Shown here: positions 1 through 64,000 of the stretch, one piece after another
Layout of the letters: every line of letters begins with the position of its first letter
Position numbering within the stretch: the first letter of the stretch is position 1
Source of the DNA: Candidatus Saccharimonadota bacterium
Lineage (GTDB): Bacteria > Patescibacteriota > Saccharimonadia > Saccharimonadales > AWTP1-31
Length of the DNA: 64,000 nt
NCBI GenBank assembly: GCA_003962975.1
Contig: RXKC01000007.1
Coordinates: 26,711-90,710, forward strand
Direction of reading: 5' to 3'
The notes under the pieces: generated by a model
Told to the model about the DNA's origin: nothing
Seen by the model: the letters and a program-made list of their open reading frames with translations, nothing else
The model's database searches: none
Made by a program: the position numbers and the translations under genes

Positions 1-123
1 GTTTTTTTGAGTAATGTTCTAAGGTTTTTTAAGTGGTTTGATAATCCTTCTACCCACTTGTTGACTATCGAATAGGTATTCTCGATTCCTATTCTTTCTA
101 TCTAAATTGTTAAAGAGCTGGGG

Positions 124-483
124 TTATGCAGCTAACAATCGCCAATACCGCCCTGCACGTACCGCAACCAGTTCGCGGTCAATGCCAGCGTAGTCCAAAA
201 GCGTAGTTTCAAGAGTTATCCTGCCCTGCTTTTCGTCAAGCGGGCTTTCACTCTTGCCAGTTCTGAAACGAACATTCAAGTCAGCAACCTTCTCGTCCAA
301 GATATTGCCCTGGAGTTCTGGTTCGACCAATTCGTCCCAAACAGCTTTGGGATACATATGGAGGTACTTAGAAAAGCCTTTCGTTATGACTACTCCGCTT
401 GCAAACTCAGCACGCAACTCAACTGGTATAGTTAACCTGCGTTTGTCATCAAGTTTGCGTTCGAAATAATCGACCGTGGCCAT
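124..483 (-). CDS. mraZ: Transcriptional regulator MraZ (division/cell-wall cluster)
   Basis: Two tandem MraZ/UPF0040 repeats, each with the D-x-K-x-R-L-x-I-P motif (DDKRRLTIPVELRAEF and DEKQGRITLETTLLDYAGI), closely matching B. subtilis MraZ (DAKGRMIVPAKFRE / DKQGRVNIASSLL). A phased GTGGG repeat array lies directly upstream. Confidence 0.8.
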   Translation of the reverse strand: MATVDYFERKLDDKRRLTIPVELRAEFASGVVITKGFSKYLHMYPKAVWDELVEPELQGNILDEKVADLNVRFRTGKSESPLDEKQGRITLETTLLDYAGIDRELVAVRAGRYWRLLAA

Positions 484-574
484 CTCACCTTTCCACTGAT
501 ATTGATTGATTGTTTTTTGTTTTTGAAGTGCCGCGGTTTATCTTGGAATAAATCCTCTGAATGTTTTTGAGGCT

Positions 575-622
575 TACCCACGATTACCCACTAACAAGAG
601 CATACTACCCACAACTACCCAC
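575..622 (-). promoter_or_regulatory. Four direct repeats TACCCAC (GTGGGTA on the mraZ coding strand) at 575, 585, 606 and 616: putative MraZ operator
   Basis: Read directly from the sequence. Repeat spacing is 10, 21 and 10 bp, i.e. helical phasing. E. coli MraZ is known to bind phased GTGGG direct repeats upstream of its own gene. Confidence 0.5.
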
Positions 623-664
623 AAGCAAGTGTTTTTTAGATAAATATCAGGGATTGTAAGCTAG

Positions 665-717
665 TTATCCACAGATTTACATTAAAAAGACTTATCCACA
701 CAACATGTAGTGGATAA
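665..717. promoter_or_regulatory. Three DnaA-box-like motifs: TTATCCACA (665-673), TTATCCACA (692-700) and inverted TTATCCACt (709-717)
   Basis: Two perfect matches to the TTATNCACA DnaA box consensus and one 8/9 match. The last two form the inverted repeat CTTATCCAC-N10-GTGGATAAG. They sit in the 260-bp mraZ upstream region. Confidence 0.4.
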
Positions 718-742
718 GTCGGTTCACAGTGCGCTAGACGAA

Positions 743-1384
743 CTACTGGCCAGCTTCAGTAACGAAAGCCACGGCAACTACTCCACCAGCAGCAGCTTCA
801 TATCCATGGTCACCAAGTACAGCAGATGACCACTCCTCCATAGGCTCTTCATAGCTTTCGCCTGGAGTCATTGAGACATATTCTTTACCCTGGCCATCAG
901 TCTGCCCAATAACTTCCTCTTTCATCCACACTAAACCAGAATGGTCTGTGTCGTCGTCAGGGTTGCCGCGTGGGTCCATAACACCAAACCATTGTTCATT
1001 ATTGTGATCGACATAAACCAGCGGACTAGCAGCGTGGAGCTCGGTTCCGCTGTTGATGGTGAATGCTATATTGCCAGAATTGTTTCCTTTTTCACCCGTT
1101 GAGTCCTTGTGAGGATACGTATGGAACCTGACGCCAGCACGAGCCACAAAGCTTATATCTGCAACCTTAAAGCCCTCTTCACCCTGTCGCATTTCTGCAA
1201 TAATTTGCGTTTCTGCTGCGGCAGCTTTCTCAGCTGCAGGCGAAGCACAACCGCTCCCAAGTAACGCAATACTGGCTGCGGCAATAGGAAGACCTATTCC
1301 CCGACGCATAAAACCACCGCGAAAACCGCGTTGTTCTAACTGGTTGTCATCATCGGTATGGCGATCAGTAGTGTGTTTTGACAT
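743..1384 (-). CDS. Putative lipoprotein (signal peptide with lipobox LLGSGC); true start may be the internal Met near 1309
   Basis: MRRGIGLPIAAASIALLGSGC signal/lipobox after a 25-aa N-terminal extension. No recognisable catalytic motifs. Confidence 0.55.
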   Translation of the reverse strand: MSKHTTDRHTDDDNQLEQRGFRGGFMRRGIGLPIAAASIALLGSGCASPAAEKAAAAETQIIAEMRQGEEGFKVADISFVARAGVRFHTYPHKDSTGEKGNNSGNIAFTINSGTELHAASPLVYVDHNNEQWFGVMDPRGNPDDDTDHSGLVWMKEEVIGQTDGQGKEYVSMTPGESYEEPMEEWSSAVLGDHGYEAAAGGVVAVAFVTEAGQ

Positions 1385-1391
1385 GTGCTAT

Positions 1392-1420
1392 ATAATAACA
1401 AACATTAGCGTTTTTGTCAA
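1392..1420 (-). promoter_or_regulatory. Sigma70-like promoter TTGACA-N17-TATTAT on the minus strand, predicting a leaderless transcript
   Basis: Minus-strand reading TTGACAaaaacgctaatgtttgtTATTATatagcacATG. The -10 hexamer ends 7 nt before the ATG at 1384. Confidence 0.5.
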
Positions 1421-1457
1421 TGCGGTAGTATCGTATAGGTACTCTGCTCTTCTACGA

Positions 1458-2741
1458 TTAGAGGACCTCTTTGGTAGGCTTTTCGCCGTCTTGCAGCGAA
1501 GCTATCTTCTTGGCAAACCATTTGGCGCTTGGGCGGATCGTACGCTTCATGCCCTGCTTGCGATCAACTTCAATTAAGCCAAACTTCGGCCACCAGCCAT
1601 ATTTCCATTCAAAATTATCAAGCAAACTCCAGTGGAAGTAGCCACGCAGATCTACACCTTCGCTCAGAGCTCGCTCCATAGCTACTGTTGTCTCCTCTAA
1701 CCACCATTGACGATACTGATCACTCGCATCTGCTACACCATTCTCTGTTATAAAGATCGGCTTTTTGTAATGTGCGTAAGTTCTTACAAGCAATGGGTGC
1801 AGACCTTCTGGTTCCATGTACCAGCCAAGGTCACTGCGAGGAGCTTCGGGGTTGGCCAGTTTGCCAGCCCTATAGTAATCTGAAAAATAATAGTTAAAGC
1901 CTACAAAATCCATCGATCGCTTAACTCGATTTATAAACCACCAATTCCAAAAATAACGCATCCACCATACAGCCACCACATCAATGAGATTGCTGGGTCG
2001 CTTTGCCTGTATATTTGCGAGCGCTGGAGCCAAACCAATCTTGAGTGTTGGACTTTTCTTACGCAGAATCTTATAGGCCTGCCGGTGGGCACGAGCCAGG
2101 TTGTAGTACACCGCCCCAAAAGTGAAGAAGTTTTTGCGCTGAGGAGGCCATTCACCTGTTAAATATCCGAAAGATGCGTAGACGTTTGGTTCGTTGATCG
2201 TCAATATATACTTCAGTTCGTCGGCATACTCATCACCAATTTTCTGTACAAAGCGTCGCCAGTAACGAAGATTACTGGATTTTTCAAAAGCTCCTTTTTC
2301 AATAAACCAGTTTGGCATTGTCCAGTGCCAAATATTCAAGAATGGCTCGAGCCCACGTGCGCGAAGCTGCCGAATGTACTCGCGGTAATGTTCGATAGCA
2401 ACCTCGTCCCATTCTCCTTCATTCGGTTCAATACGTGACCACTCTACACTAAAGCGTAGTGCGCTCAAATTGATTTTTTTCGCTAAATCAAAATCCTCTT
2501 GATACCGTGCATAGTGGTTTATACCCTTACCTGATACATAGTTGTTGGGGTCTTCTGCCTCGCTGCGAATAGAATCCCAGTCACTGACTACATGCTGCAA
2601 CCGTTGCTTGGCGGTTTTAGCTAGCTCGCTCGCATGCGCTAACTCCCATTCAGTCCATTGGTTAACCGTGCCGCCTTCTACCTGATGACTTGCCGTACTT
2701 GCACCCCAGTAGAAATTTTTCGGAAAGATATTTTTTGCCAT
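1458..2741 (-). CDS. Glycoside hydrolase family 1 beta-glucosidase
   Basis: N-terminal FYWGASTASHQVEGG signature, acid/base motif LTINEPNV and nucleophile motif ITENGVA. 427 aa. Confidence 0.85.
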   Translation of the reverse strand: MAKNIFPKNFYWGASTASHQVEGGTVNQWTEWELAHASELAKTAKQRLQHVVSDWDSIRSEAEDPNNYVSGKGINHYARYQEDFDLAKKINLSALRFSVEWSRIEPNEGEWDEVAIEHYREYIRQLRARGLEPFLNIWHWTMPNWFIEKGAFEKSSNLRYWRRFVQKIGDEYADELKYILTINEPNVYASFGYLTGEWPPQRKNFFTFGAVYYNLARAHRQAYKILRKKSPTLKIGLAPALANIQAKRPSNLIDVVAVWWMRYFWNWWFINRVKRSMDFVGFNYYFSDYYRAGKLANPEAPRSDLGWYMEPEGLHPLLVRTYAHYKKPIFITENGVADASDQYRQWWLEETTVAMERALSEGVDLRGYFHWSLLDNFEWKYGWWPKFGLIEVDRKQGMKRTIRPSAKWFAKKIASLQDGEKPTKEVL

Positions 2742-2767
2742 TACCAGCTATTATACCGCGCTCTTGC

Positions 2768-3322
2768 TTAACGTGGAGCTGACTTTACAATTCGGTCGAT
2801 GTACTGCCGATAGGTCATGTACGATTTGGTGTCTACTACGTGATCTACGAACAGCACACCCTGCAGATGATCGACTTCATGTTGCATGACATGCGCTGGT
2901 AAGCCGCTGTATTTTTCTTTATGCACCCTACCACTGGCATCTTGATACTCTATTTCAATTTTGGGATAACGAGGAACCTTTGCAAAAATGCCCGCTTGTC
3001 CGTCGCCGCTACTTATACAGCTCTCCCACAACTGCCTAGGCTTACCGATATACCTAGTAATTTTTGGATTGATCAGCACGGCCTCAAACGGAATGGCTAT
3101 GGGCCGATGTGGCAGCGGCTGGATATCGATAATTACTATGGCCAACGATTCTCCGACTTGTGGCGCCGCCAAACCAACACCAAGCTCTAGTGAACGCAGA
3201 GTGTACTGCATGTTCACGATGAGCTTTTGGATTTTTTCGGTGCGAATATCTTTTTGAGCGACGCGCTTTGCTCGCTTTCTGAGCACCGGGTCTCCAAACT
3301 GCCGCCGCTCTAACCACTTCAT
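2768..3322 (-). CDS. def: Peptide deformylase
   Basis: GVGLAAPQVG motif I and QHEVDHLQG HExxH motif III. Motif II is variant (ESCIS instead of EGCLS). Confidence 0.85.
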   Translation of the reverse strand: MKWLERRQFGDPVLRKRAKRVAQKDIRTEKIQKLIVNMQYTLRSLELGVGLAAPQVGESLAIVIIDIQPLPHRPIAIPFEAVLINPKITRYIGKPRQLWESCISSGDGQAGIFAKVPRYPKIEIEYQDASGRVHKEKYSGLPAHVMQHEVDHLQGVLFVDHVVDTKSYMTYRQYIDRIVKSAPR

Positions 3323-4047
3323 TACGAACGATACTCCGGATTCTCGAAGTCAAAGTGATTGCCATTGTCCCATGCCTGTCTCAGGTTTCCCTCACCTGGA
3401 ATACCGCCATTATCTTTCAGAAGTTTGGCCATATGCATGAGATTCCATGTCATAAATGTAGTATTACGATTTGTGAAATCATTATCTAGTCCAGCCCGCT
3501 TTCCATCTTCAAGCTTATCACCGTAACTCGCGCCAGGACCAACTTCACCTATCCAACCAGCGTCGGCCTGAGGTGGTATGGTATAGCCAATATGCTGAAG
3601 GCTATAGAGAATATTCATCGCACAGTGTTTGATGCCGTCTTCATTACCTGTAATCAGGCAGCCACCAACTTTGCCGTAATATAGCCACTGCCCTTTCTCG
3701 TTTAGCTCACCAGACGACGCATACAGCCTTTCGATAACTTTCTTCATTTCACTGCTGTTATCGCCAAGCCAAATAGGTCCGGCCAGTACTAAAATATCTG
3801 CCTTTGCAATGTCTTTAAAAAGCTCTGGCCAGGCATCTTTGTCCCACCCTTTTTTGGTCATATCTGGGTAGACTCCTGAGGCGATGTCATGATCAACAGC
3901 ACGGATAAGCTTAGTTTGAACTCCGTGCTTCTTCATAATCTGCTGACTAGCCTCAATCAGTAACTCAGTATGGCTCTTGGCAGGAGATTTCGTTAACGTG
4001 CAATTTATAAATACGGCGCGCAAATCTTTAAATTCGGTTTTTACCAT
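3322..4047 (-). CDS. Flavodoxin-like fold protein (NAD(P)H-dependent FMN reductase-like)
   Basis: Size and composition consistent with the flavodoxin_2 / NADPH-dependent FMN reductase fold. No decisive motif. 1-nt overlap with def. Confidence 0.45.
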   Translation of the reverse strand: MVKTEFKDLRAVFINCTLTKSPAKSHTELLIEASQQIMKKHGVQTKLIRAVDHDIASGVYPDMTKKGWDKDAWPELFKDIAKADILVLAGPIWLGDNSSEMKKVIERLYASSGELNEKGQWLYYGKVGGCLITGNEDGIKHCAMNILYSLQHIGYTIPPQADAGWIGEVGPGASYGDKLEDGKRAGLDNDFTNRNTTFMTWNLMHMAKLLKDNGGIPGEGNLRQAWDNGNHFDFENPEYRS

Positions 4048-4097
4048 AGTGACCTCCAGTCATACCTATTGTACGCCTCTGCAGAGATTTGGGACGA

Positions 4098-4352
4098 TTA
4101 GTTTCGAGAACGCTGCCACGTTGAACGAAGCCAACCCATGGTCAACGTCGATAACAAAAAACCACCAGTTGGAACCAAAGCATTAATTGCAGGTCGTTCA
4201 TTATCAATGGTCATCAAAAATAGCAGAACAGTTATGTACGTCATAAGCGCCAACGACACCCGGCGCAGCCAACTAGTTTCCCATGCCTTATCTAGCTCTA
4301 CCCTGCTATTACGCTCTTCAATCGCGTTCAGACGTTTTTCGATGTCACTCAT
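4098..4352 (-). CDS. Small membrane protein, function unknown
   Basis: 84 aa with one or two hydrophobic helices after a charged N-terminus. Overlaps the next gene by 1 nt. Confidence 0.4.
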   Translation of the reverse strand: MSDIEKRLNAIEERNSRVELDKAWETSWLRRVSLALMTYITVLLFLMTIDNERPAINALVPTGGFLLSTLTMGWLRSTWQRSRN

Positions 4353-4780
4353 TAGGGCTTCATTAAGCCAATAATCAGCGCCATTACTTCTAGGGTTACG
4401 AACTCGTGGGCTACTGCCAATACAGTTAGTTTCGTAGGTCGATGCTCAAAGACGTTATGGGTAATAATTCGCGCAGCGGTTAACCCAAGCCAGAGCCAAA
4501 AAGCTGTCGTCAGCGCATCCTGTAAGAATGAACCGTGGTTATAAAACTGATGCGACAGGAAGGTCACGTGAGCAAGTACAAATGCAGTAATAAGTGAAAC
4601 TACGGCCGTGATCACCATAGGCTTCGCCCCGCCCTCTAGTAATTGCTTGTCGGTTAGCTTAGCGAGTTTTTGCCACTGCGCGCCAAACACACTCTTTGAG
4701 TACCAAATAGCCCCGACAACCATACTGCTGATCATCGCCAAGAATACCGCTAGATAATTTACTTGTACCTCCATGCTCAC
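4352..4780 (-). CDS. DUF1761-family membrane protein
   Basis: GAIWYSKSVFGAQW motif typical of DUF1761, four predicted TM helices. Confidence 0.5.
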   Translation of the reverse strand: MSMEVQVNYLAVFLAMISSMVVGAIWYSKSVFGAQWQKLAKLTDKQLLEGGAKPMVITAVVSLITAFVLAHVTFLSHQFYNHGSFLQDALTTAFWLWLGLTAARIITHNVFEHRPTKLTVLAVAHEFVTLEVMALIIGLMKP

Positions 4781-4853
4781 CGCTCCTTGTTATTGTTAAT
4801 AACCAGTATGCACCTAGGCTCTACCATAAGCAACGGCACCTATTTCGTATCGT

Positions 4854-5438
4854 CTACTTTGCAGCTGGTGACTTAGTGCCGTTTGCCTTCTTATACAGCC
4901 GATATGATAGTTCCTGGCGATGTTTATCCAGTCGCTGCACATACTCTTCGTACTTATTGTACAAACTCGAATACTGCGTATTAGGCGCAAGCAAATGAAG
5001 AAGTTTTTTCTCTGCTTCGAGGTATTCGATCAGACTGTAAAAGTCTCCGTCGCCACTGACGATGACTGCCTTTTGATAGTTCTTCATTTCCTTTACTGCC
5101 CACAGCACCAGCTCTGCATCAACATTACCCTTCACCGGCTTTTTATCTTCAGGTTTTTCTTTATCAGGTACTTGTTGCTTTTGTGGTTTGCTCATATCAA
5201 AGGTTGGCTTGAGAACAATCAAATAACCTGCATCGTGTAGTTGCAAGTACATATCTTCATGTTCAGGCATATGGCCTATGAACATATAGGCTTTAGTGAC
5301 GCCGTACTGCTCGGCAAGAAACTTCCGAAACTTACGCCAGTCCATCTTCCATCCGAGCTTTTGAATGCCCAAATTCAAGTTTTGGTTATCGATAAAAGCG
5401 TAGTTACCTTTTGCCTTAGCGCGCGACTTAGTATTCAT
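4854..5438 (-). CDS. NYN-domain (LabA-like, PIN-related) putative ribonuclease
   Basis: YAFIDNQNL at the N-terminus and SGDGDF motif, characteristic of the NYN/LabA fold. Confidence 0.65.
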   Translation of the reverse strand: MNTKSRAKAKGNYAFIDNQNLNLGIQKLGWKMDWRKFRKFLAEQYGVTKAYMFIGHMPEHEDMYLQLHDAGYLIVLKPTFDMSKPQKQQVPDKEKPEDKKPVKGNVDAELVLWAVKEMKNYQKAVIVSGDGDFYSLIEYLEAEKKLLHLLAPNTQYSSLYNKYEEYVQRLDKHRQELSYRLYKKANGTKSPAAK

Positions 5439-5451
5439 TAGCTTAATGATA

Positions 5452-6498
5452 CTACTTTTCAGGTGCGTCTGGCTGATCTTCTTTTATTCGCAACGGCTTT
5501 TTACTAATGATCTGGTACTTCTTTCCAGTAAGCGGAGATTCCATATAGTCTTCGTTAAGTAAATTAACAAAAGTATTGAGGTCTTTGGGGCCCATGATGA
5601 TAATAGCGCCGTCGTTGTCGGTCATCAGATCAAGACCAAGCTCTTCAGATCGATCCATAAGATCAGCCTGCTTAACGTCGCCAACTTCCAGCTTTTGCAG
5701 CTTGTTGACCATACTCTTTTGTCCTTCAACCAGCTTCTCCATGCTGAGCTCTGTATCAAAATTAAAGGTAAAGTTAGCCTGTATCTCTTTCATTTTCTCG
5801 ACGGCCACGCCGTACTTTTTGGCATTGTAGGCAAACAGTTGCTCGAGCTTTGTCTGACTAAATGCATAGATATCCTCACCCAGAATCAGAATTTGATTGT
5901 CGGGCGGAATACGTACACCACCCTCTGCATCGAATGGTACAAACTTTCCGTTTTTTAGCATCCATGAAGATGCTCCCTTCATTACCATACTAGCGGGAAG
6001 CAACTTAATAATATAGAACGGTGCTGGTAGGTCGGCGTGTCGACAGCGTGCAAGCACACCTTTTATCCGCTTCAGATCATGCTCTTCCTCAACAAAGGTC
6101 TCGATTTCTGACTCTTGCTTTTTAATCCAGTTCAACAACTCGTAGGCCCGTTGTACTTTTCCAACTGTCGTCCGTTGTAGTACGTTTTCTTCGGCCTCTG
6201 CCTCTTCAAAGTCTCGCACTACTAGTCCTTGGGCAGCTCCATCGAGCACATACTCGAGCAAGCCATCAATAAGAAGTGGCTGGTAAGAGCGAGCTAATTC
6301 TGTACTCACTTTTGTACGATATAAAACATAATTTTTGTTGAATAGAAACAGGTCTATTTCAAGTTCTTCTTTAATAGGAACCAGATTGTTTGCCCAAAGA
6401 AAAACATCACTGCGTTCAGCTGGCGTACTGACCTCTTCTGCTGCTGCCTCATCGGCGTGTGGTGTCACCTTCTCTGTTTTTGTTGTGTCTTCATCCAT
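5452..6498 (-). CDS. Hypothetical protein (348 aa), acidic N-terminus
   Basis: Long ORF with consistent codon usage, 13 nt upstream of the NYN gene. No recognisable motif. Confidence 0.5.
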   Translation of the reverse strand: MDEDTTKTEKVTPHADEAAAEEVSTPAERSDVFLWANNLVPIKEELEIDLFLFNKNYVLYRTKVSTELARSYQPLLIDGLLEYVLDGAAQGLVVRDFEEAEAEENVLQRTTVGKVQRAYELLNWIKKQESEIETFVEEEHDLKRIKGVLARCRHADLPAPFYIIKLLPASMVMKGASSWMLKNGKFVPFDAEGGVRIPPDNQILILGEDIYAFSQTKLEQLFAYNAKKYGVAVEKMKEIQANFTFNFDTELSMEKLVEGQKSMVNKLQKLEVGDVKQADLMDRSEELGLDLMTDNDGAIIIMGPKDLNTFVNLLNEDYMESPLTGKKYQIISKKPLRIKEDQPDAPEK

Positions 6499-6549
6499 AT
6501 CAAGCGTTATTCTACCTGACCTTGGTCTGATTGTATGCTGTAAAATTTG

Positions 6550-7221
6550 CTAGGCAAATTGAACTTCGTCCAAGGACGCTACTATCTCGGTATGTGTTTG
6601 CCAGTCACTGTGAAGTTTCTCAGCATGCTGTAACGTCTGGCTACCCCGATTCACAATCGCAGCTTTTGCACCCAGATTATACGCCAGTTGCACATCAACA
6701 AACTGGTCGCCGATAACTAAGGTATGTTCACCACCAGGTGCTTCGCCGTTAAATACAGCAACGAGTGGCTTGCGATGCGGACCGTCGTCACCACAAATAA
6801 TGCTATCGACAAGTTCTTTCAGGCTCGAGTTAGCAACGATGTTGCGAGGGCTGGCATTCAACCGGCCCTCGTGCATACGATTAGTGACAATTGTCTGCAT
6901 TATGCCAGCAGACTTAGCTCGTTTAGCGAGTTCGATCGCGTCTGTAAATATATGATGTTCGATTGCTTCATAGTAACCATTCTGTACATCCAAGAACTGT
7001 GCCATCACAGCTTCTAGCTGTTGGTCTGTTAAGCCACCGGCAGAGTTGCGTATTGAATCTTCAAGACTACCATGAAAATTCTCTGCTAATTTTTCGACAG
7101 TCGGCACAGCGTAGCCCTGCGCTTTTAGAACATGCTGTGTAACCTCACTAAAAACACTGAAGCTGTCAATCAGTGTTCCGTCCAGATCCCACACAATAGT
7201 TTTAATACCCTTGTATATCAC
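6550..7221 (-). CDS. HAD-superfamily hydrolase (beta-phosphoglucomutase-like subfamily)
   Basis: N-terminal VWDLDGTLIDS (DxDGT) motif I, with C-terminal GD motif. Confidence 0.75.
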   Translation of the reverse strand: MIYKGIKTIVWDLDGTLIDSFSVFSEVTQHVLKAQGYAVPTVEKLAENFHGSLEDSIRNSAGGLTDQQLEAVMAQFLDVQNGYYEAIEHHIFTDAIELAKRAKSAGIMQTIVTNRMHEGRLNASPRNIVANSSLKELVDSIICGDDGPHRKPLVAVFNGEAPGGEHTLVIGDQFVDVQLAYNLGAKAAIVNRGSQTLQHAEKLHSDWQTHTEIVASLDEVQFA

Positions 7222-7634
7222 AGCTGCTCGCCTGCTCTTGCTCGATTAGCCCACTCGTCTGCCATGATGTTACCTTTATCTGTCGCATGTGCCTTAACCC
7301 AGACAAGTTTGGCCTTTGAATTTCTATAGACAGCCAGCGCTTCTTGTACCAAATCAAGATTTTTTATGGCACCAGTCTTTTTCTTCCAACCATTTTTTTC
7401 CCAGCCGGGTGCCCATACGGTAATGACATTGATCCAGAATTCACTATCTGTGTAAATTGTGCAGTCTTCTTGGCCAGCATCAGTCATAGCGGCAATCAAT
7501 GCCTTGCCTTCCATGCGAATATTTGTCGAGTCGATATCTTTACCCAAAATGTGCGGCTTATTATCCTTTATGACTGCAAAGCCACCAGGCCCAGGATTTG
7601 GGCTACAACTGCCATCGGTATAGTATGTTGTCAT
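7218..7634 (-). CDS. rnhA: Ribonuclease HI
   Basis: YTDGSC start, TDSEF and C-terminal ADEWAN motifs of RNase H type 1. 4-nt overlap with the HAD gene. Confidence 0.8.
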   Translation of the reverse strand: MTTYYTDGSCSPNPGPGGFAVIKDNKPHILGKDIDSTNIRMEGKALIAAMTDAGQEDCTIYTDSEFWINVITVWAPGWEKNGWKKKTGAIKNLDLVQEALAVYRNSKAKLVWVKAHATDKGNIMADEWANRARAGEQL

Positions 7635-8536
7635 TATTTCTCTTTCTGCACGTCTGAGCGCATACGATTCTTATTTATATAGTAAATGCTACCAACCACA
7701 ATAAGTGCGCCAACAAATTTATTCCAACTATACACTTCGTTTAATAGTACAGCACCAACAATGGGCGTGAACACAGGATGAGTATTAGCAATCATAAGCG
7801 CGCGGACAGGGTTGATATAGTGTATCGCAGTAAAGAACGCGCGAATGGTTATCCAGAAAAAAAATCCTGCCAGCAGCGGCCATAGTCCAGCTTGGGTAAT
7901 AATAACTGATTTTCCAAATACGACTAATCCGATTAGCAAAAAGAAGAACCCACCCACTAACAACCTGATATCGGCAAGTGTAGGGGCTGGATAATGTTTC
8001 ATAAGTAGTTTTGAGTATACGTTTGTAAAACCGAGAATTAAGCTTGAACTTACAACAATTAGGTCGCCTTTATTGATCTCGATCGCCTTTAGTCCAACAA
8101 TGGCAATATAAAAACCAAGGAACATGATTACAAACCATCCAAGCTGAGCTCGAGTTAATTTATCTTTGAGCATTATTGACGAGAATATTGCCGTAGTGAT
8201 TATCGTGGTGGTGGCTAATATACTCGCATTAGCTGCTGTCGTGTATCCTTGACCAAACACGAATACAGCTAACCCCGTCCCTGCCAGAACTCCATTTACT
8301 ACTGCGCCCCTCAGCTTCACATCAAACGACACGCCCAGATTTTTTCTATGCGTCAATAACAGGCTCAATAAGGCGAAGAAAGCCCCCGCTGCCAAGAATG
8401 TTACCGTGTATTTAAATACTGGCACTTCATATGTTACATACACATAGCGGTTTATTAATGCATATATACCAAAAGCAAGTGCGCCCACACAGGCATACAG
8501 ATAGCCACTTGATACTTTTGACATGACCTTTAACAT
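7634..8536 (-). CDS. DMT-superfamily (EamA-like) transporter
   Basis: 300 aa, about 10 TM helices, duplicated EamA-like halves. Confidence 0.6.
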   Translation of the reverse strand: MLKVMSKVSSGYLYACVGALAFGIYALINRYVYVTYEVPVFKYTVTFLAAGAFFALLSLLLTHRKNLGVSFDVKLRGAVVNGVLAGTGLAVFVFGQGYTTAANASILATTTIITTAIFSSIMLKDKLTRAQLGWFVIMFLGFYIAIVGLKAIEINKGDLIVVSSSLILGFTNVYSKLLMKHYPAPTLADIRLLVGGFFFLLIGLVVFGKSVIITQAGLWPLLAGFFFWITIRAFFTAIHYINPVRALMIANTHPVFTPIVGAVLLNEVYSWNKFVGALIVVGSIYYINKNRMRSDVQKEK

Positions 8537-8574
8537 TACCTAAATTGTATCAGCTTAGACTAAGCCATGTAATT

Positions 8575-9723
8575 TTAGACATACTTTGTTTCGTTTAACC
8601 TGAAGATTGCCCATAACATTACGCAGATAATTCCGGCCGACAGCAAGCCATACTGTAGCCTGAAGTTAGCTATTAAGTTAACAAGCAACATGAGTGAGCT
8701 ACCGATGACTTTATAGACCATGCTCTGCACCGAGATAGCTGTCGCCTGGATATCTTCTGGAACTACTTTTTGCACAAACGGTCGTTGTCGTGCAGCGTTA
8801 ATGCCACGCGAAAAACTTGTCAGTAAGAACAGTAAGATTGTTGCCAAGCTCAGTTGCCAACCTAGCACAAAGTACGCCGCTGCAGAAATAAGAAATGGTG
8901 TTGTCATCTTCATTTTCTTATTGAAGGCCACGAATTCACTACCTGAAATTGCAATCACTGAAATCAAGGCAAACAATATGCCGTGAAACTTTATGTCCAC
9001 TCCTGCTGCCAAAAATGAAGGCGTCATTAACCAGGCCATCAAAAGCGTAGAGGCCATAAGACTTGCTGTTAATAGCGTTCGCCAAGCCAACTGTGAATGG
9101 CCGCGCATGCAGTAACGGACGATATCTATCGCGTCGCGGACGGGATGTACATTTGTCTTTCTATGTTCCCCGGCATTCCTAATCGTAAACGCCATGCCCG
9201 CTGCCACAAGAAATACAAAACCCTGCAGTGCAAATGGCCAGCGCAAGTTACTGGCACCCAAAATACCGCCGACAATCGCTCCAAGCCCAGCAGTCACAAA
9301 CCCCACACTCTGCAGTCGTGCAGCTAATTTGTCATACGGCACTCCATCTTTTTGGGCGTGAGCTTTTAGTAGTGCACTATCGGCACCATTAGTAAGACTA
9401 AGCCCAACACCAAACAAAACTTCGCTTAGAATAATATGCCAAAAGCCGGTAGCAAAGCACATCACCAGCATGGCAATTGCCAAGAATATATCACCCGTCG
9501 CATTGCTGACCTTACGACTAAAACGGTCAGCAAAATAACCGGTCGGAACCTCCAATATTATCATCGTAAACGCAAAGATAAACTGGGTAAGACCAATAGC
9601 AAATTGATCCAGGCCGAGACTGCTATACAAAAGATAAGTCACAGGCATGAATAATATAAAGCTTGTTAGCGCTGATTCAATGAATAGGAACTTGCCGTCC
9701 CTACCCAATTTGTTGGGTTTCAT
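8575..9723 (-). CDS. MFS transporter
   Basis: 382 aa, about 12 TM helices, DRFSRK-type loop motif between TM2 and TM3. Confidence 0.65.
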   Translation of the reverse strand: MKPNKLGRDGKFLFIESALTSFILFMPVTYLLYSSLGLDQFAIGLTQFIFAFTMIILEVPTGYFADRFSRKVSNATGDIFLAIAMLVMCFATGFWHIILSEVLFGVGLSLTNGADSALLKAHAQKDGVPYDKLAARLQSVGFVTAGLGAIVGGILGASNLRWPFALQGFVFLVAAGMAFTIRNAGEHRKTNVHPVRDAIDIVRYCMRGHSQLAWRTLLTASLMASTLLMAWLMTPSFLAAGVDIKFHGILFALISVIAISGSEFVAFNKKMKMTTPFLISAAAYFVLGWQLSLATILLFLLTSFSRGINAARQRPFVQKVVPEDIQATAISVQSMVYKVIGSSLMLLVNLIANFRLQYGLLSAGIICVMLWAIFRLNETKYV

Positions 9724-9774
9724 AGGATTTTCCTTTAGATAGTTTTGAAGGTTTTTGGTTTGGTGTTTTGGGTT

Positions 9775-11118
9775 TTAAAGTTCGTCGATGGAAAGTCGGG
9801 TTTGTTGTGTCGTGTCGCGGTCGCGGATGGTCACGGTATTGTCTTCGAGCGTTTGAAAGTCGATAGTAACGCATTTGGGTGTTCCGATTTCGTCTTGGCG
9901 TCGATAACGTTTACCAATATTGCCGTTGTCGTCCCAAATAACTGACCCATATTTTTGCTTCATGGCTTTGAAAACTTCTTGGGCTTTTTCAACTAACTCT
10001 GGTTTGTTCTTAAGGAGCGGACTGACAGCCATTCGGACCGGGGCGAGATGTTCAGGAAGTTTAAGGTAGATACGTTGCTCGCCATTTTGTTCGTCAACCG
10101 AATAAGAACTATCGATCACTGCTAGGACCAGTCGGTCGAGACCAAACGTTGGTTCAATCACATGCGGGATGAAGGCCTCGCTACCGTCTTTGGGAATATA
10201 CTTTAGATTTTTACCCGAAGCATTGGCGTGTGATGACAAGTCATGGTCGGTACGGTAGGCACAACCACCGAGTTCCTTCTGTCCAATCGTAAAATCAAAC
10301 TCTGTATCGATCGAATGCTTGCTATAGTGCGCCCGGTCTTCAGCTGGTACTTCTATCTTGTGCAGCTTGTCGGCTGGTAGACCAAGACTTAGGTAAAAGT
10401 CTTGCTGCAACTGGAGCCACTTTTCAAACTCCTCTTTCCAATTATCTGGGTGGATAAAGAGTTCGATCTCCATTTGTTCGAGTTCACGTACACGAAAGAT
10501 AAAGTCACGCGGACTAATTTCGTTTCGAAACGCCTTACCAACTTGCGCCAAGGCAAAAGGCATATCAGGGCTAAAGCTATCGACAACGTTCTTGAAGTTA
10601 ACGAACATACCCTGCGCAGTTTCCGGACGGAGGTAGCTGGTAGAGTTCTCGTCCTCAGTAACGCCCACATTTGTCTTGAACATCATGTTAAACTGACGAA
10701 TTTTACTTAGTTGGTTGCCGTCGGGGCTTTTTATGCCCTGCTCTTCGATAACTTGATCCATCTGTGTGGTCGACATAGCCGCTACACCTTCGATACCAAG
10801 ATCTTCCAAAAGGTTGTCGGCACGATACCGTTTTTTGGTCTTTAGATCTTCAACAAGTGGATCATTAAAACCATCGACATGACCACTTGCCTGCCACACT
10901 TTTTGATTCATTAAGATTGCTGCATCAATACCGTAGACGTCATCACGGCTTTCGATAAAAAATTTCCACCATGCATCAACAATATTACGCTTTAGCTGCA
11001 CACCAAGCGGACCGTAGTCCCAGGTACCCGCCAGACCACCATAGATCTCACTACCCTGGTACATAAAACCACGGCGCTTACACAAGCTGACAATATCTTC
11101 TAGTTTGACGTCACTCAT
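9775..11118 (-). CDS. glyQS: Glycine--tRNA ligase (alpha2 dimeric type)
   Basis: N-terminal RRGFMYQGSEIYGGLAGTWDYGPLG, typical of GlyRS class II alpha2. Confidence 0.85.
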   Translation of the reverse strand: MSDVKLEDIVSLCKRRGFMYQGSEIYGGLAGTWDYGPLGVQLKRNIVDAWWKFFIESRDDVYGIDAAILMNQKVWQASGHVDGFNDPLVEDLKTKKRYRADNLLEDLGIEGVAAMSTTQMDQVIEEQGIKSPDGNQLSKIRQFNMMFKTNVGVTEDENSTSYLRPETAQGMFVNFKNVVDSFSPDMPFALAQVGKAFRNEISPRDFIFRVRELEQMEIELFIHPDNWKEEFEKWLQLQQDFYLSLGLPADKLHKIEVPAEDRAHYSKHSIDTEFDFTIGQKELGGCAYRTDHDLSSHANASGKNLKYIPKDGSEAFIPHVIEPTFGLDRLVLAVIDSSYSVDEQNGEQRIYLKLPEHLAPVRMAVSPLLKNKPELVEKAQEVFKAMKQKYGSVIWDDNGNIGKRYRRQDEIGTPKCVTIDFQTLEDNTVTIRDRDTTQQTRLSIDEL

Positions 11119-11159
11119 AACAGCTGATTATAACAGATACGCTACGAAGGTGGATGTTT

Positions 11160-11882
11160 TTATGCGTGGTAGCCATGCAAGCGAAGCATCTGTCGACAGA
11201 GCGCGTTCACAGAAGTACCTACAGGCTGCGCTACTTGTACCAAAGAAAGTTTTTGAGGACTAGACGCCCGCAAAGCAAGCCTTAGTAATTTTATGTGCTG
11301 AGACTGGTATGCCCCTTGGTCTTTTTGTGCAAATGTCATGTGCTCGACATCAAACATATAGCACTTGCTCTCAGCCAAAGCTTGGCCCTGCGTATCATGC
11401 GCTAGATCTGGCGTATGACCACCGATACTGAGCAGATGAACCGCTAGCCAGACTTCAATATTTTGAATCGGCACCGCCTCATCGAGAGCCTGCAAACAAA
11501 GATTAAGAAGATCAAAATATTCTGGTTCTGCCGCATCCTCAGTTATCTTATGGAATGACTTCAAAACTTCGTAGGCATACATAGTGCGTTGGATGTCCGT
11601 AACTATATTGCCGTAGTTACGCTTCAGCCTTGAAGAAATAAGCGTACCGAGATCACCCTTTCCAGCGGTATACGTTAGGTCATTTACGCTGAATAGTTCA
11701 ATGCCTCCTGCCATTTTGCTTTTTATTTTTCGAACGCCTTTAGCCACAAGACGTACCTTGCCATGATCTCTTGTAAGAACTGTTAATATTCTATCTGCTT
11801 CGCCGTAATTTGTACGCGCCAACACAATGCCAACTACTACGACTTGTTTCATATCACCTTGCTGGCTGTAACCGCTTCGCAC
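11160..11882 (-). CDS. recO: DNA repair protein RecO (probable start at internal Met, 11852)
   Basis: N-terminal OB-fold GIVLARTNYGEADRILTVLTRDHGKVRLVAKGVRK matches RecO. ATGA overlap with the upstream receiver gene if started at MKQVVVV. Confidence 0.7.
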   Translation of the reverse strand: MRSGYSQQGDMKQVVVVGIVLARTNYGEADRILTVLTRDHGKVRLVAKGVRKIKSKMAGGIELFSVNDLTYTAGKGDLGTLISSRLKRNYGNIVTDIQRTMYAYEVLKSFHKITEDAAEPEYFDLLNLCLQALDEAVPIQNIEVWLAVHLLSIGGHTPDLAHDTQGQALAESKCYMFDVEHMTFAQKDQGAYQSQHIKLLRLALRASSPQKLSLVQVAQPVGTSVNALCRQMLRLHGYHA

Positions 11883-12226
11883 AATTGAGCCAGACTTGTG
11901 TCTGACTTATATAATACTTGCTCAATACCCAGGTCACGCCGTGCCCTGTCGTCAATTCGTGAGGACCTAATGTCGGTATGCAGCACAACCCTAACCGCAT
12001 TCCAGTCTGTATAGGATCGTATTTCGTAAAGCAGCTCAATGCCGTTATGCACTGCCATCTGGATCTCTAGGATAAGCACATCGATACTAAGTTGATCCAG
12101 TGCATTAACTGCAGAGGCAGCCGTTTTTCGCCAATGGACCGTATTGCCCGCCCGCTCCAGAGCCTGTTTGTATACTGATCCCAACGTAGTGTCTGGCTCT
12201 ACTAAAAGTATATTCGCCATACTCAC
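11849..12226 (-). CDS. Atypical single-domain response-regulator receiver with Glu at the phospho-acceptor position
   Basis: CheY-like fold with the T (LHT) and K (YKS) positions conserved, but DVLILEIQM carries E where the phosphorylated Asp normally sits. The acidic pocket is EPD. Confidence 0.6.
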   Translation of the reverse strand: MSMANILLVEPDTTLGSVYKQALERAGNTVHWRKTAASAVNALDQLSIDVLILEIQMAVHNGIELLYEIRSYTDWNAVRVVLHTDIRSSRIDDRARRDLGIEQVLYKSDTSLAQLCEAVTASKVI

Positions 12227-12957
12227 ACCAGCGCCATCTGCTGGCTTGATGTAAACGTCGCTGCCAAACCAGGAAGCTTTTGATAGCGTGCCGTCCTCAA
12301 GCCTGATGACATATTCTGCAGTATCGCATCTGCGATAAACAGACCCGTCTCACCCGATACTGTCATCTCGGCCACAGGACTATGTGCGCGCCCGTACAGC
12401 TTACGTGATCGGCGCAGCGTTGCAGAATGTAACCCTTGCACTTCGGCAAACAAGCCGGCGACAATGCCTGCCCGTGTTCGATGCGCGGCCAGAGTTATGA
12501 CCGGCCGCTTGGTGTGTACTTGTTGGGATTGAGCTGTGATAAAGAAGTGCCCTAGACTCAGCAAGGCAGCGCTCAAGCCTGCTCCGTGCGCCATAACTGG
12601 TTCATACTTACCAGCTACGATGACTTCCAGGTCACAGCGTCGCTGCTCTGCAGTTCGATTAAGCTGATGCGCTATATCATTCAGACTAGCCGCTAACGAA
12701 ACGGGTTCGAGCGCAAGGCGCTGCCCGGCCTGTGTAAGCTGCAAGCTGAGCAAGTAGTTATCAAGCATTGTTAGCGCTGAGCTTGATGCAGCTTGTACTC
12801 GAGCTAGATGTCCATCAACGTCATCTGAGCCACTGCTGGCTAGTTCGGCCGTTCGAGCGATAGTTAGAAAGGAGGATTTGAGGTTTTCTGCCAGCACGGT
12901 AAAGAGTTGACTGTGATCACCAAGTGTATAATCTTTTTGCTCAGTTTTTGACATCAC
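12223..12957 (-). CDS. Degenerate histidine-kinase-like protein (HisKA-like H-box, degenerate ATPase N/G boxes), no TM segment
   Basis: GHLARVQAASSSALTMLDNYL resembles an H-box. The downstream region aligns loosely to HATPase_c but lacks the N-box Asn and the DxGxG motif. 4-nt overlap with the receiver gene. Confidence 0.35.
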   Translation of the reverse strand: MMSKTEQKDYTLGDHSQLFTVLAENLKSSFLTIARTAELASSGSDDVDGHLARVQAASSSALTMLDNYLLSLQLTQAGQRLALEPVSLAASLNDIAHQLNRTAEQRRCDLEVIVAGKYEPVMAHGAGLSAALLSLGHFFITAQSQQVHTKRPVITLAAHRTRAGIVAGLFAEVQGLHSATLRRSRKLYGRAHSPVAEMTVSGETGLFIADAILQNMSSGLRTARYQKLPGLAATFTSSQQMALV

Positions 12958-13054
12958 TGCAACTATCTACCCTCGCCTACTTCTTGTAGAATTATACCAC
13001 TTGTGGAGTCAACACCCCACTGATGTAGCATAAATTACTGCGGAAGCCGTAAGA

Positions 13055-13720
13055 CTATGGCACGAATGTAAAGTTGGCGAGAATAATGTCGTTAAGATCA
13101 CCAATATATTGCGGTGATTCAGTCCAGACCTTTAGTACCTTGTCGCGAACTGGCAGTATAACCATTGCACCCTGTTTACCGGTGGCTACTTGCCCTTCTA
13201 CTCTGACACCCACTGTACCCGGAACCTTGGGAGCTGTGTAAGGAACAGTTTTAATTTTTCCTGATTTCACCTGTGACTCTAAGTTGCGCACCGTAGTGGT
13301 GTAAGAACTGTTTGAAACCTGAAACCTGAGGGCAAGATTGTGCTTTTGACTATCGGTAGCCGTGGGGACAAATGACGGATTAAGGAAACCGTTAACAGGT
13401 GTTGAGCCATTAGCTTCATCAACATAGGCAGACCAAGTTTTTGGATAGCTAATAGTCACACTACCGAAAGCAGCAGGTCCCGTATATGTTTTTAGAGGAT
13501 TCTTTTCTTTCTCGGCAAATTCTACAGCCTTTTTCTCACTGAGCGTTTGCTCGGCCGCAGCAACAGCTTCTGCTATTTTATCGTCCACATTATTTTTGTA
13601 ATCTTGGCGCCCAGCAAATGCCCACAGACCAAAGCCAGCTGTGCCCAAAAATGCTATGAGCGTAACGATAAAGGCGATTAACCAAGTGTCAGCAACGCCG
13701 CGCTGATCAAGCTTTCTCAT
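13055..13720 (-). CDS. Membrane-anchored hypothetical protein
   Basis: Single N-terminal TM helix followed by a coiled region and a Ser/Thr-rich extracellular domain. Confidence 0.4.
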   Translation of the reverse strand: MRKLDQRGVADTWLIAFIVTLIAFLGTAGFGLWAFAGRQDYKNNVDDKIAEAVAAAEQTLSEKKAVEFAEKEKNPLKTYTGPAAFGSVTISYPKTWSAYVDEANGSTPVNGFLNPSFVPTATDSQKHNLALRFQVSNSSYTTTVRNLESQVKSGKIKTVPYTAPKVPGTVGVRVEGQVATGKQGAMVILPVRDKVLKVWTESPQYIGDLNDIILANFTFVP

Positions 13721-13757
13721 ACCGCTAATGGTACCATATCCTTGCCACAGGCGTCAC

Positions 13758-13961
13758 CTATAGCGAGAGCTTTTTAATTTTGTTTTCAGCCTGTTTTAAA
13801 TAGATTTCTAGTTCTTTTATAATCACCTGCCCTCTCTCAAAGGCAGTTATCGCATCATCAATTGATAGTGCACCGGTCTGCAAGCTAGCTAGTATGTCGT
13901 CAAGCTCTGCCTGCAGTTCGTGGTAATCAAGCTTGTTTTGAGTCGGTTTCTTTGCTGTCAT
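13758..13961 (-). CDS. xseB: Exodeoxyribonuclease VII small subunit
   Basis: 67-aa helical protein with the ELEQIV-like core (LDDILASLQTGALSIDDAITAFERG), immediately downstream of xseA. Confidence 0.8.
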   Translation of the reverse strand: MTAKKPTQNKLDYHELQAELDDILASLQTGALSIDDAITAFERGQVIIKELEIYLKQAENKIKKLSL

Positions 13962-13966
13962 AGTAA

Positions 13967-15085
13967 TTATTTTACCTGAATATTCTCAACTGTAGCTATT
14001 ACTATACCGTCTTGTAAGGTGGCGGTCAGTTTGTGACCAGGCCGCAATTGTTTTATCGACTGCACCACCGCTTGATCTGTGCGCAAAATGGCGTAGCCTC
14101 TCTGCAGTGCCGCCTGTGGGCTTAACGCTGTTAGTAGGGCTGCTCTTTCACTAAGATGACGTGTAGTTTCGGATAGTCGCTGCCCGATAGCTTGCGTAAG
14201 ATTTGTTCGTATATGTCTCAGTTGTTGTAACTGATTACTGGCCTGTGTCACTAAGGCATGAGCGAGCGCTGCGTACTGTGCTTGTAAACGCTTTTTTTCT
14301 TGAGTTTGATCAGGCGTTAGCAACTCAGCGGCATTGCTGGGTGTGCTTGCCCTCTGGTCAGCCGCTAACTCAGCCAAGCTGGTATCAATCTCATGGCCAA
14401 TGGCAACAAGTGTGGGTATTCGACTTGCCGCTACCGCCCGCACAACTGACTCTGTGCTAAAAACTACTAAGTCATCAGCGCTGCCACCTCCTCTGGTAAT
14501 CACCAGAACTTCTGGAGGTTCAGCGAGTGAGTTGCAGGCCGAGATAGCCGAAACTATTTGCCCGGCAGCCACTTCGCCTTGCACCTGTACATCACAAAAT
14601 ATTATCTCTAACCCGCCCCAGCGAGCGCCCAAAACCTTTATAAAGTCAGCGTAGGCAGCCGACTCTTTTGAACCTATCAGGGCGATCCGCCTTGGCGGGT
14701 ATGGGAATGGGCGTTTGCGAGCTGGGTCGAATAAGCCTTCTTTTTCTAACTTAGCTTGCAACAACGCTGCTGCTTTTTTTAGTGAGCCTTCTCCAACGGG
14801 CTGGATTGTGCGTACATTAACCGAGAAACCAAAAGTTTGATGCAAACGCGGCACGCCACTGACCTGCACCAGCATGCCGTCTTCTAGTGGCCCGGGCAAT
14901 GCGTAGATGGTGCCAAAAAAGCGCACGCTAGAAAACTCATCTTTAAGGTCAAAGTATATCCACTTGCCTTTGCTCACCTTGAAGTTACTGAGTTCACCCT
15001 GAATAGTTACAGTAGGATACGCAAACTCGAGCGTCTGGTTAAAAACACCAACAAAATCACTGACACTAAATACTAACTCGTTCAT
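13967..15085 (-). CDS. xseA: Exodeoxyribonuclease VII large subunit
   Basis: N-terminal OB fold (VSDFVGVFNQTLEFAYPTVTIQGELSNFKVSKGKWIYFDLKD) and a C-terminal helical region. 4-nt overlap with the upstream gene. Confidence 0.85.
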   Translation of the reverse strand: MNELVFSVSDFVGVFNQTLEFAYPTVTIQGELSNFKVSKGKWIYFDLKDEFSSVRFFGTIYALPGPLEDGMLVQVSGVPRLHQTFGFSVNVRTIQPVGEGSLKKAAALLQAKLEKEGLFDPARKRPFPYPPRRIALIGSKESAAYADFIKVLGARWGGLEIIFCDVQVQGEVAAGQIVSAISACNSLAEPPEVLVITRGGGSADDLVVFSTESVVRAVAASRIPTLVAIGHEIDTSLAELAADQRASTPSNAAELLTPDQTQEKKRLQAQYAALAHALVTQASNQLQQLRHIRTNLTQAIGQRLSETTRHLSERAALLTALSPQAALQRGYAILRTDQAVVQSIKQLRPGHKLTATLQDGIVIATVENIQVK

Positions 15086-16113
15086 GTTGTTTTGCGCCGT
15101 AATCGACGATAGTACAAAAAGTAGCCTGGTAGTAGCTGGATAATCATACTGACCACTCGATACATAACAGTCACGGGAATACTGATCGCAGGCGGGATTC
15201 CACCTACGGCCAACACTGCAGTCATCAAAGCCTCGTACACCCCTACTCCGCTCGGTAACACCGATAGAAAGCCGGCAGTACTCGCAATGGCGTACGCCAA
15301 GATAATTGCGCCAGGGTTAACTACATGTCCAAACGCTAGATAGACAGTATAAATAGTCAGCATCTCGGTAATATTGGCTACCAGCGACCATATAAGTGGC
15401 CACTTCAGAGCGCTGTAATCGTTCTTAATCAGAGCATAGTTATCGTGCAGATCTTCAAAGATCTCTTTAACTCGTACCACGCTAATTGTTTCAGGATACT
15501 TTGGTCGAATAACATGAATGAGCTTATTCAGAGTTTTGGTTAGAAAACCAAAAAACGCACTAATACGTTGCTTCCTGCCAATAATGAAAGCCATACCTAT
15601 TGTGCCAATCACAATGAGCGTTGTGATTGAACCGCCCGCTAGTAGCACAAACCTATTAACACTACCGCTGAAGCTGAGCATAAACATAGCGAGAAGAAGC
15701 AGGAATATAAATGCAACGTACACCAACACGAAACGCATTAACTGCACCAAAGATGCTTGAGTGCCAGTCACCCCTTTGTCTTTCATGCGGAGACTGTAAT
15801 ACGAAAAGCCCGAAACTCCTCCACTTGGGAATACATGATTCACAAAGTTAAGTTCAAGGTTAACCTTGTACAAAAACTTGTAGCTTATCTTCTGGCCAAG
15901 AATAGCAAACAGATCCTGGTTTTGTCGGGCATAGGCGTCATAGTTAATGATCTGCCAGACGGGCAGCAACAGCAATAGTGGCCATTTAATGTCACCAATC
16001 GTACGGAAACTTTCTGCAATCTGGTGGCGCACTACATATATGAGCAAGGCGAAGCCCAAGAACGTAACGATGTTCAAAATCACTTTCCAGTGCGCTCTCA
16101 GTTTTTGACTCAT
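15082..16113 (-). CDS. Flippase-like membrane protein (UPF0104 / lysylphosphatidylglycerol-synthase TM-domain family)
   Basis: 343 aa, about 8 TM helices, topology typical of YbhN/UPF0104. Confidence 0.45.
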   Translation of the reverse strand: MSQKLRAHWKVILNIVTFLGFALLIYVVRHQIAESFRTIGDIKWPLLLLLPVWQIINYDAYARQNQDLFAILGQKISYKFLYKVNLELNFVNHVFPSGGVSGFSYYSLRMKDKGVTGTQASLVQLMRFVLVYVAFIFLLLLAMFMLSFSGSVNRFVLLAGGSITTLIVIGTIGMAFIIGRKQRISAFFGFLTKTLNKLIHVIRPKYPETISVVRVKEIFEDLHDNYALIKNDYSALKWPLIWSLVANITEMLTIYTVYLAFGHVVNPGAIILAYAIASTAGFLSVLPSGVGVYEALMTAVLAVGGIPPAISIPVTVMYRVVSMIIQLLPGYFLYYRRLRRKTT

Positions 16114-17385
16114 TGGATGTATTATACCGGAACTTTCTTCTCTCTTGATATACTAGCTGGTATGCAATCATTACTCATTTTGGGCAGACAGCCCGCTCTT
16201 GGCCTGGCTGAGTTGGAAAGTTGGTGTGCCGCCGACAAAATCATGCCTATCGGCAATAATGCAGTTACGGTCGATATTGACCCGGCCGAGCTACCCTTTT
16301 TCCGCTTTGGTGGCAGTATTAAGTTGACGAAAGTCTTAACGGAGCTACCCCACGCCGACTTTAAAAAAGCGATTGAGTATATCAATAAAACAATCCCTGA
16401 GCATCTGCAGTACATTCCCGAAGGTAAAATTAAGTTTGGTATCAGCGTATACGGACTACGTGTGCAGACAAACGATATTAACCGAGCGACTTTACATATT
16501 AAAAAAACAATAAAAGCTGCAGGACGGTCAGTGCGCGTAGTACCGAATAACGAACCCAGTCTCAACAGTGCTCAGGTACTACACAATCAACTCACCTCGC
16601 CCGTAGGTATGGAATTGGTCCTTGTTCATAACAATGGTAAAACCATTCTTGCTCAAACGGTTGCTGAACAAGATATTGAAGCGTACGCTGCTCGAGACCA
16701 AAAACGTCCTAAACGTGACGCCAAAGTTGGCATGTTGCCCCCAAAACTAGCCCAGATTATCATCAACCTATCTGGCAATAACTTTACGCGTCAACAAGTC
16801 ACAGAGGCAGGTTTAAACACCACCCAAGAAAATTCTCTAGCTTCGTTAGCTACACTGCTCGATCCGTTTTGCGGAACTGGAGTGGTCTTACAAGAAGCCC
16901 TTTTGATGGGATTCAACGCCTATGGCACTGACCTGGATAAACGTATGGTGGAATATTCACAGGCTAACCTCGAGTGGCTGACGAGCAGGCAGAACGTTTC
17001 GGGAAGCTACAAAGTCAGCGCTGGTGATGCCACCACTACCACCTGGGAACCCTTCCATGGCATCGCTGGCGAAACGTACCTGGGACGACCGTTCTCTGCC
17101 CAGCCAGACCCCAAAGTTTTACAAGAAGTTATGCAGGATGTAAGTTTTATTCACAAGAAATTCCTGCAAAACGTAGCTCGCCAAACTGAACCCGGCTTTA
17201 GAATGTGTATTGCCGTACCGGCTTGGAAAACAAGCAGCGGCTTCAAACACCTTAAAACCCTTGATAATTTAGAGGAATTAGGCTATACTCGTATGGAATT
17301 TGTTCACGCAAAGGCGGAGGATCTGATCTACCACCGCGAAGGCCAAGTTGTTGCCCGTGAACTCGTCGTATTAGTAAGAAAGTGA
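16024..17385 (+). CDS. Putative class I SAM-dependent methyltransferase (Trm11/RlmL-like); probable start at 16117 or 16162
   Basis: Motif I LDPFCGTGVV followed by an acidic beta2 (AYGTDLD). The motif IV position is GETY rather than D/NPPY. The 5' end of the called ORF overlaps the upstream minus-strand gene, so an internal start is likely. Confidence 0.45.
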   Translation: MAHYIYEQGEAQERNDVQNHFPVRSQFLTHWMYYTGTFFSLDILAGMQSLLILGRQPALGLAELESWCAADKIMPIGNNAVTVDIDPAELPFFRFGGSIKLTKVLTELPHADFKKAIEYINKTIPEHLQYIPEGKIKFGISVYGLRVQTNDINRATLHIKKTIKAAGRSVRVVPNNEPSLNSAQVLHNQLTSPVGMELVLVHNNGKTILAQTVAEQDIEAYAARDQKRPKRDAKVGMLPPKLAQIIINLSGNNFTRQQVTEAGLNTTQENSLASLATLLDPFCGTGVVLQEALLMGFNAYGTDLDKRMVEYSQANLEWLTSRQNVSGSYKVSAGDATTTTWEPFHGIAGETYLGRPFSAQPDPKVLQEVMQDVSFIHKKFLQNVARQTEPGFRMCIAVPAWKTSSGFKHLKTLDNLEELGYTRMEFVHAKAEDLIYHREGQVVARELVVLVRK

Positions 17386-17398
17386 TCGAAGGAAGTAT

Positions 17399-17671
17399 AT
17401 GTCACACGTCAAAGCTGGCGGTACCAGCAAGAACAACCGAGATAGTCAGGGCCAACGCCTAGGTGTTAAGCTCTTTGGTGGTCAAAAAGTAAAGACTGGT
17501 CAGATTATTGTCCGCCAGGTCGGCCTTACTAAGCGCGCTGGTGTTGGCACTAAACTAAGCCGTAACTACACTATTCACGCTGCCAAAGACGGCACCGTGA
17601 AATTTATCGAACGAAAAGTTCGCCTCTTCAGCGGCAAATCAGTCCGCCGCACCGAAGTTACCGTCGAATAG
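17399..17671 (+). CDS. rpmA: 50S ribosomal protein L27
   Basis: MSHVKAGGTSKNNRDSQGQRLGVKLFGGQKVKTGQIIVRQVG, a canonical L27 N-terminus. No rplU upstream. Confidence 0.9.
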   Translation: MSHVKAGGTSKNNRDSQGQRLGVKLFGGQKVKTGQIIVRQVGLTKRAGVGTKLSRNYTIHAAKDGTVKFIERKVRLFSGKSVRRTEVTVE

Positions 17672-17672
17672 A

Positions 17673-19214
17673 CTACCGTTCGTAAGTATATTTAATGCCC
17701 CGCTCTTGGGCTGCCTTCATCCACTGATTATTCCCAAATAACATTGCAAGCGCCGCAACACGGTGTTGGCCCTTTGCTACACCACCGTCCTGCTTTGCAT
17801 TAAGCTGTATAATCTCTCTGTTGCCTCGCACAACATCAAACTTACCAGTCAGTAAATCAGTCATGAGTTCTGCTACATAAAGATGGGAAGGAATGGTTGC
17901 AACCTGACGTCCGTTACGTAGTGCCTCGTTCCGTTGCTTGCCAACATTACCCCTAACCCTATCACCAAACCATTGGTACGGTGAGTTTGGGTCATCCTGC
18001 ATTCTTGATTCAATTGCAACGGCGTTCTCGATCTGGCGGGTCAGTTCCGCTAGACGCTCAGGACTAACACCACCCGCCAGTTCATCTGCCCAGGCTTTAA
18101 CCTGCTCATTGCGCACCGGCATCTCATTCTCGGCTGCTGTCTCAGTAGGTGCTTCATCCTGAACTGTAACGCCAAGTCGACTTAGCATATCAACCAGACT
18201 ACGATCAGAGTCAGCTAGTTTTTCACTTAAGGCAGGTAGCTGGGTTTCAAGTGCTTTCCTGACAAGACGCCCCTGCTCCATATCCAGTTGTGGATTAGTC
18301 TTCTTGTACACAATGGTCATGGCTTTTGTGCGTTGATTTAGGAGCCTCAGTTGATTTTGGTATTGGCCTAACTCTGAACGCAGTGATTTTGGTAACAGGT
18401 GCGTTTTACCACCTGTAAGTTCAGTCAGTTTCCGGAAGCCAGGCCCGTCAAGAAAACGATCAAAGGCTTCTTTGTCAGCATGCGCTACATAGGTCGTACC
18501 ACTACCACGATCAGTCTTTTTGAGACCTACTGCGACAGACTGGCGGACTGGATCAAATTCAGTAAGGTAATCTAACGCCGCCTTTATCTTCTCTCGTTCG
18601 TTTCTTAGGGAAGTAACAGCGGCCTCCACTGTGACCTCTGGCGATAGCCCCCATTGCTCACTTAGCTCAGCCATAGCTACCTGCTGTGAATACGTAAGCT
18701 CGCCTTGTTCCTGCTGATCGCTGCGTCCTTCTTCGGCTAGAGATGCGGGCTGCTCTTCGGGGTATTCCATGTCTACTGTCATGTCCTCATCGTCAAACGT
18801 GTCATCAGCTTGCGTGTCTGCAACTGGTTCCATCGCTTCTACTAGACCTGACTCTTCAACGGCTACTTCTCCAATAGCATGAGCAGTCTCCTGATCTGCC
18901 TGAGTTTCGGGTGTAGCTAAACCTTCGTACCATGCCTTAGGTGCTGTGTCCTCTATATCCGGAGTATTCCAGTCACGAAGGTCGCTCACACGAACCCACT
19001 TTTCCATAATCTGATCCCCGGCTTGCGCACTCACGCGTGCGACATCAAGGGGCTGCTGAGTATTAGGATCAATTGCTCGCCCTAACTCTGCGACTTGCCA
19101 TCCACCCTCCATATGACCAGCGCCTCTTTTTACATTTACCATATCAGGAAGACCCAACTGTTGTGCTGGGGAAACATATTGTTCAGCTGACGATGGGCTC
19201 TGCGCTGGAGGCAT
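17673..19214 (-). CDS. Hypothetical acidic protein with a C-terminal ParB/Srx-superfamily-like motif (KGQHRVAAL)
   Basis: The central region is a long D/E-rich low-complexity segment. The C-terminal GQHR motif resembles the DGQHR/ParB-like nuclease fold. The promoter-like region is shared with the next gene. Confidence 0.35.
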   Translation of the reverse strand: MPPAQSPSSAEQYVSPAQQLGLPDMVNVKRGAGHMEGGWQVAELGRAIDPNTQQPLDVARVSAQAGDQIMEKWVRVSDLRDWNTPDIEDTAPKAWYEGLATPETQADQETAHAIGEVAVEESGLVEAMEPVADTQADDTFDDEDMTVDMEYPEEQPASLAEEGRSDQQEQGELTYSQQVAMAELSEQWGLSPEVTVEAAVTSLRNEREKIKAALDYLTEFDPVRQSVAVGLKKTDRGSGTTYVAHADKEAFDRFLDGPGFRKLTELTGGKTHLLPKSLRSELGQYQNQLRLLNQRTKAMTIVYKKTNPQLDMEQGRLVRKALETQLPALSEKLADSDRSLVDMLSRLGVTVQDEAPTETAAENEMPVRNEQVKAWADELAGGVSPERLAELTRQIENAVAIESRMQDDPNSPYQWFGDRVRGNVGKQRNEALRNGRQVATIPSHLYVAELMTDLLTGKFDVVRGNREIIQLNAKQDGGVAKGQHRVAALAMLFGNNQWMKAAQERGIKYTYER

Positions 19215-19249
19215 TTTTTTGTATAGTTTTTATTTGTGAATAACACTAT

Positions 19250-19281
19250 AACATTAGCATAATATTGCTATTTTAGCAATA
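19250..19281 (-). promoter_or_regulatory. Promoter-like motif ACATTAGCATAATAT plus palindrome TATTGCTA-ttt-TAGCAATA upstream of 17673..19214
   Basis: Minus-strand reading TTGCTA-N17-TAATGT. The 8-bp-arm inverted repeat overlaps the -35 element. Confidence 0.45.
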
Positions 19282-19310
19282 GAGTTTTAAAGCTAATTTA
19301 AGGGTATTAG

Positions 19311-20144
19311 CTATAGATCAGCAGTAGGCTGATATGCGGCAACTGTCTGTCCTGCACATTGCTCTAAATACGCAAACACTTCTTCGATGTTCGTACTAAC
19401 TACTCGCTCAGTGCCGTGTTGCAACGATCGTATTGAGTCATTACCAACCCTCGCATGCTCAAGGCCACCATCGACACCAAAACGCAGATGAGCACTAGCG
19501 CCGTCTGACGGATCGTCATTTGAGTGAACATATATATCCGTATATCCTGCAGATGGACGAAGGTTGTCGTCATATGGCGCATGATAGGTAATATGGATGA
19601 GATCAGCCCGCACAGAATGACTCCATGATTGTGCTCCAATATGATCTATCACCAAAGTTGGTGCTTCACCTAGAAGCGCTGTCGCGCGTATTTTCTCTGT
19701 GTCTGCGCTGGCCCCAAAACGAAAGTGGTTGTTCCACTGCAATTTGTCACCAGGCTTATATGGACCGCCTATTGGGCGGCTCTTAGCATCTTCAATAAGT
19801 ACAGCTGCCCAGCCCGGGTAACTTGCTGACTGATGAGGGATATCAATGGCGGTTTGCAGCAGCTTTATTGCGCCTTTGTTAGGCCCTACGGCTTCATCAA
19901 CAGCAACAGCCATTTGGTGGCGCCACATCTGGTCAATGCCATTGTTTTGGCGTTCTATGTCTCGGTATGACACCCTACCTATTCCGTGCGCCATGCGGTG
20001 TAATCGACTGGTCTCTTGAGCTGGACGCAAAGGCTCACCTCGAGTAGCTGCGCCGTAGGTGCTAAGCAACGAGGGTTTATCTTTTCGTGAAGAATTCTTT
20101 GCCATATCAATATAAACATTAGCATAATATATACAAAAAAGCAA
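19311..20144 (-). CDS. Hypothetical protein (likely start at MAKNSS, 20105)
   Basis: 277-aa ORF. No confident family assignment. Confidence 0.4.
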   Translation of the reverse strand: MLFCIYYANVYIDMAKNSSRKDKPSLLSTYGAATRGEPLRPAQETSRLHRMAHGIGRVSYRDIERQNNGIDQMWRHQMAVAVDEAVGPNKGAIKLLQTAIDIPHQSASYPGWAAVLIEDAKSRPIGGPYKPGDKLQWNNHFRFGASADTEKIRATALLGEAPTLVIDHIGAQSWSHSVRADLIHITYHAPYDDNLRPSAGYTDIYVHSNDDPSDGASAHLRFGVDGGLEHARVGNDSIRSLQHGTERVVSTNIEEVFAYLEQCAGQTVAAYQPTADL

Positions 20145-20163
20145 TAGCAGTATCTGCTATTGC
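20115..20163 (-). promoter_or_regulatory. Second copy of ACATTAGCATAATAT plus palindrome GCAATAGCAG-tat-CTGCTATTGC
   Basis: A 16/16 identical core to the 19250 site. Perfect 10-bp-arm inverted repeat. Minus-strand reading TTGCTT-N17-TAATGT. Confidence 0.45.
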
Positions 20164-20187
20164 TTTAGTTCTGGCTCTGTTTTGAGA

Positions 20188-20622
20188 CTAAACAGTTAGG
20201 TGATGCTTGATGCGCTCTACTACATCGGCAATCACGACTTGAGACTTAACCAAGTAATCGTCAGCACCGAGGCTTTGGGCACGCTCTTTGTCACTATCTT
20301 GGCTAAGTGCCGTTAACATTACTACTTTCACCTTAGCGGTTTCAGGAGTGTTGCGGAGGATATCCAAGACATCAAAGCCGCTTACTTTTGGCATCATCAC
20401 GTCCAGGACAATCAGGTCAGGACGGTACTCTAATGCACCTGCGAGAGCATCTTCCCCGTTAGGTACCCTTTTTACATCGAAGCCTTCAGCCTGTAATCTG
20501 GTTTGATAAACGCTGGCTAGCGCATCATCATCTTCGACGAGCAGAATCTTATGTTGCTTGGTTGCGGGTTTTGTTGGTTCATCCATAGTGCTAATGGTAG
20601 TATATTCTACCCACTTTGGCAA
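20188..20622 (-). CDS. Single-domain response regulator (CheY-like receiver); probable start at MDEP
   Basis: Canonical LLVEDDD, LIVLDVMMP (phospho-Asp), MLTA and YLVKS residues. Confidence 0.8.
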   Translation of the reverse strand: MPKWVEYTTISTMDEPTKPATKQHKILLVEDDDALASVYQTRLQAEGFDVKRVPNGEDALAGALEYRPDLIVLDVMMPKVSGFDVLDILRNTPETAKVKVVMLTALSQDSDKERAQSLGADDYLVKSQVVIADVVERIKHHLTV

Positions 20623-20626
20623 CGAG

Positions 20627-22234
20627 CTAGTGCTTTTTCTTGAGACTGCCGATGAATCCTAGGAACATAGGATGCGGTACATTCGGTCGCGATAAGAATT
20701 CTGGATGAAATTGACTGGCTAGAAAGAATGGATGGTTTTTAGCTTCGATCATCTCTACTAAAGTGCCGTCGGGTGATTTACCAACTGGGATAATACCCCA
20801 TGACTCATACTGTGCAACGTATTCGTTGTTAGCCTCATAGCGGTGTCGGTGTCGTTCGGTAATAGTATCTGAACCATATAGCTCAACAGCTTTGCTGCCC
20901 TTTTGAATAACGCACGGGTAGTCGCCAAGACGCATGGTACCACCAGTGTTTTCTTTACCTTTTTGGTCGTGCATAGTAGCGATGACAAGCTCAGAACCCT
21001 TAGGATCTAGCTCTTCAGAACTTGCCTTAGTGAGCCCAGCATTGCGGGCTGCGGCGATTACCCCTACTTGCATCCCAAGGCAGAGTCCTAGATACGGCAT
21101 TTTGTTGGTTAGCGCGTATTGTGCTGCCGCAATTTTGCCTTCGACACCTCGTGAACCAAAGCCGCCAGGCACTACAATGCCATCAAGTCCAGCAAAAAGA
21201 TCTGTAGGATCAGCTGTTTTCTGCAGTTTTTCAGCATCAACCCACTGAATATCTAGATCAACTTTATGTTCCCATGCAGCCGCCCGCAAGGCTTCGAATA
21301 CTGACATATAGGTGTCTTGGTTATCCATATATTTGGCGACGACACCTACTTTTACGGTTGGTGAACGCTTGGATAAAATAGTTTCGACCAGTTTTTTCCA
21401 GTCGGTCAGCTCTGGCTTATGAGATGGTAAGTCGAGCCAATCAACAATGTAGTTACCAATACCCTGTTCTTCTAAGGTCAATGGCACTTCATAGACGGTT
21501 CGCGCATTTGGCAAGATGGCAATACCTGTTTCGGGTACGCCACAAAACGCACTTAATTTGGCTCTGATTTTGTCGCCAGAAGTTGCCTGCTCGCTTCGTG
21601 CGACAAGCACATTCGGCACAATACCCATACTCCTGAGGTCACGTACTGCGTTCTGAGCAGGCTTTGTCTTAATCTCTTGGCTGGTCGACAAGTAAGGCAT
21701 GTACACGACCTGAACGTTTAAGCTGTTCTTGGCACCAACTTTTGCACCCAGTTCGCGAATAGCTTCAAAGAAAGCTGGGCTTTCGTAGTCGCCTACTGTG
21801 CCACCAATTTCAACGATATGAACATCGAAGCCTTCGGCTGCCTGCTCTACTACATCGATAGTCGCATTGGTAAGATGTGGCACCATTTGCACCGTCTTGC
21901 CCAAGAATTTACCGGCTCGCTCGTCGTTTATCAGATTACGCAAAATACGACCGCTCATAACTGAACTTTTGTTTGTAAGCTGGATATTTAGAAATCGTTC
22001 GTAGTGACCTAGATCGAGATCTGTTTCTGCGCCATCTTTGGTAACAAAGCATTCACCATGTTCGGCTGGATTGAGAGTACCGGCATCTACATTGAGATAC
22101 GGATCGAGTTTTTGGATGTTGACCTTGAGGCCGCGAGCTTGCAATATATTGCCGATTGAGGCGGCGGTGATACCCTTTCCTAATCCGGAAAGCACACCTC
22201 CTGTAACAAATATATACTTAGGCTCTCGTGCCAA
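20627..22234 (-). CDS. pyrG: CTP synthase
   Basis: KYIFVTGGVLSGLGKG P-loop and a C-terminal glutamine amidotransferase domain (GLCLGMQ). 535 aa. Confidence 0.9.
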   Translation of the reverse strand: MAREPKYIFVTGGVLSGLGKGITAASIGNILQARGLKVNIQKLDPYLNVDAGTLNPAEHGECFVTKDGAETDLDLGHYERFLNIQLTNKSSVMSGRILRNLINDERAGKFLGKTVQMVPHLTNATIDVVEQAAEGFDVHIVEIGGTVGDYESPAFFEAIRELGAKVGAKNSLNVQVVYMPYLSTSQEIKTKPAQNAVRDLRSMGIVPNVLVARSEQATSGDKIRAKLSAFCGVPETGIAILPNARTVYEVPLTLEEQGIGNYIVDWLDLPSHKPELTDWKKLVETILSKRSPTVKVGVVAKYMDNQDTYMSVFEALRAAAWEHKVDLDIQWVDAEKLQKTADPTDLFAGLDGIVVPGGFGSRGVEGKIAAAQYALTNKMPYLGLCLGMQVGVIAAARNAGLTKASSEELDPKGSELVIATMHDQKGKENTGGTMRLGDYPCVIQKGSKAVELYGSDTITERHRHRYEANNEYVAQYESWGIIPVGKSPDGTLVEMIEAKNHPFFLASQFHPEFLSRPNVPHPMFLGFIGSLKKKH

Positions 22235-22309
22235 CGTCTCACACCTCTCGTTTACTTGGCACAGTCTACCAGATTATGCGCCCGCTTACAAACCCAAAAA
22301 GCTACTGCT

Positions 22310-23539
22310 TTATTTACGCAGTTCCGCTTGTGCCGCATCGAGCTGCGGGTCCTTGCCGGCCTTAATATCGTCTGCACTACGTTCGACAGCTTTATCTGGC
22401 TTAATACCTTCTTTGTCGATGTTCTTACCCTTAGGGGTAAACCAGCGAGCTATAGTAACCTTTAAAATGCCGCCATTCGATAGGTTCTGGGGACTCTGTA
22501 CACTACCCTTACCAAAACTCTTTGTACCTAGTAGCTTAGCAACGCCGTTGTCATGTAAGGCACCAGCAACAATTTCACTGGCACTAGCGCTTCCTTCGTC
22601 AATCAACACCACAGTAGGTAGTCCTTTGAGGACTGGATCGCCACTGGCTCTATATGTCTTAATAGTAACACCGTCACGCTTTTCTTCTAGTACCACTTGG
22701 CCATCGAGCCATAAGCTTGAAACATCAACAGCCGAGTCTAGATAGCCACCTGGATTACCACGTAGATCGAGAACAATACTCTTAGCGCCCTGCTCTTTTA
22801 ATTGTCCTGCTTTTGATTGAGCAAGTTCTGTAGTGTCATCGCCAAACTGAGAAATCTTTAGGTAGCCAATATTGCCGTCAAGCATTTTTGATTCCACACT
22901 TGCGATATCAATCTGTTGCCGGGTGATTTCAAAGCTTAAGTCCTCTGCGCCGCCCCTAATGATGCGGAGTTTTACAACCGTACCTTTAGGGCCTCTGATT
23001 TTGTCACGAGCCTGGTCAACCGTCCAACCAGCCGTACTTTTACCGTCAACCTCAGCAATTACATCTTTAGGCTGCACACCGGCAGCCTTGGCAGGAAAAC
23101 CGTCAATTGGCGAGACAATAATTACGTTACCAGATTCATCTTTGCCAAGTTGCGCACCGATGCCTTCAAAGCTTCCGCTCAGTTCACCCTGAAACGCACG
23201 CGCGTCATCTGGGCTGAGATATTCTGTATATGGGTCCCCGCTGGATGCTACTAACCCCGTCTTAAGACCCTCGAGGAGCTTATCAACCTCTAGTTTACCG
23301 TCGTAGTTTTGTCGGAGTTCATCGTAAACCTGTTCGACGCTGGAATAGTCCAGATTTGATGGCAGATCTTTTTGAACGCTATCAAGTCCGCCTGTTATGA
23401 GCGCCAAATGACCCTGACCCGTTTGTACGCCAGCAATAAATATCAGGATGCCTAACAGCACACCGGCAATTTTTTGTTTACCACTAAACTTAGTATTACT
23501 TGCCGTGCGTTCTGGCACGTTAGACCCAATTTCTGGCAC
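22310..23539 (-). CDS. ctp: S41-family C-terminal processing peptidase with PDZ domain
   Basis: LDLRGNPGGYLDSAV catalytic Ser region, PDZ segment, N-terminal TM anchor. Confidence 0.85.
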   Translation of the reverse strand: MPEIGSNVPERTASNTKFSGKQKIAGVLLGILIFIAGVQTGQGHLALITGGLDSVQKDLPSNLDYSSVEQVYDELRQNYDGKLEVDKLLEGLKTGLVASSGDPYTEYLSPDDARAFQGELSGSFEGIGAQLGKDESGNVIIVSPIDGFPAKAAGVQPKDVIAEVDGKSTAGWTVDQARDKIRGPKGTVVKLRIIRGGAEDLSFEITRQQIDIASVESKMLDGNIGYLKISQFGDDTTELAQSKAGQLKEQGAKSIVLDLRGNPGGYLDSAVDVSSLWLDGQVVLEEKRDGVTIKTYRASGDPVLKGLPTVVLIDEGSASASEIVAGALHDNGVAKLLGTKSFGKGSVQSPQNLSNGGILKVTIARWFTPKGKNIDKEGIKPDKAVERSADDIKAGKDPQLDAAQAELRK

Positions 23540-23604
23540 ACACCCTCCTTAGTTATTGTTACTAACTATTGTACAGGAACTACCGTGCAGGTTGCTATTA
23601 TCAA

Positions 23605-24786
23605 CTAGTAGCTTCGAGTCTGATAGCTTAGAGTACCGGTGAGATAGGCATTGTATTCTGAGGTAGTAAAGGTACTGCCAGAGACACTTTCTACATACAT
23701 GGCATGGCCCCAATATCCGCTGGTACTAATGGCGACATCGCCAGGTTCTGGTGTTCGTGTAACGGTGACCCCTCGAGAATAGGCTGCAGCTACCCAATCA
23801 CGAGCATTGCCGTAGTACATTGGCGGTGTGCGACCAGATGCTAGAACTGCCCATGCAGCATACGAAACACATTGTCTTGTGCAGTAGCCCCAAGCATCAG
23901 GACCATCGTTATCGACACAGCCCCCTGGGCTCATACCAAAGCCAGAGTTAGCATACGGATAGGCGTTTGGATCAAAAGCTTGCACTTGACCTGGGAAGCG
24001 CAGGAAATAGTACCCACCGTCAGGGCTAAAGTTTGCTCGACGCTGTGAGGCGATAAGATCAGCAATCTTTGCCTGATTATTCTTGGTTTTTTGATTAAAC
24101 TCAGCCTGCTGACCCTCATTGTAAGAAAGCAAGTTGGCTTGCTCAGCACGGCTACCAGCTAGTTGATCACGCTGACCTTGTTGTTCTTTTAGGAGCTTCT
24201 CTACACTTTCCTTTTTGGCAGTAAGCTCGAATTTCAACTGGGTTATTTTATCAAGAGTCGTACGAATTTTACTTTGCACCGAATTGCGGTACTGCTGTTT
24301 ATCGACAAACTCGCTAAGATCTTTACTCGAAGCCAGCATTTCCAGAGTGCTAATCTTGCCCTCTAAGTACATTGTCTTGATGTTTGTGCCTAGTACAGCC
24401 TTTTGCTTAGTCAGTTCAGCCTCGGCAGCCTGTATTTCGCTTTGTAGCCTGTTCTGCTCGGCAGTGTTGGCATCAATCTTGCCTTGCAATTCATTAATCT
24501 GTGCCTGAAGTTGCGCTATGGCATTTTGGTAGCTTGTGGCTTGCTCGCGTAGCCCTGCGACTTGCCTGCGGTTTTCGGCATTTTGTCGTTCAAGTTCATT
24601 GATTTGCTCTTGAATAGTGGCTGCTTTGGCAGGACGTAACTGCGGAACACTACCCACACCAAGCAAAGCGACCAAAACAAGTACTCCAACAACCGCTGCT
24701 GGCTGCTTGATACGTATCTGTAATTTTTTGAGTTTTTGTTTTAGCATAACCGTTATTATCATACGCTCCTTTGGGACTTTTGGCAA
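23605..24786 (-). CDS. PcsB-like secreted peptidoglycan hydrolase (long coiled-coil plus C-terminal CHAP domain)
   Basis: Signal/TM segment, about 200 aa of heptad-rich coiled coil (QINELERQNAENRRQ...). The C-terminal domain has a GYCTRQC-type Cys and a GHAMYVESV-type His, characteristic of CHAP. It sits immediately downstream of ftsE-ftsX. Confidence 0.65.
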   Translation of the reverse strand: MPKVPKERMIITVMLKQKLKKLQIRIKQPAAVVGVLVLVALLGVGSVPQLRPAKAATIQEQINELERQNAENRRQVAGLREQATSYQNAIAQLQAQINELQGKIDANTAEQNRLQSEIQAAEAELTKQKAVLGTNIKTMYLEGKISTLEMLASSKDLSEFVDKQQYRNSVQSKIRTTLDKITQLKFELTAKKESVEKLLKEQQGQRDQLAGSRAEQANLLSYNEGQQAEFNQKTKNNQAKIADLIASQRRANFSPDGGYYFLRFPGQVQAFDPNAYPYANSGFGMSPGGCVDNDGPDAWGYCTRQCVSYAAWAVLASGRTPPMYYGNARDWVAAAYSRGVTVTRTPEPGDVAISTSGYWGHAMYVESVSGSTFTTSEYNAYLTGTLSYQTRSY

Positions 24787-24806
24787 GACCCCTCCCCTCT
24801 GACCGC

Positions 24807-25751
24807 TTACTTGCTGGTCTTAAATTTGAGATATCGCCTAGTTGCGATAAGTGACGACAACGCGCCAATAAAAATACCTACGAGCAGTTGCAGAAGTAAG
24901 AAGAGCCAAAAATGGCGGGAAAAATATTGGTTTGAGAACTGAATATCGAGTAAGCCCAGGCTGCTAGCTTCGAAAGTCTTAGCAGAAATCGAGAATAGAC
25001 TACGTACAATAGTTATCGACACGAGGCCCGAAACAACACCGTACATAATGCTTTCGACAATAAATGGACCTCGAATAAAGTTAGTACTTGCGCCTAATAA
25101 GCGCATTATGGTCAACTCATCACGTCGGTTAAAGATTGCCATTTGAATAGTATTAAAGATGATCAGCATTGAGATAACAGCGAACACAATCACCCCAGCA
25201 ATGCCTGCGCGCTGAAAGAAGTTGGTTGCACTTGTAATTTTATCGATAGCCGCTTTGCGGTCACCAGAATATGATGTCTCGTCAGACTGCAATGCTTTGA
25301 TCTCAGGTTTTTCTAGGAATGTGCGAATACTTTCGATACGATTTGGGTCTTTAGGCCGAATTTGCAAACTAGCTGGCAGCGGATTCTCGGTTTGCGAAAT
25401 AGCCTGTAGCAGCTCTGGATTATTTGCGTTCTGCTGACGATATACTTTGAGAGCTTCGTCTTTAGTAACAAAGTTAACGTCTCGCACGTTTTCTAAGCCA
25501 CGTACCTGTGTTATCAGGCCATCTAATTGCTTGCTAGTGACTTCATCTTTAATGTAGACCGAAATATCAATGCGGTCAGTAATAGTCTGGATAGTATTTG
25601 CAAACGTTGCATTAGCGATAACCGAAAACAAGATAATTGTCAGGGTTATTACCATGACAGCCATAGCAGCAATCCCAAGCCATGCGTTACGAATAAAGTT
25701 CAGTATTCCGGTGCGCACGATACGGCGCATCATAATCAAGCCTCGCTTCAC
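24807..25751 (-). CDS. ftsX: Cell division permease FtsX
   Basis: 4-TM FtsX topology with a large extracellular loop. 4-nt overlap with ftsE. Confidence 0.8.
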   Translation of the reverse strand: MKRGLIMMRRIVRTGILNFIRNAWLGIAAMAVMVITLTIILFSVIANATFANTIQTITDRIDISVYIKDEVTSKQLDGLITQVRGLENVRDVNFVTKDEALKVYRQQNANNPELLQAISQTENPLPASLQIRPKDPNRIESIRTFLEKPEIKALQSDETSYSGDRKAAIDKITSATNFFQRAGIAGVIVFAVISMLIIFNTIQMAIFNRRDELTIMRLLGASTNFIRGPFIVESIMYGVVSGLVSITIVRSLFSISAKTFEASSLGLLDIQFSNQYFSRHFWLFLLLQLLVGIFIGALSSLIATRRYLKFKTSK

Positions 25752-26428
25752 GCGTGGTACTCCGCATTCGCCCTATCACTTACAACCGTTCCATCTTGGA
25801 TGGTTATCACTCGTCGTTTGAGTTTATTAACGATTTCTTGATTATGGGTAGTCAATAGTACAGTGGTTCCGAAGCGATTGATTTTTTCAAGTACACGTAT
25901 CACATCCCAAGCGTGTTTTGGGTCAAGGTTGCCGGTTGGCTCATCGGCAATAAGAATACGTGGCTGCCGCACGATAGCCCTGGCAATAGCAACACGTTGT
26001 CGTTCACCACCAGAGAGTTCTCTTGGCATGCGCTTCTCTTTACCCTTCAAACCAACGATATCTAAAACACGTGGAACAGTGTGGTCGATTTCTTTATTGC
26101 CCATACCGACGATCTCTAAGGCAAAGGCTACGTTTTCCCAAACAGTTTTATTTGGCAACAGCTTAAAATCTTGGAATACTACGCCAATTTTACGACGCAA
26201 CAGAGGTATTTCTTTATCTTTCAGAGTTTCGTAGTCGATGCCACCAACAATGATCTTGCCGCTGGTTGGCTTCTCTTCTCTGGTCAGGAGTTTAAGTAAG
26301 GTAGATTTGCCGGCACCACTGGGTCCGACAATAATAACAAATTCCTTTGGTTCGACATGAAGACTAATGCGTTCGAGCGCTGGTCCACTGCGATTATACT
26401 TCTTGGTTACCCTATCCAATAAAATCAT
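25748..26428 (-). CDS. ftsE: Cell division ATP-binding protein FtsE
   Basis: Walker A GPSGAGKST, ABC signature LSGGERQR, Walker B ILIADEPT. 226 aa. Confidence 0.85.
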   Translation of the reverse strand: MILLDRVTKKYNRSGPALERISLHVEPKEFVIIVGPSGAGKSTLLKLLTREEKPTSGKIIVGGIDYETLKDKEIPLLRRKIGVVFQDFKLLPNKTVWENVAFALEIVGMGNKEIDHTVPRVLDIVGLKGKEKRMPRELSGGERQRVAIARAIVRQPRILIADEPTGNLDPKHAWDVIRVLEKINRFGTTVLLTTHNQEIVNKLKRRVITIQDGTVVSDRANAEYHA

Positions 26429-26522
26429 GCTTATTCATTATACCAAACCGCTTGTGCTGGATCAGCATAAATATCAAATCTTTTCAAAAGCAATGATTTT
26501 GTTGTCGTTAGCCTTAGTAAGA

Positions 26523-27611
26523 CTACTCGGCACCTAGGTTCTGTTCTAGGTAGGCATCAATAAACGGATCTAGGTTTCCGTCCAGAACGCCCTCGGCGTC
26601 ACTCGTCTCGTGGCGCGTACGCAAGTCTTTTACTTGTTTGTACGGATGCAGCACATAGCTACGAATCTGATTACCCCATTCTGCTGACTGGTTTGGACCT
26701 TTAAGCTCACTCAAGTGTTCTTGGTGCTGCTCGAGCTGCATAGCCGCAAGACGAGAGCGCAAAATAGTCATGGCTGTTTCTTTATTTTGCAACTGCGATC
26801 GCTCATTCTGAATCGCAACCGAGACACCTGTCGGAATATGCGTAATACGCACTGCAGAGTCAGTCGTATTAACGCTTTGACCACCGTGCCCACCAGCTCT
26901 GTACACGTCAATTTTTAGTTCTTTAGCATCAATCTCGAGTTCATTCGGACTATCTATCTTTGGCATAACCTCGGCTTTAGCAAAGCTTGTTTGACGTAAG
27001 TTGTCAGAGTTAAAAGGACTCAGTCGCACTAAACGATGTACGCCAGCCTCTCCAGCTAGTTTGCCGTACACAAATGATCCGCTAATTTCTAGTGTCGCAC
27101 GCTTCAGCCCGGCCTCGTCACCAGCTGCTTCGTCCAATAAAGTTACCTGCAATTTTTGTTGCTCCGCCCAACGGCTATACATACGCAGCAACATGGCCGT
27201 CCAGTCCTGGGCATCAGTACCGCCCGCGCCGGCAGATAAGGTCAGGACTGCATCGTGGTCATCATATTTACCACTGAAACGCAGGACGCTCTTTAGTTGA
27301 TCAAAGTCTTGCTGGCATTCAGTAAGCTGTTTCTGCAAATCATTAAGCAGCGTCTGATCCTGCAACTCAATAAGTTCACCTGTTTCCTGCAACTTCTTGC
27401 CCAGTAACTGCCAGGGCTCAATACGATTTTTAATACCTGCCTGCTGTTTAACGATTTCTTGCGCCTTAGCTGCATCACTCCAAAAGTCTGGCGCAAGAGC
27501 TTGAGCATCTAAGTCCGCAAGTTCACTAGCCAGCGTTTCAATATGTAGCTTTGAAACAGCCCTGTCGTAGTCTTGCTTCAGGACTTGATACTGCTTTTGA
27601 AGCTCTTCCAT
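26523..27611 (-). CDS. prfB: Peptide chain release factor 2, encoded in a single frame with no programmed frameshift site
   Basis: SPF tripeptide (VRLSPFNS) and GGQ motif (GHGGQSVN). The 362-aa ORF is uninterrupted. Confidence 0.9.
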   Translation of the reverse strand: MEELQKQYQVLKQDYDRAVSKLHIETLASELADLDAQALAPDFWSDAAKAQEIVKQQAGIKNRIEPWQLLGKKLQETGELIELQDQTLLNDLQKQLTECQQDFDQLKSVLRFSGKYDDHDAVLTLSAGAGGTDAQDWTAMLLRMYSRWAEQQKLQVTLLDEAAGDEAGLKRATLEISGSFVYGKLAGEAGVHRLVRLSPFNSDNLRQTSFAKAEVMPKIDSPNELEIDAKELKIDVYRAGGHGGQSVNTTDSAVRITHIPTGVSVAIQNERSQLQNKETAMTILRSRLAAMQLEQHQEHLSELKGPNQSAEWGNQIRSYVLHPYKQVKDLRTRHETSDAEGVLDGNLDPFIDAYLEQNLGAE

Positions 27612-28903
27612 TACTTCCCTTGCCAGAGTGGTGCGGCTTGCTGCTGTAACTCTTTGATAAGTGCTGGACTGGCACTGCCGAGTGCGCCTAAGCCCCAGAT
27701 ATTGTCCGTAAACATAGACTTGCTGACGGTAATTATGCCGCGTTTGGTAATCGCCTCTATGCGCTCTGGTACCTTGTAGTAATCATCTACATGACCGTCA
27801 AAGAAGTAACGGTAACTATAACCATTTGCCGTCCCGCCAACAGTCTGGCCACTGCGCTGATAGCGACCGAGAGCATACTGCTTAGCAGATTCAATGTCTT
27901 CGTCCGAAATATTGCCTGCAAACACCTCGCTCAGTTCGTGCACCATAATATCAAACAGTGCTGGGGCATTTTTAGGCATAACTTGAGCGCCGAACCACCA
28001 GTTAGCACTGTTTTTGGACTGACCAATACCCGAGCTCATACTATAGACAAGGCCCTTCTCGCGAGCCGTTCCCAAGATCTTGGAGTACAGTGTTTCAGTG
28101 AGCATGGTGTTTATAAGACTCAGGTTATCTGACTGAGCATCAGTGAGCCGTCGACCGGCAAACGTATCAAGATAAAAATACAAATTATCGACTGTTCTGT
28201 TTTTAATATGCAGTGGCTTTTTGGGATGCTTCGGATGTTCGTCGGGCAAGTCAGTTCTGCCCTCACCCTTTGGCAACTCAATATTTGCGAGGATCTGCTC
28301 TACGCTGCGTCGACGCTCGGCGTTGAGATTGCCAGCCATGACAAAACGAAGATTGCTTGTAGTGTGTGTTTTTTTATAGTGCTCAGTTATGTCATTGAGG
28401 ATGACATTTTCCATAATGCCCAGGCGGTCTTGATCAGTCAGCACATGAAAGCCGTATTGCTTGCGCAGCGCCAGGCTGAGGTGTCGGAAGTGATTATTCG
28501 AGCGAGCCGTGAGTTCTTCACGGACGTTGCCAAATTCAGCCTCGAATTCCTCTTGTAGGAACAACGGCTTAGTAATAGCAATCAGCAACATGTCTAGTAT
28601 TCTGTCCCACTCAAAGTCAGCACACTCGGCTTCGTAAATAATATCGTAGCTACCAGTGGATGCGTTTGAATAGGCTCCATTTTTTTCGAATTCTGCCTGA
28701 AATGCGCGGGCTTTAGGAATAAACTGGTTTGCGCCTAGTAGCATGTGCTCCATGATATGAGCAGTTTCCCATTTTGACTTTTCTACCAGGTACTCCCCTG
28801 CGCGAAAGTTAAACTCATATGTCATTACGCTAGCATCAGGTACGTGAATCAACAGACCTTCTGTGCCATTAGCTAGTTTGAGTTTGTGTACTGTATGTCT
28901 CAT
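27611..28903 (-). CDS. M16-family (insulinase-like) zinc peptidase
   Basis: Inverted zinc motif HIMEH (HxxEH) near the N-terminus. 430 aa. Confidence 0.75.
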   Translation of the reverse strand: MRHTVHKLKLANGTEGLLIHVPDASVMTYEFNFRAGEYLVEKSKWETAHIMEHMLLGANQFIPKARAFQAEFEKNGAYSNASTGSYDIIYEAECADFEWDRILDMLLIAITKPLFLQEEFEAEFGNVREELTARSNNHFRHLSLALRKQYGFHVLTDQDRLGIMENVILNDITEHYKKTHTTSNLRFVMAGNLNAERRRSVEQILANIELPKGEGRTDLPDEHPKHPKKPLHIKNRTVDNLYFYLDTFAGRRLTDAQSDNLSLINTMLTETLYSKILGTAREKGLVYSMSSGIGQSKNSANWWFGAQVMPKNAPALFDIMVHELSEVFAGNISDEDIESAKQYALGRYQRSGQTVGGTANGYSYRYFFDGHVDDYYKVPERIEAITKRGIITVSKSMFTDNIWGLGALGSASPALIKELQQQAAPLWQGK

Positions 28904-28932
28904 GAAAGAAATGTTGGGCTGTGACTTTTAGA

Positions 28933-31542
28933 TTAACGCTTTTTTGCTTTTTTACGACGTTTGCGTTCTGCTTTGTGCGCTTTTTTGCGCTGCGATGCAT
29001 TGATAGTTTTTTTGCTACCACTTCGAGCAGCTGCACTGGTGCCAGCTGGTACAAAATCTTCTTCATTAAATTCATCAGCTTCGATGATTTTGTCAGCGTT
29101 ATCAACAGATTGTCGGGCAGCCAGCGTAAGCTCAGTTTCTATTGGTGCATCACTCTGATCGCTCGGTTCAGCATTAAAGACCGCCCGGATAACATCGTGA
29201 CGCAGTGTGACCTGCATCTCTTCAAACATGCGCTGACCTTGACGACGGTACTCAACCAGAGGATCTCTTTGGCCAACACTGATCCAGTGAATACCTTCGC
29301 GTAGGTGATCCATATTCTCAAGATGTTGCATCCAAAGGTTATCTAGAATCTGCAAGTAAATATCGCGCTCAATCTTACGCATATTCTCGGCTTCGAACTC
29401 TTTTTCACGCTGTTTGTAGAGCTTGTCGGCTGCTTCTTGCAAGGCCTTACCAAATGTATCTGTCGACGTATCAAATAATTTGTCTAATGTCTTTTCATCA
29501 AACGGAAACACTTCGCGGATCAAAGCTTCAAATTTGTCGGTAGTTGCAAGCTCAGAGCCAGCGAGCTCTTTTACCTCTTCTTCGATGAAGAGTTTGATTC
29601 GCTTACTAATATCTGGTTGATGTAAGATCTCTCGTCGCATGGCGTACGTTGCCTTACGATGCCGGTTCATTACATCGTCGTACTGCACGACATTCTTACG
29701 CTGATCAAAGTTATGACCTTCAACTTTCTTTTGGGCACCTTCGAGACTTTTGCTAATGACTCGGTTTTCGATAGGTGTTTCGTCGTCCACATTTAGGCGG
29801 TCCATGACTGCCGCAATGCGCTCGCCACCGAAAATACGCATTAGATCATCTTCGGTACTTACAAAGAATTGGGTGATACCAGGATCGCCCTGTCGGCCTG
29901 AGCGACCGCGTAACTGGTTATCAATACGTCGAGATTCGTGTCGCTCGGAACCCAAGACGAATAGTCCCCCTAGTTTCTTTGTCTCGTCATCGAGCACAAT
30001 GTCAGTACCACGACCAGCGATGTTAGTAGCGAGTGTCACAGCACCTTTTTGCCCAGCTTTTGCCACAATAGCTGCTTCGCGTTCGTTATTCTTTGCATTC
30101 AAAATCTGGTGTGGCACACTAGCTTTTTTGAGCAAGCGACTTAATTCTTCGTTCTTTTCAATAGACACGGTACCAATAAGCACTGGCTGCCCTTTTTGGT
30201 GCAGTACTTTTACCTCTTGAGCTATGGCTTTAAACTTACCAGCCTCGGTCTTGTAGATACGGTCGGAACGATCGTCGCGAGCAAGCGCACGATTAGACGG
30301 AATCTGTAGAACATCGAGCTTATAGATAGAATGGAATTCTTCGCTCTCGGTTTCGGCAGTACCAGTCATACCGGCAAGCTTATCGTACAGACGAAAATAG
30401 TTCTGGAAGCTGATCGTAGCCAGGGTCATGGATTCTTCCTGGACATCAACGCCTTCTTTGGCTTCGATAGCTTGGTGCAAACCTTCGTTATAGCGACGAC
30501 CCTTCAATAGACGACCAGTAAACTCATCGACAATCACTACTTCACCATCGCTGGTAACCACGTAGTCTTTGTCGCACTTAAAAAGCACTTCGGCCTTTAG
30601 CGCTTGATCAAGATGATAAATCGTTCGAATGTTTTCGCTGCCATACAGATTGTCGATACCAAGCACTTTTTCGACATGGTCGACACCTTCGTCGGTGAGT
30701 ACTACTGCTCGGCGTTTTTCGTCTTTCTCATAATGAGCTTCTGCCTTTAGTCCCCGAGCCACTTTTGCAAATTGAGAGTAAGCATTGCCACTGGTAGCAG
30801 CAGGTGCCGAGATAATAAGTGGAGTTCGTGCTTCGTCAATAAGAATAGAGTCAACTTCGTCAACAATCGCATAATGCAGATCTCGTTGGCGCAGTTGATC
30901 TAGCTCACGAACCATGTTGTCACGGAGATAATCGAAGCCAAACTCGTTGTTAGTACCATAAGTTATGTCAGCTGCATACGCTTCTTGGCGTGTACAAGGC
31001 TTAAGATGCTGAAAACGAGGATCTTCATGTTCGGTATTCTTAAAATCAGCGTCAAAAATATACGACTCGTCAGCAATGATTACCCCAGCCTTAAGTCCTA
31101 AGAAGTTATAGACTTGACCCATCCAGCCAGCATCGCGTTGCGCCAAGTAGTCGTTCACAGTGACTACATGAACACCTTTGCCAGTGAGTGCATTTAAATA
31201 TACTGGCGCAGTAGCAACCAGGGTCTTACCTTCACCTGTTTTCATTTCGGCTACGCTACCTTCATGTAGCGCCATACCACCAATTAACTGTACGTCGAAG
31301 TGACGTTGACCGAGCGTTCTTGTGGCAGCTTCGCGCACAACAGCAAACGCATCGGGCAAGATTTTATCAAGAGATTCTTTTTCGAGCCGCTTCTTTAATT
31401 CCCGTGTTTGTTCCTTGAGTTTTTTATCTGAAAGCTTTTTATATTTTTCGCTAAGAGCATTAATGTCCTTAACGCGCTTCTGTAGTCGCTTAACGGTCTT
31501 GACCTGCGGGTCACCTAAAATTTTCTTCAGGGCTTTTTTCAT
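28933..31542 (-). CDS. secA: Preprotein translocase ATPase SecA
   Basis: ATPase motifs MKTGEGKTLVATAPVYLNAL and VTVNDYLAQRD. 869 aa with a Lys-rich C-terminus. Confidence 0.95.
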   Translation of the reverse strand: MKKALKKILGDPQVKTVKRLQKRVKDINALSEKYKKLSDKKLKEQTRELKKRLEKESLDKILPDAFAVVREAATRTLGQRHFDVQLIGGMALHEGSVAEMKTGEGKTLVATAPVYLNALTGKGVHVVTVNDYLAQRDAGWMGQVYNFLGLKAGVIIADESYIFDADFKNTEHEDPRFQHLKPCTRQEAYAADITYGTNNEFGFDYLRDNMVRELDQLRQRDLHYAIVDEVDSILIDEARTPLIISAPAATSGNAYSQFAKVARGLKAEAHYEKDEKRRAVVLTDEGVDHVEKVLGIDNLYGSENIRTIYHLDQALKAEVLFKCDKDYVVTSDGEVVIVDEFTGRLLKGRRYNEGLHQAIEAKEGVDVQEESMTLATISFQNYFRLYDKLAGMTGTAETESEEFHSIYKLDVLQIPSNRALARDDRSDRIYKTEAGKFKAIAQEVKVLHQKGQPVLIGTVSIEKNEELSRLLKKASVPHQILNAKNNEREAAIVAKAGQKGAVTLATNIAGRGTDIVLDDETKKLGGLFVLGSERHESRRIDNQLRGRSGRQGDPGITQFFVSTEDDLMRIFGGERIAAVMDRLNVDDETPIENRVISKSLEGAQKKVEGHNFDQRKNVVQYDDVMNRHRKATYAMRREILHQPDISKRIKLFIEEEVKELAGSELATTDKFEALIREVFPFDEKTLDKLFDTSTDTFGKALQEAADKLYKQREKEFEAENMRKIERDIYLQILDNLWMQHLENMDHLREGIHWISVGQRDPLVEYRRQGQRMFEEMQVTLRHDVIRAVFNAEPSDQSDAPIETELTLAARQSVDNADKIIEADEFNEEDFVPAGTSAAARSGSKKTINASQRKKAHKAERKRRKKAKKR

Positions 31543-31648
31543 CTTCTAACAGTCCTCCAAAGCTACGCTCACCTGTCTATTGAAATTCAACATCTATTGT
31601 AGCGTACTATCTCTTATGGTGCAGCGTAATTTTTACGTCTATTATCTA

Positions 31649-32023
31649 TTAGCCGCTCGAGCGAGCGCTAGAACGTTTGAAGCGTGCTAAAACGCGTTGA
31701 TGCAAGCGTCCAGTACCATGTGTTTGCTTGTACTTTTTGATATGGTTTTTGAGCTTTTGCTCAACCACGTCAACAGCTGCAAAGAGATTTACTGTCGTCT
31801 CTTTGATAGTAAATGTCTCTTTGGGCAGATGCAGAATAACTTCACAACTGCACTCCACTCGGTTTTTAATTTTCTTTTCCTTTAGCTTCACTTCTACATG
31901 CGCAGACTCTCTTGCATAACGCGGCATGTATTTGTCGAGCTGGCCGATCTTTTTCTCTACGTACTTCTGCAAATCGGCGCTTATTTCAGTGTGAATACCC
32001 TGCACTTCTAGTTTTTGAATCAT
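31649..32023 (-). CDS. hpf: Ribosome hibernation promoting factor (short HPF/RaiA type)
   Basis: S30EA fold signature (MIQKLEVQGIHTEISADLQKYVEKKIGQLDKY). Confidence 0.85.
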   Translation of the reverse strand: MIQKLEVQGIHTEISADLQKYVEKKIGQLDKYMPRYARESAHVEVKLKEKKIKNRVECSCEVILHLPKETFTIKETTVNLFAAVDVVEQKLKNHIKKYKQTHGTGRLHQRVLARFKRSSARSSG

Positions 32024-33315
32024 ATTCGCTCCTTACCTCCCATAAATGGTCGTAATACTTCAGGCACAATTACATCACCTTCTTCGGTTTGGTAGTTCTC
32101 GATAATCGCAATGAGAGGACGCTGTGATAGCGCGGTAGCATCATTGGTGTGTGCAAACACTAAGCTGCCGTCTTTACGACGGAGTTTAGTTTGCATACGT
32201 CGAGTCTGGTAGTCGGTCATCAGGTCAGCAGTATGTGTTTCACGGTATTTATTTTGACCAGGCAGCCATACATCAATATCAATACCGCTGGCGTTTGGAC
32301 CACCAATATCAGCAGTACACTTATCGACCACACGGTACGGCAGCTTGAGTGCGGCCATAAAATATTCTTGGATAGCTACCATGAGCTTATGCTCTTCCAG
32401 AGAAGTGTCTGGTGTATTGAAACTTTCCATCTCGAGCTTATTAAACTGATGTAGGCGTAAGAAGCCTTCCATGTCTTTGCCGTAGGTACCTGCCTCGCGG
32501 CGGAATGCTGTCGTGTAGCCAACATAGCGAATTGGCAAAGCGTCTTCAGGTAAGATTTCGTCTAGGTACATTGGCGCCAATACGTGTTCGGCACTAGCGT
32601 TAAGCCATAAGTCATCTTCTGCAAGCTTATAGGTCTGCTCTTCTTTATTAAGTCGGCCGGTGGCGTCGTAGACATCGGTCTTGGCTACGGCCGGTGGTTG
32701 CACAGGCACAAACGGCTTATCACTCAGGCTAAGGCCAGCATCTTTTATGAGTCCGGCTACGAAGCTTTGGTCTGTTAGTTTAGTCAACGCAAACATGTTC
32801 ATTGCCCAGTCCAATAAAACTAAATCACCCTTTAAGTAGGCGAAACGCGAGCCGGCTACCTTGGCGGCTCGTTCCTTGTCGAGCCAACCTTTTGCTTCGG
32901 CAATTTGCGCGTGATTTTTAGGTGTAAATGCAAACTTTGTAGGCTCACCCACAACTTTACTGACCACATTTTCATCTTCACTTGAACCAACTGGTACCGT
33001 ATCAAGCGGCATATTCGGAATGGCCTTCAGTAATGTGATGACATCTTGCTCTAAGGGAGCAAGTTTTTGTTCGAGTAAAGTTGCCTGCTCTTTAAGCTCC
33101 TTGCCTTTTTCAATTGCTTCAGCCGAAGGTTTACCTTGTCGTAAGCTTGCGGCATGATCGTTGCGTGCTGCCCGTAAAGCTTCAAGCTCGACTAATAAAT
33201 GCCGTCGCTCTTCATCGACTTTTAAGAGGGCATTTACATCAACTTCATAGCCTTTTTGTTTTGCCTTTTCTTCCACCAGTTCCGGATTGTCACGAATAAA
33301 CTGTATATCTAGCAT
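32020..33315 (-). CDS. serS: Serine--tRNA ligase
   Basis: N-terminal coiled-coil arm (MLDIQFIRDNPE...) and a class II core. 431 aa. 4-nt overlap with hpf. Confidence 0.9.
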   Translation of the reverse strand: MLDIQFIRDNPELVEEKAKQKGYEVDVNALLKVDEERRHLLVELEALRAARNDHAASLRQGKPSAEAIEKGKELKEQATLLEQKLAPLEQDVITLLKAIPNMPLDTVPVGSSEDENVVSKVVGEPTKFAFTPKNHAQIAEAKGWLDKERAAKVAGSRFAYLKGDLVLLDWAMNMFALTKLTDQSFVAGLIKDAGLSLSDKPFVPVQPPAVAKTDVYDATGRLNKEEQTYKLAEDDLWLNASAEHVLAPMYLDEILPEDALPIRYVGYTTAFRREAGTYGKDMEGFLRLHQFNKLEMESFNTPDTSLEEHKLMVAIQEYFMAALKLPYRVVDKCTADIGGPNASGIDIDVWLPGQNKYRETHTADLMTDYQTRRMQTKLRRKDGSLVFAHTNDATALSQRPLIAIIENYQTEEGDVIVPEVLRPFMGGKERI

Positions 33316-33354
33316 GCTTATAGTATAGGGCGTACGCCATGTATGGGCTAGCCT

Positions 33355-34299
33355 TTATTCGGCTTCTTTACCTATTCTCTGCCCAAGTGCTTGCAATAAT
33401 TCGGCACCCTGGGGAGTTCTGGGTCGCGCTGTTTCGATAAACTCTAGGACTGCTTCACGGCTTCCGCCTCGTGTCACGTGCAGCTTACTGCACGCCATGC
33501 CGAAGAGTACCTTGTCATATAGATACCTCAGGTATTTTTCGGCGTAGTCCGTACGTACAGTGTGATTATCCAGCAGACTAATCAGTCCCTGTGGGTTACG
33601 ATCGTTCGCCAACACCTTAGCAACCCTCAGCAGTTCGCGGTCGTACATAAGATCTACTCGAGAATTGGGCGGTAATTTCTTCAGTCGAAATAATTCAGTG
33701 AACATACCAAAGTCTTGTGTCTGTTCTGGAACTCCTACGGAAAAAGGGCTATTACCAAACAATGGCACACGTGGCTTGCCCGACCGACGGCGATGCGCCG
33801 TAATTGCACCCAGCGTTGGCTCGGTAAATCGTGATGGCACGAGATCAAGTCCATCTAATTCGGCATCCAGATAGTCTAAATCGCTGCCCTCTAGGTATTC
33901 TCTATCTGATTGAGTGAACACGCGACTATCAGGCTCTTGCTGAGCATCATCTTCAAGCAGACTCGTTAAATACGTTTTTATTGTAGTCGCCGACTCATGT
34001 TCTGGATCCTGAGCAGTAATACGCTCAAGCACATTAATACCTAAGGCAAAAGTTCTGGCTACATCAGTTGTGCCAATAAAATCCATGACGGACTGAACGC
34101 TTGATATATCACCTTCCAAAGCGACTCGAGTGAGCGTCGCTGTCGCCCATTCTCGTCGGAGTCGAAGTTCTTCGCCAGGATCAATATTTCGGCGTAAGTC
34201 GTGAACTGCGTGGCGTAGTGGCGTATCAGGCGCTTCTGTAATAAAAGGCGCACAAATCTGCGCCAGTAACTCTGGTTGTTGGTCTCCCTGAACCTGCAT
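33355..34299 (-). CDS. Hypothetical protein (314 aa)
   Basis: No recognisable motif. Lies 20 nt upstream of the Cas4-like nuclease gene. Confidence 0.4.
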   Translation of the reverse strand: MQVQGDQQPELLAQICAPFITEAPDTPLRHAVHDLRRNIDPGEELRLRREWATATLTRVALEGDISSVQSVMDFIGTTDVARTFALGINVLERITAQDPEHESATTIKTYLTSLLEDDAQQEPDSRVFTQSDREYLEGSDLDYLDAELDGLDLVPSRFTEPTLGAITAHRRRSGKPRVPLFGNSPFSVGVPEQTQDFGMFTELFRLKKLPPNSRVDLMYDRELLRVAKVLANDRNPQGLISLLDNHTVRTDYAEKYLRYLYDKVLFGMACSKLHVTRGGSREAVLEFIETARPRTPQGAELLQALGQRIGKEAE

Positions 34300-34319
34300 G
34301 GATCACACTATAGCTGATT

Positions 34320-35105
34320 TTAGTCTTTTTGTTGCAACGCTTTTAACGTTAGTTCAGTTCTGGATCGCGCATAGCTGCAAAAATCGCATGGTCCACCCAT
34401 AGCTGCTTGTCCAACTGCTGGCATATCACCGTCCATACACTCTTTCATTGCTAACAGAGTTTTCTCAACCCATACATCTTGCCCGACATGCGGAAACACA
34501 TTGGTCCGAAATTCAACCACATCGTTGAATGCGTCCTTACTGGCGTCACCGTTAGCATACACAAAATACCCAACGTTACTGACCTGAAAGCCATTCGCCC
34601 GAAGTAGCCATTGGTACACCTCCATCTGACGTCGGTAGCTATCTTGCCAACCACCAGGTGGGTTCAAGTCGGTAATTTCTTTATCTTTTGCTGTAGCTTT
34701 GTAATCAACAACAATCAATTCACCTGCGTCATTGACCCACACATCATCAACTGCCCCAAAAACGTGGAGATTTGTTGGTTGATGTAGTGTGAAAACACCG
34801 ACAAAATTCTCTCGCCACGTATCGATATCGGCATGATCATAGGGCTTTGCCGCAACCTTGAATTTTGTCTGCAGCGGATGCTGCGTCCCTGCTTTGCGGT
34901 GATGGTCAAACTCTTTCTTAAAAAGTTCGTCGATTGCTTTGTTGATGTTGAAGGGTGGTCCACTAGGTCGAGTAATTTTATGTCGTACATCCAACCAAAA
35001 ACAACGTGGACACTGGGTAAAAAGCTCGATTTTGCTTCGGCTTACCTTGAAGGGCGTTTTCTGTCCTGGCACATAGGGCTTACTGCGTTCACGATAATAA
35101 CTCAT
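34320..35105 (-). CDS. Cas4-like PD-(D/E)xK nuclease with a predicted 4Fe-4S cluster (DUF83/RecB-nuclease family)
   Basis: N-terminal Cys in CPRCFW, D...ELIVVDYK catalytic motif, and C-terminal C-x(n)-C-x2-C (KECMDG...CDFCSY). Confidence 0.6.
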   Translation of the reverse strand: MSYYRERSKPYVPGQKTPFKVSRSKIELFTQCPRCFWLDVRHKITRPSGPPFNINKAIDELFKKEFDHHRKAGTQHPLQTKFKVAAKPYDHADIDTWRENFVGVFTLHQPTNLHVFGAVDDVWVNDAGELIVVDYKATAKDKEITDLNPPGGWQDSYRRQMEVYQWLLRANGFQVSNVGYFVYANGDASKDAFNDVVEFRTNVFPHVGQDVWVEKTLLAMKECMDGDMPAVGQAAMGGPCDFCSYARSRTELTLKALQQKD

Positions 35106-35110
35106 CTAGG

Positions 35111-35794
35111 CTATTGTAGCAGCCTTGCTACTGCCGTAACTGCTGCAGTCTCGGCTCGCAGCGTAAAATCATGGAGCGCTATATGCTGAATTTCATTATC
35201 TACAAAAAGTTGTTTCTCGGCGTCGCTCCAGCCACCTTCCGGACCAATCAGGACACCCGTATCATCGCCAGGAAGATCTGGCCCCTGACTGTCTTGCTCG
35301 CAAATATACAAAGTTGCTTTGTCTTTATACTGCTGCAGTGCCTTTTCTACATGCAGTGCATCACGTACCGACGGTATGTCACTGCGACCGCATTGCTCAG
35401 CCGCTTCAATCACAATTTTACGAGCACGCTCTATATTAAAACCAGTTTTTTCGCTCCGGTCAGCGATCATTGGTATTAGGTGGCTCACGCCTAATTCGGT
35501 TGCTTTCTGTAAAACCCAATCGTTCTTATCTTTCTTTAAAAGCGACCAAAAAAGATAGACATTTTTCTTCGGCAATTGTCGTCTGTAGTCCGTAATAAGT
35601 TCTAGATGAGCTTCGTCTGGACGAAGCTCTAGTATCTTATAGAGTCGATCATGTTCTACTCCATCGAATAAAACAATTTCCTGACCAGGCCTAAACCGTA
35701 ATACCTTGGTCCACTGAGATAGTACGACTGGTTCACGAAACCAAAAGTCATGCGTAAGCTTAGTATCAGGACAGTAAAAACGGTGAATCTTCAT
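35111..35794 (-). CDS. rsmE: 16S rRNA (uracil1498-N3)-methyltransferase RsmE
   Basis: SPOUT knot motifs (LIGPEGGWSDAE) and an N-terminal PUA-like region. Confidence 0.8.
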   Translation of the reverse strand: MKIHRFYCPDTKLTHDFWFREPVVLSQWTKVLRFRPGQEIVLFDGVEHDRLYKILELRPDEAHLELITDYRRQLPKKNVYLFWSLLKKDKNDWVLQKATELGVSHLIPMIADRSEKTGFNIERARKIVIEAAEQCGRSDIPSVRDALHVEKALQQYKDKATLYICEQDSQGPDLPGDDTGVLIGPEGGWSDAEKQLFVDNEIQHIALHDFTLRAETAAVTAVARLLQ

Positions 35795-35822
35795 GGTAAA
35801 TCTGGGTAATTATTGTATACAA

Positions 35823-36623
35823 CTACGGGCGCAGTGCACCTGCAAAAACCTGCCAAGCTAATGCTGACTTTGCTACTAGGCTCAATACCATATAGGTACG
35901 TTCGCCGTATAGATAGTTACTCCACTTGCCGGTCTTTTTGTACTGCAAGTACATATTGACTGCGAAACTACCGAAGAATACGAATAGGCTGCCGTAAATA
36001 AAGTAAACAAAGGTTGGGATACCCCCTGAACCGTAAACATTGGCACCAATAAAGTAAATGGCCAGCACAATCCACGGCACAATGCCTGCTAATGTACCGA
36101 CCCAGAATGGTAACCAGTCAACTTGTTTGTTGGTTTGATTCTTGAGCTCCATAACAAGACCGAGCAAGTTCATGACAAGCGTTAGTACAAACATCATCAG
36201 TAGCGATGAAAGGTCATAAACCCCAGTCAGGACACCGATAGCGACAATCATCGTGCTGGCGCTAAAGCCGTATTCAATCCACCGAAACTTGTTGATGCCC
36301 TTTTTGAGATCAGCTTCGTACGTTTTACGACCACGAGTCGCCACAACTATGTGAGCGATGGCTGACATAAAGAAAAAGGTTGCCACAAGATGAGCAAGGT
36401 TAACATTAAAGAGTACTTGCGCTGCTGGTGCCAGAACCGGACGCTCAGCTATTTTTGATGCGATGCTGTCTTGGGTTAGAAAACTGGTGGTAATTGGCCA
36501 GCTCACACCCTTACTCAGAATGAGCACCAAAATGCCCTGTACTGCGTGTAGTACGGCTAATCGCTTGTTCCATGTATTTAATGAGCTTGTTGAAATAGTT
36601 GGTGATTTTGTTGTAAGTCGCAT
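35823..36623 (-). CDS. Heliorhodopsin-like seven-TM retinal-binding protein
   Basis: 7 TM, 266 aa. The C-terminal helix SLVAKSALAWQVF carries the conserved Schiff-base Lys. The FRWIEYGFSAS counterion Glu helix and LQYKKTGKWSNYLYGER loop match, as recalled, the characterised heliorhodopsin 48C12. Confidence 0.7.
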   Translation of the reverse strand: MRLTTKSPTISTSSLNTWNKRLAVLHAVQGILVLILSKGVSWPITTSFLTQDSIASKIAERPVLAPAAQVLFNVNLAHLVATFFFMSAIAHIVVATRGRKTYEADLKKGINKFRWIEYGFSASTMIVAIGVLTGVYDLSSLLMMFVLTLVMNLLGLVMELKNQTNKQVDWLPFWVGTLAGIVPWIVLAIYFIGANVYGSGGIPTFVYFIYGSLFVFFGSFAVNMYLQYKKTGKWSNYLYGERTYMVLSLVAKSALAWQVFAGALRP

Positions 36624-36676
36624 ACCACGACTATACCACAGTGCCGTACTCTCTGATGCTATACTGATACTAATCT

Positions 36677-37339
36677 ATGAAAACAAAGCTTCACATTCGT
36701 AACCGAAGTTCTCTTAAGCAAAAACGAGCTGCGCGAGCACCACGTTCAGTTGGTTCTAAAATTGCTATAACCCTTCTCAGCCTTATTGCTATCGGTAGTT
36801 TTACGCTTCTCGTATTTCCCTACATTCCAAAGGTGCTATTTTGGATCACTCGCCCTAGCCTCGATCCAACTAGCTACCGACAAGCAGCTCAGGACACAAA
36901 AAATGGCAAGCCAATCAATGCTGATCAAACTAAGCCTGGCAATCGACTCATCCTGCCAGGCATCGGGGCAGATATTCAGATCATTGAAGGCAGCAACATA
37001 TATGTTATCGGTAAAAACCAAGGAGCCTGGCGCGAGACTCGAGCAGCCAACCCTACACAAAACGGTAACCTAGTTTTGGCGGGTCATCGTTTTATCTATA
37101 ATGTTCGCAATCCAGGAGTTTTCTATAACATGCCCGAGCTTGATGTAGGTGAAAAAATCTTCATTCGCTGGGATAATAAGATGTACGAATACGAGATTTA
37201 TAACACGCGATCAGTACAACCTACTCAAGTCGATATTCGTGACCCAGATCCAAAAGTGTCACGTAAACTTACGCTCTATACCTGTTGGCCGCTTGGTAGT
37301 ACCGCAGAAAGATTCGTGATTGAAGCTAAGCAGCTTTAA
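36677..37339 (+). CDS. Sortase (class E/F-like transpeptidase)
   Basis: N-terminal TM anchor, LAGHR catalytic His, TLYTCWP catalytic Cys, downstream Arg. Confidence 0.75.
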   Translation: MKTKLHIRNRSSLKQKRAARAPRSVGSKIAITLLSLIAIGSFTLLVFPYIPKVLFWITRPSLDPTSYRQAAQDTKNGKPINADQTKPGNRLILPGIGADIQIIEGSNIYVIGKNQGAWRETRAANPTQNGNLVLAGHRFIYNVRNPGVFYNMPELDVGEKIFIRWDNKMYEYEIYNTRSVQPTQVDIRDPDPKVSRKLTLYTCWPLGSTAERFVIEAKQL

Positions 37340-37859
37340 GCTTGTTTTGAAATTTCTGGCGTAGCTTTGTGAGCTTTGGATTGATTATCACCTGGCAGTA
37401 GCCTAGCTGTGGATTTTTATTGAAATAATCTTGATGCTCATCCTCGGCTGGGTAAAAAGTATCCAGCTTTTTTACTTCTGTAACTATGGGGTCATCCCAA
37501 AGTAGTTGTACCTGCGCAATGGAAGACTCGACCACCTGCTTTTGCTCGTCACTGCTATACAAAATAATTGAACGGTACTCAGGCCCCTGATCGTTTCCCT
37601 GATAGTTTAAGGTCGTTGGGTCATGCACAACCCAGAATATGTCTAATATCTCATTGAGGTCCAACTTTTTATTGTCAAAGCTTACTTTCACGACTTCAGC
37701 GTGTCCTGTCGTCTGAGAAGCCACGCTGTAATAGGTTGGATTCGTGGTATCACCACCAGCATAACCGGCAACAACATCATCCACACCTTCGATTAATCGA
37801 AATGCAGCATCTAAACACCAGAAACAACCGCCGCCAAGAACGATACTTTCTTGGCTCAA
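37326..37859 (-). CDS. msrA: Peptide methionine sulfoxide reductase MsrA
   Basis: GGGCFWC active-site motif. Confidence 0.9.
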   Translation of the reverse strand: MSQESIVLGGGCFWCLDAAFRLIEGVDDVVAGYAGGDTTNPTYYSVASQTTGHAEVVKVSFDNKKLDLNEILDIFWVVHDPTTLNYQGNDQGPEYRSIILYSSDEQKQVVESSIAQVQLLWDDPIVTEVKKLDTFYPAEDEHQDYFNKNPQLGYCQVIINPKLTKLRQKFQNKLKAA

Positions 37860-37863
37860 GCGC

Positions 37864-38166
37864 CTACTCCGTCACCTGGACATCACGCCAGAAAGCTACG
37901 TAGTTTGAGAAATCCTTTTTAACCTGATCAATAGCAGATGGCAGTGGCCTTGGATAGCTGAACGCGCTGTCTTGGCTAGTTTTATCATCTATGCTGATAT
38001 TAAAGTACTGACATACGCCCTTCCGCGGACATGTGTACGGGGTTGGGCTTTTACTGAGGAATTCCTGCTTTACACTGTCGGGTGGAAAATACCAGTTACC
38101 CTCTATGTAAATAAGTTCTTCTCTTGTTGCTTCGGCGATTACGGTGTCATTCCAGATAGCTTTCAT
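37864..38166 (-). CDS. DUF427-domain protein
   Basis: MKAIWNDTVIAEA...YIEGNWYFPPDSV matches the DUF427 signature. Confidence 0.6.
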   Translation of the reverse strand: MKAIWNDTVIAEATREELIYIEGNWYFPPDSVKQEFLSKSPTPYTCPRKGVCQYFNISIDDKTSQDSAFSYPRPLPSAIDQVKKDFSNYVAFWRDVQVTE

Positions 38167-38187
38167 AAGCCCCCTTCGTTATTCTTA

Positions 38188-39564
38188 CTATTCAGTTCTT
38201 AATGCTTCAATCGGATCCATTTTGGCAGCTTTACGGGCTGGTAGATATCCAGCCAGGATAGCAACAATCATTAATCCAACAATGAGCGCAGCTATTTGAG
38301 AAGGACGGAAAATAAGCAAACTGTTGCCCTCACCAAGGTCAAGCTTCTTGGTAATCCACGGGTTTAAGGGAATGCCGACCAGCAATGCTCCAGCGGATCC
38401 AATTGCTCCACCCAAGAAACCTATCCAACCGGCTTCAAGCATAAAGAGCCTGCGCAGATCACGTTTGCGCATACCCAATGCTTTCATGAGTCCGATTTCA
38501 CGAATACGCTCTAGAACACTAATGTACTGAGTGTTCACAATACCAAAGACGGATGCTATCACGGTAATGAGCCCGAAAACACCTACCAGTGCCTGTAGAA
38601 TATTCACAATTTGGGTGATCGACTGCTGAATTTCTTTGCTACTCATCGTGAAGTATTTCTTGGCTTTTAGATCAGCTTGAGCTGCATCAATACTTGCCTG
38701 CTTTTCACCATCTTTAACCCGCACATACACGTATGTGTATTTGTCATAACTGGGCGTACCCTCGGTAGTGTAATCATACATCTGCTTAGCGTCATTGGTT
38801 GATACCAGTACCGGTAGCGTTCCGAAGTTTATGCTTGTTGCAGCCTTTTTAGTAATCGCGGCAATCGTAAAGGTGCGCATTTGCGATTCAGGTTGTAGCG
38901 TACGCGGATCAACTCCGTTGCGAATGGCCGCCAGTACTTGCTCACCCCCTCCGTCTACAAATGGTTTTTGGATATTAATGCTGATTTTTTTACCAAGCGC
39001 ATCTTTATCACTCTTAAAACCGAGTGCCTTTACATAACCTTCTGGTAACATTACCTGATTGTCAGCGATGTCACCTGTTTTTGGTAACGTCCCAGCTGCC
39101 AGTTCTGGTTTTTGCGCCGGGTTATACGCGGTTGCGCTGAGAGTGAACCTCTTCTGGCCTTCACGAGTTATATATCGAGCTGCCAGCTGATAGTTCTCTC
39201 GGACTTCTTCGATATATGGTAAGCTCTTCAACTCGGTAATATCTTCTGGCGTAACCTGTTTAATCTGCAAACTAGAACCATCACCGCCAATGGCCATAGA
39301 TGTAACGGACTCATCGTATTCTTTGGGCTCGGTTGATGGCGCGCCAGTATTGCTCACTTCTTTGTCGCGTCCAACAATAAGTTCGGATGAGTCAAAGTTA
39401 CTCGTGACTAACCGATCGGTATACTCACGAATTCCGTTGCCGGCTGCTAACGTTATGGTTAATGTAAAGCCCCCGACTGCGATGGCGAGAGAAGTTAGAA
39501 CTGTTCGTAGTTTTGCGCTACGCAGACTGCGCCCACTACGGCGAATAGTATCTTGAATACGCAT
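38188..39564 (-). CDS. ABC transporter permease, FtsX/MacB-like with a large extracytoplasmic domain
   Basis: N-terminal TM helix, about 250-aa periplasmic domain, and a C-terminal 3-TM FtsX domain. Confidence 0.75.
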
Positions 39565-40274
39565 TACTTCTTTGCCCTCGCTACAGTCTTACGAGTTGGT
39601 TTTGTAACCAAACTGTCTATCTTGCCGTCCTTTAGCCTCACTTGTATCTTACAGCGAGCTGCTAGTTCATCATCATGTGTCACAATCACGAGTGTACTGC
39701 CAAGCGTTTTATTAATACTAAATAGTAAATCAATAATCTTATCGCCTGTTGCACTATCGAGGTTACCGGTTGGCTCATCAGCAAAGATAAGTTTTGGACG
39801 ATTAACGATCGCCCTGGCGATTGCTAGTCGCTGCTTTTGGCCTCCAGATAGGTTGCGAGCTCGACTGTTTGCTTTCTCACTCAAATCTACGGCCGCTAAA
39901 GCATCCATGACTCGTTGCTTGCGGTCGCGCCCACGAACCTCCGCAATTTCAAGCGGCAACATAACGTTCTGATAGCATGTCTGGTTACCTTCTACGAAGA
40001 AAGCCTGAAAGATAAAGCTCATTTGCTCAGCCCGAAACGCATCGATCTGTTTGGGCTTCATTTGCTGCAGTACCGTACCGTCAACCGTTACATGTCCGTC
40101 ACTCGGTGTATCTAGACCACTCATGATGTGCATGAGGGTTGATTTACCCGATCCACTTTTACCAATAATAGCCACTGTGGCGCCATCTTTAATGCTTAGG
40201 CTAATGTCGTCGAGCGCTGTAAAAGCACTGTCCTTCTTGCCATACGTTTTCGTAATGTTTGCTACCTCAATCAT
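39564..40274 (-). CDS. ABC transporter ATP-binding protein (MacB/LolD-like)
   Basis: Walker [10 protein letters not shown], signature LSGGQKQR, Walker B LIFADEPT. 1-nt overlap with the permease. Confidence 0.85.
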
Positions 40275-40308
40275 CCTCCTAGTATAGCAGGCGACGTAGT
40301 CGAGGCAG

Positions 40309-41844
40309 TTAGGCTTTGAGCTGTAATCGCTCGATAAGCCAGTCGCGCGGCAGAATGCTCAGGAACCAACCAGCTCGAGGGCCAGATTCTTGATTAATAA
40401 GGACTGTATACAGCGTCGTGAACATTTCTTTTGGACTAAGACCAGTCTCGTCTTTCAATTCGTAGATGGCCTGGTGAAACCAATTGCCATCTGCGTCATC
40501 TGGTGCAGTACGGACCTTATCAGCAAGCGTTTTTAAGAGCGATTGCTGTGCGTCACTAAGTTCCAGATCAGAAATATCTTCGCGCAGCGCAAACTTTGCC
40601 TCTTCTGGAGCCCAGGTATCGAGCCATTTATCAATAAATTGAAGTTCCTGCATGATGACATCGATATCTGCTTCGACTTGCTCAGCGTGCTCGGTACGCT
40701 TAATAATCTCGATAGTTTTAGCCGGATCACGCAGCGCCGACTGGTAGCTAGCCACAAGATGTGAGAATGGTATTTGACTAATGACTAGCTGGTCACCAAG
40801 AGGAGCACGGCATATCTCGAGTAACTGCTCTTCCTGAGGAGTTTTGTCTGCCTTAGCAAGTAAAGCAGCGAACTCGTCAAAGAGTCGCATAACGCCTACT
40901 CCCTGATCAAAATACAGGCGTTTACTTGGTGGATAGACCAACACAAAATAACGAACAAGCTCTGCCGGTAGTACTTGTGTCACCTGCTTAGCTTCGATGC
41001 CAGTACCTTTGCTGGCACTCATTTTTTTGGTGTCGCCCGCCCGATTAATAAAGTCATACGGTACTGGAATTGGTGCAGGTGTTTTAAAGATATCTTCCAT
41101 AATCCCTACACCAGTGTCATACGAACCGCCCTTGGTGGCATGGTCGCGGCCAAATGGCTCGACATGAACATTGAGCATCCACCAGCGAGCTGGCCAATCT
41201 AATCGCCAGTCCAGCTTAACCTCACCCTGGGCATAGCCGGTAACTTTTTCTTCGCCCTCTGGTGTCTGGTAGGTAATCTGCTGACTGGTTGGGTCAATAC
41301 TTATGAAACGACGATTCTTGAGGCGACCAGCTTCCATGATTTGGATAGGTGACCAATGTTCGTCTAACTGACGTCCAGCTACTGTTTCGAGTGTCTTGCG
41401 GGCAGCTGGGACATTGTCTAGCACCTTCTCTATGGCTGGGACAAAAAAACCAGCACGGTATTTTAGATGACTTCGCTCGACAGCCATGTCGATACCTAAA
41501 TCATTAGCTACCGCGATAAAGTCGTCGGCAAAATAATCAGCGAAGGTTCGTTCGCTGCCGTCAGGTGCTGGAATATCGCAAAGCGGCATACCAAGATACT
41601 GTTCAAAGTCAGTTGGGATGTTTATCGGTATTTTGCGTAGAGCATCGAGGTCATCAACAAACTGAATATGTCTGGCCTGGCGACCGCGTCGCTTTAGTTC
41701 AAGCATAACGGCGTCAGCCGTGATTATTTCTCGTAAGTGACCGAAGTGATACGTACCTGAAGGCGAAGCACCAGACTCAATGAGGATCTCTCCTTCTGGG
41801 ACTTGAGCAATAATTTGGTCAACAAGGTTATTTAGCCACTGCAT
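40309..41844 (-). CDS. lysK: Lysine--tRNA ligase, class I type
   Basis: SGASPSGTYHFGH (HIGH variant) and KMSASKG (KMSKS). 511 aa, consistent with class I LysRS rather than class II LysS. Confidence 0.7.
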   Translation of the reverse strand: MQWLNNLVDQIIAQVPEGEILIESGASPSGTYHFGHLREIITADAVMLELKRRGRQARHIQFVDDLDALRKIPINIPTDFEQYLGMPLCDIPAPDGSERTFADYFADDFIAVANDLGIDMAVERSHLKYRAGFFVPAIEKVLDNVPAARKTLETVAGRQLDEHWSPIQIMEAGRLKNRRFISIDPTSQQITYQTPEGEEKVTGYAQGEVKLDWRLDWPARWWMLNVHVEPFGRDHATKGGSYDTGVGIMEDIFKTPAPIPVPYDFINRAGDTKKMSASKGTGIEAKQVTQVLPAELVRYFVLVYPPSKRLYFDQGVGVMRLFDEFAALLAKADKTPQEEQLLEICRAPLGDQLVISQIPFSHLVASYQSALRDPAKTIEIIKRTEHAEQVEADIDVIMQELQFIDKWLDTWAPEEAKFALREDISDLELSDAQQSLLKTLADKVRTAPDDADGNWFHQAIYELKDETGLSPKEMFTTLYTVLINQESGPRAGWFLSILPRDWLIERLQLKA

Positions 41845-41883
41845 TGCGCCTATTTTACCTTATTTACCCCTGTAAATCTAGTT

Positions 41884-42246
41884 CTAGTATAACTTGCCGC
41901 CCAGGGGCACATCTTTATCGGTCGTGATGAGCATGCACTCGCCCTTTCCATCGGGAATTCCGAGCGTCAGCACTTCACTCATAAAGGGACCTATTTGACG
42001 AGGCGCAAAGTTTACGACAGCAAGCACCTGCTTACCTTTTAACTCATCTCTATTGTAATTTGTTGGCAGCTGCGCGCTCGATTTTTTAACACCAATCTCT
42101 TCACCAAAGTCGATGGTCAACTTATACGCGGGCTTTCGTGCTTCGGGAAAATCCTGTACGTCGATAATCTGACCGACCCTAATATCGACGCTCTCAAAGT
42201 CCTCGTAGCTAATTGTGCTCATAAAACTACTAGGAGATGTCGACAA
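41884..42246 (-). CDS. tRNA-binding domain protein (CsaA/Trbp111-like OB fold)
   Basis: VDIRVGQIIDVQDFPEARKPAYKLTIDFGE...VLAVVNFAPRQI matches the Myf tRNA-binding domain. Overlaps greA by 17 nt. Confidence 0.7.
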   Translation of the reverse strand: MSTSPSSFMSTISYEDFESVDIRVGQIIDVQDFPEARKPAYKLTIDFGEEIGVKKSSAQLPTNYNRDELKGKQVLAVVNFAPRQIGPFMSEVLTLGIPDGKGECMLITTDKDVPLGGKLY

Positions 42247-42688
42247 TTTTGTAAGTAGTCGTGTCGGCAGGAGTAGTGATCTCTACTTCCTCGCCCTCTT
42301 TTTTGCCTAGTAAAGCTTTACCGATAGGAGATTCGTCTGAGATTTTTCCATTAAGTGGGTCAGCTTCTACCGTACCAACAACTTGAAATTCTTTGGTGCC
42401 TGAAGCATTTTTTAGTTTCACTTTAGAGCCCACTTGGACCTTGCTGTCACCTTTTGGCTTGCTAATAATCTGTACGTTCTGCAAAATCGCCTCAATTTCA
42501 GCAATGCGGCCTTCGGCACGTTCTTGTTCTTGGCGAGCAGAACTATATTCTGCGTTCTCGCTTAAGTCACCGAATTCTCGGGCCGTCTTAATACGCTCGG
42601 CGATTTGGCTTCGCTGGCCTACTAACTCAGCATGCTCTTGTTCAAGTTCGCTAACACCCTCTTTGGTTAGTAAGTATGGTTTCTTCAT
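42230..42688 (-). CDS. greA: Transcription elongation factor GreA
   Basis: N-terminal coiled-coil with acidic tip (LTKEGVSELEQE) and a C-terminal FKBP-like domain. 152 aa. Confidence 0.85.
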   Translation of the reverse strand: MKKPYLLTKEGVSELEQEHAELVGQRSQIAERIKTAREFGDLSENAEYSSARQEQERAEGRIAEIEAILQNVQIISKPKGDSKVQVGSKVKLKNASGTKEFQVVGTVEADPLNGKISDESPIGKALLGKKEGEEVEITTPADTTTYKIVDIS

Positions 42689-42711
42689 AATATCTATTCT
42701 CCCTCTGTTAT

Positions 42712-43995
42712 TTACTGGTCATTACTAGTTGAATTTTCTACCGTAGATGTGACTAGTTGGTCTAGTATATCACGGCTGGATAGCATCTGAGTTTCTTGGC
42801 TAGTTCGGGCCTTGAGCTCGTGTTTTCCAGAGGCAACTGTCTTTGCACTCACCACGACACGGTACGGAATACCCATTAGGTCTGCGTCGGCGAACTTCTG
42901 ACCAGCCCGAGTATCGCGGTCATCATAAAGAACTGTCACACCCTGCTTTTCGAGATCGCGGTACAACTCATCTGCCGCAGTTATAACGTCAGCTTCATCA
43001 CCAAGCCGGGCCAGGTAAACTTTAGCTGGTGCAATATTCTCTGGCCACACTAAACCTTTATCATCACTAGCAAGCTCTGCAATGACGCCCATAAGTCTGG
43101 TTACACCGATACCGTACGAACCAAGAAAAACTGCTTGCTGCGAGCCATCTTGATTGGTAAACATCACATTCATCTGCTCTGCCTTCTCGGTGCCAAAGTT
43201 AAAGATGTTACCCACTTCGGCACTCTTCACTTCTTCGAGTTCTTCACGCTTAATACCGAGGTTCTTGAGGTTTTCATCATCTAAGACTTCTTCATTCACG
43301 GCGATGTTCTTGCCACGGTGCAAGTAAATAATGTCCTCGCCTGCCTCACAGATAGTTTGAAATTCGTGGCTGAACTTCGTAAAAGCACCGCCGCTGGCAA
43401 ACGTCACATAGGTAATGTCACCAATACCGAGCCGCTCGAAAACTCTTTTGTAAGCTTCAATGCTCACTTGATAGAACTTCTCATGTTGTTCGGCATCGGT
43501 ACTGAGGGAGTACATGTCTTTCATGACAAACTCTCGACCACGCATAATGCCACTCTTGGCACGCAGTTCGTTTCGAAGTTTCGTCTGGAATTGGTAGACG
43601 TACATCGGTAAATCTTTATAACTGGCAACGTACTGACGCATCATGTCCAAAATAGCTTCCTCGTGTGACCACGCCAGACCGAGCTCGGTACCGTCTTGCA
43701 GCTTCGTCTTAAACCATACATCGACAACCTTTTCATCCCAGCGAGTCGTCATTGCCCATGGACCCTCTGGCTGGAGGTTAGTCATAATAAGCTCTTGCCC
43801 GCCAATAGCATTCATTTCCTCACGTACAATTTGCTTGATATTCTCGACGACACGCAAACCGAGAGGTGTATAGGCATATACGCCTGCCATGACCTTATAG
43901 ATAAAGCCTGCCTGAATGAGCAGCTGTGCATTTTTTGCGGTCTCATCACTTGGTGCTGTCTTACTGGTTTTAGTGAATAGTTGACTTACTTTCAT
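42712..43995 (-). CDS. proS: Proline--tRNA ligase (short form)
   Basis: Class II motifs and a C-terminal anticodon-binding domain. 427 aa, so no large editing insertion. Confidence 0.8.
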   Translation of the reverse strand: MKVSQLFTKTSKTAPSDETAKNAQLLIQAGFIYKVMAGVYAYTPLGLRVVENIKQIVREEMNAIGGQELIMTNLQPEGPWAMTTRWDEKVVDVWFKTKLQDGTELGLAWSHEEAILDMMRQYVASYKDLPMYVYQFQTKLRNELRAKSGIMRGREFVMKDMYSLSTDAEQHEKFYQVSIEAYKRVFERLGIGDITYVTFASGGAFTKFSHEFQTICEAGEDIIYLHRGKNIAVNEEVLDDENLKNLGIKREELEEVKSAEVGNIFNFGTEKAEQMNVMFTNQDGSQQAVFLGSYGIGVTRLMGVIAELASDDKGLVWPENIAPAKVYLARLGDEADVITAADELYRDLEKQGVTVLYDDRDTRAGQKFADADLMGIPYRVVVSAKTVASGKHELKARTSQETQMLSSRDILDQLVTSTVENSTSNDQ

Positions 43996-44024
43996 AATTT
44001 TTCTTTGTTAGCTCCTTCTGCTAA

Positions 44025-44049
44025 TAAAAAAGACGGCCGGTTGGCCGTC
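44025..44049 (-). terminator. Rho-independent terminator (GACGGCC-aacc-GGCCGTC followed by a U-run on the minus strand)
   Basis: Perfect 7-bp GC-rich stem with a 4-nt loop, immediately followed by TTTTTTATTA on the transcribed strand. It lies downstream of the CPBP protease gene. Confidence 0.7.
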
Positions 44050-44176
44050 GTATCGCAGTTTTTGTCGATAACCTAGCCAAGCCTCCGAGTTTGAATCGGT
44101 GCGGTGACCATGGGCACGAGTGCGCATATAAATGATCTACGATAAATCATACCTTCATAATACCGGCTTATCTCGC

Positions 44177-45013
44177 TTAGGCAAGTTTAAAAATAAACAA
44201 AGTTGCGAAGGCGATTCCGTTCTTGAGAGCATGCAGCATAATTGGCGCCCACAAGCGACCAGTTTTTTCGCGGAGATGTATGAGTAGTAGTGACAGGATG
44301 AAGGTATCAATCGCCGCTATCCATAGTAAAGGTGCGCTACTGCCTGCCTGCAGGTGTGCAATGGCAAAGAGAATGCTGGTTATAATGGCCGCCCAGCGCT
44401 GTGATACTTGTGATTTGAGACTAGTGTATAAATAGCCCCTCATGATCACCTCTTCTACCAGTGGTGGCAATATAACGAGACTCACAAATACTAGGGGCAA
44501 CTGTAATTGACTTACGTTATCGAAACCAATCTCTTGTTTCTGCTCAAGGTCGAGTGATGGGAAGAGTGCTTTGGCAGCAACCGTACTAGCAATGAATAAT
44601 GCGAGATATGCTAAGTAGGCTACGATAACGAGTCCAATTTCACGCCAAGCAAAGCGACCCTTCCAGCCGATTGAAGCGAAACTCATTCGCCGCCTCTTCA
44701 TAAACAGCGCCAGCAGCCCCAGCATACCCAGCTGAATGGCCGCAGATACAAGGAACTGACCCAACGTATTGTTAGTTAACCAGCTGGTAATACGAGCTTC
44801 ATCCCATCCGATTAAGCCCAAGAATATATATATCGTTAACCCACCAATAAGCTGGCTAAAGAAATAGATAAAGAAAGTTACCGCTGTCGCCTCAAGAATA
44901 CCGAATAGTTTTCTCCGGGGCGAGCCTTCTTCGGCAGCCTGTGACTGGGCTACAAAGCGAAGCATACCGTATAACACGGGTATAATCAGCAGACCTAGCC
45001 AACCAAGCTCCAT
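44177..45013 (-). CDS. CPBP-family intramembrane metalloprotease (CAAX protease/Abi-like)
   Basis: EEVIMRGY (EExxxR) and FAIAHL (FxxxH) motifs in a multi-TM protein. Confidence 0.65.
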   Translation of the reverse strand: MELGWLGLLIIPVLYGMLRFVAQSQAAEEGSPRRKLFGILEATAVTFFIYFFSQLIGGLTIYIFLGLIGWDEARITSWLTNNTLGQFLVSAAIQLGMLGLLALFMKRRRMSFASIGWKGRFAWREIGLVIVAYLAYLALFIASTVAAKALFPSLDLEQKQEIGFDNVSQLQLPLVFVSLVILPPLVEEVIMRGYLYTSLKSQVSQRWAAIITSILFAIAHLQAGSSAPLLWIAAIDTFILSLLLIHLREKTGRLWAPIMLHALKNGIAFATLFIFKLA

Positions 45014-45021
45014 GCCGCCTC

Positions 45022-46149
45022 CTATAAGAAACGCTTAATATCTACGACAGTAATTACCAAGAAAAGGAGCATCAATACTGCAAAGCCTGTGCCATGAATA
45101 CGCTCCTCTGTCTCTTGGCTCAGTGGTTTACGAAGTACTTTACGATACAAAAGCGTTACGAACAGTCGGCCGCCATCGAGAGCAGGTATTGGCAGCGTGT
45201 TCATAATGGCTAGCGTCAACGAGATAATAGCAATGATCATTAGCACAAATTCGTACCCCATTAAGCTGCCATCTTTGAGTAGAACGACAATGCCCACTGG
45301 TCCAGAAACTTGAGCTCCTGCCTCACCGCCGCGCCCACGAATCGCATCCCATAGTGCATTGCCGATGCCTTTTAATGTCTCGACGGTAAACTGCTTAATT
45401 ATGCCCACTCCGACGAGCGGTGCAGACCAGGTCGAACGACGAATAGTAAATTCTGCAGGTGATACACCCATATATCCTTTCGGGTTATTCGTTTTTTGGC
45501 TGGCTTCTACTTCTTGTGTGGAGCGAAGCTGTGTTTGCAAGGTCTGTGACTGACCAGCGCGCACGATGTCGATGTCGACCTTCCGCCCTGCAAAAGATTT
45601 CGTAACTTCAGGTAACTGTTCAGCACTTGAAACGGCTTTTTTATTGTCTTTTACACCTATAGCGGTAATCTTGTCTCTCTCTTGAAGCCCAGCCTTCTCA
45701 GCTGGTGAACCCTGTTCTACCCTGCCCACCAGTACCTGATTCTGAACAATTTTTGTGTCCGAATCGACGGTAAATTGGTTATCGATAAGCTTTGGCATAC
45801 CCACCAGCGCTAGGAAGGTAAACAGTATAAATGCCGCGCCAAGGTTCATACCCACACCGGCCAGCATGATAGCTATTTTTGTCTTTAACGGCGCTGCACC
45901 AAAACTACCCTTGGCCTTCGCCGAGTCATTCTCGCCCTTGAGCTTTACAAACCCACCTAAAGGCAGCCAGTTGAGCGTAAAAAGGACGCCGTTCTTGAGT
46001 TTACGGCTCCAGGCGACTGGCGGAAAACCAATGCCAAACTCTTCTACTTCTACACCGCCCCGTCGAGCTGCCAAATAGTGACCGAATTCATGCACAACCA
46101 CCAAACCGATAAACATTACGAGGCCAATAAAAAGTAGTAGTCCTGTCAT
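45022..46149 (-). CDS. rseP: RIP zinc metalloprotease RseP (site-2 protease, M50)
   Basis: HEFGH zinc motif in TM1 and a PDZ domain. 375 aa. Confidence 0.8.
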   Translation of the reverse strand: MTGLLLFIGLVMFIGLVVVHEFGHYLAARRGGVEVEEFGIGFPPVAWSRKLKNGVLFTLNWLPLGGFVKLKGENDSAKAKGSFGAAPLKTKIAIMLAGVGMNLGAAFILFTFLALVGMPKLIDNQFTVDSDTKIVQNQVLVGRVEQGSPAEKAGLQERDKITAIGVKDNKKAVSSAEQLPEVTKSFAGRKVDIDIVRAGQSQTLQTQLRSTQEVEASQKTNNPKGYMGVSPAEFTIRRSTWSAPLVGVGIIKQFTVETLKGIGNALWDAIRGRGGEAGAQVSGPVGIVVLLKDGSLMGYEFVLMIIAIISLTLAIMNTLPIPALDGGRLFVTLLYRKVLRKPLSQETEERIHGTGFAVLMLLFLVITVVDIKRFL

Positions 46150-46847
46150 TACGATCCAAACCTCCGTTGTCTATTTTCAAAGTCATCAAGTGCAATTTGC
46201 AAATCTTGTTCTGTAAATTCTGGCCAATGCTTTTCAATAAAATACAGTTCGCTGTACGCAGCTCGCCAAAGCATAAAGTTGCTGATTCGCTGCTCGCCTG
46301 AAGTACGAATAATAAGATCGACGGCCGGTATTTCTGGCTTGTATAGATGCTGGGTGATCATTTCTGGAGTGATCTCACCAGATGGTTGTTTAAGAAGGAT
46401 CTTGTTCATTGCCGTGGCAATCTCTTGGTGCCCACCGTAGTTTAGACACAAGAGCAAAGTGCCACCTGTATTGTCTTCGGTCTTCGCTTCTGCGCTTTCC
46501 ATTGCCGCAATCACTTGTGGCGACAGACGTTCTTCCTCGCCCAGGAATTGAACCCGGATATTCTGCTTATCAAGCTCTTTAACCTCATGTTTTGATACCC
46601 AGATGAGCAACTTCATTAGGTAATCAACTTCTTCAGTGGACCGTTTCCAGTTCTCTGTAGAAAACACATAGGCCGATACGTACTGTACACCTTGGTCAAA
46701 GGCGTATTTAGCAATTGTCTTTAAGTTTTCGTAGCCCTTTTTATGGCCGTCGAGTGTGGGTAAACCCTGAGCAGTAGCCCAGCGACGGTTTCCGTCTAAG
46801 ATAAGGCCAAGATGAGCTGGCACAGAGGCATGAGCGTTAATAGACAT
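46149..46847 (-). CDS. uppS: Undecaprenyl diphosphate synthase
   Basis: HLGLILDGNRRWA motif. 1-nt overlap with rseP. Confidence 0.85.
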   Translation of the reverse strand: MSINAHASVPAHLGLILDGNRRWATAQGLPTLDGHKKGYENLKTIAKYAFDQGVQYVSAYVFSTENWKRSTEEVDYLMKLLIWVSKHEVKELDKQNIRVQFLGEEERLSPQVIAAMESAEAKTEDNTGGTLLLCLNYGGHQEIATAMNKILLKQPSGEITPEMITQHLYKPEIPAVDLIIRTSGEQRISNFMLWRAAYSELYFIEKHWPEFTEQDLQIALDDFENRQRRFGS

Positions 46848-46863
46848 TCCCTCTAGTATAACC

Positions 46864-47427
46864 TTAAACGGTCATTATTTCTTGTTCTTTGGCCTTGGCC
46901 GCAGCTTCGGCATCTGCCTTAGTTTTAGTCATTGCCTCTTCGACCTGCCCCACATACCTTTTTTCATCGTCTTCGCTAATGTCTTTGTCTTTCTTTGCTT
47001 GCTCAAACGTATCAAGCGCATCATGACGCACACTGCGCATGCGCACCATACATTCTTCGAGCTTGCCGCCTACTTGCTTGCTAATCTCACGTCGTCGCTC
47101 TTCGGTAAGTGCAGGAATAGTGACACGAACTACACGACCATCATCAGAAGGATTAAGACCAAGGCTTTGGTTATCGCGAATCGCAGCACTGATTGCCTGC
47201 AAGTTATTTGGATCAAAAGGAGTAATCTGTAGCAGCTGTGCTTCTGGTGCAGATACCGTAGCAACCTGATTGAGTGGCATTGGTGTGCCATAGGCTTCTA
47301 CTGTAACACCGTCTAGCATGCTGGCATTAGCTCGGCCAGTACGAAGGCGCTTGAGCTCTTCCTTGAAATGATCGACTGCTTCGTTGAATTTGGTTTTTGC
47401 TTGATCAACAACCTGATTTGGACTCAC
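46864..47427 (-). CDS. frr: Ribosome recycling factor
   Basis: 187 aa. RRF signature (RTGRANASMLDGVTVEAYGTPMPLNQVATVS). Confidence 0.9.
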   Translation of the reverse strand: MSPNQVVDQAKTKFNEAVDHFKEELKRLRTGRANASMLDGVTVEAYGTPMPLNQVATVSAPEAQLLQITPFDPNNLQAISAAIRDNQSLGLNPSDDGRVVRVTIPALTEERRREISKQVGGKLEECMVRMRSVRHDALDTFEQAKKDKDISEDDEKRYVGQVEEAMTKTKADAEAAAKAKEQEIMTV

Positions 47428-47472
47428 GAAAAAACTCCTTGGTTATGGATATTAGTATAGCATTCCGCTGCT

Positions 47473-47748
47473 TTAGGCTGCTTCAGGAACTACAGGAATT
47501 GGCTCATGCGCGGCCAAGGCAGCTGCCAAGACTAGGTTTGCAGCTGCATCGTCCTGCGCTATATCACGGGGTAGCGTCTCTGGCATACGACAACTAACTG
47601 CGAGCCAACCGGCAGCCCCTTCAACCCAGTAGGCCGTGTGATTATCGGGATTTATCGCTAAGGCGTCAAATTTACCGTCTCGGCTCTCGTGAGCCACCAG
47701 GCCATTTGGATCCATCAGCGTTTTACCGGTCCAAAATATACTACTCAT
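47473..47748 (-). CDS. Hypothetical GC-rich 91-aa ORF at the position normally held by pyrH
   Basis: Ala-rich product with no UMP-kinase motifs. Visibly higher GC than the flanks. Confidence 0.3.
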   Translation of the reverse strand: MSSIFWTGKTLMDPNGLVAHESRDGKFDALAINPDNHTAYWVEGAAGWLAVSCRMPETLPRDIAQDDAAANLVLAAALAAHEPIPVVPEAA

Positions 47749-47762
47749 CCGAAGATTCCTGC

Positions 47763-48359
47763 TTAGGCGACTTCACCAAGAGCAATGCGGCTAAAGCGAC
47801 GAACAACGACGTTTTCACCAAGTCGTGCGTTAGCATCTTTCACAAGATCACCGACGGTTTGATCAGGATTCTTAATGAAAGGCTGATCGAGTAAACACAG
47901 CTCTGCAAAGTGTTTCTTCAACATACCCTCAACGATATTGTCGAGCATAATTTCTGGCTTACCTTCGGCTTTTGCTTTATCGGTAAACTCAGCCTTTTTA
48001 GCATCACGATCTGCTTCTGGGATGTCGTCAGCACTTACGTAGGCTGGTGAGCTGGCTGCAATGTGCATAGCAACATCTTTTACGAGTTCAGTGAAGCCTT
48101 CGGTTCGGGCTACAAAGTCAGTTTCACAGTTTACTTCTACGAGTACACCTATGCGGTTATCGTGATTGTAAGTACCGACAATGCCCTGTCGAGCCTCGCG
48201 CTCGCCACGCTTCTCGGCCTTGGTAAGACCTTTTTTGCGCATTGCCTCTAGGGCTTTATCAAAGTCACCATCAGCTTCTTCTAGGGCTTTCTTAGCATCG
48301 GTAAGACCAACACCACTGAGAGCTTTTAGTCGCTTAATGTCGTCAATAGATACCTGCAT
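47763..48359 (-). CDS. tsf: Elongation factor Ts (short form)
   Basis: N-terminal UBA-like LKALSGVGLTDAKKAL and a dimerisation core. 198 aa. Confidence 0.85.
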   Translation of the reverse strand: MQVSIDDIKRLKALSGVGLTDAKKALEEADGDFDKALEAMRKKGLTKAEKRGEREARQGIVGTYNHDNRIGVLVEVNCETDFVARTEGFTELVKDVAMHIAASSPAYVSADDIPEADRDAKKAEFTDKAKAEGKPEIMLDNIVEGMLKKHFAELCLLDQPFIKNPDQTVGDLVKDANARLGENVVVRRFSRIALGEVA

Positions 48360-49093
48360 TATTTGTCCCCTTCTGTTTTATCAGCAGTTTTAGGTGCTGC
48401 TTTCTGCTTGCTCTTACCTTCCGCAATAGCGTCTTTTACATAGCTAATGATCAGCTCAAGTGTCTTAATTGCATCGTCGTTAGCAGGGATAACAAAGTCG
48501 ATATCAGTAGGGTCAACATTTGTGTCAGCGATAGCAATGGTCTTAAGACCAAGCTTTTTAGCTTCACGTAGTGCGTTAGCTTCGTTGATAACATCAACAA
48601 CAAAGACTACACCAGGTTTGTCAGCCAATTCTTTAATACCACCGTACTGGAAGTTCATCAGATCAATCTCTTCCTGGAATCGCTGGATCTCAAGCTTGTT
48701 GTACTTGCTATCAAAGTAGCCGCTGGCCATTTTGGTTTCAAGATCTTTAAGGTGCTTGATACGCTCGCCCATGGTCTGTTTGTTGGTTAGCATACCGCCC
48801 AGCCAACGCTCAGTTACATATGGCATGTTTGTTTCAAGAGCAGCGGCTTTTACGAGGTCTTTGGCTTGGCGTTTTGTACCAACAAAGAGGACCTGTTTGC
48901 CAGCAGCAACAGTCTTAGCAATAAAGGCTTGGGCATCTTCGATACCCTCAACCGTCTTAGTCAGGTCGATGATATGAGTACCTTCACGCCTTGAGTGAAT
49001 GTACTGAGCCATTTTAGGGTGCCAACGGCTAGTCTTATGACCAAAATGCGCACCAGCACTTAATAGTTGTTTGATGTCGACTTCTGTCGCCAT
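48359..49093 (-). CDS. rpsB: 30S ribosomal protein S2
   Basis: LLSAGAHFGHKTSRWHPKM signature. Shine-Dalgarno AGAAAGGA 8 nt upstream. Confidence 0.9.
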   Translation of the reverse strand: MATEVDIKQLLSAGAHFGHKTSRWHPKMAQYIHSRREGTHIIDLTKTVEGIEDAQAFIAKTVAAGKQVLFVGTKRQAKDLVKAAALETNMPYVTERWLGGMLTNKQTMGERIKHLKDLETKMASGYFDSKYNKLEIQRFQEEIDLMNFQYGGIKELADKPGVVFVVDVINEANALREAKKLGLKTIAIADTNVDPTDIDFVIPANDDAIKTLELIISYVKDAIAEGKSKQKAAPKTADKTEGDK

Positions 49094-49228
49094 GAGTAAA
49101 TCCTTTCTCTTCGGTGGATAGCTGCCCGATTTGTCCTACATGGAGCAAATAAGGAGGATTTTCTAAACACCTGCTTAATGAATAGTGCTCATATAGTAAC
49201 AGGTAACCGAATTTCTTACAAGAGATAG

Positions 49229-49257
49229 TTGACTGAGTCACCCCTGATGTGTATAAT
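49229..49257 (+). promoter_or_regulatory. Sigma70 promoter TTGACT-N17-TATAAT for rpmE, near-leaderless
   Basis: TTGACTgagtcacccctgatgtgTATAAT. The -10 ends 12 nt before the rpmE ATG at 49270, and there is no Shine-Dalgarno. Confidence 0.6.
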
Positions 49258-49269
49258 CTGGCATTGACT

Positions 49270-49635
49270 ATGAAAAAAGATTTACACCCCAAGAACTATC
49301 GAATGGTTGTGTTTAAGGATCTCAACAACGGCGAGACTTTCCTTACCCGCTCAACTGTTGCGAGCGAAGAGACTATCAAGCACACTGACGGCAATGAATA
49401 CCCATTAGTAACCGTGCACATCAGCAGCGCTTCTCACCCCTTCTTCACTGGCCAAGAAAAAATGATCGATATCGAAGGTCGCGTTGACCGCTTCAAGGCA
49501 CGTAAAGACGCAGCCGAAGCTCGTAAAGAAGCTGCTATGAAAAAGGCAGCCAAAGTACGCACCAAGAAAACTGCTGACGTTGTTGAAACTCAGAAAATTG
49601 GCACACCAAGCGGATCAAACTCTCAGAAGCGTTAA
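49270..49635 (+). CDS. rpmE: 50S ribosomal protein L31, type B (no Zn-ribbon Cys) with a Lys/Ala-rich C-terminal extension
   Basis: [10 protein letters not shown]...HPFFTGQ. No CxxC motif, so type B. The track ORF start at 49249 lies inside the promoter, so the ATG at 49270 is preferred. Confidence 0.8.
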
Positions 49636-49705
49636 CTACAGTCATTAAAAACGGTCGAAAGCATTGCTGCATTCGACCGTTTTTCTTTTATACTAGGAAT
49701 CATCT

Positions 49706-50764
49706 ATGAATAAAGAACAAGCACTCCGCGACGAATTAGCTCAACTGCAAACCGAGTTAGAAGACCCGGCCATTTTTAGTTCGTCCCGCTACCCCAAGCT
49801 TGCCAAGAGACAGAGTGAGCTCGAAAAAACGCTCGGTCTTTTTGATACCATTGCAAAACTGACAAGCCAAGAAGCAGAAGCACAAGAACTCAGCCAAGAT
49901 AGCGATGTCGAAATATCCACCATGGCTAAAGACGAATTGGCGACAATCGCTGAGCAAAAAACACAAGCTCAGGCGGAACTCGCTGAACTACTGACGCCAC
50001 GAGACCCTAATGACGAACGCGACGCCATTGTCGAAATTCGGGGCGCTGCCGGTGGCGACGAAGCTAGCCTGTTTGCAGGCGACTTGTTTCGTATGTACTC
50101 TCGCTGGTGCGAGGCAAAAAACCTGAAAGTTGAACTGATCAATGAAAGCCCAAGCGAAGTTGGCGGCTTTAAAGAAGTTATTTTTGCCGTACGAGGTATT
50201 GAAGTCTTCAAAGTACTTAAGTTCGAAGCTGGTGTACACCGCGTGCAACGCGTTCCAAGCACCGAAAGCCAAGGCCGAATACACACGAGTACCGTCACCG
50301 TGTCCGTGCTGCCCGAGGCGGAAGAAACAGATGTAGAGATCAATCCCAGTGATCTGCGTATTGATGTCTACCGCAGTAGTGGGCATGGCGGTCAGAGTGT
50401 TAACACGACCGACTCCGCAGTACGTATTACTCACATTCCGTCTGGTCTGGTCGTAACCTGCCAGGACGAGAAATCGCAGATTAAGAATAAAGACAAGGCC
50501 ATGGGCGTGTTACGTTCACGTTTATTGCAGATTAAGATTGATGAAGAACAAAGTCGCCTTAGCGACGCACGCAAAAAGCTGATTGGTTCGGGTGATCGTA
50601 GCGAGAAAATTCGTACGTATAACTTTCCACAAGATCGCATCACTGACCACCGTATCGGTTATAGTCGCAGTAACATTCCTGGCGCATTAAGCGGTGACAT
50701 CGACGACATTATCGAAGCACTACAGACAGCCGAACAACAGATTATTAGCAATGAAAATAGCTGA
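49706..50764 (+). CDS. prfA: Peptide chain release factor 1
   Basis: PST (PxT) motif [13 protein letters not shown] and GGQ motif SGHGGQSVN. Ends with a TGA stop. Confidence 0.9.
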
Positions 50765-51593
50765 TTGGCTGCACAGCAGTACCCTTTTTCTTACCAGGCA
50801 CGACATTCCGACAGCACGCCTTGACTGCCTGGTCTTGCTAGCAGATGCATTAGAAGAAGACAAAGCATATGTACTAGCCCGCCCAGAGCTAGAGCTGACT
50901 GACGTACAAGTGGCACAACTCAAAAAGCAACTCATTCAGAGGAGTCAGCATATTCCACTTGCCTACATTCGTGGCAGAACTGAGTTTTATGGCCGCGAGT
51001 TTAGTATCAACAAGCACGTGCTCGAACCTCGACCAGAGTCAGAAACCATGATTGAACAAGCCCTCACACTGCTCAGTTCACTACCTGGAGCAAACGTTAT
51101 TGATATCGGTACCGGCTCTGGTGCTCTGGCCATTACCGTTAAATTAGAAGCTCCTCGAGCAAATGTACATGCAGTCGACATCGACCCAAACTGCCTAGAT
51201 GTCGCCAAGCAAAATGCCAGCCTACATAGAGCCGACATATCTTTCTGTCAGGGTGATCTATTCGCGCCTTTTAGCGCAAAGATTTTAGCCAATACAGTCG
51301 TACTAGCTAACCTGCCTTACGTACCGGAAACTCACACTATTAATCAAGCTGCCGCTAATGAACCGAAGTTGGCAATCTTTGGCGGTACAGATGGGTTGGA
51401 CCTGTACCGCACAATGTTTGCTCAGTTTCAAAAAGCCGAGTCTTTGCCTGCTGCCGTACTCACCGAATCGCTTCCGTTTCAACACCAGTCTCTAGAACGG
51501 ATTGCGGCTGATAATGGCTATAGACTAGAGAATACGTCAGACTTTATTCAAGTTTTTACACCTTCTAGTCAGAAGGTGCAGCTTCAAGCGTAG
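50694..51593 (+). CDS. prmC: Release factor glutamine N5-methyltransferase PrmC/HemK (probable start at 50751)
   Basis: [12 protein letters not shown] motif I and NLPYVP (NPPY variant). Overlaps the prfA stop, the classic prfA-prmC pairing. Confidence 0.8.
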
Positions 51594-52848
51594 CAGATAG
51601 TTTCTGTTCTTTGCCGTCACGAATAATGGTAAGTGTCACCTTATCGCCAACGGCATGTTTACCTAATATGGAAGCCAAGCTATTCTTTTCATCTATGGCC
51701 ACATCATTAATTTTCGTAATGATGTCTTCGACTTCCAGGCCAGCTTTTTCTGCAGGACTGTTTGGCAATACAACTGCTGAGTCTGCATCTGGCGCCAGGT
51801 AAGCCCCTCGCTTAACACTCAGTTCATACTGGTAGGCAATGTCATCAGTCAGGCCAACATAGCGGACACCGAGATATGGACGTAGTAACTTGCCTTCCTT
51901 TAAGACACTCTTGATCAGCCCTTGCATGTCATTTATAGGGATAGCAAAGCCAATGTTTTCAGCATCACCGGCTACGGCAGTATTAATGCCGATGACTTCT
52001 CCGTTGGTATTTACCAATGGTCCTCCCGAGTTGCCTTGGTTAATGGCAGTATCCGTCTGGAAGAGATTCTGCAGTGTTTCAGGATTTGTTCCACTCTGGT
52101 CAGTTGCCTCGAGATCACGGCCGAATCCTGAGATAATCCCGCTGGTAACAGTATTTTGAAATTGTCCGAGAGCGTTACCAATGGCGACCACTTTATCGCC
52201 TACTTTGGTTTTGCTTGAATCACCGAGTTTTGCGGCCGTCAGAGATTTGCCTTTGCGATCGTTGATCTTTAGAAAAGCTATGTCCAGTGGATCACTGGCT
52301 GCAGTACGCCCAATTACAGATACGTCTTCAAGGCTAGTGCCGTCAGATAAAGTTATGCTGACAGTGTCTGTGCCGACCGGTACAACGTGCCTGTTAGTAA
52401 TGATGATGCCTTCTTCACTAATAATGACCCCGGTACCGGCACCTCTCTGCTGTAGCGATTCACCAAAGAAACTGCGGGCACCAGAATTAGTAACTACGTT
52501 CACCGAAACTACACTTGGACCAACTGTGGTCGCAATTTCGTTAATAAGCTGACTTTCGCTGGCGATTATTTGCTGCTTTGCTTCTGGAGTAGTTATATTC
52601 TGTACTCCGCCGCTGCGGCTTCCGAACCACCCGCCTACAAATCCCAGACTCAGGCAAGCGAGCAACAATAATGCAGTCTTAGAAAAAGCGGGCATACTTG
52701 GGCGTGGTAGGGACTTCTTAAACGCAGGTCTTGTCGGCTTGAAGCGGGTAGCAGATTGCGTTTTAGGCTGCCGTGCTTCTGTAGATTGTGACGCAACTGG
52801 CTGATGCTGCAGGCTTGGTTCTATAGGTTGTTCTTTATCCATGTCCAC
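51565..52848 (-). CDS. htrA: HtrA/DegP-family serine protease with PDZ domain
   Basis: Catalytic triad regions (TNRHVV, D, GNSGGPLVN), a C-terminal PDZ and an N-terminal TM anchor. Confidence 0.8.
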   Translation of the reverse strand: MDMDKEQPIEPSLQHQPVASQSTEARQPKTQSATRFKPTRPAFKKSLPRPSMPAFSKTALLLLACLSLGFVGGWFGSRSGGVQNITTPEAKQQIIASESQLINEIATTVGPSVVSVNVVTNSGARSFFGESLQQRGAGTGVIISEEGIIITNRHVVPVGTDTVSITLSDGTSLEDVSVIGRTAASDPLDIAFLKINDRKGKSLTAAKLGDSSKTKVGDKVVAIGNALGQFQNTVTSGIISGFGRDLEATDQSGTNPETLQNLFQTDTAINQGNSGGPLVNTNGEVIGINTAVAGDAENIGFAIPINDMQGLIKSVLKEGKLLRPYLGVRYVGLTDDIAYQYELSVKRGAYLAPDADSAVVLPNSPAEKAGLEVEDIITKINDVAIDEKNSLASILGKHAVGDKVTLTIIRDGKEQKLSATLEAAPSD

Positions 52849-52858
52849 CTTATTTTGC

Positions 52859-53698
52859 TTAGATTGTTTTATCGCCCCAGTCTGACAATGTCAGCACAAT
52901 GAGTACTACTGCGAATACGACAAATACCAGCTGACGTCGTAGGAGCAGTGACATACGGTCAGATTTTTCTAGATAGTAGATACCACCCAGCCCGAAGCTA
53001 ATAACAGATAGCAGCAATGCCGGTTGCGCAACTGAGCCATAAAACAGTAGCCAGTGGCCAAGAATCCACATCATGGCTGCGGCGAAGTATGACCAAACGA
53101 GAGCTAGAAAACGAGTCATTGCCTCTTCAAAGCTGGCAAAAAAGTGTCGCGCAGACATGTATGCAATCACCCAAGCACCAGCCACCAAAACAAACAACGG
53201 TGAGCTACCCCAAGCAATAAGTATGGCAACCAGACCAACAGATTGAGCTACTAACGCTTGCAGCGCAATGCCAAACTGTGAAGCCTGAGGCTTAAGTACC
53301 ACCAGCCAGACGCCGTACAAGACTGCCCACAAGAGCTGGAACAGCTGTGTATCGCTGTGAATCATAAAGACCAGCATAGATAGACCAAAGATCACATCAA
53401 CGGCGTTGGCACGGATACTGGCTGGCCAGTGTCGTGGCTTTACGGCGAACATTCTCCATTTACTGAGCAGAATAAGACTAATCCCTATTTGCAGTTGGAA
53501 AAAGCGCAGCCGTACCAGCACGAATAATAGTGCCGGAAGAAGGCAAACAAGCATGATATGTATAACATGCGAAAAGCCAGCAGCAGGTTTGATCTTTGCG
53601 GTTATTTGTCCCATTTCAGTACCTCTCATTATAACAAACAAGCTTAAGTCTTGCTGAAGATTCATCATAAGCATTGGCGTGTTGGCAGCTCTGATCAA
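52859..53698 (-). CDS. Polytopic membrane protein, function unknown
   Basis: 279 aa with 7-8 predicted TM helices. No motif recognised. Confidence 0.4.
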   Translation of the reverse strand: MIRAANTPMLMMNLQQDLSLFVIMRGTEMGQITAKIKPAAGFSHVIHIMLVCLLPALLFVLVRLRFFQLQIGISLILLSKWRMFAVKPRHWPASIRANAVDVIFGLSMLVFMIHSDTQLFQLLWAVLYGVWLVVLKPQASQFGIALQALVAQSVGLVAILIAWGSSPLFVLVAGAWVIAYMSARHFFASFEEAMTRFLALVWSYFAAAMMWILGHWLLFYGSVAQPALLLSVISFGLGGIYYLEKSDRMSLLLRRQLVFVVFAVVLIVLTLSDWGDKTI

Positions 53699-53718
53699 TT
53701 CAAGTATAGTGAGGGCTT

Positions 53719-54435
53719 ATGGACGATGAATCGCAAGGCCCAAAACCCGTAATTGTTGATGCTACTGCACCTGTCGAGCAGCCCGACACACAGCAATCAG
53801 CAGACCCTAATGCGACCACTAACAGTGTCGAAACTGAGGCGCCTGCCCCTGAAAGTGAAGAAGAACAAAACAAAAAAGAAGGTATCAAAGGTATTTTTTC
53901 TACGATCGCAATTCTTGTGATTGCACCGCTGATTGCCCTCTCTCTTACTCTGTTTGTTTTTCAATCATATGAGGTTGATGGCCCAAGTATGGAAACAACT
54001 CTCCAGGATAATGATCGTCTTATTGTCTATAAACTGCCAAAAACCGTAGCTCGTCTGACAGGACGTGATTACTTACCAAAACGCACCGATATTATTATAT
54101 TCACTCGTAACGAAGGGATGGGTTCACGACAGCTCGTCAAAAGAGTCATCGCCCTCCCCGGTGAACGCGTGGTACTGAAAAACGGTGTAATGACCGTGTA
54201 CAATAATAAAAAACCAGAGGGCTTCCAGCCTGATAAGGTCTTCCCGTACGGTAAGGTCATAACTACGACTGCTGGCGATGTTGATGTAGTTGTACCTGAA
54301 GATAGCGTGTTTGTATGTGGGGACAACCGTCCTCAATCACTCGATTCAAGAGCGTTTGGACCAGTCCCACTCAAAGATATAACGGGTAAGCTCTCGCTAC
54401 GTGTATATCCATTCGGTAATGGACAAAAGTTTTAG
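53719..54435 (+). CDS. lepB: Signal peptidase I
   Basis: GPSMETTL (Ser), KRVIALPGE (Lys box) and GDNRPQSLDSR motifs. Confidence 0.85.
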   Translation: MDDESQGPKPVIVDATAPVEQPDTQQSADPNATTNSVETEAPAPESEEEQNKKEGIKGIFSTIAILVIAPLIALSLTLFVFQSYEVDGPSMETTLQDNDRLIVYKLPKTVARLTGRDYLPKRTDIIIFTRNEGMGSRQLVKRVIALPGERVVLKNGVMTVYNNKKPEGFQPDKVFPYGKVITTTAGDVDVVVPEDSVFVCGDNRPQSLDSRAFGPVPLKDITGKLSLRVYPFGNGQKF

Positions 54436-54461
54436 CCAGCCAACCATTGCCTGACTGACTA

Positions 54462-55316
54462 CTATTTTGATATCAGTTTGAGAATGCGTTTTAGATCAGC
54501 GTCACTCTTGAACACAATTTCCAACTTACCGCCCTTGGCCATTCGTTTTAATGTCACCGGTGTTTTGAGTGTATCTGATAATTTTTTGGTCTGAGGAGAC
54601 GTCGTTGCTACTCGTTTAGTAGCTGAACCTACGCTGGTCGCCCCTTCCCGGTGTGCAACCACATAGCGTTCTGCCTGACGCACTGACCAGCCATTCTTAA
54701 TAATCTGCTCTAGCAACTTGAGTTGATCTTTTTCGTCGGCAAGTGCCAGCACAGTACGAGCATGACCTTCGGTTATCTTTTTATCACGCAGTGCCTGCTT
54801 GACTGCTTCGGGCAGCTGCATCAAGCGAGCAGTATTGCGAACCGTTGTAGATGCTTTACCCAAGCGCAAACCAATTACATCGAAATCAAGATTAAACTGC
54901 TCGTTCAAGGCTACAATTGAAGCCGCTTGCTCAAGTGGCGATAAGTTGACACGCTGGACGTTCTCAACAAGGGCCAACTCGACTCGCTGCAACTGCTCTA
55001 GCGTACGCACCACTACTGGTACAGATGTCAGCCCGGCCAGTTTTGCTGCCCGCCAACGCCGTTCGCCAGCAATAATATAGTACTTGTCACCATTTGGCGT
55101 AACCACCAGGGGTTGCAGAATGCCGTGCTCTTTTATAGATTGCGCTAAGCCTTTGAGTTCTTCTTCATCGAAGTTAACACGGGGTTGTTCTGGATTTGCA
55201 AGCAGCTCGGTTACTGCTATTTTTTGTAGACGTTCACCTTCGTTAACAAGCAGAGATGTGTCGAAGTTTTGTGGAATAAGAGAATCAAAGCCCCTACCTA
55301 ATTTATTTGCCGACAC
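54462..55316 (-). CDS. parB: Chromosome partitioning protein ParB/Spo0J
   Basis: GERRWRAAKLAGL ParB box and an HTH. 284 aa. Confidence 0.85.
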   Translation of the reverse strand: MSANKLGRGFDSLIPQNFDTSLLVNEGERLQKIAVTELLANPEQPRVNFDEEELKGLAQSIKEHGILQPLVVTPNGDKYYIIAGERRWRAAKLAGLTSVPVVVRTLEQLQRVELALVENVQRVNLSPLEQAASIVALNEQFNLDFDVIGLRLGKASTTVRNTARLMQLPEAVKQALRDKKITEGHARTVLALADEKDQLKLLEQIIKNGWSVRQAERYVVAHREGATSVGSATKRVATTSPQTKKLSDTLKTPVTLKRMAKGGKLEIVFKSDADLKRILKLISK

Positions 55317-56193
55317 GATCTTCTACCTCCTTAGCTAAACTCTTGTAACTTCTCGCACCTTTTGACCATTTATCATGCTCCATGATCGATTTACCAAAAC
55401 TTGGTGCTTCTGCAAGTCGAACATTACGCGGCACAATAGTTTTCATAAGTTTATCTTTGAAGTGTTTCTTGAGCTCATCCACAACCTGGTCTGATAAAGA
55501 AGTGCGGCTGTCGTGCATGGTTACGACAATGCCTAGTAACTCGAGCTGTGGGTTCAAACCCTGTCTTACTCGTTGCATAACATCGAGCAACTGGCCCAGA
55601 CCTTCAAGCGCATAATACTCTGCCTGCACTGGCACAAGTATATAATTTGCCGCTGACATGGCGTTGATGCTCAAGAGCCCCAAAGAAGGCGGACAATCAA
55701 TAAGTATGTAATCATACTCGAGGTGAGCAATTGCATTCCTGAGCTTGTATTCGCGCTGCAGTTCTCCAGCCAAATCAACCTCTGCAGCAGCTAATTGTGC
55801 ATTGGCAGGCAAGATATGAAGCCCTGCCACAGCAGTGTCCTTAATTATCTGTTCACTCTTAGCATTGCCAAACAACGTATCGTACACCGTGCTGTCTAAA
55901 GTCTGCTTATCGATCCCTACTCCGCTTGTAGCATTACCCTGTGGATCGAGGTCAACCAACAAAACTTTTTTTCCTCGTTTGGCTAAGTAGGCGCCAATAT
56001 TAATAGTAGACGTAGTTTTACCTACGCCACCCTTCTGGTTGAGTACCGCTATGATTCTACCCATATGAATGTATCTATTTAAACATAAGCTTCTGCTATG
56101 TACCACCCCAGTTCCGCTGCAATGCCTATTCGCGGCGAAGGGCGTCGATAGGGCTAATCTTTTGCGCTCGGCGCGCTGGGAAGTAAGCCACAA
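55303..56193 (-). CDS. parA: Chromosome partitioning ATPase ParA/Soj (likely start at internal Met, 56064)
   Basis: Deviant Walker A NQKGGVGKTT. The called N-terminal 43 aa overlap the ABC permease gene, so an internal start is preferred. Confidence 0.85.
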   Translation of the reverse strand: MWLTSQRAERKRLALSTPFAANRHCSGTGVVHSRSLCLNRYIHMGRIIAVLNQKGGVGKTTSTINIGAYLAKRGKKVLLVDLDPQGNATSGVGIDKQTLDSTVYDTLFGNAKSEQIIKDTAVAGLHILPANAQLAAAEVDLAGELQREYKLRNAIAHLEYDYILIDCPPSLGLLSINAMSAANYILVPVQAEYYALEGLGQLLDVMQRVRQGLNPQLELLGIVVTMHDSRTSLSDQVVDELKKHFKDKLMKTIVPRNVRLAEAPSFGKSIMEHDKWSKGARSYKSLAKEVEDRVGK

Positions 56194-57352
56194 TTAAACC
56201 AACGATCAGCATGAAAGCTGTCAGCGCCGCTATGAGCCAAAGTGGCAGCGAGAATATTTCGAAGCGCTCGTTTACTCTTTGGGCAGCATTCTGATTAACT
56301 AGTTCGTTAATGACTCGACTAGCAATGAATGAACCAAACATACCAATGAATACACCGATAAGGGACAAGAGGACTGCTTCAATCATAAACAAGCGGCGCA
56401 TGTCACGTTTACGACCACCTAGGGTTATCATCAAACCAATCTCCTTTGTTCTTTCGAGCAAAGATATAGTCAAAGTGTTAAACATACCGAGAATAGCTAC
56501 GATAATACCAATACCACCGAATCCTGCCAGAATAATATTAAAGAACTTAAATAACTGATTTATTTGTTCAAGGGTATCAATGGGAGAGTTGGTTAGAAAG
56601 CCATTGGACTCAATTTGTTTTCGAAGTGTAGGAATATTACTGGTGTCATCAATGGTTACTTTAACTTGTTTATAAGTCGGAACACCCGCAACATCAAAGA
56701 CTGCACTTGGCACAAATATCTCGTTATTCTGGTCAGAATCGATGACGCCAACAACTTTAAAGGTATCCCGTAATTCATCCGCTTCACTGTCTGCCAATTG
56801 CAACGGCACCACTATCTCGATCTCTTGGCCCACAGCCTTCTTCGGGTCAGTTACACCAATGCCGCGCAAAGCCGACAGGCTAACAAGCGCAGATCGATTA
56901 TCGTTTTTTTGCAACAGCCGTCCTTCGAGTAAATTAAGTGTCGTTAAATCCTGGAAAGTCTGATCGACGCCGTAAATAACCGAATCGATTCCCCCGCCCT
57001 TAAGGGCCACACTCGAGGGGAACGAGTACTCTACGCCCACCTTTTCAATGTGCGGGAACCGACGAATTTTATTAACTGCCGTATCGTTGAGCTTGATAAT
57101 TTTAGAGTTTGGACTGGTTATTTCGATGGTCTTGATCGACTTATCGCCTATCACGTTATCGGTGACCAGCTTCTGTAAACCAAGCCCGAAAGAAATGAGG
57201 AAGGCAATCGATCCGATCCCCACCACAATGCCTGCGATTGTCAGGAATGATCTAAGCTTCTTGCTCGTTAAGTTCCGCCAGGCCATGTAAAACAGGGTGT
57301 TCAGATGAATCTTTGGCCGTTTTTTAATAGTATCGTCTTCTTGATTACGCAT
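56126..57352 (-). CDS. ABC transporter permease, FtsX/MacB-like
   Basis: N-terminal TM helix, extracytoplasmic domain, C-terminal FtsX 3-TM bundle. 8-nt overlap with the ATPase gene. Confidence 0.75.
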   Translation of the reverse strand: MRNQEDDTIKKRPKIHLNTLFYMAWRNLTSKKLRSFLTIAGIVVGIGSIAFLISFGLGLQKLVTDNVIGDKSIKTIEITSPNSKIIKLNDTAVNKIRRFPHIEKVGVEYSFPSSVALKGGGIDSVIYGVDQTFQDLTTLNLLEGRLLQKNDNRSALVSLSALRGIGVTDPKKAVGQEIEIVVPLQLADSEADELRDTFKVVGVIDSDQNNEIFVPSAVFDVAGVPTYKQVKVTIDDTSNIPTLRKQIESNGFLTNSPIDTLEQINQLFKFFNIILAGFGGIGIIVAILGMFNTLTISLLERTKEIGLMITLGGRKRDMRRLFMIEAVLLSLIGVFIGMFGSFIASRVINELVNQNAAQRVNERFEIFSLPLWLIAALTAFMLIVGLIVAYFPARRAQKISPIDALRRE

Positions 57353-58127
57353 CTTGTTTCTTCCTTGCTAGATGGTCTATACGAGCCTTCATCTGATTAA
57401 GCAATGTTTCCGTAGTCTCGCTAATATCGCCACTTTGCATCTGCTGGCATTGCCCGTCCTGGATGTGCACCAGTTGGTCTGCAAGTGGCAAATACTCCAT
57501 ATTATGTGTCACCAGAATGATCGTACGATTAAGGTCTCGCTGATAGCTTTCAAGCAGAGCCATAATCATGTCACCATTCTTGCTATCCAGACTTCCCGTT
57601 GGTTCGTCGGTAATGATTACCGATGGATCATTTACAATAGCGCGAGCCATGGCAATACGCTGTTGCTCACCACCAGATAGCATGAGTGGACTTTTCTTGG
57701 CAAAAGGTGCCATGTCTACTCGTTGCAGCGCGTCCATAGCTTTTTTGGCCGCTGCAGCACGGTTATAGCCCAAAAAGAACAGTGGAATCGACACATTTTC
57801 GATGACATTAAGGCTATTCACCCAATAGTTCTGCTGGTAGACCACCCCTATACTTTTTGCCCTAAAGTAGGCTAGTTGTTCGGCGGAATACTTGTATATA
57901 TCTCTACCGTCGTATGTAACCTGCCCACCACTGGGAACCTGGATACCACTCAGGACATTGAGAAGGGTTGATTTACCCGACCCTGAAGGGCCATAGATAA
58001 TGTTGAAGGAGTTCTTTTTGATTGTGAAACTACTTGGATGAAGTACTTTGAGCATCTCTTCTCCAATCTTGAAAGATTGCTCCAGGTTGCTAACACGAAT
58101 AAGAATTTGCCCACCCTCGTCTTGCAT
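57345..58127 (-). CDS. ABC transporter ATP-binding protein (MacB-like)
   Basis: [24 protein letters not shown] motifs. 4-nt overlap with the 3' end of the giant surface-protein gene. Confidence 0.85.
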
Positions 58128-58129
58128 AC

Positions 58130-61100
58130 CTAAAGCCCAAATACCTTTCTCAGTGTGTTGAGTACTATGTTCAATACACTATCTGAGGCACGGCCGATAA
58201 TAGCAGCCTGCGGCTTGGTTGTTGAAGCGTTGTTTGATTTGTCTCGCGATACCGGCATGATGCTATAGACTCGGCTTGGCGGCAAGTCAGAAACAATAAC
58301 TAAGTGCTCGGTCGTAAGCTGAGCATCTTCGGCGGTACGATTGTTAAATACCGTAACTGCTGAACCTTCGGCGTAGGCTACTTGGCTTGTGGAAGGCTCA
58401 TCTGTCTTCCAGGAAACAACGATTTGTCCGCGGGCCTCTGCACCCGTACCACGAATAGTTGGCTCGATAACCACATCAAAGACATTCGGTGGACGAGTAT
58501 CTAGCGCTGTCTTGAAAACTTGACGATCTGATACAGCTAGGTTACCACTGGCGTCACGCCCCTGGGCGATTAAGAAGTACTCACTATTATCTTCAAGTCC
58601 ACGAATGACCATTTCATGCATGGTCTTTAGCTCCTGAGATTGAACAATCGTACCATCGGTGCCAACCTTGCCATATTGCACGATCGAATTTGTCGGGATA
58701 TTAGTCGTCCAGGTAACTTGCTGAGTACTAGTCGGCTCACCAATAAGTGGCTGAAAACGCAGATTACTAATTGCTGGTCGTGGTGGAGTGGTGAAAGAGA
58801 ATATACTGCTCTGATATTTACCGCCTTCTGTATCTTGCATGACTAAGCGGTACAGATACTTCGTGCCGTCGTCCAGGCCATTCAACTCAAGTTCATAGGT
58901 CGATTCGCTGAGGGCAGTATTTATTGATTTTACGCCGCCAAATGAATCGGTTCGCCCGTACTGCAACTCAACTTTTACGGCGTCCTTGACAGTAAACTGC
59001 AGTGTTACGGTCGATAAGCTGACAGAAAGTGTGTCCACCTCTTTCAATACAGGAGCGGGCGCAGTCGTAAAGCTATATTCTTGACTTACTCCGGTGTTAC
59101 CGTCGGTGTCGGTCCAACGTGCCTGGAAGTAATAGGTTGTCCCGGCAGCTAAGTTGTCTAGGTCCAGCTTATGAGCTGTCACTTGTGATGAATTACCAAT
59201 TTCTGACGGACTGTATTCACCGCTAGTCACTCCAATGGCAATCTTACTGTCGGAAGCTCTATCTGTAGACCACGTGATTGTTGCCCGCTTAGTAGTGACA
59301 CCACTAACTACTGGTTCACTGGTCATTGCAGCAGGTTCCGTAAACTTACCCGTTGGAATCATCGAGGCAACTCCCGTAAATGCTCCGCAGTTATTGGCGC
59401 TATCGCAGGCTCGCACCTTATAGTAATACTCTACCTGGCTTAAGCCACCGTCGACAAAAGATGTGCCGCTACTAGATCCAACTTGAGTAAAGTTACTGTT
59501 ATCAGTGGAACGGAAAACTCGGTAGCTGCTTACACCAGCGCCGACATTTGCCGGTGCATCCCATGTTACCGCCAACCTCCAGTTGCTGGTTGCCTTCACA
59601 GACACATCAGCTGCATCTATATTAGTTGGTATTCCTGGCGCCGGGGTGTTAGCTGTAAACGTTACGCTCGCATAGCTCGAATAGTTAATTGCTCCAAAGT
59701 CATCTTTACCTACGACATAGAGAGTGTTCGACCCAGGCTGGGTTGCATACGGTCCATCGGGCAAACTAGTTACTCCAGCAGCCGTAAAGTTACAGTTACT
59801 TACATTAGGCAGGGTATTAACGACGTAACAGTATGTCAGCCTATCTGGTTGGCCTGTGGTCGTATTAAAGGTAGCCGGTGCATCCCAAGAAAATTCGAAT
59901 TCGTTAGTCGTATTAGTGGCAGGAGTTGCTGTAAGGTTCTGCGGCTCACTCGGTGCACCAGTCGTATTAATACGCAGTACTGCCGTGACGTAGCTATTTG
60001 TCACGTTACCGGCGGCATCCCATGTTCTAAAGTAGACAGTATTGATGCCGTCGACAAGATTATCAAAGTCCGGCGGGTCAACGGTTGTATAGTTGCCGTC
60101 ACCGACCGTCAGCAGGTCATTGATATCGCCGGCGCCAGTATGATCTTCGCCGTACCATGCAGTGTTGCCAATTCGATATTGCAAGCCCGCTACTCCAGAG
60201 TTTGCATCACTAGCTGCATCTCCCCCAGTGGTTGGCCAAGTTATTGTTGCTGTTTTGGTATTTATAAATCCAGAAGGTGCTGATACATACCCCGGGTTAG
60301 CTGGTGCTGTATTGTCGAATCTAAACTGGAATTGTTCCGAGGTCGAAGCAACATTACCAGCTTTATCTATCGCCTTGATATTGAGGTAGTACGGCGTGTT
60401 TGAACTGGACAGTGCGGTTCCTAGCAGTCCAGACGTTGCCAAATCGAGGCTCGTACCAGACACGGCAAACTGACACGCCGAATTGGTATCTATCGGGCTG
60501 GCACCGAGTAATCCTTTGCTCGTTTCAGGATCATCGCTAGAAGAGTGGCCAAGGTATAGACAATATCCCAAGATGCCTGCCCCGCTATCAGTTCCAGCCG
60601 TCCAGGTAAAGTATGGCGAGGCTCCGTTGGTCCATGCATTTGAATTTAAACTAGTCCCACCATTCGACTTGAAGGCTAGAATGTTCGAAGCATTAGTATC
60701 CGGCCCATTATTATCTGCATTAGCGCCCAGTTCAACTGAATTTACAGTAACCTGCTGATTGCCATCCCCTTTAAGCAATGCCTGCCACATTAAACCGTCA
60801 AAGGTCACCGGAAAATCACCTATGTTTGCATTGATCACGGAAGCAGCATTAGCGTCTGACACACTACTTGATAGGACCCAAGCTGATCCATTCCAGTACT
60901 TCCAGGTATTGCCTTCGTTATCACTCAGGCGATAGGTTATTGCTCCGCCGTTAGTGATCTCACTAGTAGTGAAGCTGTCCCAGTCTTGCACCCCAGACTT
61001 GCGCACAGCCGACGACAACACAACACCTTGGTGTGTATTTGCATACGGCCTACTATTAAAACTCGTCCGGGCTGTATTACTTATCCTAATTTCATCTAAA

Positions 61101-63496
61101 GTTCCCGCAAAGTAGTCCGCCCCATCTCCTGCAACCTTACTGCCGTATCCTCGACCGATCAGTAGCGGGAGGTCATTATCTACGGTACTCGTGCTCACTG
61201 TTGCCGTTGTTTCTAGGGTGCCATCAATGTAGATTTTTACCGTCGCGCCATCCAGCACTACCGCATAGTGGTGCCAATTTGTATCAAAAGAAGTGGTCGT
61301 CGACTCAGCATAGCCATTTGCACCGTATGAATATACTAACGCGTCTTGGTTCTGGCTAAGGCCAGTACCGGCATATAGTTTCCCCTTATAACTAGAAAGT
61401 GTATAAATTGCCTCAATAGTTGCGCCCCAGCTACTGTTTATTCCGTCTCCTGCTATCTGTGTCCATGTACTGCCATTGTACGTATATATATCCCCCGCAC
61501 CTGTATTGCTAAAGCCTGCTTGGCGCATTCCCGCGACCAGCACACCGTTGTATACCGTAATCGCAGATACATGGGAATAGCTTCCATTCTGCCAACTAGA
61601 ATTGAGACCACCCCCACTAATCTGAGTCCAGGTACTACCATCCCACTTCCAGACATTTGCTAACAGATTTGTGGCATCGCTATAGCCGACATACAGATCA
61701 TCGTTGTATACACCCATAGAGTTCACCTCGACAGTGTTAGCCACTGTTGGCCAACTGCCGTTTACGCCATCACCGGCAATCTTCGTCCAAGACGAACCGT
61801 TATAACACCACACATGAGCAGCTCCACCATACCGGCCGTTAGATGCGCATAACTGATTACGAAATACTGTTAAAGCACCGACATCTGTAGCAGCCCAGGT
61901 ACCGGCTATCCCTGTTCCACCAATCCTCGTCCAACTTGTATCGTTATACTCCCAAACCCATGCCGTATTGCTGGTTCCACCCATACCGGCATACAGTTTG
62001 CCGTTGTACACTGCTAATGAGCTTAGTTGCAGCACGTTATTCCAGCTAGTATTCACACCATCACCACCAATCTTAGTCCAAACAGTACCATTCCAGCTGT
62101 ATACATCTGAATCGCTTCCGTTACCAGAGCCGAGTCCAACTATAAGAGCCCCCTTATAAGAGGTCATTGATGCGACAGTTTCGTACGTGTTGCCGGGCCA
62201 GGCACCGTTACTATTCAACCCAAAACCACCGCCAATCATGCGGGCCGTGTTCCCATCCCACTCATAAACATAAGCGTTATTTGCACCACCTAGGACGCCA
62301 ACATATAGCTTGCCGTTGTGGACGGTGCTTGATACCACAGCCGCTGATCCAAAATCCGACCAGCTATTATTGAGGTAACTCCCTCCGATTAGCGTCCAAG
62401 CATTTGAACCATTCCATGTATGTATTGCCGGATACACGTTTGCGTTTGCAGATGGCGCAGCAAAAAGCGTTGATCCAACAAACTGAAGGCCAAAAACCTT
62501 GTCATATGCTGCAGCCGTCCAGCTATTTGCCACTGCTGTACCGCCAATCCTTGTCCAAGAGCTACCATTCCAACGCCACAACTCACCACCTGACATATAC
62601 GTACCTACATATAGGTTAGTTCCGTCATCAGTCATACTTAGTATCTGAGTTGCTGTAAACGAGCTGTTCACGCCATCGCCGCCAACTTTAGTCCAAGTAC
62701 CACCGTTCCAACGCCATACCTCACCATCACCTGGTGCCGTTAAGCCTAATCCAGCATAAAGCATCCCGTCAACATGACGCAGCGTCATAACTGATTCATA
62801 GTCAGTACCCCAGCCACTATTCAAGCCATCGCCACCGATTTGCGCCCAAGCACTACCGTTCCAACGCCATACATCAGCATCACCAGCACTTGTACCAAGT
62901 CCTGCATACAAGTTTGTACCGTCGGATGCCAAAGACAATACCTGCTCAAACGTACTCGCTGCCCAGCTACCATTCAAACCATCGCCGCCAACTTGCGTCC
63001 ATGACGTACCGCCGTTATGTCGCCACAAGTCACCGCCCGCTACCGCGTCACCCATACCGGCATATAAGACACCGTTGTGAAAAGCAAGAGATCGAACCGT
63101 ATGATACGCATTGGAGTAACCCAGACCATCCCCGGCAATCTTAGTCCAGCTTGTGCAGTTTGTAGTAGTATTACAGCTCCAAACTTCTCCATCACCAGCG
63201 TTATTGCCTAACCCGGCATAGAGAATATTATTGTGCCAAGTCATCGAGTATACGCCTTCGTACACTTGATCGGGCCAGCTACCGTTTACTCCATCGCCAC
63301 CGATCTTGTTCCAGGTAGTGCCGTTCCACTTCCAGACCTCTGCATCGCCCGCACTTACACCAAGCCCCGCATAGTAGTTAGTGCCGTCAGTTGCTGATGA
63401 ATCTACCTCATAGTGCCCAAACGACCAACTGCCGTTCGTATCACCACCCATCTGTTTGGTCCAGCTGTTATTGGTATTACTCTGGGCTTCGTACAC
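58130..63496 (-). CDS. Giant secreted multidomain protein (1788-aa portion): W/G-rich beta-propeller-like repeats, LamG-like lectin domain, multiple FN3-like domains
   Basis: At least 13 tandem repeats of the form YAGLG..GDGEVWRWNG..W..IGGDGVN.SW. A LamG domain (VKIYIDGTLETTA...FAGTLDEIRISN) and FN3-like segments (NLTATPATNT..FSWDAP; YRVFRSTDNSNF). It is in frame with the upstream signal-peptide ORF across one TGA. Confidence 0.8.
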   Translation of the reverse strand: MYEAQSNTNNSWTKQMGGDTNGSWSFGHYEVDSSATDGTNYYAGLGVSAGDAEVWKWNGTTWNKIGGDGVNGSWPDQVYEGVYSMTWHNNILYAGLGNNAGDGEVWSCNTTTNCTSWTKIAGDGLGYSNAYHTVRSLAFHNGVLYAGMGDAVAGGDLWRHNGGTSWTQVGGDGLNGSWAASTFEQVLSLASDGTNLYAGLGTSAGDADVWRWNGSAWAQIGGDGLNSGWGTDYESVMTLRHVDGMLYAGLGLTAPGDGEVWRWNGGTWTKVGGDGVNSSFTATQILSMTDDGTNLYVGTYMSGGELWRWNGSSWTRIGGTAVANSWTAAAYDKVFGLQFVGSTLFAAPSANANVYPAIHTWNGSNAWTLIGGSYLNNSWSDFGSAAVVSSTVHNGKLYVGVLGGANNAYVYEWDGNTARMIGGGFGLNSNGAWPGNTYETVASMTSYKGALIVGLGSGNGSDSDVYSWNGTVWTKIGGDGVNTSWNNVLQLSSLAVYNGKLYAGMGGTSNTAWVWEYNDTSWTRIGGTGIAGTWAATDVGALTVFRNQLCASNGRYGGAAHVWCYNGSSWTKIAGDGVNGSWPTVANTVEVNSMGVYNDDLYVGYSDATNLLANVWKWDGSTWTQISGGGLNSSWQNGSYSHVSAITVYNGVLVAGMRQAGFSNTGAGDIYTYNGSTWTQIAGDGINSSWGATIEAIYTLSSYKGKLYAGTGLSQNQDALVYSYGANGYAESTTTSFDTNWHHYAVVLDGATVKIYIDGTLETTATVSTSTVDNDLPLLIGRGYGSKVAGDGADYFAGTLDEIRISNTARTSFNSRPYANTHQGVVLSSAVRKSGVQDWDSFTTSEITNGGAITYRLSDNEGNTWKYWNGSAWVLSSSVSDANAASVINANIGDFPVTFDGLMWQALLKGDGNQQVTVNSVELGANADNNGPDTNASNILAFKSNGGTSLNSNAWTNGASPYFTWTAGTDSGAGILGYCLYLGHSSSDDPETSKGLLGASPIDTNSACQFAVSGTSLDLATSGLLGTALSSSNTPYYLNIKAIDKAGNVASTSEQFQFRFDNTAPANPGYVSAPSGFINTKTATITWPTTGGDAASDANSGVAGLQYRIGNTAWYGEDHTGAGDINDLLTVGDGNYTTVDPPDFDNLVDGINTVYFRTWDAAGNVTNSYVTAVLRINTTGAPSEPQNLTATPATNTTNEFEFSWDAPATFNTTTGQPDRLTYCYVVNTLPNVSNCNFTAAGVTSLPDGPYATQPGSNTLYVVGKDDFGAINYSSYASVTFTANTPAPGIPTNIDAADVSVKATSNWRLAVTWDAPANVGAGVSSYRVFRSTDNSNFTQVGSSSGTSFVDGGLSQVEYYYKVRACDSANNCGAFTGVASMIPTGKFTEPAAMTSEPVVSGVTTKRATITWSTDRASDSKIAIGVTSGEYSPSEIGNSSQVTAHKLDLDNLAAGTTYYFQARWTDTDGNTGVSQEYSFTTAPAPVLKEVDTLSVSLSTVTLQFTVKDAVKVELQYGRTDSFGGVKSINTALSESTYELELNGLDDGTKYLYRLVMQDTEGGKYQSSIFSFTTPPRPAISNLRFQPLIGEPTSTQQVTWTTNIPTNSIVQYGKVGTDGTIVQSQELKTMHEMVIRGLEDNSEYFLIAQGRDASGNLAVSDRQVFKTALDTRPPNVFDVVIEPTIRGTGAEARGQIVVSWKTDEPSTSQVAYAEGSAVTVFNNRTAEDAQLTTEHLVIVSDLPPSRVYSIMPVSRDKSNNASTTKPQAAIIGRASDSVLNIVLNTLRKVFGL
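60400..63450 (-). repeat. Coding tandem-repeat array (about 50-75-aa period) inside the giant gene
   Basis: Reiterated W-x-W-N-G / I-G-G-D-G-x-N-x-S-W peptide motif seen throughout the first ~1000 residues. Confidence 0.55.
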
Positions 63497-63547
63497 TAAT
63501 TTTCCCGAGGACCGGTCTAGATTAACTCGATGTGAACCCTTATCTAG

Positions 63548-63973
63548 TCAGGTTTGGGAGGTACTCGAGTTATTATTGAAAGTACTACTAGGCTTAAACC
63601 AGCCTTCAATAGTCTGTTGGCTACCAAGAGATAACGAGCCAGAATCTTGAACAGATACAGACTGGCTCGTACCATTTAATGTCAGTCCGTTGTTCATTCT
63701 TCCTGAACCCCAACTAGGACTGCCCACAGTTGAGCCGTTATTAGCATTAGAGGAACTATCAGTTACCGTCGTACCGCTCGTACTGTTCATGTGCGCCAAA
63801 AAACCTGTTAGTGAATCACTGCTGTATTCTTGGGCTTTCAGGCGAGCACTATTGCCGTTAAATTCAACCCCAGCGTCAAGTGCATACTCACTCTGACTGC
63901 TAAAGTCCCAGGTATTTGTGAGGTCTGCTGCCAAAGCAATCCGAACGGTACTAAACACCATCAGCCCAACCAC
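63548..63973 (-). CDS. Signal-peptide-bearing N-terminal segment of the giant protein gene, separated from the body by a single in-frame TGA; may extend beyond the window edge
   Basis: MVGLMVFSTVRIALAADL signal peptide, Ser/Thr/Asn-rich. Same reading frame as 58130..63496 (coordinate difference divisible by 3). No stop between 63973 and the window end at 64000. Confidence 0.6.
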   Translation of the reverse strand: MVGLMVFSTVRIALAADLTNTWDFSSQSEYALDAGVEFNGNSARLKAQEYSSDSLTGFLAHMNSTSGTTVTDSSSNANNGSTVGSPSWGSGRMNNGLTLNGTSQSVSVQDSGSLSLGSQQTIEGWFKPSSTFNNNSSTSQT

Positions 63974-64000
63974 CAGTAAGTAAGATCCAAGGGTTCCATA

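Follow-up and report, generated by a model that had tools for sequence, protein, structure and literature searches.

The window analyzed here is a 64-kb stretch of DNA. It contains an open reading frame (ORF) of 266 amino acids that encodes a canonical heliorhodopsin, lying between housekeeping genes. The features of the locus, and two genes of the window that are discussed below, are the following:

35823..36623, minus strand: heliorhodopsin coding sequence (266 aa, ATG start; coordinates include the stop codon)
35111..35794, minus strand: rsmE, 16S rRNA methyltransferase (PF04452 and PF20260, PUA), 28 bp downstream of the heliorhodopsin gene
34320..35105, minus strand: PD-(D/E)XK nuclease-family gene (PF12705), the downstream anchor of the conserved slot
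36624..36676, no strand: divergent intergenic region of 53 bp between the heliorhodopsin and sortase starts, presumed promoter region
36677..37339, divergent to the heliorhodopsin gene and 53 bp from it: sortase (PF04203)
37326..37859, minus strand: msrA, peptide methionine sulfoxide reductase (PF01625), with the sortase gene between it and the heliorhodopsin gene
46864..47427: frr (profile annotation of the window)
47763..48359: tsf (profile annotation of the window)

The preliminary description, made from the sequence, had called the gene heliorhodopsin-like and pointed to PF18761, and this assignment was confirmed by two curated profiles, the diagnostic residues, and the predicted fold. PF18761 matched over its full length (profile positions 1-242/242; 305.1 bits, cutoff 26.7; E = 4e-91) and was the sole Pfam family found in the ORF at E <= 0.01, and the NCBIfam equivalog NF038020 ('heliorhodopsin HeR') gave 308.8 bits (cutoff 100, profile positions 1-244/244). 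A phmmer search of the PDB retrieved TaHeR (6is6, E = 1.4e-70) and 48C12 (6su3, E = 4.9e-54). The deposited protein RTK94429.1 (Candidatus Saccharibacteria) is identical to the ORF and is labeled 'hypothetical protein'; the present identification mends that label and adds one more heliorhodopsin to a lineage rich in them. The identical protein was present on 10 contigs from several independent samples, and more than 100 database relatives share 62-84% identity with it. A pseudogene reading was rejected, the ORF being intact and the profile covered end to end.

Three motifs had been quoted from the protein, and all were found in the ORF: FRWIEY, which starts at residue 113 and contains E117; LQYKKTGKWSNYLYGER, which starts at residue 226; and SLVAKSALAWQ, which starts at residue 248 and contains S248 and K252. 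Their match to the family prototype 48C12 had been described as almost residue for residue, which held for the motifs (11/11 for SLVAKSALAWQ, 5/6 for FRWIEY, and 14/17 for LQYKKTGKWSNYLYGER) but not for the whole protein, with only 44.5% identity. On alignment, the equivalents of 48C12 K241, E107, H23, and H80 were K252, E117, H26, and H91, so the lysine of TM7 is in place, and S248 corresponds to 48C12 S237, forming the TM7 SxxxK motif with K252. These positions, together with those of the lateral opening, map to the window as follows:

35868..35870, minus strand: K252 codon (AAG), Schiff-base lysine in SLVAK (48C12 K241; from the sequence and the 48C12/TaHeR alignment)
35961..36107, minus strand: TM5-TM6 fenestration segment with F173, T177, G180, F217, G218, and A221 (mapped by the 48C12 alignment)
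35970..35972, minus strand: G218 codon (GGT), glycine for a usually conserved asparagine (from the sequence)
36273..36275, minus strand: E117 codon (GAA), Schiff-base counterion in FRWIEY (48C12 E107; from the alignment)
36351..36353, minus strand: H91 codon, Schiff-base cavity (48C12 H80; from the alignment)
36546..36548, minus strand: H26 codon, Schiff-base cavity (48C12 H23; from the alignment)

When the 120 closest homologues were compared, Lys252, His26, and His91 were found in all 120, and Ser248 and Glu117 in 119/120 each.

The AF2 model (pLDDT 92.1, pTM 0.87) featured seven TM helices (residues 12-36, 76-95, 112-133, 138-161, 171-197, 204-229, and 237-264), and it displayed both the antiparallel AB hairpin (strands 42-51 and 64-74) and the helical B-C loop (short helix 99-107) typical of heliorhodopsins. 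Foldseek superimposed the model on 6is6 with TM-scores of 0.87/0.93 and an rmsd of 1.9 A, and every one of the top PDB matches was a heliorhodopsin. Type-1 rhodopsins reached a TM-score of at most 0.67 at an identity of at most 14%; with the SxxxK motif in TM7 and no match to PF01036 (type-1 rhodopsin) in a Pfam search of the 266-aa protein, a type-1 reading was discarded. Lysine and arginine residues numbered 10 on the side of the N-terminus and 4 on the opposite side, a charge distribution that predicts a cytoplasmic N-terminus and thus an inverted topology, with residues 96-111 and 230-236 as predicted cytoplasmic loops.

Among the solved structures, TaHeR from the Thermoplasmatales archaeon SG8-52-1 (6is6, 7clj, and 7u55) was the nearest, with 50.6% identity. 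It shares with the query the SLVAKSALAWQ helix, the counterion, the histidines, the fenestration residues, and a methionine at the position of 48C12 Q213, but it belongs to an archaeal host, has Asn and Cys in place of query Gly218 and Thr177, respectively, and has an AB loop six residues shorter. For 48C12, from a freshwater actinobacterial fosmid (6su3, 6su4, 6uh3, and 9ljj), the TM-scores to the model were 0.85/0.88; SLVAKSALAWQ is identical, FRW(V/I)EY is one residue off, and H23, H80, E107, S237, and K241 are all matched, whereas Gln213 and Ser112 are replaced by Met224 and Ala122 in the query, which is the TaHeR-like state.

The 60-odd closest GTDB species carrying relatives are Saccharibacteria, which supports Candidatus Saccharibacteria, an episymbiont-type CPR lineage, as the host. 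An episymbiont-type lineage had already been proposed from the gene content, and the evidence cited for it was upheld in each particular: a class I LysRS is encoded (PF01921; TIGR00467, 353 bits), pyrH is missing at tsf-frr, where only a 91-aa ORF without a family match lies between the two genes, and the order hpf-secA-(M16 peptidase)-prfB-ftsE-ftsX-(CHAP)-ctp was recovered. Heliorhodopsins occur in monoderm organisms (PMC8612252), and the Saccharibacteria host and the sortase (PF04203) agree with this. The sortase implies a Gram-positive-type wall and a single-membrane envelope, and the heliorhodopsin would therefore be reachable from outside. The names of the metagenome-assembled genomes (MAGs) carrying canonical relatives suggest groundwater, activated sludge, and soil, where light is scarce.

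Pfam evidence was obtained for 66 of the 72 candidate ORFs of the window, the other six being short (60-85 aa), and no beta-carotene dioxygenase, phytoene synthase or desaturase, lycopene cyclase, or type-1 rhodopsin was found among the 66, in keeping with the earlier statement that no blh or crt genes occur in the 64 kb. A 279-aa multi-pass membrane ORF of Blh-like size (52859..53698) was considered as Blh and rejected, with no Pfam (E <= 0.1) and no NCBIfam match. In 80 related loci, the neighbors up to 3.5 kb on either side likewise included no retinal or carotenoid family. Since the window spans only 64 kb, a genome-wide absence of blh and crt is taken from genome surveys published for other Saccharibacteria: rhodopsin-bearing members lack blh, and host-supplied retinal was proposed for them (Jaffe et al. 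2022, PMC9296517). TaHeR likewise comes from an organism that does not synthesize retinal, and its fenestration was proposed to admit the chromophore from outside (PMC9385722). In the survey of Chiriac et al. 2022 (PMC9166423), 80 heliorhodopsins were assigned to Saccharimonadia, and SLVAK ranked among the most common TM7 motifs. The preliminary description had presented the source of the retinal as a puzzle; the window does lack any gene of the pathway, but the question is less open than it was framed, having been treated in PMC9166423, PMC9296517, and PMC9385722. A heliorhodopsin in Saccharibacteria without retinal synthesis is thus real and already described in the literature.

The Saccharimonadia heliorhodopsins of PMC9166423 (NCBI 'heliorhodopsin HeR') belong to the same lineage and family and carry an SLVAK-type motif. 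The SacRs (PMC9296517), type-1 rhodopsins of the same phylum, provide a parallel case, since they too depend on retinal although their genomes lack blh; they rapidly took up added retinal, and host Actinobacteria were proposed as its source. Reconstitution of the apoprotein in about a minute has been reported for both TaHeR and the SacRs. They differ in being outward proton pumps with a DTS motif and N-out topology, and the query lacks the type-1 signature.

The neighbors named in the preliminary description, rsmE and a divergently transcribed sortase, were both recovered by their profiles. The rsmE gene is probably co-transcribed with the heliorhodopsin gene, and a scan of the gap between them revealed no terminator-like site. 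A consensus scan of 36624..36676 gave no sigma-70-like site, so its promoter role is only inferred; for both scans, the counts showed no excess over shuffled controls. The tRNA scan of the window returned nothing relevant.

Comparison of the 80 related loci, 49 of which were syntenic, revealed a fixed slot, msrA–HeR–PD-(D/E)XK–serS–hpf–secA, in about 49 species. The most frequent upstream neighbor of the slot in Saccharibacteria was msrA (31/49 syntenic loci; directly adjacent and on the same strand in 11), and PD-(D/E)XK followed downstream in 44/80 loci (43/49 syntenic). By species, the immediate neighbors were rsmE, a HAD hydrolase, a RumA-like methyltransferase, or PD-(D/E)XK downstream and a sortase, msrA, or DUF427 upstream. 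Unbiased ORF clustering within +-3.5 kb of the 80 loci detected no constant immediate neighbor and only housekeeping families. The rsmE and sortase genes, flanking the heliorhodopsin gene in only 24/49 and 12/49 syntenic loci, respectively, are not specific partners. Median identity across loci was 62% for the heliorhodopsin, 60% for SerRS, and 65% for PD-(D/E)XK, and the heliorhodopsin co-diverged with its neighbors (Mantel rho 0.38-0.42, p = 0.001), which indicates vertical inheritance in one slot under about as much constraint as seryl-tRNA synthetase experiences. Synteny, co-divergence, and base composition (the GC content around the gene does not differ from that of the remaining window) contradict a recent horizontal transfer. 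Not all Saccharibacteria have a canonical gene in this slot: some carry diverged heliorhodopsin paralogs there, and in others it is empty. With the PD-(D/E)XK gene as the synteny probe, an empty slot was seen in 16/31 informative related loci. The occupation of a fixed slot in about 49 species and the co-divergence with neighbors are new in this analysis.

Several candidates for a functional partner were examined and set aside. The clustering of neighbors in the 80 loci, yielding housekeeping families alone, left no operon-encoded partner, and since the immediate neighbors differ between species, none can be named. A MacB-type ABC pair (38188..40274) lies 1.6 kb off, past three genes, and occurs in only 17-21/49 loci. 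Adjacent two-component signaling, proposed in PMC8612252, did not apply, as the only receiver-domain proteins encoded are about 15 and 24 kb off and no histidine kinase was detected in the 64-kb window. The ten published groups of heliorhodopsin neighbors (glutamine synthetase, photolyase, ABC exporter, and others; PMC11109279) were not found adjacent to the gene. No dedicated partner is therefore encoded beside the heliorhodopsin, and the neighboring msrA is the only recurrent functional hint. Its adjacency agrees with a proposal in the literature by which heliorhodopsins prime the defense against light-induced oxidative damage (PMC9166423, PMC8612252). The msrA adjacency is also inseparable from plain conserved gene order.

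The residues lining the lateral opening, as defined in a preprint (10.1101/2025.11.27.691015), correspond between the query and 48C12 as F173=F162, T177=C166, G180=G169, F217=F206, G218=N207, and A221=A210. Small and aromatic residues thus still make up the set, which points to a putative lateral fenestration beside the beta-ionone ring. Position 218 was occupied by N in 65, S in 44, M in 4, A in 3, and F in 2 of the 120 homologues, and Gly, smaller than the Asn that it replaces, was unique to the query. The substitution is real, given that the identical protein recurs on the 10 contigs from several samples; being a one-off where 109/120 relatives have N or S, it is no selected feature of a clade. 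The occurrence of Gly218 at the opening is new in this analysis.

The slot of other Saccharibacteria also harbors heliorhodopsin-family proteins without the Schiff-base lysine, the counterion, and both histidines. One subfamily of 38 members has Lys and Glu in 0/38 each, but R104, W105, and N101 in 38/38 and E230 in 37/38. The lysine-free proteins scored 66-132 bits with Pfam, retain the heliorhodopsin fold, and share the slot context, with msrA directly upstream. They are old paralogs, 23-40% identical to the window heliorhodopsin, with one tandem pair in L023, and they have evolved under constraint (pN 0.30 vs pS 0.77; dN/dS 0.22-0.29 where measurable). No description of lysine-free heliorhodopsins was found in the searchable literature, and neither these paralogs nor the fixed slot nor the Gly218 variant was found described in the papers on Saccharimonadia heliorhodopsins (PMC9166423). 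The maintained lysine-free subfamily is new in this analysis.

On what heliorhodopsins do in the cell, the literature offers differing proposals (PMC11109279, PMC8612252, PMC7049168), among them the regulation of partner proteins (PMC11109279). For the window gene, we consider it likely that the product is a canonical heliorhodopsin serving as an all-trans-retinal-binding, non-pumping light switch that is vertically inherited and loaded with scavenged retinal. By analogy with 48C12 and TaHeR, the protein would bind all-trans-retinal at K252 and pass through a slow photocycle without pumping ions, and characterized relatives suggest that it may work as a light-dependent switch by making contact with other proteins. 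Judging by the genes present in the window and by the published genome surveys, the cell itself probably makes no retinal; on the same basis, the apoprotein would be loaded through the lateral opening with retinal scavenged from the host or the community.

Alternatively, the main task of the protein may be independent of the chromophore, with the scaffold taking part in a housekeeping process, as its partner or regulator in the membrane, and retinal or light being a modulator at most. This would account for slot-mates that have lost the lysine, counterion, and both histidines and yet are maintained in the same context with a retained fold, and it would suit canonical relatives from MAGs named for groundwater, sludge, and soil. 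However, the window protein keeps all retinal-pocket residues and the fenestration set, the (near-)invariance of the lysine, both histidines, and the counterion in the 120 relatives would hardly be expected unless chromophore binding were under selection, and the lysine-free forms are such distant paralogs that their function may have changed, so we regard this reading as improbable. We also strongly doubt that the protein is a two-chromophore light harvester with a host xanthophyll antenna in the opening, for which Gly218 would give room. The proposed carotenoid-site residues F173, T177, G180, F217, and A221 are present, and the Asn that marks the difference of heliorhodopsins from xanthorhodopsin, Gloeobacter rhodopsin, and Kin4B8 is here the Gly of carotenoid-binding type-1 rhodopsins. 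The idea stems from a single preprint (10.1101/2025.11.27.691015) based on structure comparison and docking, with no measured binding; moreover, Gly218 stands alone among the 120 close relatives, and an antenna makes little sense on a protein with no known energy-converting output.

Transport of ions, energizing the membrane of a respiration-poor cell in the manner of viral heliorhodopsins, appears very unlikely for the window protein. Proton transport was shown for viral members, as cited in PMC11109279 and PMC12873467, and CPR bacteria have few other routes to a proton gradient (PMC9296517), but the transporting viral subfamily has no fenestration site and a strongly different retinal pocket, whereas the query is nearest to TaHeR (51%) and 48C12 (44%), which are among the characterized cellular heliorhodopsins without detected ion transport (PMC7049168). 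That the gene is a recently transferred or decaying passenger with no role here is scarcely credible: the patchy distribution of heliorhodopsins and the frequency of empty slots would agree with it, but the reading frame is uninterrupted and matches the profile over its full length, its position is constant in about 49 species, its divergence parallels that of housekeeping neighbors, its base composition is not atypical, and the same protein turned up unchanged in several independent samples.

With the light-switch reading preferred, the window gene illustrates the published idea that a retinal photoreceptor is retained in the tiny genomes of episymbionts, with neighbors supplying the chromophore. 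Saccharibacteria combine a very small proteome with a fixed chromosomal position, and the same slot provides natural 'experiments' in canonical, diverged, lysine-free, and absent forms; this contrast makes the search for partners and the correlation with light versus dark habitats directly testable. The window gene itself is ordinary, and it is the lysine-free relatives that deserve further study. Two observations count against the light-switch reading: these relatives persist in the slot, which suggests that the scaffold has a light-independent use as well, and canonical relatives come from MAGs whose names suggest light-poor habitats. We tentatively entertain, though consider rather unlikely, that the msrA–HeR–PD-(D/E)XK slot is an old locus in which tandem-derived paralogs repeatedly lost the chromophore site, purifying selection has nonetheless preserved them with R104, W105, N101, and E230 intact, and the core activity of the scaffold is chromophore-independent. 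If so, the core activity might be, for instance, binding or regulating a conserved partner through the cytoplasmic face, the canonical protein of the window would be a retinal-gated version of it, and comparing canonical and lysine-free forms in genomes of about 1 Mb could expose the targets of heliorhodopsins. A precedent is offered by the opsins without a retinal-binding lysine of Becker et al. 2016, as cited in PMC10308929; these are described there as type-1 opsins, and the likeness concerns the lysine-free relatives (L103, P0123-P0163), not the lysine-bearing window gene.

The open reading frame at 35823..36623 was confirmed on the minus strand, with an ATG start and a product of 266 aa in which the three motifs quoted in the preliminary description start at residues 113, 226 and 248. 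The protein scored 305.1 bits against the heliorhodopsin (HeR) profile PF18761 (gathering score 26.7), covering the full profile, and 308.8 bits against NF038020, the NCBI curated equivalog 'heliorhodopsin HeR' (cutoff 100). All six significant solved-structure matches in the PDB were heliorhodopsins, led by TaHeR from Thermoplasmatales archaeon SG8-52-1 (PDB 6is6; E = 1.4e-70) and followed by the family prototype 48C12 (E ~5e-54). The identical database protein RTK94429.1 is called 'hypothetical protein EKI60_03540 [Candidatus Saccharibacteria bacterium]', a label older than the NCBIfam model. Ten contigs carry the identical protein with the same neighbours, and the six listed contigs represent six different samples.

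Alignment to 48C12 and TaHeR, using native numbering, placed K252 (Schiff base), E117 (counterion), H26 and H91 at the positions of 48C12 K241, E107, H23 and H80, leaving the chromophore site intact; S248 corresponds to 48C12 S237. Among the 120 closest database relatives, H26, H91 and K252 were invariant (120/120 each), and E117 and S248 were each conserved in 119/120. A match to 48C12 'almost residue for residue' had been proposed, which holds for the motifs but not for the whole protein, with 44.5% identity to 48C12 and 50.6% to TaHeR. The AlphaFold2 model, built from an alignment of 120 homologues, was confident (pLDDT 92.1, pTM 0.87) and featured seven helices, with the family's characteristic short helix between B and C and a long A-B beta-hairpin formed by strands 42-51 and 64-74. 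Its TM-score to 6is6 was 0.87/0.93 (rmsd 1.9 Å), compared to at most 0.67 for type-1 rhodopsins, at identities of 14% or less. Ten Lys and Arg residues lie on the N-terminal membrane side versus four on the other, a distribution that fits the predicted inverted, N-in topology.

The putative lateral-fenestration residues F173, T177, G180, F217 and A221 were all present; the equivalent positions form the lateral fenestration and a proposed carotenoid site according to a 2025 preprint (10.1101/2025.11.27.691015). The same preprint reports a conserved Asn at the lateral opening of heliorhodopsins, and Gly at the position equivalent to 48C12 N207 in carotenoid-binding type-1 rhodopsins. The window's protein has Gly218 (codon 35970..35972) instead of this Asn. 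Gly218 was unique among the 120 relatives (N in 65, S in 44) and was treated as a curiosity, not a clade feature.

A scan of GTDB species representatives retrieved 80 loci, about 65 of them from Saccharibacteria at 50-74% identity, followed by other CPR lineages, Thermoplasmata and Anaerolineae. In 49 of the 80, HeR occupied one shared slot, in the order proS–greA–(lysS)–(ABC)–(DUF427)–msrA–(sortase)–HeR–(rsmE/HAD/RumA-like)–PD-(D/E)XK–serS–hpf–secA. The immediate neighbours varied across these 49 loci: rsmE was adjacent in only 24 and sortase in 12, and neither can therefore be called a specific partner. Upstream, msrA occurred most often, in 31 loci, 11 of which had it right next to HeR on the same strand. 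A recent import of HeR was considered and is contradicted by its co-divergence with this neighbourhood and by its unremarkable GC content. Median identities were similar for HeR (62%), SerRS (60%) and the PD-(D/E)XK protein (65%), indicating similar divergence rates, and HeR pairwise distances tracked those of SerRS and the PD-(D/E)XK protein (Mantel rho 0.38-0.42, p = 0.001). HeR is inherited vertically under housekeeping-like constraint. The window's gene is an ordinary, canonical heliorhodopsin, and its lineage was already known to encode this established family: of about 98 heliorhodopsins that Chiriac et al. (2022; PMC9166423) inferred from 1326 screened CPR genomes, 80 belonged to Saccharimonadia, and the TM7 motifs seen most often were SLVAK, SLIAK and SFVAK. 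Within the same gene order, the class I LysRS reported for this organism was confirmed by profile at 40309..41844; 14 related loci (L031, L035, L038, L041 and L070 among them) instead encode a class II LysRS of about 506 aa upstream of HeR, at a median of 547 bp, between greA and HeR. It looks as if one LysRS class was displaced by the other in place.

The 80 GTDB loci contain HeR by construction and are biased for presence or absence. This bias was removed by taking the conserved PD-(D/E)XK protein encoded downstream as the probe against metagenome contigs (loci L087-L166), the slot being defined as the interval between msrA/greA and the PD-(D/E)XK gene. Occupancy was polymorphic: among the 31 probe loci also holding an upstream anchor gene, the slot was occupied by a heliorhodopsin-family gene in 15 and lacked one in 16. 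Among the full-length in-slot proteins that were aligned across all probe loci, eight were canonical (47-59% identical to the query) and thirteen were divergent (23-40%), the latter with PD-(D/E)XK neighbours at 54-72%. All ten divergent occupants tested exceeded the PF18761 threshold (66-132 bits). The divergent occupants retain R104, W105 and E230 (48C12 numbering); H23, H80 and the counterion are gone from most of them, and five lack the Schiff-base lysine. Their non-synonymous divergence was far below the synonymous (pN 0.30 vs pS 0.77 in one example; dN/dS 0.22-0.29 where measurable); these genes are maintained, under purifying selection. The lysine-free heliorhodopsin-family genes of Saccharibacteria, by locus of the related genome or contig, were:

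L103, 5421-6365 (+), lysine-free gene
L110, 17-772, lysine-free gene
L118, 957-1832, lysine-free gene
L122, 925-1905, lysine-free gene
L151, 3120-3917, lysine-free gene

In these proteins the Schiff-base Lys, the Glu counterion and the two cavity histidines are all missing, and N101, R104, W105 and E230 are kept. A database search with one of them returned 41 cluster representatives (P0123-P0163), one of which, 100% identical to the search query, carries the NCBI automatic name 'heliorhodopsin HeR [Candidatus Saccharibacteria bacterium]'. In the 38 aligned members of this lysine-free subfamily, the lysine position held A, S, V or T and never Lys (0/38), the counterion position G in 34/38 and Glu in 0/38, the H23 position Leu in 36/38, and the H80 position F, Y or L; N101, R104 and W105 were each conserved in 38/38 and E230 in 37/38. 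A lysine-free model of moderate confidence (pLDDT 74) matched heliorhodopsin structures best, with a TM-score of 0.70/0.83 to 6is6. Independent gene calls placed two members between msrA on one side and a HAD hydrolase on the other, followed by PD-(D/E)XK, serS, hpf and secA, with intergenic gaps of 46-56 bp and 3-4 bp.

Locus L023 carries a canonical HeR (8001-8801) and, in tandem, a diverged member (8864-9784) in which Arg takes the place of the Schiff-base Lys and the N-terminus bears a Lys/Thr-rich tail of 60 aa. Because both copies occur together there, the diverged forms are best read as old tandem paralogs differentially retained by lineages; the window has only the canonical gene. No description of lysine-free heliorhodopsins was found in the searchable literature, and at least one curated survey excludes such sequences by design. 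These paralogs in the same slot are a more novel lead than the window's gene, on whose function their bearing is unproven. Most diverged paralogs have Lys/Thr/Ala-rich low-complexity N-terminal tails of 35-90 residues on the predicted cytoplasmic side (proteins of L087, L097, L103, L118, L122, L124, L125 and L128, and P0123-P0137), which canonical proteins lack.

Of the window's 72 candidate ORFs, 66 had Pfam evidence, and their content is housekeeping, envelope and transport. On this basis, the proposed lack of blh and crt genes in the 64 kb was borne out (beta-carotene dioxygenase, phytoene synthase and desaturase, and lycopene cyclase were all absent), and no type-1 rhodopsin was found there. 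The retinal-source puzzle drawn from this absence is real, but not new: earlier papers had already raised it and sketched an answer. Jaffe et al. (2022, PMC9296517) showed that type-1 rhodopsins of Saccharibacteria pump protons and that it takes them no more than 30 s to take up retinal when it is added. They found no blh in the genomes concerned, proposed actinobacterial hosts as the retinal source, and explicitly likened the uptake to that of TaHeR. The TaHeR host likewise lacks retinal synthesis, and a fenestration above the beta-ionone ring is the proposed route for exogenous retinal (PMC9385722). The heliorhodopsin observation is confirmed, and its original interpretation is supported by profiles, residues, fold and the absence of retinal genes from the window. 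By analogy with characterised relatives, the window's HeR would bind retinal, would have a slow photocycle without ion transport, and may signal via protein contacts; genome surveys in the literature, together with the intact fenestration, suggest that the cell obtains its retinal by scavenging, from the host or community. Chiriac et al. (2022; PMC9166423), after Bulzu et al. (2021; PMC8612252), suggested that heliorhodopsins may be tied to defence against oxidative stress. The position of msrA next to HeR would fit this idea but is inseparable from the conserved gene order, and it persists for the lysine-free paralogs too. The names of Saccharibacteria MAGs with canonical relatives (L017, L022, L026, L027, L029, L044 and L045) suggest groundwater, activated sludge and soil, and also lakes, which contrasts with the statement confining type-1 rhodopsins of CPR to sunlit habitats.

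Two further genomic traits had been described correctly: the sole ORF between tsf and frr encodes 91 aa without a family match, leaving no pyrH there, and the order hpf, secA, prfB, ftsE, ftsX, ctp holds, genes for an M16 peptidase and a CHAP-domain protein lying in between. A multi-pass membrane protein of 279 aa (52859..53698, minus strand) was considered as a Blh-type retinal synthase for its similar size and had no family support, matching nothing in Pfam or NCBIfam. Two stand-alone response-regulator receiver proteins (11849..12226 and 20188..20622, both minus strand) had no recognisable histidine kinase in the window, and the nearby ORFs 12223..12957, 13055..13720, 17673..19214 and 19311..20144 gave no significant family matches. 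A 348-aa protein (5452..6498, minus strand) has a KwaB-like domain (PF16162, 35.3 bits, over the cutoff); against the NCBIfam KwaB equivalog it scored 36, far short of the required 200. No partner KwaA was recognised, and an NYN-domain gene (4854..5438) adjoins the KwaB-like one. The msrA ORF (37326..37859, minus strand) extends mechanically to 177 aa from a TTG, compared to the 152-aa product called on the contigs with the identical HeR, and its 3' end overlaps that of the convergent sortase gene (36677..37339, plus strand) by 14 bp. A 1788-aa protein (58130..63496, minus strand), probably a large one of the cell surface, has repetitive Trp/Gly-rich segments ahead of its Laminin_G_3, fibronectin type III and purple-acid-phosphatase-N-like domains; a MacB-type ABC pair (56126..58127) adjoins its gene.

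Follow-up and report, generated by a model that had tools for sequence, protein, structure and literature searches.

A conserved Saccharibacterial module pairing a giant LamG–propeller–FN3 protein with a MacB/FtsX-type ABC system, with an in-frame stop codon in the giant gene

Here we describe a three-gene locus in a 64,000-nucleotide stretch of Candidatus Saccharimonadota DNA (contig RXKC01000007.1; hereafter, the window). On balance we favour the reading that the locus is a copy of a conserved envelope module, found mostly in environmental Saccharibacteria of the order Saccharimonadales, that joins a type VII ABC system to a giant partner protein. In this copy the giant gene carries an in-frame TGA. 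Full-text literature searches returned no description of the giant-protein family or of its pairing with MacB-type genes, and the conserved module, which is uncharacterised, is apparently undescribed.

To our knowledge, little is known of how Saccharibacteria and other Patescibacteria recognize and hold their hosts beyond type IV pili. The presence of a large conserved surface protein in an operon with type VII ABC genes in hundreds of environmental species gives concrete grounds for considering the module a candidate surface machine. With each type VII ABC system newly characterised, the latest being YbbAP–TesA, another partner and another job have come to light (PMC12646458), and a partner of 2,000 residues would lengthen that list. 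The natural nonsense allele would mark a population that lives, or recently lived, without the full-length giant protein. Two points limit the weight of the finding: its function is inferred, and the cultivated oral epibiont Southlakia epibionticum appears to lack the family.

Organization of the three-gene unit

An open reading frame (ORF) survey of the window placed, in 5′ to 3′ order on the minus strand, the giant gene, an ABC ATPase gene and a MacB/FtsX-type permease gene. A very long minus-strand ORF (58130..63496, 1788 aa) precedes the ATPase and permease ORFs. The unit consists of the following parts, in order of transcription:

63551..64000, minus strand: 5′ part of the giant gene within the window, containing most of the hydrophobic segment and the initial strands of LamG
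63548..63550, minus strand: in-frame TGA, codon 212 of 2,017, inside LamG, in the context ACC TGA CTA GAT
58130..63547, minus strand: rest of the giant gene after the TGA, an open frame throughout (1,805 codons and the final TAG), collinear with ~2,040-aa homologues
58125..58132, minus strand: gene junction TAG-GT-ATG read from the sequence, where 2 nt separate the stop of the giant gene from the start of the ATPase gene
57345..58127, minus strand: ABC ATPase of the MacB/LolD/FtsE type, 260 aa (Pfam ABC_tran, 2.3e-30)
56126..57352, minus strand: MacB/FtsX-type permease, 408 aa (Pfam MacB_PCD, 6.7e-21; FtsX, 6.9e-19)

This layout revises the preliminary description at its upstream end and at one junction. 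The span given there, 56126..63973, runs through the in-frame TGA at 63550..63548, and position 63973 is not the gene start: the frame stays open to the window edge, and on an identical contig (L001) the start lies at 9269, equivalent to ~183 nt beyond position 64000. On that contig a 211-codon ORF (9269..9904) ends at the in-frame TGA, and GenBank lists the 5′ fragment as a separate hypothetical protein of 211 aa (RTK94457.1). The giant stop had been described as overlapping the ATPase start by 4 nt; in the sequence, TAG (58132..58130) is followed by GT and then by ATG (58127..58125), leaving a spacer of 2 nt. The 8-nt overlap reported between the ATPase and permease genes is present at 57345..57352 (ATGCGTAA).

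No terminator-like site was found between the giant gene and the ABC genes or before the end of parB. In a promoter scan, promoter-like sites, including an internal candidate at 58225..58197, were no commoner than in shuffled sequence. The window contains three FtsX/MacB-type ABC modules, as first noted: ftsEX (24807..26428), a pair at 38188..40274 and the giant-linked pair. The second MacB pair stands alone and adjoins lysS.

Domain architecture of the giant protein

The propeller, LamG and FN3 make-up initially proposed for the giant protein was borne out by Pfam, AlphaFold2 and Foldseek. Pfam matches comprised Laminin_G_3 (2.4e-15), Pur_ac_phosph_N (1.1e-17), fn3 (3.5e-08) and PhoD_N; no NCBIfam name matched. 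The domains map as follows:

61343..63406 (approximate), minus strand: 14 W/G-rich repeats of ~51 aa each, four-stranded blades nested in LamG (AlphaFold2, Foldseek)
61064..61375, minus strand: C-terminal half of the LamG (Laminin_G_3) jelly-roll (PF13385, residues 708–811, profile positions 45–146)
58190..61063, minus strand: ~9 beta-sandwich domains, one unclassified, followed by Ig-like and FN3-like domains (Pfam, AlphaFold2, Foldseek)
58133..58189, minus strand: conserved C-terminal tail AIIGRASDSVLNIVLNTLRKVFGL, a predicted amphipathic helix (consensus, invariant columns)

At least 13 W/G-rich, propeller-like repeats had been noted in the sequence, and a structure prediction had been proposed as a check. 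The AlphaFold2 model of the repeat region (maf6df68d1971; mean pLDDT 86.5, pTM 0.71) contains 14 four-strand groups, that is, 14 blades. Its best Foldseek matches in the PDB are tandem 7+7 propellers of GH74 enzymes (7kn8, 6p2l, 2ebs), together with Aip1 (1nr0) and 2ymu, with E values for tandem propellers of ~1e-14 to 5e-17. From the model and its matches, the 14-blade region most likely forms two seven-bladed beta-propellers. Tandem Repeats Finder returned no relevant DNA-level tandem repeat in the propeller region, and recent amplification of the repeats at the DNA level was rejected. A search for sequence relatives of the repeat region among solved structures gave LamG matches only (4qvs, 8sl1).

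The propellers form an insert of ~710 residues within LamG. The C-terminal LamG half alone scored 57.4 bits against PF13385 (cut-off 27.6). When the insert was spliced out in silico and the stop was read as Leu, the match extended over profile positions 1–146 of 151 (E 3.9e-21, 76.2 bits).

Could the double propeller be an enzyme first, a GH74-like glycoside hydrolase acting on host cell-wall or capsule polysaccharide, rather than part of a binding fibre? The top three Foldseek PDB matches are xyloglucanases (7kn8, 6p2l, 2ebs; E 5e-17 to 2e-15), and a lectin-type LamG domain adjoins the propellers. However, non-enzymatic tandem propellers (Aip1, Elp2, UTP proteins, 2ymu) score nearly as well, sequence identity to the Foldseek matches is only 13–15%, no Pfam or NCBIfam glycosidase model matched above threshold, and every blade repeats the conserved acidic residues (GDAEVW), as would be expected of a structural motif. 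We regard the enzymatic reading as decidedly improbable and retain a binding head as the preferred one.

Within the protein, the sandwich array shows the highest conservation, at 62–69% identity versus 40–50% in the head. Its AlphaFold2 model (mbfb337cc0ea9; pLDDT 80.8) retrieved FN3/Ig arrays with Foldseek. It holds three invariant cysteine pairs (C979/C1008, C1223/C1235 and C1364/C1370), consistent with an extracytoplasmic location. The C-terminal helix lies at residues 767–783 of the same model, with low pLDDT, and has too little hydrophobicity to span a membrane. The strong conservation of the last codons of the giant gene may be due in part to the ribosome-binding region that serves the ATPase gene.

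Surface targeting and retention

Hydropathy and charge analysis of the giant protein identified one N-terminal hydrophobic segment, preceded by a very basic tail of 61 aa (15 K/R, 1 D/E). The hydropathy analysis found no second hydrophobic segment, the C terminus included, and no sequence in the protein matched [LIVS]PX[TSA]G, in agreement with the absence of LPXTG noted earlier. How the protein is retained had been called unclear. The N-terminal segment supplies a candidate element, although it may instead be a signal peptide that is cleaved off; several homologues carry an (A/V/I)-x-A↓AD site there. A W/H-rich motif precedes the membrane segment, and as a shared sorting motif it was rejected: it is confined to the giant proteins and absent from other ORFs of the window and flanks.

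Lacking both LPXTG and a C-terminal hydrophobic segment, the giant protein falls outside the sortase-anchored class. It also differs from type I, RTX and LapA-like substrates, having an N-terminal export segment, no RTX or related Pfam match and a neighbouring permease of the FtsX/MacB type.

An in-frame stop codon in the giant gene

In 48 homologous loci the position of the TGA is taken by I, V or L, and the closest homologue has TTA there, pointing most likely to a TTA-to-TGA nonsense mutation. The aliphatic residue in homologues also indicates that the site is not a conserved recoding site. Recoding of TGA (code 25 or code 4) was rejected, given that TGA terminates eight other ORFs of the window, some of them in ATGA overlaps. 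Likewise, a structured read-through or selenocysteine signal found no support: the RNA downstream has no unusual fold (z = +0.54), and the window contains no tRNA genes. Nor is interruption a recurrent feature of the family. Breaks in three other loci are explained by an assembly gap (L072), a frameshift (L033) and a contig edge (L030), so there is no conserved interruption.

As drawn, the TGA parts the export signal from the 1,805 downstream codons, and the coupled unit is for that reason probably non-functional. Judged from the sequence, this copy of the giant gene has most likely lost its function recently or, at best, yields a rare read-through product. The 1,805 open codons could also mean that the stop is polymorphic, is read through or is an error common to assemblies of the same reads.

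The alternative that the TGA is no lesion at all, being a base-calling or assembly error of same-read assemblies or a codon that is read through, with full-length protein still made, draws on the state of the downstream frame. It is fully open and keeps 339 of the 347 positions invariant in 24 homologues (97.7%; control mean, 98.4%). In addition, UGA-C is a weak stop context, and the NCBI, ENA and Logan contigs that contain the TGA, 100% identical over 15.9 kb, may stem from related read sets. Against this, different assembly pipelines recovered the stop on at least eight contigs of different lengths, TGA is a normal stop elsewhere in the window, homologues are aliphatic at a site with no sign of conserved recoding, stable RNA structure is absent downstream, and no intact version of this species' giant gene occurs in a 5.8-billion-cluster collection. 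We therefore consider an intact product very unlikely and keep to the recent nonsense allele as the preferred reading.

Classification of the ABC pair

The ATPase sequence has intact Walker A, signature, Walker B and H-loop (VTHN) motifs. In the permease, Pfam places MacB_PCD at residues 35–249 and FtsX at 278–401, and hydropathy windows at 33–60, 266–300, 318–349 and 364–394 mark four membrane segments. TM1 and TM2 are separated by an extracytoplasmic domain of ~205 aa. Among solved structures, the nearest chains are YtrF (9o9x, 2.4e-25), MacB (5gko and 5lil) and 5xu1, and the permease aligns over its full length to MacB 5gko and 5lil. Both the ATPase motifs and the four-helix permease with its large TM1–TM2 extracytoplasmic domain place the pair among type VII ABC systems.

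Assignment to a named system was not obtained. The best NCBIfam matches of the ATPase (LolD, FtsE and MacB) all lie far under the equivalog cut-offs. For MacAB–TolC, the MacB model gave 87 bits with the permease and 161 with the ATPase (cut-off 966), and the conserved three-gene module contains no gene for a MacA (HlyD-type) adaptor. For FtsEX, the values were 36–39 bits for FtsX (225–255) and 177 for FtsE (265); for LolCDE, 55.6 bits for lolCE (362) and 195 for LolD (308).

Type VII ABC systems act by mechanotransmission on extracytoplasmic partners and move no cargo across their own membrane (PMC5985334), operating via dedicated partners of this kind (PMC5985334, PMC7668044, PMC12646458). 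The label "exporter" attached to the giant-linked pair is unproven.

Conservation of the module

Relatives of the giant protein occur in 386 species-representative genomes; among the 80 listed, nearly all are labelled Saccharibacteria or Patescibacteria. Homologues are 2,000–2,090 aa long, with 52–62% identity at 100% coverage. In nearly all of 80 species-representative genome loci, with order judged where flanking sequence sufficed, the ATPase gene lies downstream of the giant gene on the same strand and is followed by the permease gene. The surrounding genes vary across the three contexts compared. At 81 homologous loci the distance from giant stop to ATPase start has a median of +1 nt and is mostly between −4 and +3 nt. 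Among the 60 metagenome loci retrieved with the permease, the giant gene precedes the ABC pair in 59, and in one (L139) the pair occurs without it.

The preliminary proposal of a dedicated operon thus gains support from gene order in the 80 genome loci and 59 of 60 metagenome loci and from the tight junction in 81, and the MacB-like pairs that it suggested looking for beside giant genes of relatives are present in nearly all loci. Conservation of gene order argues for a functional linkage of the giant protein with the ABC pair, rather than for a particular mechanism. Host attachment, the role first suggested, stays a hypothesis for the giant protein. The annotation table of S. epibionticum, a cultivated epibiont, contains no PF13385 or PF16656 match, and the family appears to be absent from that species, which indicates that it is not a general requirement of the epibiotic lifestyle.

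One competing explanation is that the pair makes up a conventional pump of the MacB type, serving efflux or immunity with, for instance, an antimicrobial peptide, a lipid or a toxin as substrate, and has only a promoter in common with the giant gene, neither product acting on the other. The ATPase and permease are generic family members without special domains, a stand-alone MacB pair lies beside lysS in the same window, and the L139 pair has no giant gene. However, ~139 of 141 loci keep the pairing across 45–75% sequence divergence and in varied surroundings, with the stop–start junction fixed to within a few nucleotides, and order and spacing so strict would be unusual for unrelated functions. 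An ordinary pump is in our view unlikely, and a functional partnership is the reading we carry forward.

Proposed role

We suggest that the giant protein (~2,020 aa), bearing a basic cytoplasmic tail and a single N-terminal membrane or signal segment, would be Sec-targeted and reach the cell surface. Its head would be a LamG lectin-type jelly-roll holding the nested pair of seven-bladed propellers, with the ~9 Ig/FN3-like sandwiches as a stalk and the conserved amphipathic helix at the C-terminal end. The three genes would share one transcript, and the ATPase would be translated by ribosomes that have just completed the giant gene.

We infer that moving the giant protein across the membrane is not the task of the ABC pair. 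Instead, the pair would spend ATP acting on that protein from the membrane, as in systems with EnvC, MacA, LolA or TesA as partner, and this action could consist of holding, positioning, releasing or reshaping it. The more variable LamG–propeller head would bind glycans or the surface of another cell.

A bolder and more doubtful version is that the ABC pair serves as the ATP-driven base of a 2,000-residue surface fibre, with cytoplasmic ATP hydrolysis mechanically deploying, retracting, releasing or reshaping a host-binding LamG–propeller head via the C-terminal helix or the N-terminal segment. If true, episymbionts would possess a hitherto unrecognized class of ABC-powered apparatus for adhesion or contact, and the giant protein would be the largest known partner of a type VII ABC system.

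Comparison with known systems

The module resembles FtsEX–EnvC/PcsB/CwlO/RipC, MacAB, LolCDE–LolA and YbbAP–TesA in its separate LolD/FtsE-like ATPase, in its four-helix permease with a large TM1–TM2 extracytoplasmic domain (MacB_PCD plus FtsX) and in forming a tight operon with a protein that is secreted or anchored in the membrane. The type VII partners known so far comprise a small coiled-coil activator, an adaptor, a chaperone and a hydrolase, whereas the putative partner here has ~2,000 residues, combines LamG, a double propeller and an FN3 array, and is linked to the pair by gene order. Unlike FtsX, LolC/E and MacB themselves, the module scores far under the NCBIfam cut-offs, and the window has its true ftsEX at another site.

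Bacillus subtilis YtrEF provides the best solved match of the permease (9o9x, E 2.4e-25 over the FtsX half). YtrEF is a monoderm system with a large extracellular domain, and its link is to the cell envelope, not to transport of the classical kind (PMC8060467). The match is limited to permease residues 204–408, however, a giant surface protein is missing from the ytr operon, and what YtrEF does is still unsettled. With GH74 xyloglucanases and other tandem propellers the giant protein shares a predicted 14-blade fold (Foldseek E ~1e-16), but at 13–15% identity, with no family-level sequence match and with the propeller pair nested in LamG.

Last, the giant protein is similar to giant modular adhesins in its N-terminal export signal, lectin/propeller head, Ig/FN3 stalk and predicted surface location. 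Very large surface proteins have been noted in other Patescibacteria and proposed as host-contact factors in episymbionts (PMC13059738, PMC11809585); the giant proteins of Patescibacterium danicum have no full-length homologues (PMC11809585). The protein described here differs from giant adhesins in having no LPXTG, S-layer homology, RTX or type I secretion features, in its unusually strong conservation, with 50–60% identity along 2,000 aa across hundreds of species, and in being paired with a MacB-type ABC system in nearly all loci.

A giant gene is joined to an ABC pair

The giant gene is followed head to tail by an ABC ATPase gene and a permease gene, with parA and parB further downstream.

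Features of the giant-gene locus and the other FtsX/MacB-type pairs of the window
58130..63496, minus strand: long ORF of the giant gene, 1788 aa
57345..58127, minus strand: ABC ATPase, 260 aa (Pfam ABC_tran, 2.3e-30)
56126..57352, minus strand: MacB/FtsX-type permease, 408 aa (Pfam MacB_PCD, 6.7e-21; FtsX, 6.9e-19)
55303..56064: parA, downstream of the permease gene
54462..55316: parB, after parA
54433..54461, minus strand: terminator-like hairpin directly after parB, the first one 3′ of the giant gene
38188..40274, minus strand: second MacB-type pair, a 236-aa ATPase and a 458-aa permease with a 1-nt overlap
24807..26428: ftsEX pair

An 8-nt overlap (ATGCGTAA) joins the ATPase and permease genes, in agreement with the preliminary description, and its count of three FtsX/MacB-type pairs in the window is likewise borne out. 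Its 4-nt overlap between the giant gene and the ATPase gene was wrong: the junction reads TAG (58132..58130), GT, ATG (58127..58125), leaving a 2-nt spacer. An independent terminator or promoter at this point had been named as evidence against a coupled operon. The spacer is too short for any terminator; promoter-like matches near the junction are no commoner than in shuffled sequence and thus speak neither for nor against an internal promoter. A promoter-like site (56083..56054) lies within the 61-nt gap 5′ of parA; in this genome, parAB may belong to the same unit as the module or form a second one. The second MacB-type pair lies directly 3′ of a class I lysyl-tRNA synthetase gene, with no large gene adjoining. 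Between this pair and an RNA methyltransferase gene is a full-length heliorhodopsin (266-aa ORF, 35823..36623, minus strand; PF18761, E 4e-91, profile positions 1–242 of 242).

With each species represented by a single genome, a family scan identified 386 genomes with a relative, and the best 80 loci were examined for gene order. In these, wherever the contig was long enough, the giant gene was followed on its own strand by the ATPase gene and then the permease gene, which answers the earlier suggestion to look for MacB-like pairs beside giant genes in related genomes. The giant-gene stop and the ATPase start were separated by a median of +1 nt (−4 to +3 nt in most of 81 loci), in the forms TAGNATG, TAANNATG and ATGA. 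The neighbours of the trio vary between genomes, with three contexts seen: L21 and parAB, as in the window; DUF5661 and lexA; and PNPOx and hsp20/dnaK. In the reverse direction, a permease alignment was searched against metagenome contigs. Of the 60 loci whose contigs extended far enough upstream, 59 had the 3′ end of a giant gene before the permease and ATPase genes. The only exception, on contig Ga0163144_10050727, encodes a close relative of the permease (55% identity) together with its own ATPase; minus-strand genes lie upstream in place of the giant gene. Comparative sequence evidence thus argues strongly that the pairing is real, and an unrelated efflux pump that happens to share the giant gene's promoter is an unlikely explanation of the ABC pair.

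L083 and L085, the genome loci that diverge most (45% identity in the giant protein), have a much longer permease, reaching 689 aa in L083 (10283..12352), which suggests that its extracytoplasmic part is enlarged. The Gammaproteobacteria label of L085 is probably a binning error.

Architecture of the giant protein

Homologues of 2,000–2,090 aa, with 52–62% identity over 100% of the query, come from Saccharibacteria/Saccharimonadales MAGs. The first 61 residues are strongly basic (15 K/R, 1 D/E) and carry a conserved W/H-rich motif found in no other ORF examined. This tail precedes the sole hydrophobic segment of the protein (residues ~62–86). The segment is followed by an (A/V/I)-x-A|AD site and may therefore serve as a signal anchor or be cleaved off as a signal peptide.

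Pfam matches in the long ORF were Laminin_G_3, Pur_ac_phosph_N, fn3 and PhoD_N, with only positions 45–146 of the Laminin_G_3 profile covered. When ~710 residues were removed in silico and the in-frame TGA described below was read as Leu, one stretch matched positions 1–146 of 151 (E 3.9e-21, 76 bits); a nested insert therefore divides the LamG jelly-roll, and the TGA falls within the LamG domain.

An AlphaFold2 model of the head, covering the first 1,070 residues after the TGA and built on a 48-sequence alignment, gave 14 successive four-stranded units (mean pLDDT 86.5, pTM 0.71), and its best PDB matches in Foldseek were tandem seven-bladed propellers (E ~1e-14 to 5e-17, 10–15% identity), in keeping with the blade-like repeats first noted in the sequence. 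The matches comprised GH74 xyloglucanases (7kn8, 6p2l and 2ebs), Aip1 (1nr0), 2ymu, Elp2, UTP proteins and BT4663. With matches of such diversity and low identity, it is very unlikely that the giant protein is a GH74-like enzyme, for all the presence of GH74 enzymes among them. The repeats had no sequence match in Pfam, NCBIfam or the PDB and no periodicity at the DNA level. An exhaustive search recovered 5,760 representatives with E ≤ 1e-3, of which 157 reached E ≤ 1e-30, including other architectures, such as proteins P0128, P0139, P0147 and P0153 (2,844 to 5,722 aa), in which the repeats lie near the C-terminus.

The last 785 residues were predicted to form about seven β-sandwich domains followed by a low-confidence helix, and matched only generic FN3/Ig arrays in Foldseek. 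Three cysteine pairs are invariant across homologues, in keeping with an extracytoplasmic location. Neither an LPXTG-like motif, already reported absent, nor a C-terminal hydrophobic segment was found in the protein. Identity rises from 40–50% in the head to 62–69% in the stalk and tail. The last ~24 residues (58133..58189 and homologous loci) are conserved up to the final KVFG[LF]; their codons overlap the region expected to hold the ATPase ribosome-binding site, so protein- and RNA-level constraints may be mixed here.

A premature stop in the giant gene

The preliminary description missed an in-frame TGA at 63550..63548, the sole stop in the translation of 58127..64000, in a frame that is open as far as the window edge. 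Contigs from ENA ERZ27290348 and Logan SRR7877879, identical to the window across 15,871 bp (100% identity), carry the same TGA and place the start of the giant gene 183 nt past the window end (9269 in L001, the identical contig extending beyond it). The full gene has 2,017 codons, of which the TGA is codon 212; in GenBank it stands as two separate hypothetical proteins, RTK94457.1 (211 aa) and RTK94456.1 (1788 aa), from a Candidatus Saccharibacteria MAG. Eight other ORFs in the window terminate with TGA, several in ATGA overlaps, so TGA is a genuine stop and a TGA-recoding genome is ruled out.

I stands at this position in 31 of 48 homologous loci, V in 15 and L in 2, the closest relative has TTA, one substitution from TGA, and no stable RNA structure was found 3′ of the stop (folding z = +0.54). 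Together, these observations are evidence that the TGA is a simple nonsense mutation; that it is an error, or is read through, is very unlikely. The ORF beyond it retains 339 of 347 residues invariant in 24 homologues (97.7%, against 98.4% in leave-one-out controls). No decay is apparent, and the lesion is therefore recent, polymorphic or tolerated by read-through. Interruption is not a family feature: among 74 informative loci, the only other breaks came from a frameshift, a gap in the assembly and the end of a contig. On contig Ga0226835_1000207, two module copies lie ~40 kb apart (L138 and L151), each with its giant gene as two ORFs (978 + 1377 aa and 906 + 726 aa), which are candidate splits or assembly errors.

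Because the TGA cuts the export segment from the remainder of the protein, the module is probably inactive in this genome, and termination 5.4 kb upstream may also reduce coupled translation of the ATPase. A DDE transposase (rve) gene (387 aa; L001 7832..8995, minus strand, outside the window) separates L21 from the giant gene in this strain, ~270 nt 5′ of the giant-gene start. Locus L004, syntenic in other respects, lacks this transposase gene; the window contains no copy of it, and the Logan contig ends close by. The giant locus of this strain thus carries a nonsense mutation as well as an insertion element.

Distribution and proposed role

Very large surface proteins of Patescibacteria have been suggested, in general remarks, to mediate host contact (PMC13059738, PMC11809585); full-text literature searches gave no description of this giant-protein family or its MacB-type pairing. 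In the annotation tables of the cultivated epibiont Southlakia epibionticum, L21 is followed directly by parA and parB, and no protein matches Laminin_G_3 or Pur_ac_phosph_N, so the family appears absent there. The module is lineage-restricted and not a general requirement for epibiosis.

Together, the data show a conserved, co-linear, tightly joined three-gene unit, in which a type VII ABC system is encoded beside a giant, Sec-targeted protein of many domains. We propose that the ABC pair would not export the giant protein but act on it, by holding, positioning, releasing or re-shaping it, and that the variable LamG–propeller head may bind glycans or cell surfaces. The head could sit at the membrane on an N-terminal anchor; or the signal peptide could be cleaved, leaving the head distal and the conserved C-terminal helix docked at the ABC system. 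The conservation gradient fits the distal head better, without proving it. What is new in this type VII ABC system is its very large partner; the finding is of moderate weight, as the function is inferred and the copy in this genome is broken.

Every catalytic motif is present in the ATPase; in the permease, four hydrophobic segments accompany an extracytoplasmic domain of ~205 residues. Neither protein comes near the cut-offs of the LolCDE, FtsEX or MacB equivalogs in NCBIfam, and no MacA-type adaptor gene occurs in the module. Among solved structures, the nearest chains belong to B. subtilis YtrF (9o9x), MacB (5gko, 5lil) and the MacB-like 5xu1 from pneumococcus. Type VII ABC systems carry no cargo across their own membrane and pass ATP-driven movement to extracytoplasmic partners, among them EnvC, MacA, LolA and TesA (PMC5985334, PMC7668044, PMC12646458).

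What the first reader, a model, noticed from the sequence alone, without database searches (positions are those of the whole stretch)
63497..63550. Single in-frame TGA splits a >5.8 kb giant surface-protein gene between its signal peptide and its body
The ORFs 63548..63973 (signal peptide plus a Ser/Thr-rich segment) and 58130..63496 (1788 aa) are in the same frame. Only one TGA separates them, followed by 17 sense codons (LDKGSHRVNLDRSSGKL) before the first alternative start. TGA is a real stop here, since prfA ends in TGA and RF2 is encoded. A 6-bp inverted repeat (CTAGAT/ATCTAG) starts directly 3' of the TGA. The options are a recent nonsense mutation or assembly error, phase-variable expression, or programmed readthrough of a giant adhesin. 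Without the upstream segment the body has no signal peptide.
Basis: seen in the sequence. Interest (0 to 1): 0.65.

Follow-up and report, generated by a model that had tools for sequence, protein, structure and literature searches.

The report
Nonsense mutation in Saccharibacteria giant envelope gene
A conserved 2,000-residue cell-envelope protein gene of a Saccharibacteria (TM7) bacterium carries one real premature TGA stop that none of 56 related species has, so this is an ordinary lineage-specific knockout (or near-knockout) mutation and not a recoding signal.

Summary
On the minus strand, one TGA (63550..63548) separates two same-frame ORFs.

- **One gene.** The two ORFs are one gene, a roughly 2,017-codon envelope protein. 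In 44 of 50 complete orthologous loci of other Saccharibacteria species it is a single ORF, followed directly by a MacB-type ABC transporter.
- **Not conserved.** At the TGA column, 56 species have Ile, Val or Leu inside the conserved motif Q-x-[IVL]-x-DKG. Four species have TTA there. One reads ACC TTA CTA GAT against ACC TGA CTA GAT here, so a single T-to-G change explains the stop.
- **Position.** The stop lies inside a LamG jelly-roll domain, not between the signal peptide and the body. That domain is itself split by a roughly 700-residue repeat insertion.
- **TGA is a true stop here.** RF2 is present, TGA ends 5 of 53 genes, and no other coding-strand in-frame TGA junction occurs in the window.
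- **Not an assembly error.** The allele recurs in at least three independent datasets.
- **No recoding signal.** There is no stimulatory RNA structure, no selenocysteine signal, no repeat tract, and no ribosome-binding site for a restart.
- **Recent.** The rest of the gene shows no decay, so the mutation is recent.
- **What remains open.** Low-level leakage through the weak UGA-C context cannot be excluded.

Verdict: ordinary, low interest.

The parts
63548..63550 (-). In-frame premature TGA (context ACC TGA CTA GAT, +4 = C)
   Evidence: At this column 56 orthologous loci have I (31), V (18) or L (5), plus 2 that are misaligned by one residue, and never a stop. L060 reads ACC TTA CTA GAT.
63551..64000 (-). 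Upstream part of the same gene. It runs off the window; the true start is about 60 codons beyond 64000. It contains the membrane anchor or signal sequence LLVVGLMVFSTVRIALA|ADL at about 63929..63994.
   Evidence: L001 is 100% identical over 16.6 kb. GenBank annotates it as the 211-aa RTK94457.1.
58130..63547 (-). Remainder of the gene after the TGA: 1,805 sense codons plus TAG. It has no signal peptide of its own.
   Evidence: Annotated separately as the 1,788-aa RTK94456.1. No SD-like or -10-like motif precedes GTG 63496 or ATG 63451.
63476..63676 (-). N-terminal third of a LamG (Laminin_G_3) jelly-roll domain. It contains the TGA.
   Evidence: With the repeats spliced out, Pfam PF13385 matches profile positions 1-146 of 151 at 77.5 bits, against 65.4 bits (positions 67-146) for the C-part alone. 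Three orthologues behave the same way.
61373..63475 (-). About 700 residues of roughly 50-residue repeats (W-x-W-N-G-x-x-W-x-x-I-G-G-D-G type, Kelch/propeller-like) inserted inside the LamG domain
   Evidence: 10 strict motif copies. Homologues show weak Rax2 / Kelch propeller Pfam hits.
61064..61372 (-). C-terminal two thirds of the LamG domain
   Evidence: PF13385, E = 2e-15, 57.6 bits (cut-off 27.6), profile positions 46-146.
58832..59608 (-). FN3 / purple-acid-phosphatase-N type Ig-like domains in the C-terminal third
   Evidence: PF16656 at 63.6 bits, PF00041 at 38 bits, PF16655 at 25 bits.
56126..58127 (-). MacB-type ABC transporter genes (ATPase 57345..58127, MacB_PCD/FtsX permease 56126..57352). 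The ATPase start lies 2 nt after the giant gene's stop.
   Evidence: The ABC ATPase gene follows the giant gene within 60 nt or less in all 44 intact orthologous loci.
26523..27611 (-). prfB (RF2, SPF motif, no frameshift), the factor that reads UGA as stop
   Evidence: TIGR00020 at 448 bits, cut-off 370.
49706..50764 (+). prfA (RF1), itself terminated by TGA
   Evidence: TIGR00019 at 466 bits, cut-off 423.
63517..63547 (-). 6-bp inverted repeat CTAGAT/ATCTAG with a 19-nt spacer, judged to be a chance feature
   Evidence: not in the minimum-energy fold, z = +0.27.: -4.4 kcal/mol alone, and 408 comparable repeats occur in the window.

Best explanation
**What it is.** This is one gene, not two. 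It encodes a roughly 2,017-codon membrane-anchored envelope protein that is conserved across Saccharibacteria (order Saccharimonadales). Its layout is a basic tail and membrane anchor, a LamG domain carrying a roughly 700-residue propeller-like repeat insertion, a central region, Ig/FN3-like domains, and then a MacB-type ABC transporter operon partner downstream.

**What happened.** In this lineage a single base substitution, most simply TTA (Leu) to TGA, created a premature stop in a hydrophobic strand of the LamG domain.

**What is shown.**
- The stop is real.
- It is specific to this lineage.
- UGA is a stop in this organism.
- The rest of the gene is undecayed.

**What is inferred.**
- RF2 terminates translation at the TGA, leaving a membrane-anchored stub of about 150-210 residues that cannot form the LamG fold.
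- The remaining 5.4 kb is essentially untranslated, because it has no ribosome-binding site or promoter-like box and no export signal.
- The allele is therefore a recent loss-of-function allele, or at best a strong hypomorph.
- It may have polar effects on the ABC transporter genes immediately downstream.
For: **One gene**
- Homology runs across the TGA in 17 database proteins and 56 species loci.
- 44 of 50 complete loci are single ORFs of 1,912-1,998 codons, followed directly by the ABC gene.
- The window gene has the standard length.

**Stop not conserved, and one step from a sense codon**
- The column is I, V or L.
- TTA occurs there in 4 species.
- L060 differs at that codon only by T versus G.

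**UGA is a stop in this organism**
- RF2 and RF1 both pass curated cut-offs.
- 5 of 53 genes end in TGA, including ATGA and GTGA stop-start overlaps.
- No other coding-strand in-frame TGA junction exists in the window.

**The allele is real**
- The identical 1,773-aa downstream product is on 8 contigs.
- The truncated N-fragment is on 7 contigs.
- The datasets include ENA ERZ27290348, Logan SRR7877879, an NCBI MAG, and contig JACCDT011858741.1, which carries one synonymous difference plus the TGA.

**The mutation is recent**
- The window protein deviates at 17 of 417 highly conserved columns. The intact closest orthologue L014 deviates at 17 of 415.
- dN/dS of the C-terminal third is 0.026 against L002 and 0.045 against L008, like the housekeeping neighbours.

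**No rescue signals**
- RNA fold z = +0.27.
- No relevant Rfam match.
- No SD or -10 box before the downstream starts.
- The TGA is inside the LamG domain.
Against: - No intact allele of the same species was found anywhere. The stop allele is therefore the only known state of this lineage, and it persists in many samples. This would also fit a tolerated, partly expressed gene.
- The context UGA-C is the weakest bacterial termination signal (PMC5289835), so some full-length protein may still be made.
- 1,805 downstream codons remain open. That is expected for a young mutation but does not prove loss of function.
- No expression or protein data are available.
Confidence: 0.8

Rival explanations
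1. Leaky, non-programmed readthrough. The weak UGA-C signal lets a near-cognate tRNA (probably tRNA-Trp) insert an amino acid at a low rate. The lineage then still makes a small amount of full-length exported protein, and the allele is a selected or tolerated hypomorph rather than a null.
For: - +4C after UGA gives the least efficient termination in bacteria (PMC5289835).
- The allele is the only one found for this lineage and occurs in several datasets.
- The downstream frame is fully open and undecayed.
- The closest N-terminal relative (L072) has a different in-frame TGA at a conserved Trp codon.
Against: - RF2 is present and TGA is used as a genuine stop.
- There is no stimulatory structure and no conservation of the stop.
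- Lack of decay is equally expected for a very young null allele, because the contigs carrying it are at least 99.95% identical.
- Another relative (L073) is broken by TAG, TGA and a frameshift together. This fits plain gene decay or low-coverage error, not UGA-specific decoding.
- Among contigs carrying the TGA, the two variants in the downstream part are both nonsynonymous. This is a weak hint of relaxed constraint, and one of them is at a contig end.
Confidence: 0.12
2. Assembly or sequencing error: the true sequence has a sense codon.
For: Giant repetitive genes in MAGs often carry artefactual breaks. Examples among the orthologues are L065 (a run of N at nearly the same place), L044 (paired homopolymer indels) and L073 (2.8x coverage).
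Against: - The change is a clean substitution in non-repetitive sequence.
- It is reproduced in contigs from different runs and assemblers: MEGAHIT-style ENA contigs, Logan contigs, an NCBI MAG, and an independent metagenome contig with its own SNP.
Confidence: 0.03
3. Programmed recoding of UGA: selenocysteine, UGA = Trp or Gly as in codes 4 and 25, or conserved programmed readthrough.
For: Some other Patescibacteria (Gracilibacteria, Absconditabacteria) read UGA as Gly (own knowledge). An inverted repeat lies 3' of the TGA.
Against: - Orthologues have I, V or L at the site, not Cys, Trp or Gly.
- RF2 is intact.
- This is the only in-frame TGA on the coding strand of 53 genes.
- The hairpin is weak and not significant, and Rfam finds nothing.
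- The stop is absent from all 56 species.
Confidence: 0.02
4. Phase-variable (contingency) expression: the stop is the OFF state of a reversible switch.
For: Surface proteins are typical contingency genes. The distal two thirds of this gene differ strongly between close strains.
Against: - There is no homopolymer, short tandem repeat or invertible segment at or near the codon.
- Reversion would need one specific base substitution.
- Only the OFF allele was seen in all contigs.
Confidence: 0.03

Closest known systems
Premature-stop alleles of surface-protein genes fixed in clonal lineages (for example inlA premature-stop alleles of Listeria monocytogenes; own knowledge)
   Same: A single nonsense substitution in a large envelope or adhesin-type gene, carried unchanged by a clonal lineage that is found repeatedly in independent samples, while other lineages keep the intact gene.
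   Different: Here the stop comes very early, after about 10% of the protein and inside the first folded domain. The organism is an uncultured Saccharibacteria bacterium, and no phenotype or intact sister allele is known.
UGA-C weak termination contexts in bacteria (the prfB frameshift site; Poole et al. 1995, as cited in PMC5289835)
   Same: The tetranucleotide UGA-C, read by RF2, is the least efficient termination signal.
   Different: Those sites are conserved and regulatory. This one is not conserved in any orthologue and has no associated slippery or Shine-Dalgarno element.
Programmed UGA readthrough (phage Q-beta coat/A1 protein; own knowledge)
   Same: A UGA followed by a long in-frame extension.
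   Different: In Q-beta the stop is conserved and the extension is a distinct functional module. Here the stop interrupts a domain and is unique to one lineage.
UGA reassignment in other Patescibacteria (code 25 in Gracilibacteria and Absconditabacteria; own knowledge)
   Same: The same superphylum, and an in-frame UGA.
   Different: Those lineages lack RF2 and have in-frame UGA throughout their genes at Gly positions. This genome encodes RF2, uses TGA as a stop, and has one in-frame TGA at an I/V/L position.
LamG / Laminin_G_3 (PF13385) concanavalin-A-like lectin domain proteins
   Same: The protein contains a PF13385 domain well above the gathering score.
   Different: The domain is interrupted by a roughly 700-residue repeat insertion after about profile position 66. 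This architecture is conserved in the whole Saccharibacteria family, and neither Pfam nor NCBIfam recognises it as one unit on the native sequence.

Membership tests
Nonsense-disrupted gene (loss-of-function allele / young pseudogene) | In-frame stop at a position that is a sense codon in orthologues, with homology on both sides | tested here: met
   56 of 56 species loci have a sense codon (I/V/L), and TTA in 4 species is one base from TGA.
Nonsense-disrupted gene (loss-of-function allele / young pseudogene) | The codon is decoded as stop in this organism | tested here: met
   RF2 is present and above the curated cut-off. TGA ends 5 of 53 genes, including overlapping stop-start pairs. No other coding in-frame TGA exists in the window.
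Nonsense-disrupted gene (loss-of-function allele / young pseudogene) | The allele is real, meaning reproducible in independent data | tested here: met
   at least 3 independent datasets, with 7-8 contigs.
Nonsense-disrupted gene (loss-of-function allele / young pseudogene) | Full-length product absent | not testable with these tools
   Needs proteomics or a reporter assay.
Programmed stop-codon readthrough | Stop codon conserved among orthologues | tested here: not met
   no orthologue has a stop at this column.
Programmed stop-codon readthrough | Stimulatory context or downstream RNA structure | tested here: inconclusive
   The UGA-C context is weak (PMC5289835), but there is no structure: z = +0.27 and the hairpin is -4.4 kcal/mol.
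Bacterial selenoprotein gene | Cys or Sec at the homologous position, and a SECIS hairpin just 3' of the UGA | tested here: not met
   The column is I/V/L. There is no significant hairpin and no Rfam match. No tRNA-Sec is in the window. The rest of the genome was not seen.
UGA-reassigned genetic code (codes 4 and 25) | RF2 lost, and in-frame UGA widespread at conserved Trp or Gly positions | tested here: not met
   RF2 is intact. There is a single in-frame UGA in the window, at an aliphatic position.
Phase-variable contingency locus | Hypermutable repeat tract or invertible element at the switch, with both states in populations | tested here: not met
   No repeat lies at the site. Only the stop allele was found.
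Laminin_G_3 (PF13385) domain protein | Match above Pfam gathering score | tested here: met
   57.6 bits against a cut-off of 27.6 (profile positions 46-146); 77.5 bits over positions 1-146 once the repeat insertion is spliced out.

The most novel reading that the evidence does not exclude
The TGA is not a dead end. The weak UGA-C signal is read through at a low rate, so this widespread Saccharibacteria lineage keeps a trickle of a giant envelope protein that every other species makes at full strength. That would be a naturally selected 'dimmer' allele. The closest relative (L072) carries an independent in-frame TGA in the same gene at a Trp codon, which may echo this.
Probability: 0.1. Interest if true: 0.45.

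Novelty: already known. Interest (0 to 1): 0.15.

Why it matters
**Annotation.** GenBank lists the two pieces as separate hypothetical proteins (EKI60_03680 and EKI60_03675). They should be one disrupted gene.

**Biology.** The allele is a natural knockout, or near-knockout, of a giant envelope protein that is otherwise kept intact across Saccharibacteria. In all 44 intact loci checked, that gene is followed directly by a MacB-type ABC transporter gene. The allele occurs in a lineage that still turns up in many metagenomes. This suggests the protein is dispensable under some conditions, which is useful for anyone who later studies the function of this uncharacterised family. It does not reveal a new mechanism.

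Tried and rejected
- **Selenocysteine or SECIS.** Rejected: the column is I/V/L in orthologues, there is no significant fold, and Rfam finds nothing.
- **Alternative genetic code.** Rejected: RF2 is present and this is the only coding in-frame TGA in the window.
- **Inverted repeat as a signal.** Rejected: 408 comparable repeats in the window, -4.4 kcal/mol, not in the minimum-energy fold.
- **Independent expression of the body.** Rejected: no SD-like or -10-like motif before GTG 63496 or ATG 63451, and no signal peptide.
- **Search for an intact allele of the same species.** None was found among 5.8 billion proteins; the best hit spanning the site is 66% identical. The only exact-flank match in the metagenome contigs also has the TGA.
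- **GTDB representative.** The GTDB representative set holds no genome closer than 61% identity for this gene, so the species itself is not represented there.
- **First locus search.** The search with alignment A1 failed because no stretch was conserved enough. It was redone with A2.
- **Direct Pfam or PDB sequence search of the N-terminal segment.** This gave nothing. A comparison with P0042 matched only the repeats. The LamG assignment of that segment rests on the spliced-construct test.
- **Literature.** Searches for this protein family in Saccharibacteria papers found no description.
- **Structure prediction.** Not run.
- **Recurrent in-frame TGA in the clade.** Considered after L072. However, L073 mixes TAG, TGA and a frameshift at 2.8x coverage, and L014, L015, L018 and L021 are intact, so there is no consistent pattern.

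Full report
**1. The observation**

The minus strand of 63300..64000 reads ...AGT ACC TCC CAA ACC TGA CTA GAT AAG GGT.... Translating 58130..64000 in one frame gives 150 sense codons, one TGA (63550..63548), then 1,805 sense codons and a TAG.

ORF listing confirms the two same-frame ORFs.

A scan of all six frames shows this is the only coding-strand TGA in the window flanked by at least 100 open codons on both sides. The other coding-strand cases are TAA or TAG between ordinary neighbouring genes.

One correction is needed. The upstream ORF has no start in the window. A contig that is 100% identical over 16.6 kb (L001, ENA ERZ27290348) extends 4.1 kb further. It shows a basic N-terminal tail followed by the hydrophobic anchor LLVVGLMVFSTVRIALA|ADL.

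**2. Organism and genetic code**

Homologues are all from Candidatus Saccharibacteria / Saccharimonadales MAGs. The window corresponds to an NCBI MAG in which the two pieces are annotated as separate hypothetical proteins, RTK94457.1 (211 aa) and RTK94456.1 (1,788 aa).

Evidence that UGA is a stop in this organism:
- RF1 (49706..50764, PST motif) and RF2 (26523..27611, SPF motif, not frameshifted) are both encoded and pass NCBIfam curated cut-offs.
- Of 53 large ORFs, 26 end in TAA, 22 in TAG and 5 in TGA. The TGA cases include ATGA and GTGA stop-start overlaps and prfA itself.

**3. One gene, and the stop is not conserved**

Seventeen database proteins at 36-66% identity align straight across the TGA.

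A scan of one genome per GTDB species returned 57 Saccharibacteria loci. In the 56 loci that cover the site, the column is Ile (31), Val (18) or Leu (5), plus two sequences that are misaligned by one residue. It sits inside the conserved motif Q-x-[IVL]-x-D-K-G and is never a stop.

The codon there is TTA in four species. L060 reads CAG ACC TTA CTA GAT AAA GGG against CAA ACC TGA CTA GAT AAG GGT here. One T-to-G transversion of a Leu codon is therefore enough to explain the stop.

In 44 of 50 loci that contain the whole gene, it is a single ORF of 1,912-1,998 codons (measured from the ADL motif). An ABC ATPase gene follows within 60 nt. The window gene has the standard length (1,932 codons on the same measure).

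The six exceptions are:
- frameshifts in L020 and L041;
- paired indels in L044, of the kind long-read assemblies produce;
- a run of N in L065;
- an in-frame shorter version in L063;
- loss of homology in L039.

**4. Where the stop lies**

Pfam finds Laminin_G_3 only at residues 877-979 of the joined protein, and only from profile position 46 onward. I deleted the roughly 700-residue repeat region in silico and joined the N-terminal segment to that C-terminal part. The match then became one stretch over profile positions 1-146 of 151 at 77.5 bits, against 65.4 bits for the C-part alone. Three orthologues behaved the same way.

Two conclusions follow:
- The jelly-roll is interrupted by a nested array of propeller-like repeats, and the TGA replaces an aliphatic residue of a strand inside that domain.

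The stub ending at the TGA therefore cannot form the domain. The rest of the protein lacks both the first strands and any export signal.

**5. Real or artefact**

- The exact 1,773-aa product called downstream of the stop is on 8 contigs.
- The truncated N-fragment is on 7 contigs.
- Contigs carrying the TGA come from ENA ERZ27290348, Logan SRR7877879, the NCBI MAG, and metagenome contig JACCDT011858741.1. The last has its own synonymous SNP and the TGA.

An assembly error is therefore very unlikely. No intact allele from the same species was found. The best protein that spans the site is only 66% identical.

**6. Age and selection**

- At columns that are at least 95% conserved among the other orthologues, the window protein deviates at 17 of 417. 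The intact closest orthologue L014 deviates at 17 of 415, and the range across intact genes reaches 19.
- For the C-terminal third, dN/dS is 0.026 against the strain behind L002 (dS 0.48).
- The same measure is 0.045 against L008, which is 97.7% identical (dS 0.094).
- These values are like those of the neighbouring ParB, HtrA, S2 and EF-Ts genes.

The gene was under strong constraint until very recently. Contigs carrying the TGA differ by at most one SNP each, so the allele is young. Of the three SNPs that fall in the gene, the two downstream of the stop are nonsynonymous. This is a weak hint of relaxed constraint, and one of the two lies at a contig end.

**7. Signals for recoding or restart**

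- The 101 nt around the stop fold no better than shuffled sequence (z = +0.27), and the inverted repeat is not in the minimum-energy structure.
- On its own the hairpin is -4.4 kcal/mol, and 408 positions in the window start a comparable repeat.
- Rfam has no relevant match.
- No tRNA gene lies in the window.
- There is no repeat tract at the site.
- Neither GTG 63496 nor ATG 63451 has the SD-like or -10-like motifs seen before other genes.
- The one feature that favours some leakage is the +4 C. UGA-C is the least efficient termination signal in bacteria (PMC5289835).

**8. Interpretation**

The best explanation is a recent nonsense substitution, specific to this lineage, in a conserved envelope-protein gene. 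It gives a null or strongly hypomorphic allele, with possible polarity on the tightly coupled ABC transporter genes (this last point is inference).

- **Passive low-level readthrough** cannot be excluded and is the main rival.
- **Excluded by the tests above:** programmed readthrough, selenocysteine, code change and phase variation.
- **Excluded by recurrence across datasets:** assembly error.

**9. Relatives with their own breaks**

- The closest N-terminal relative (L072, 66% identity) has Ile at this column. It carries an in-frame TGA about 43 codons further on, replacing the conserved Trp of the NGSW motif.
- Another relative (L073, 2.8x coverage) has TAG, TGA and a frameshift.
- Equally close species (L014, L015, L018, L021) are intact.

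I therefore read these as sporadic breaks or low-coverage errors in a 6-kb target, not as a UGA-specific phenomenon.

**10. Verdict**

It is an ordinary kind of event, and its value is mainly for annotation and as a natural knockout of an uncharacterised, highly conserved Saccharibacteria envelope protein. Interest is 0.15.

Noticed in passing
window 61064..63676 (minus strand); same in L014, L023, L042: The LamG (Laminin_G_3) domain of this protein family is split. Its first third and last two thirds are separated by about 700 residues of propeller-like repeats. Pfam matches the whole profile only after the repeats are removed in silico. This nested architecture is conserved across Saccharibacteria and has no family model in Pfam or NCBIfam.
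   Followed up: partly
window 56126..63547 and loci L014-L070: The giant gene is followed within 60 nt by an ABC ATPase gene in all 44 intact orthologous loci. In the window that ATPase gene is followed by a MacB_PCD/FtsX permease gene. This suggests a conserved functional module of unknown role.
   Followed up: partly
L001 2508..3671 (just beyond window position 64000): An rve-family integrase/transposase gene lies between rplU and the giant gene in this lineage. In the closest relative (L072), rplU is followed directly by the giant gene after 188 nt. One Logan contig (L011/L013) breaks just downstream of the integrase gene, as expected for a repeated mobile element. The TATAAT-like box upstream of the giant gene is retained.
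   Followed up: partly
L002 1..4572 (Logan SRR28640823): In a strain whose flanking genes are 88-99% identical in DNA to the window, the last 677 residues of the giant protein are 96.6% identical. Residues 433-1280 are only 60.5% identical, as distant as another species. A 2-nt deletion (AACACAGCA to AACAGCA) sits exactly at the junction. This is either recombinational replacement of the distal part or a chimeric contig. dS between adjacent genes also varies from 0.02 to 0.69, which suggests a recombination mosaic.
   Followed up: partly
L072 about 1100 (Logan SRR25018341); L073 1350..1420 and about 2340 (ENA ERZ795014): Two relatives carry their own in-frame stops in the same gene. L072 has TGA in place of the conserved Trp of NGSW. 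L073 has TAG and TGA ten codons apart plus a frameshift, at 2.8x coverage.
   Followed up: partly
window, upstream of many genes, e.g. 2742..2763, 11119..11140, 16114..16135, 26429..26450, 33316..33337: Many genes have a TATAAT-like box only 5-10 nt before the ATG and no Shine-Dalgarno sequence (for example 'ggtataatagctggta ATG' and 'gttataatcagctgtt ATG'). This suggests leaderless or very short-leader mRNAs. Only 24 of 37 ATG-start genes have even a 4-nt SD-like match.
   Followed up: no
L065 8362..8371: In one GTDB genome the orthologous gene is interrupted by a run of 10 N and unrelated sequence only a few codons upstream of the column where the window has its TGA. This is a scaffolding artefact, not a biological parallel.
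   Followed up: yes
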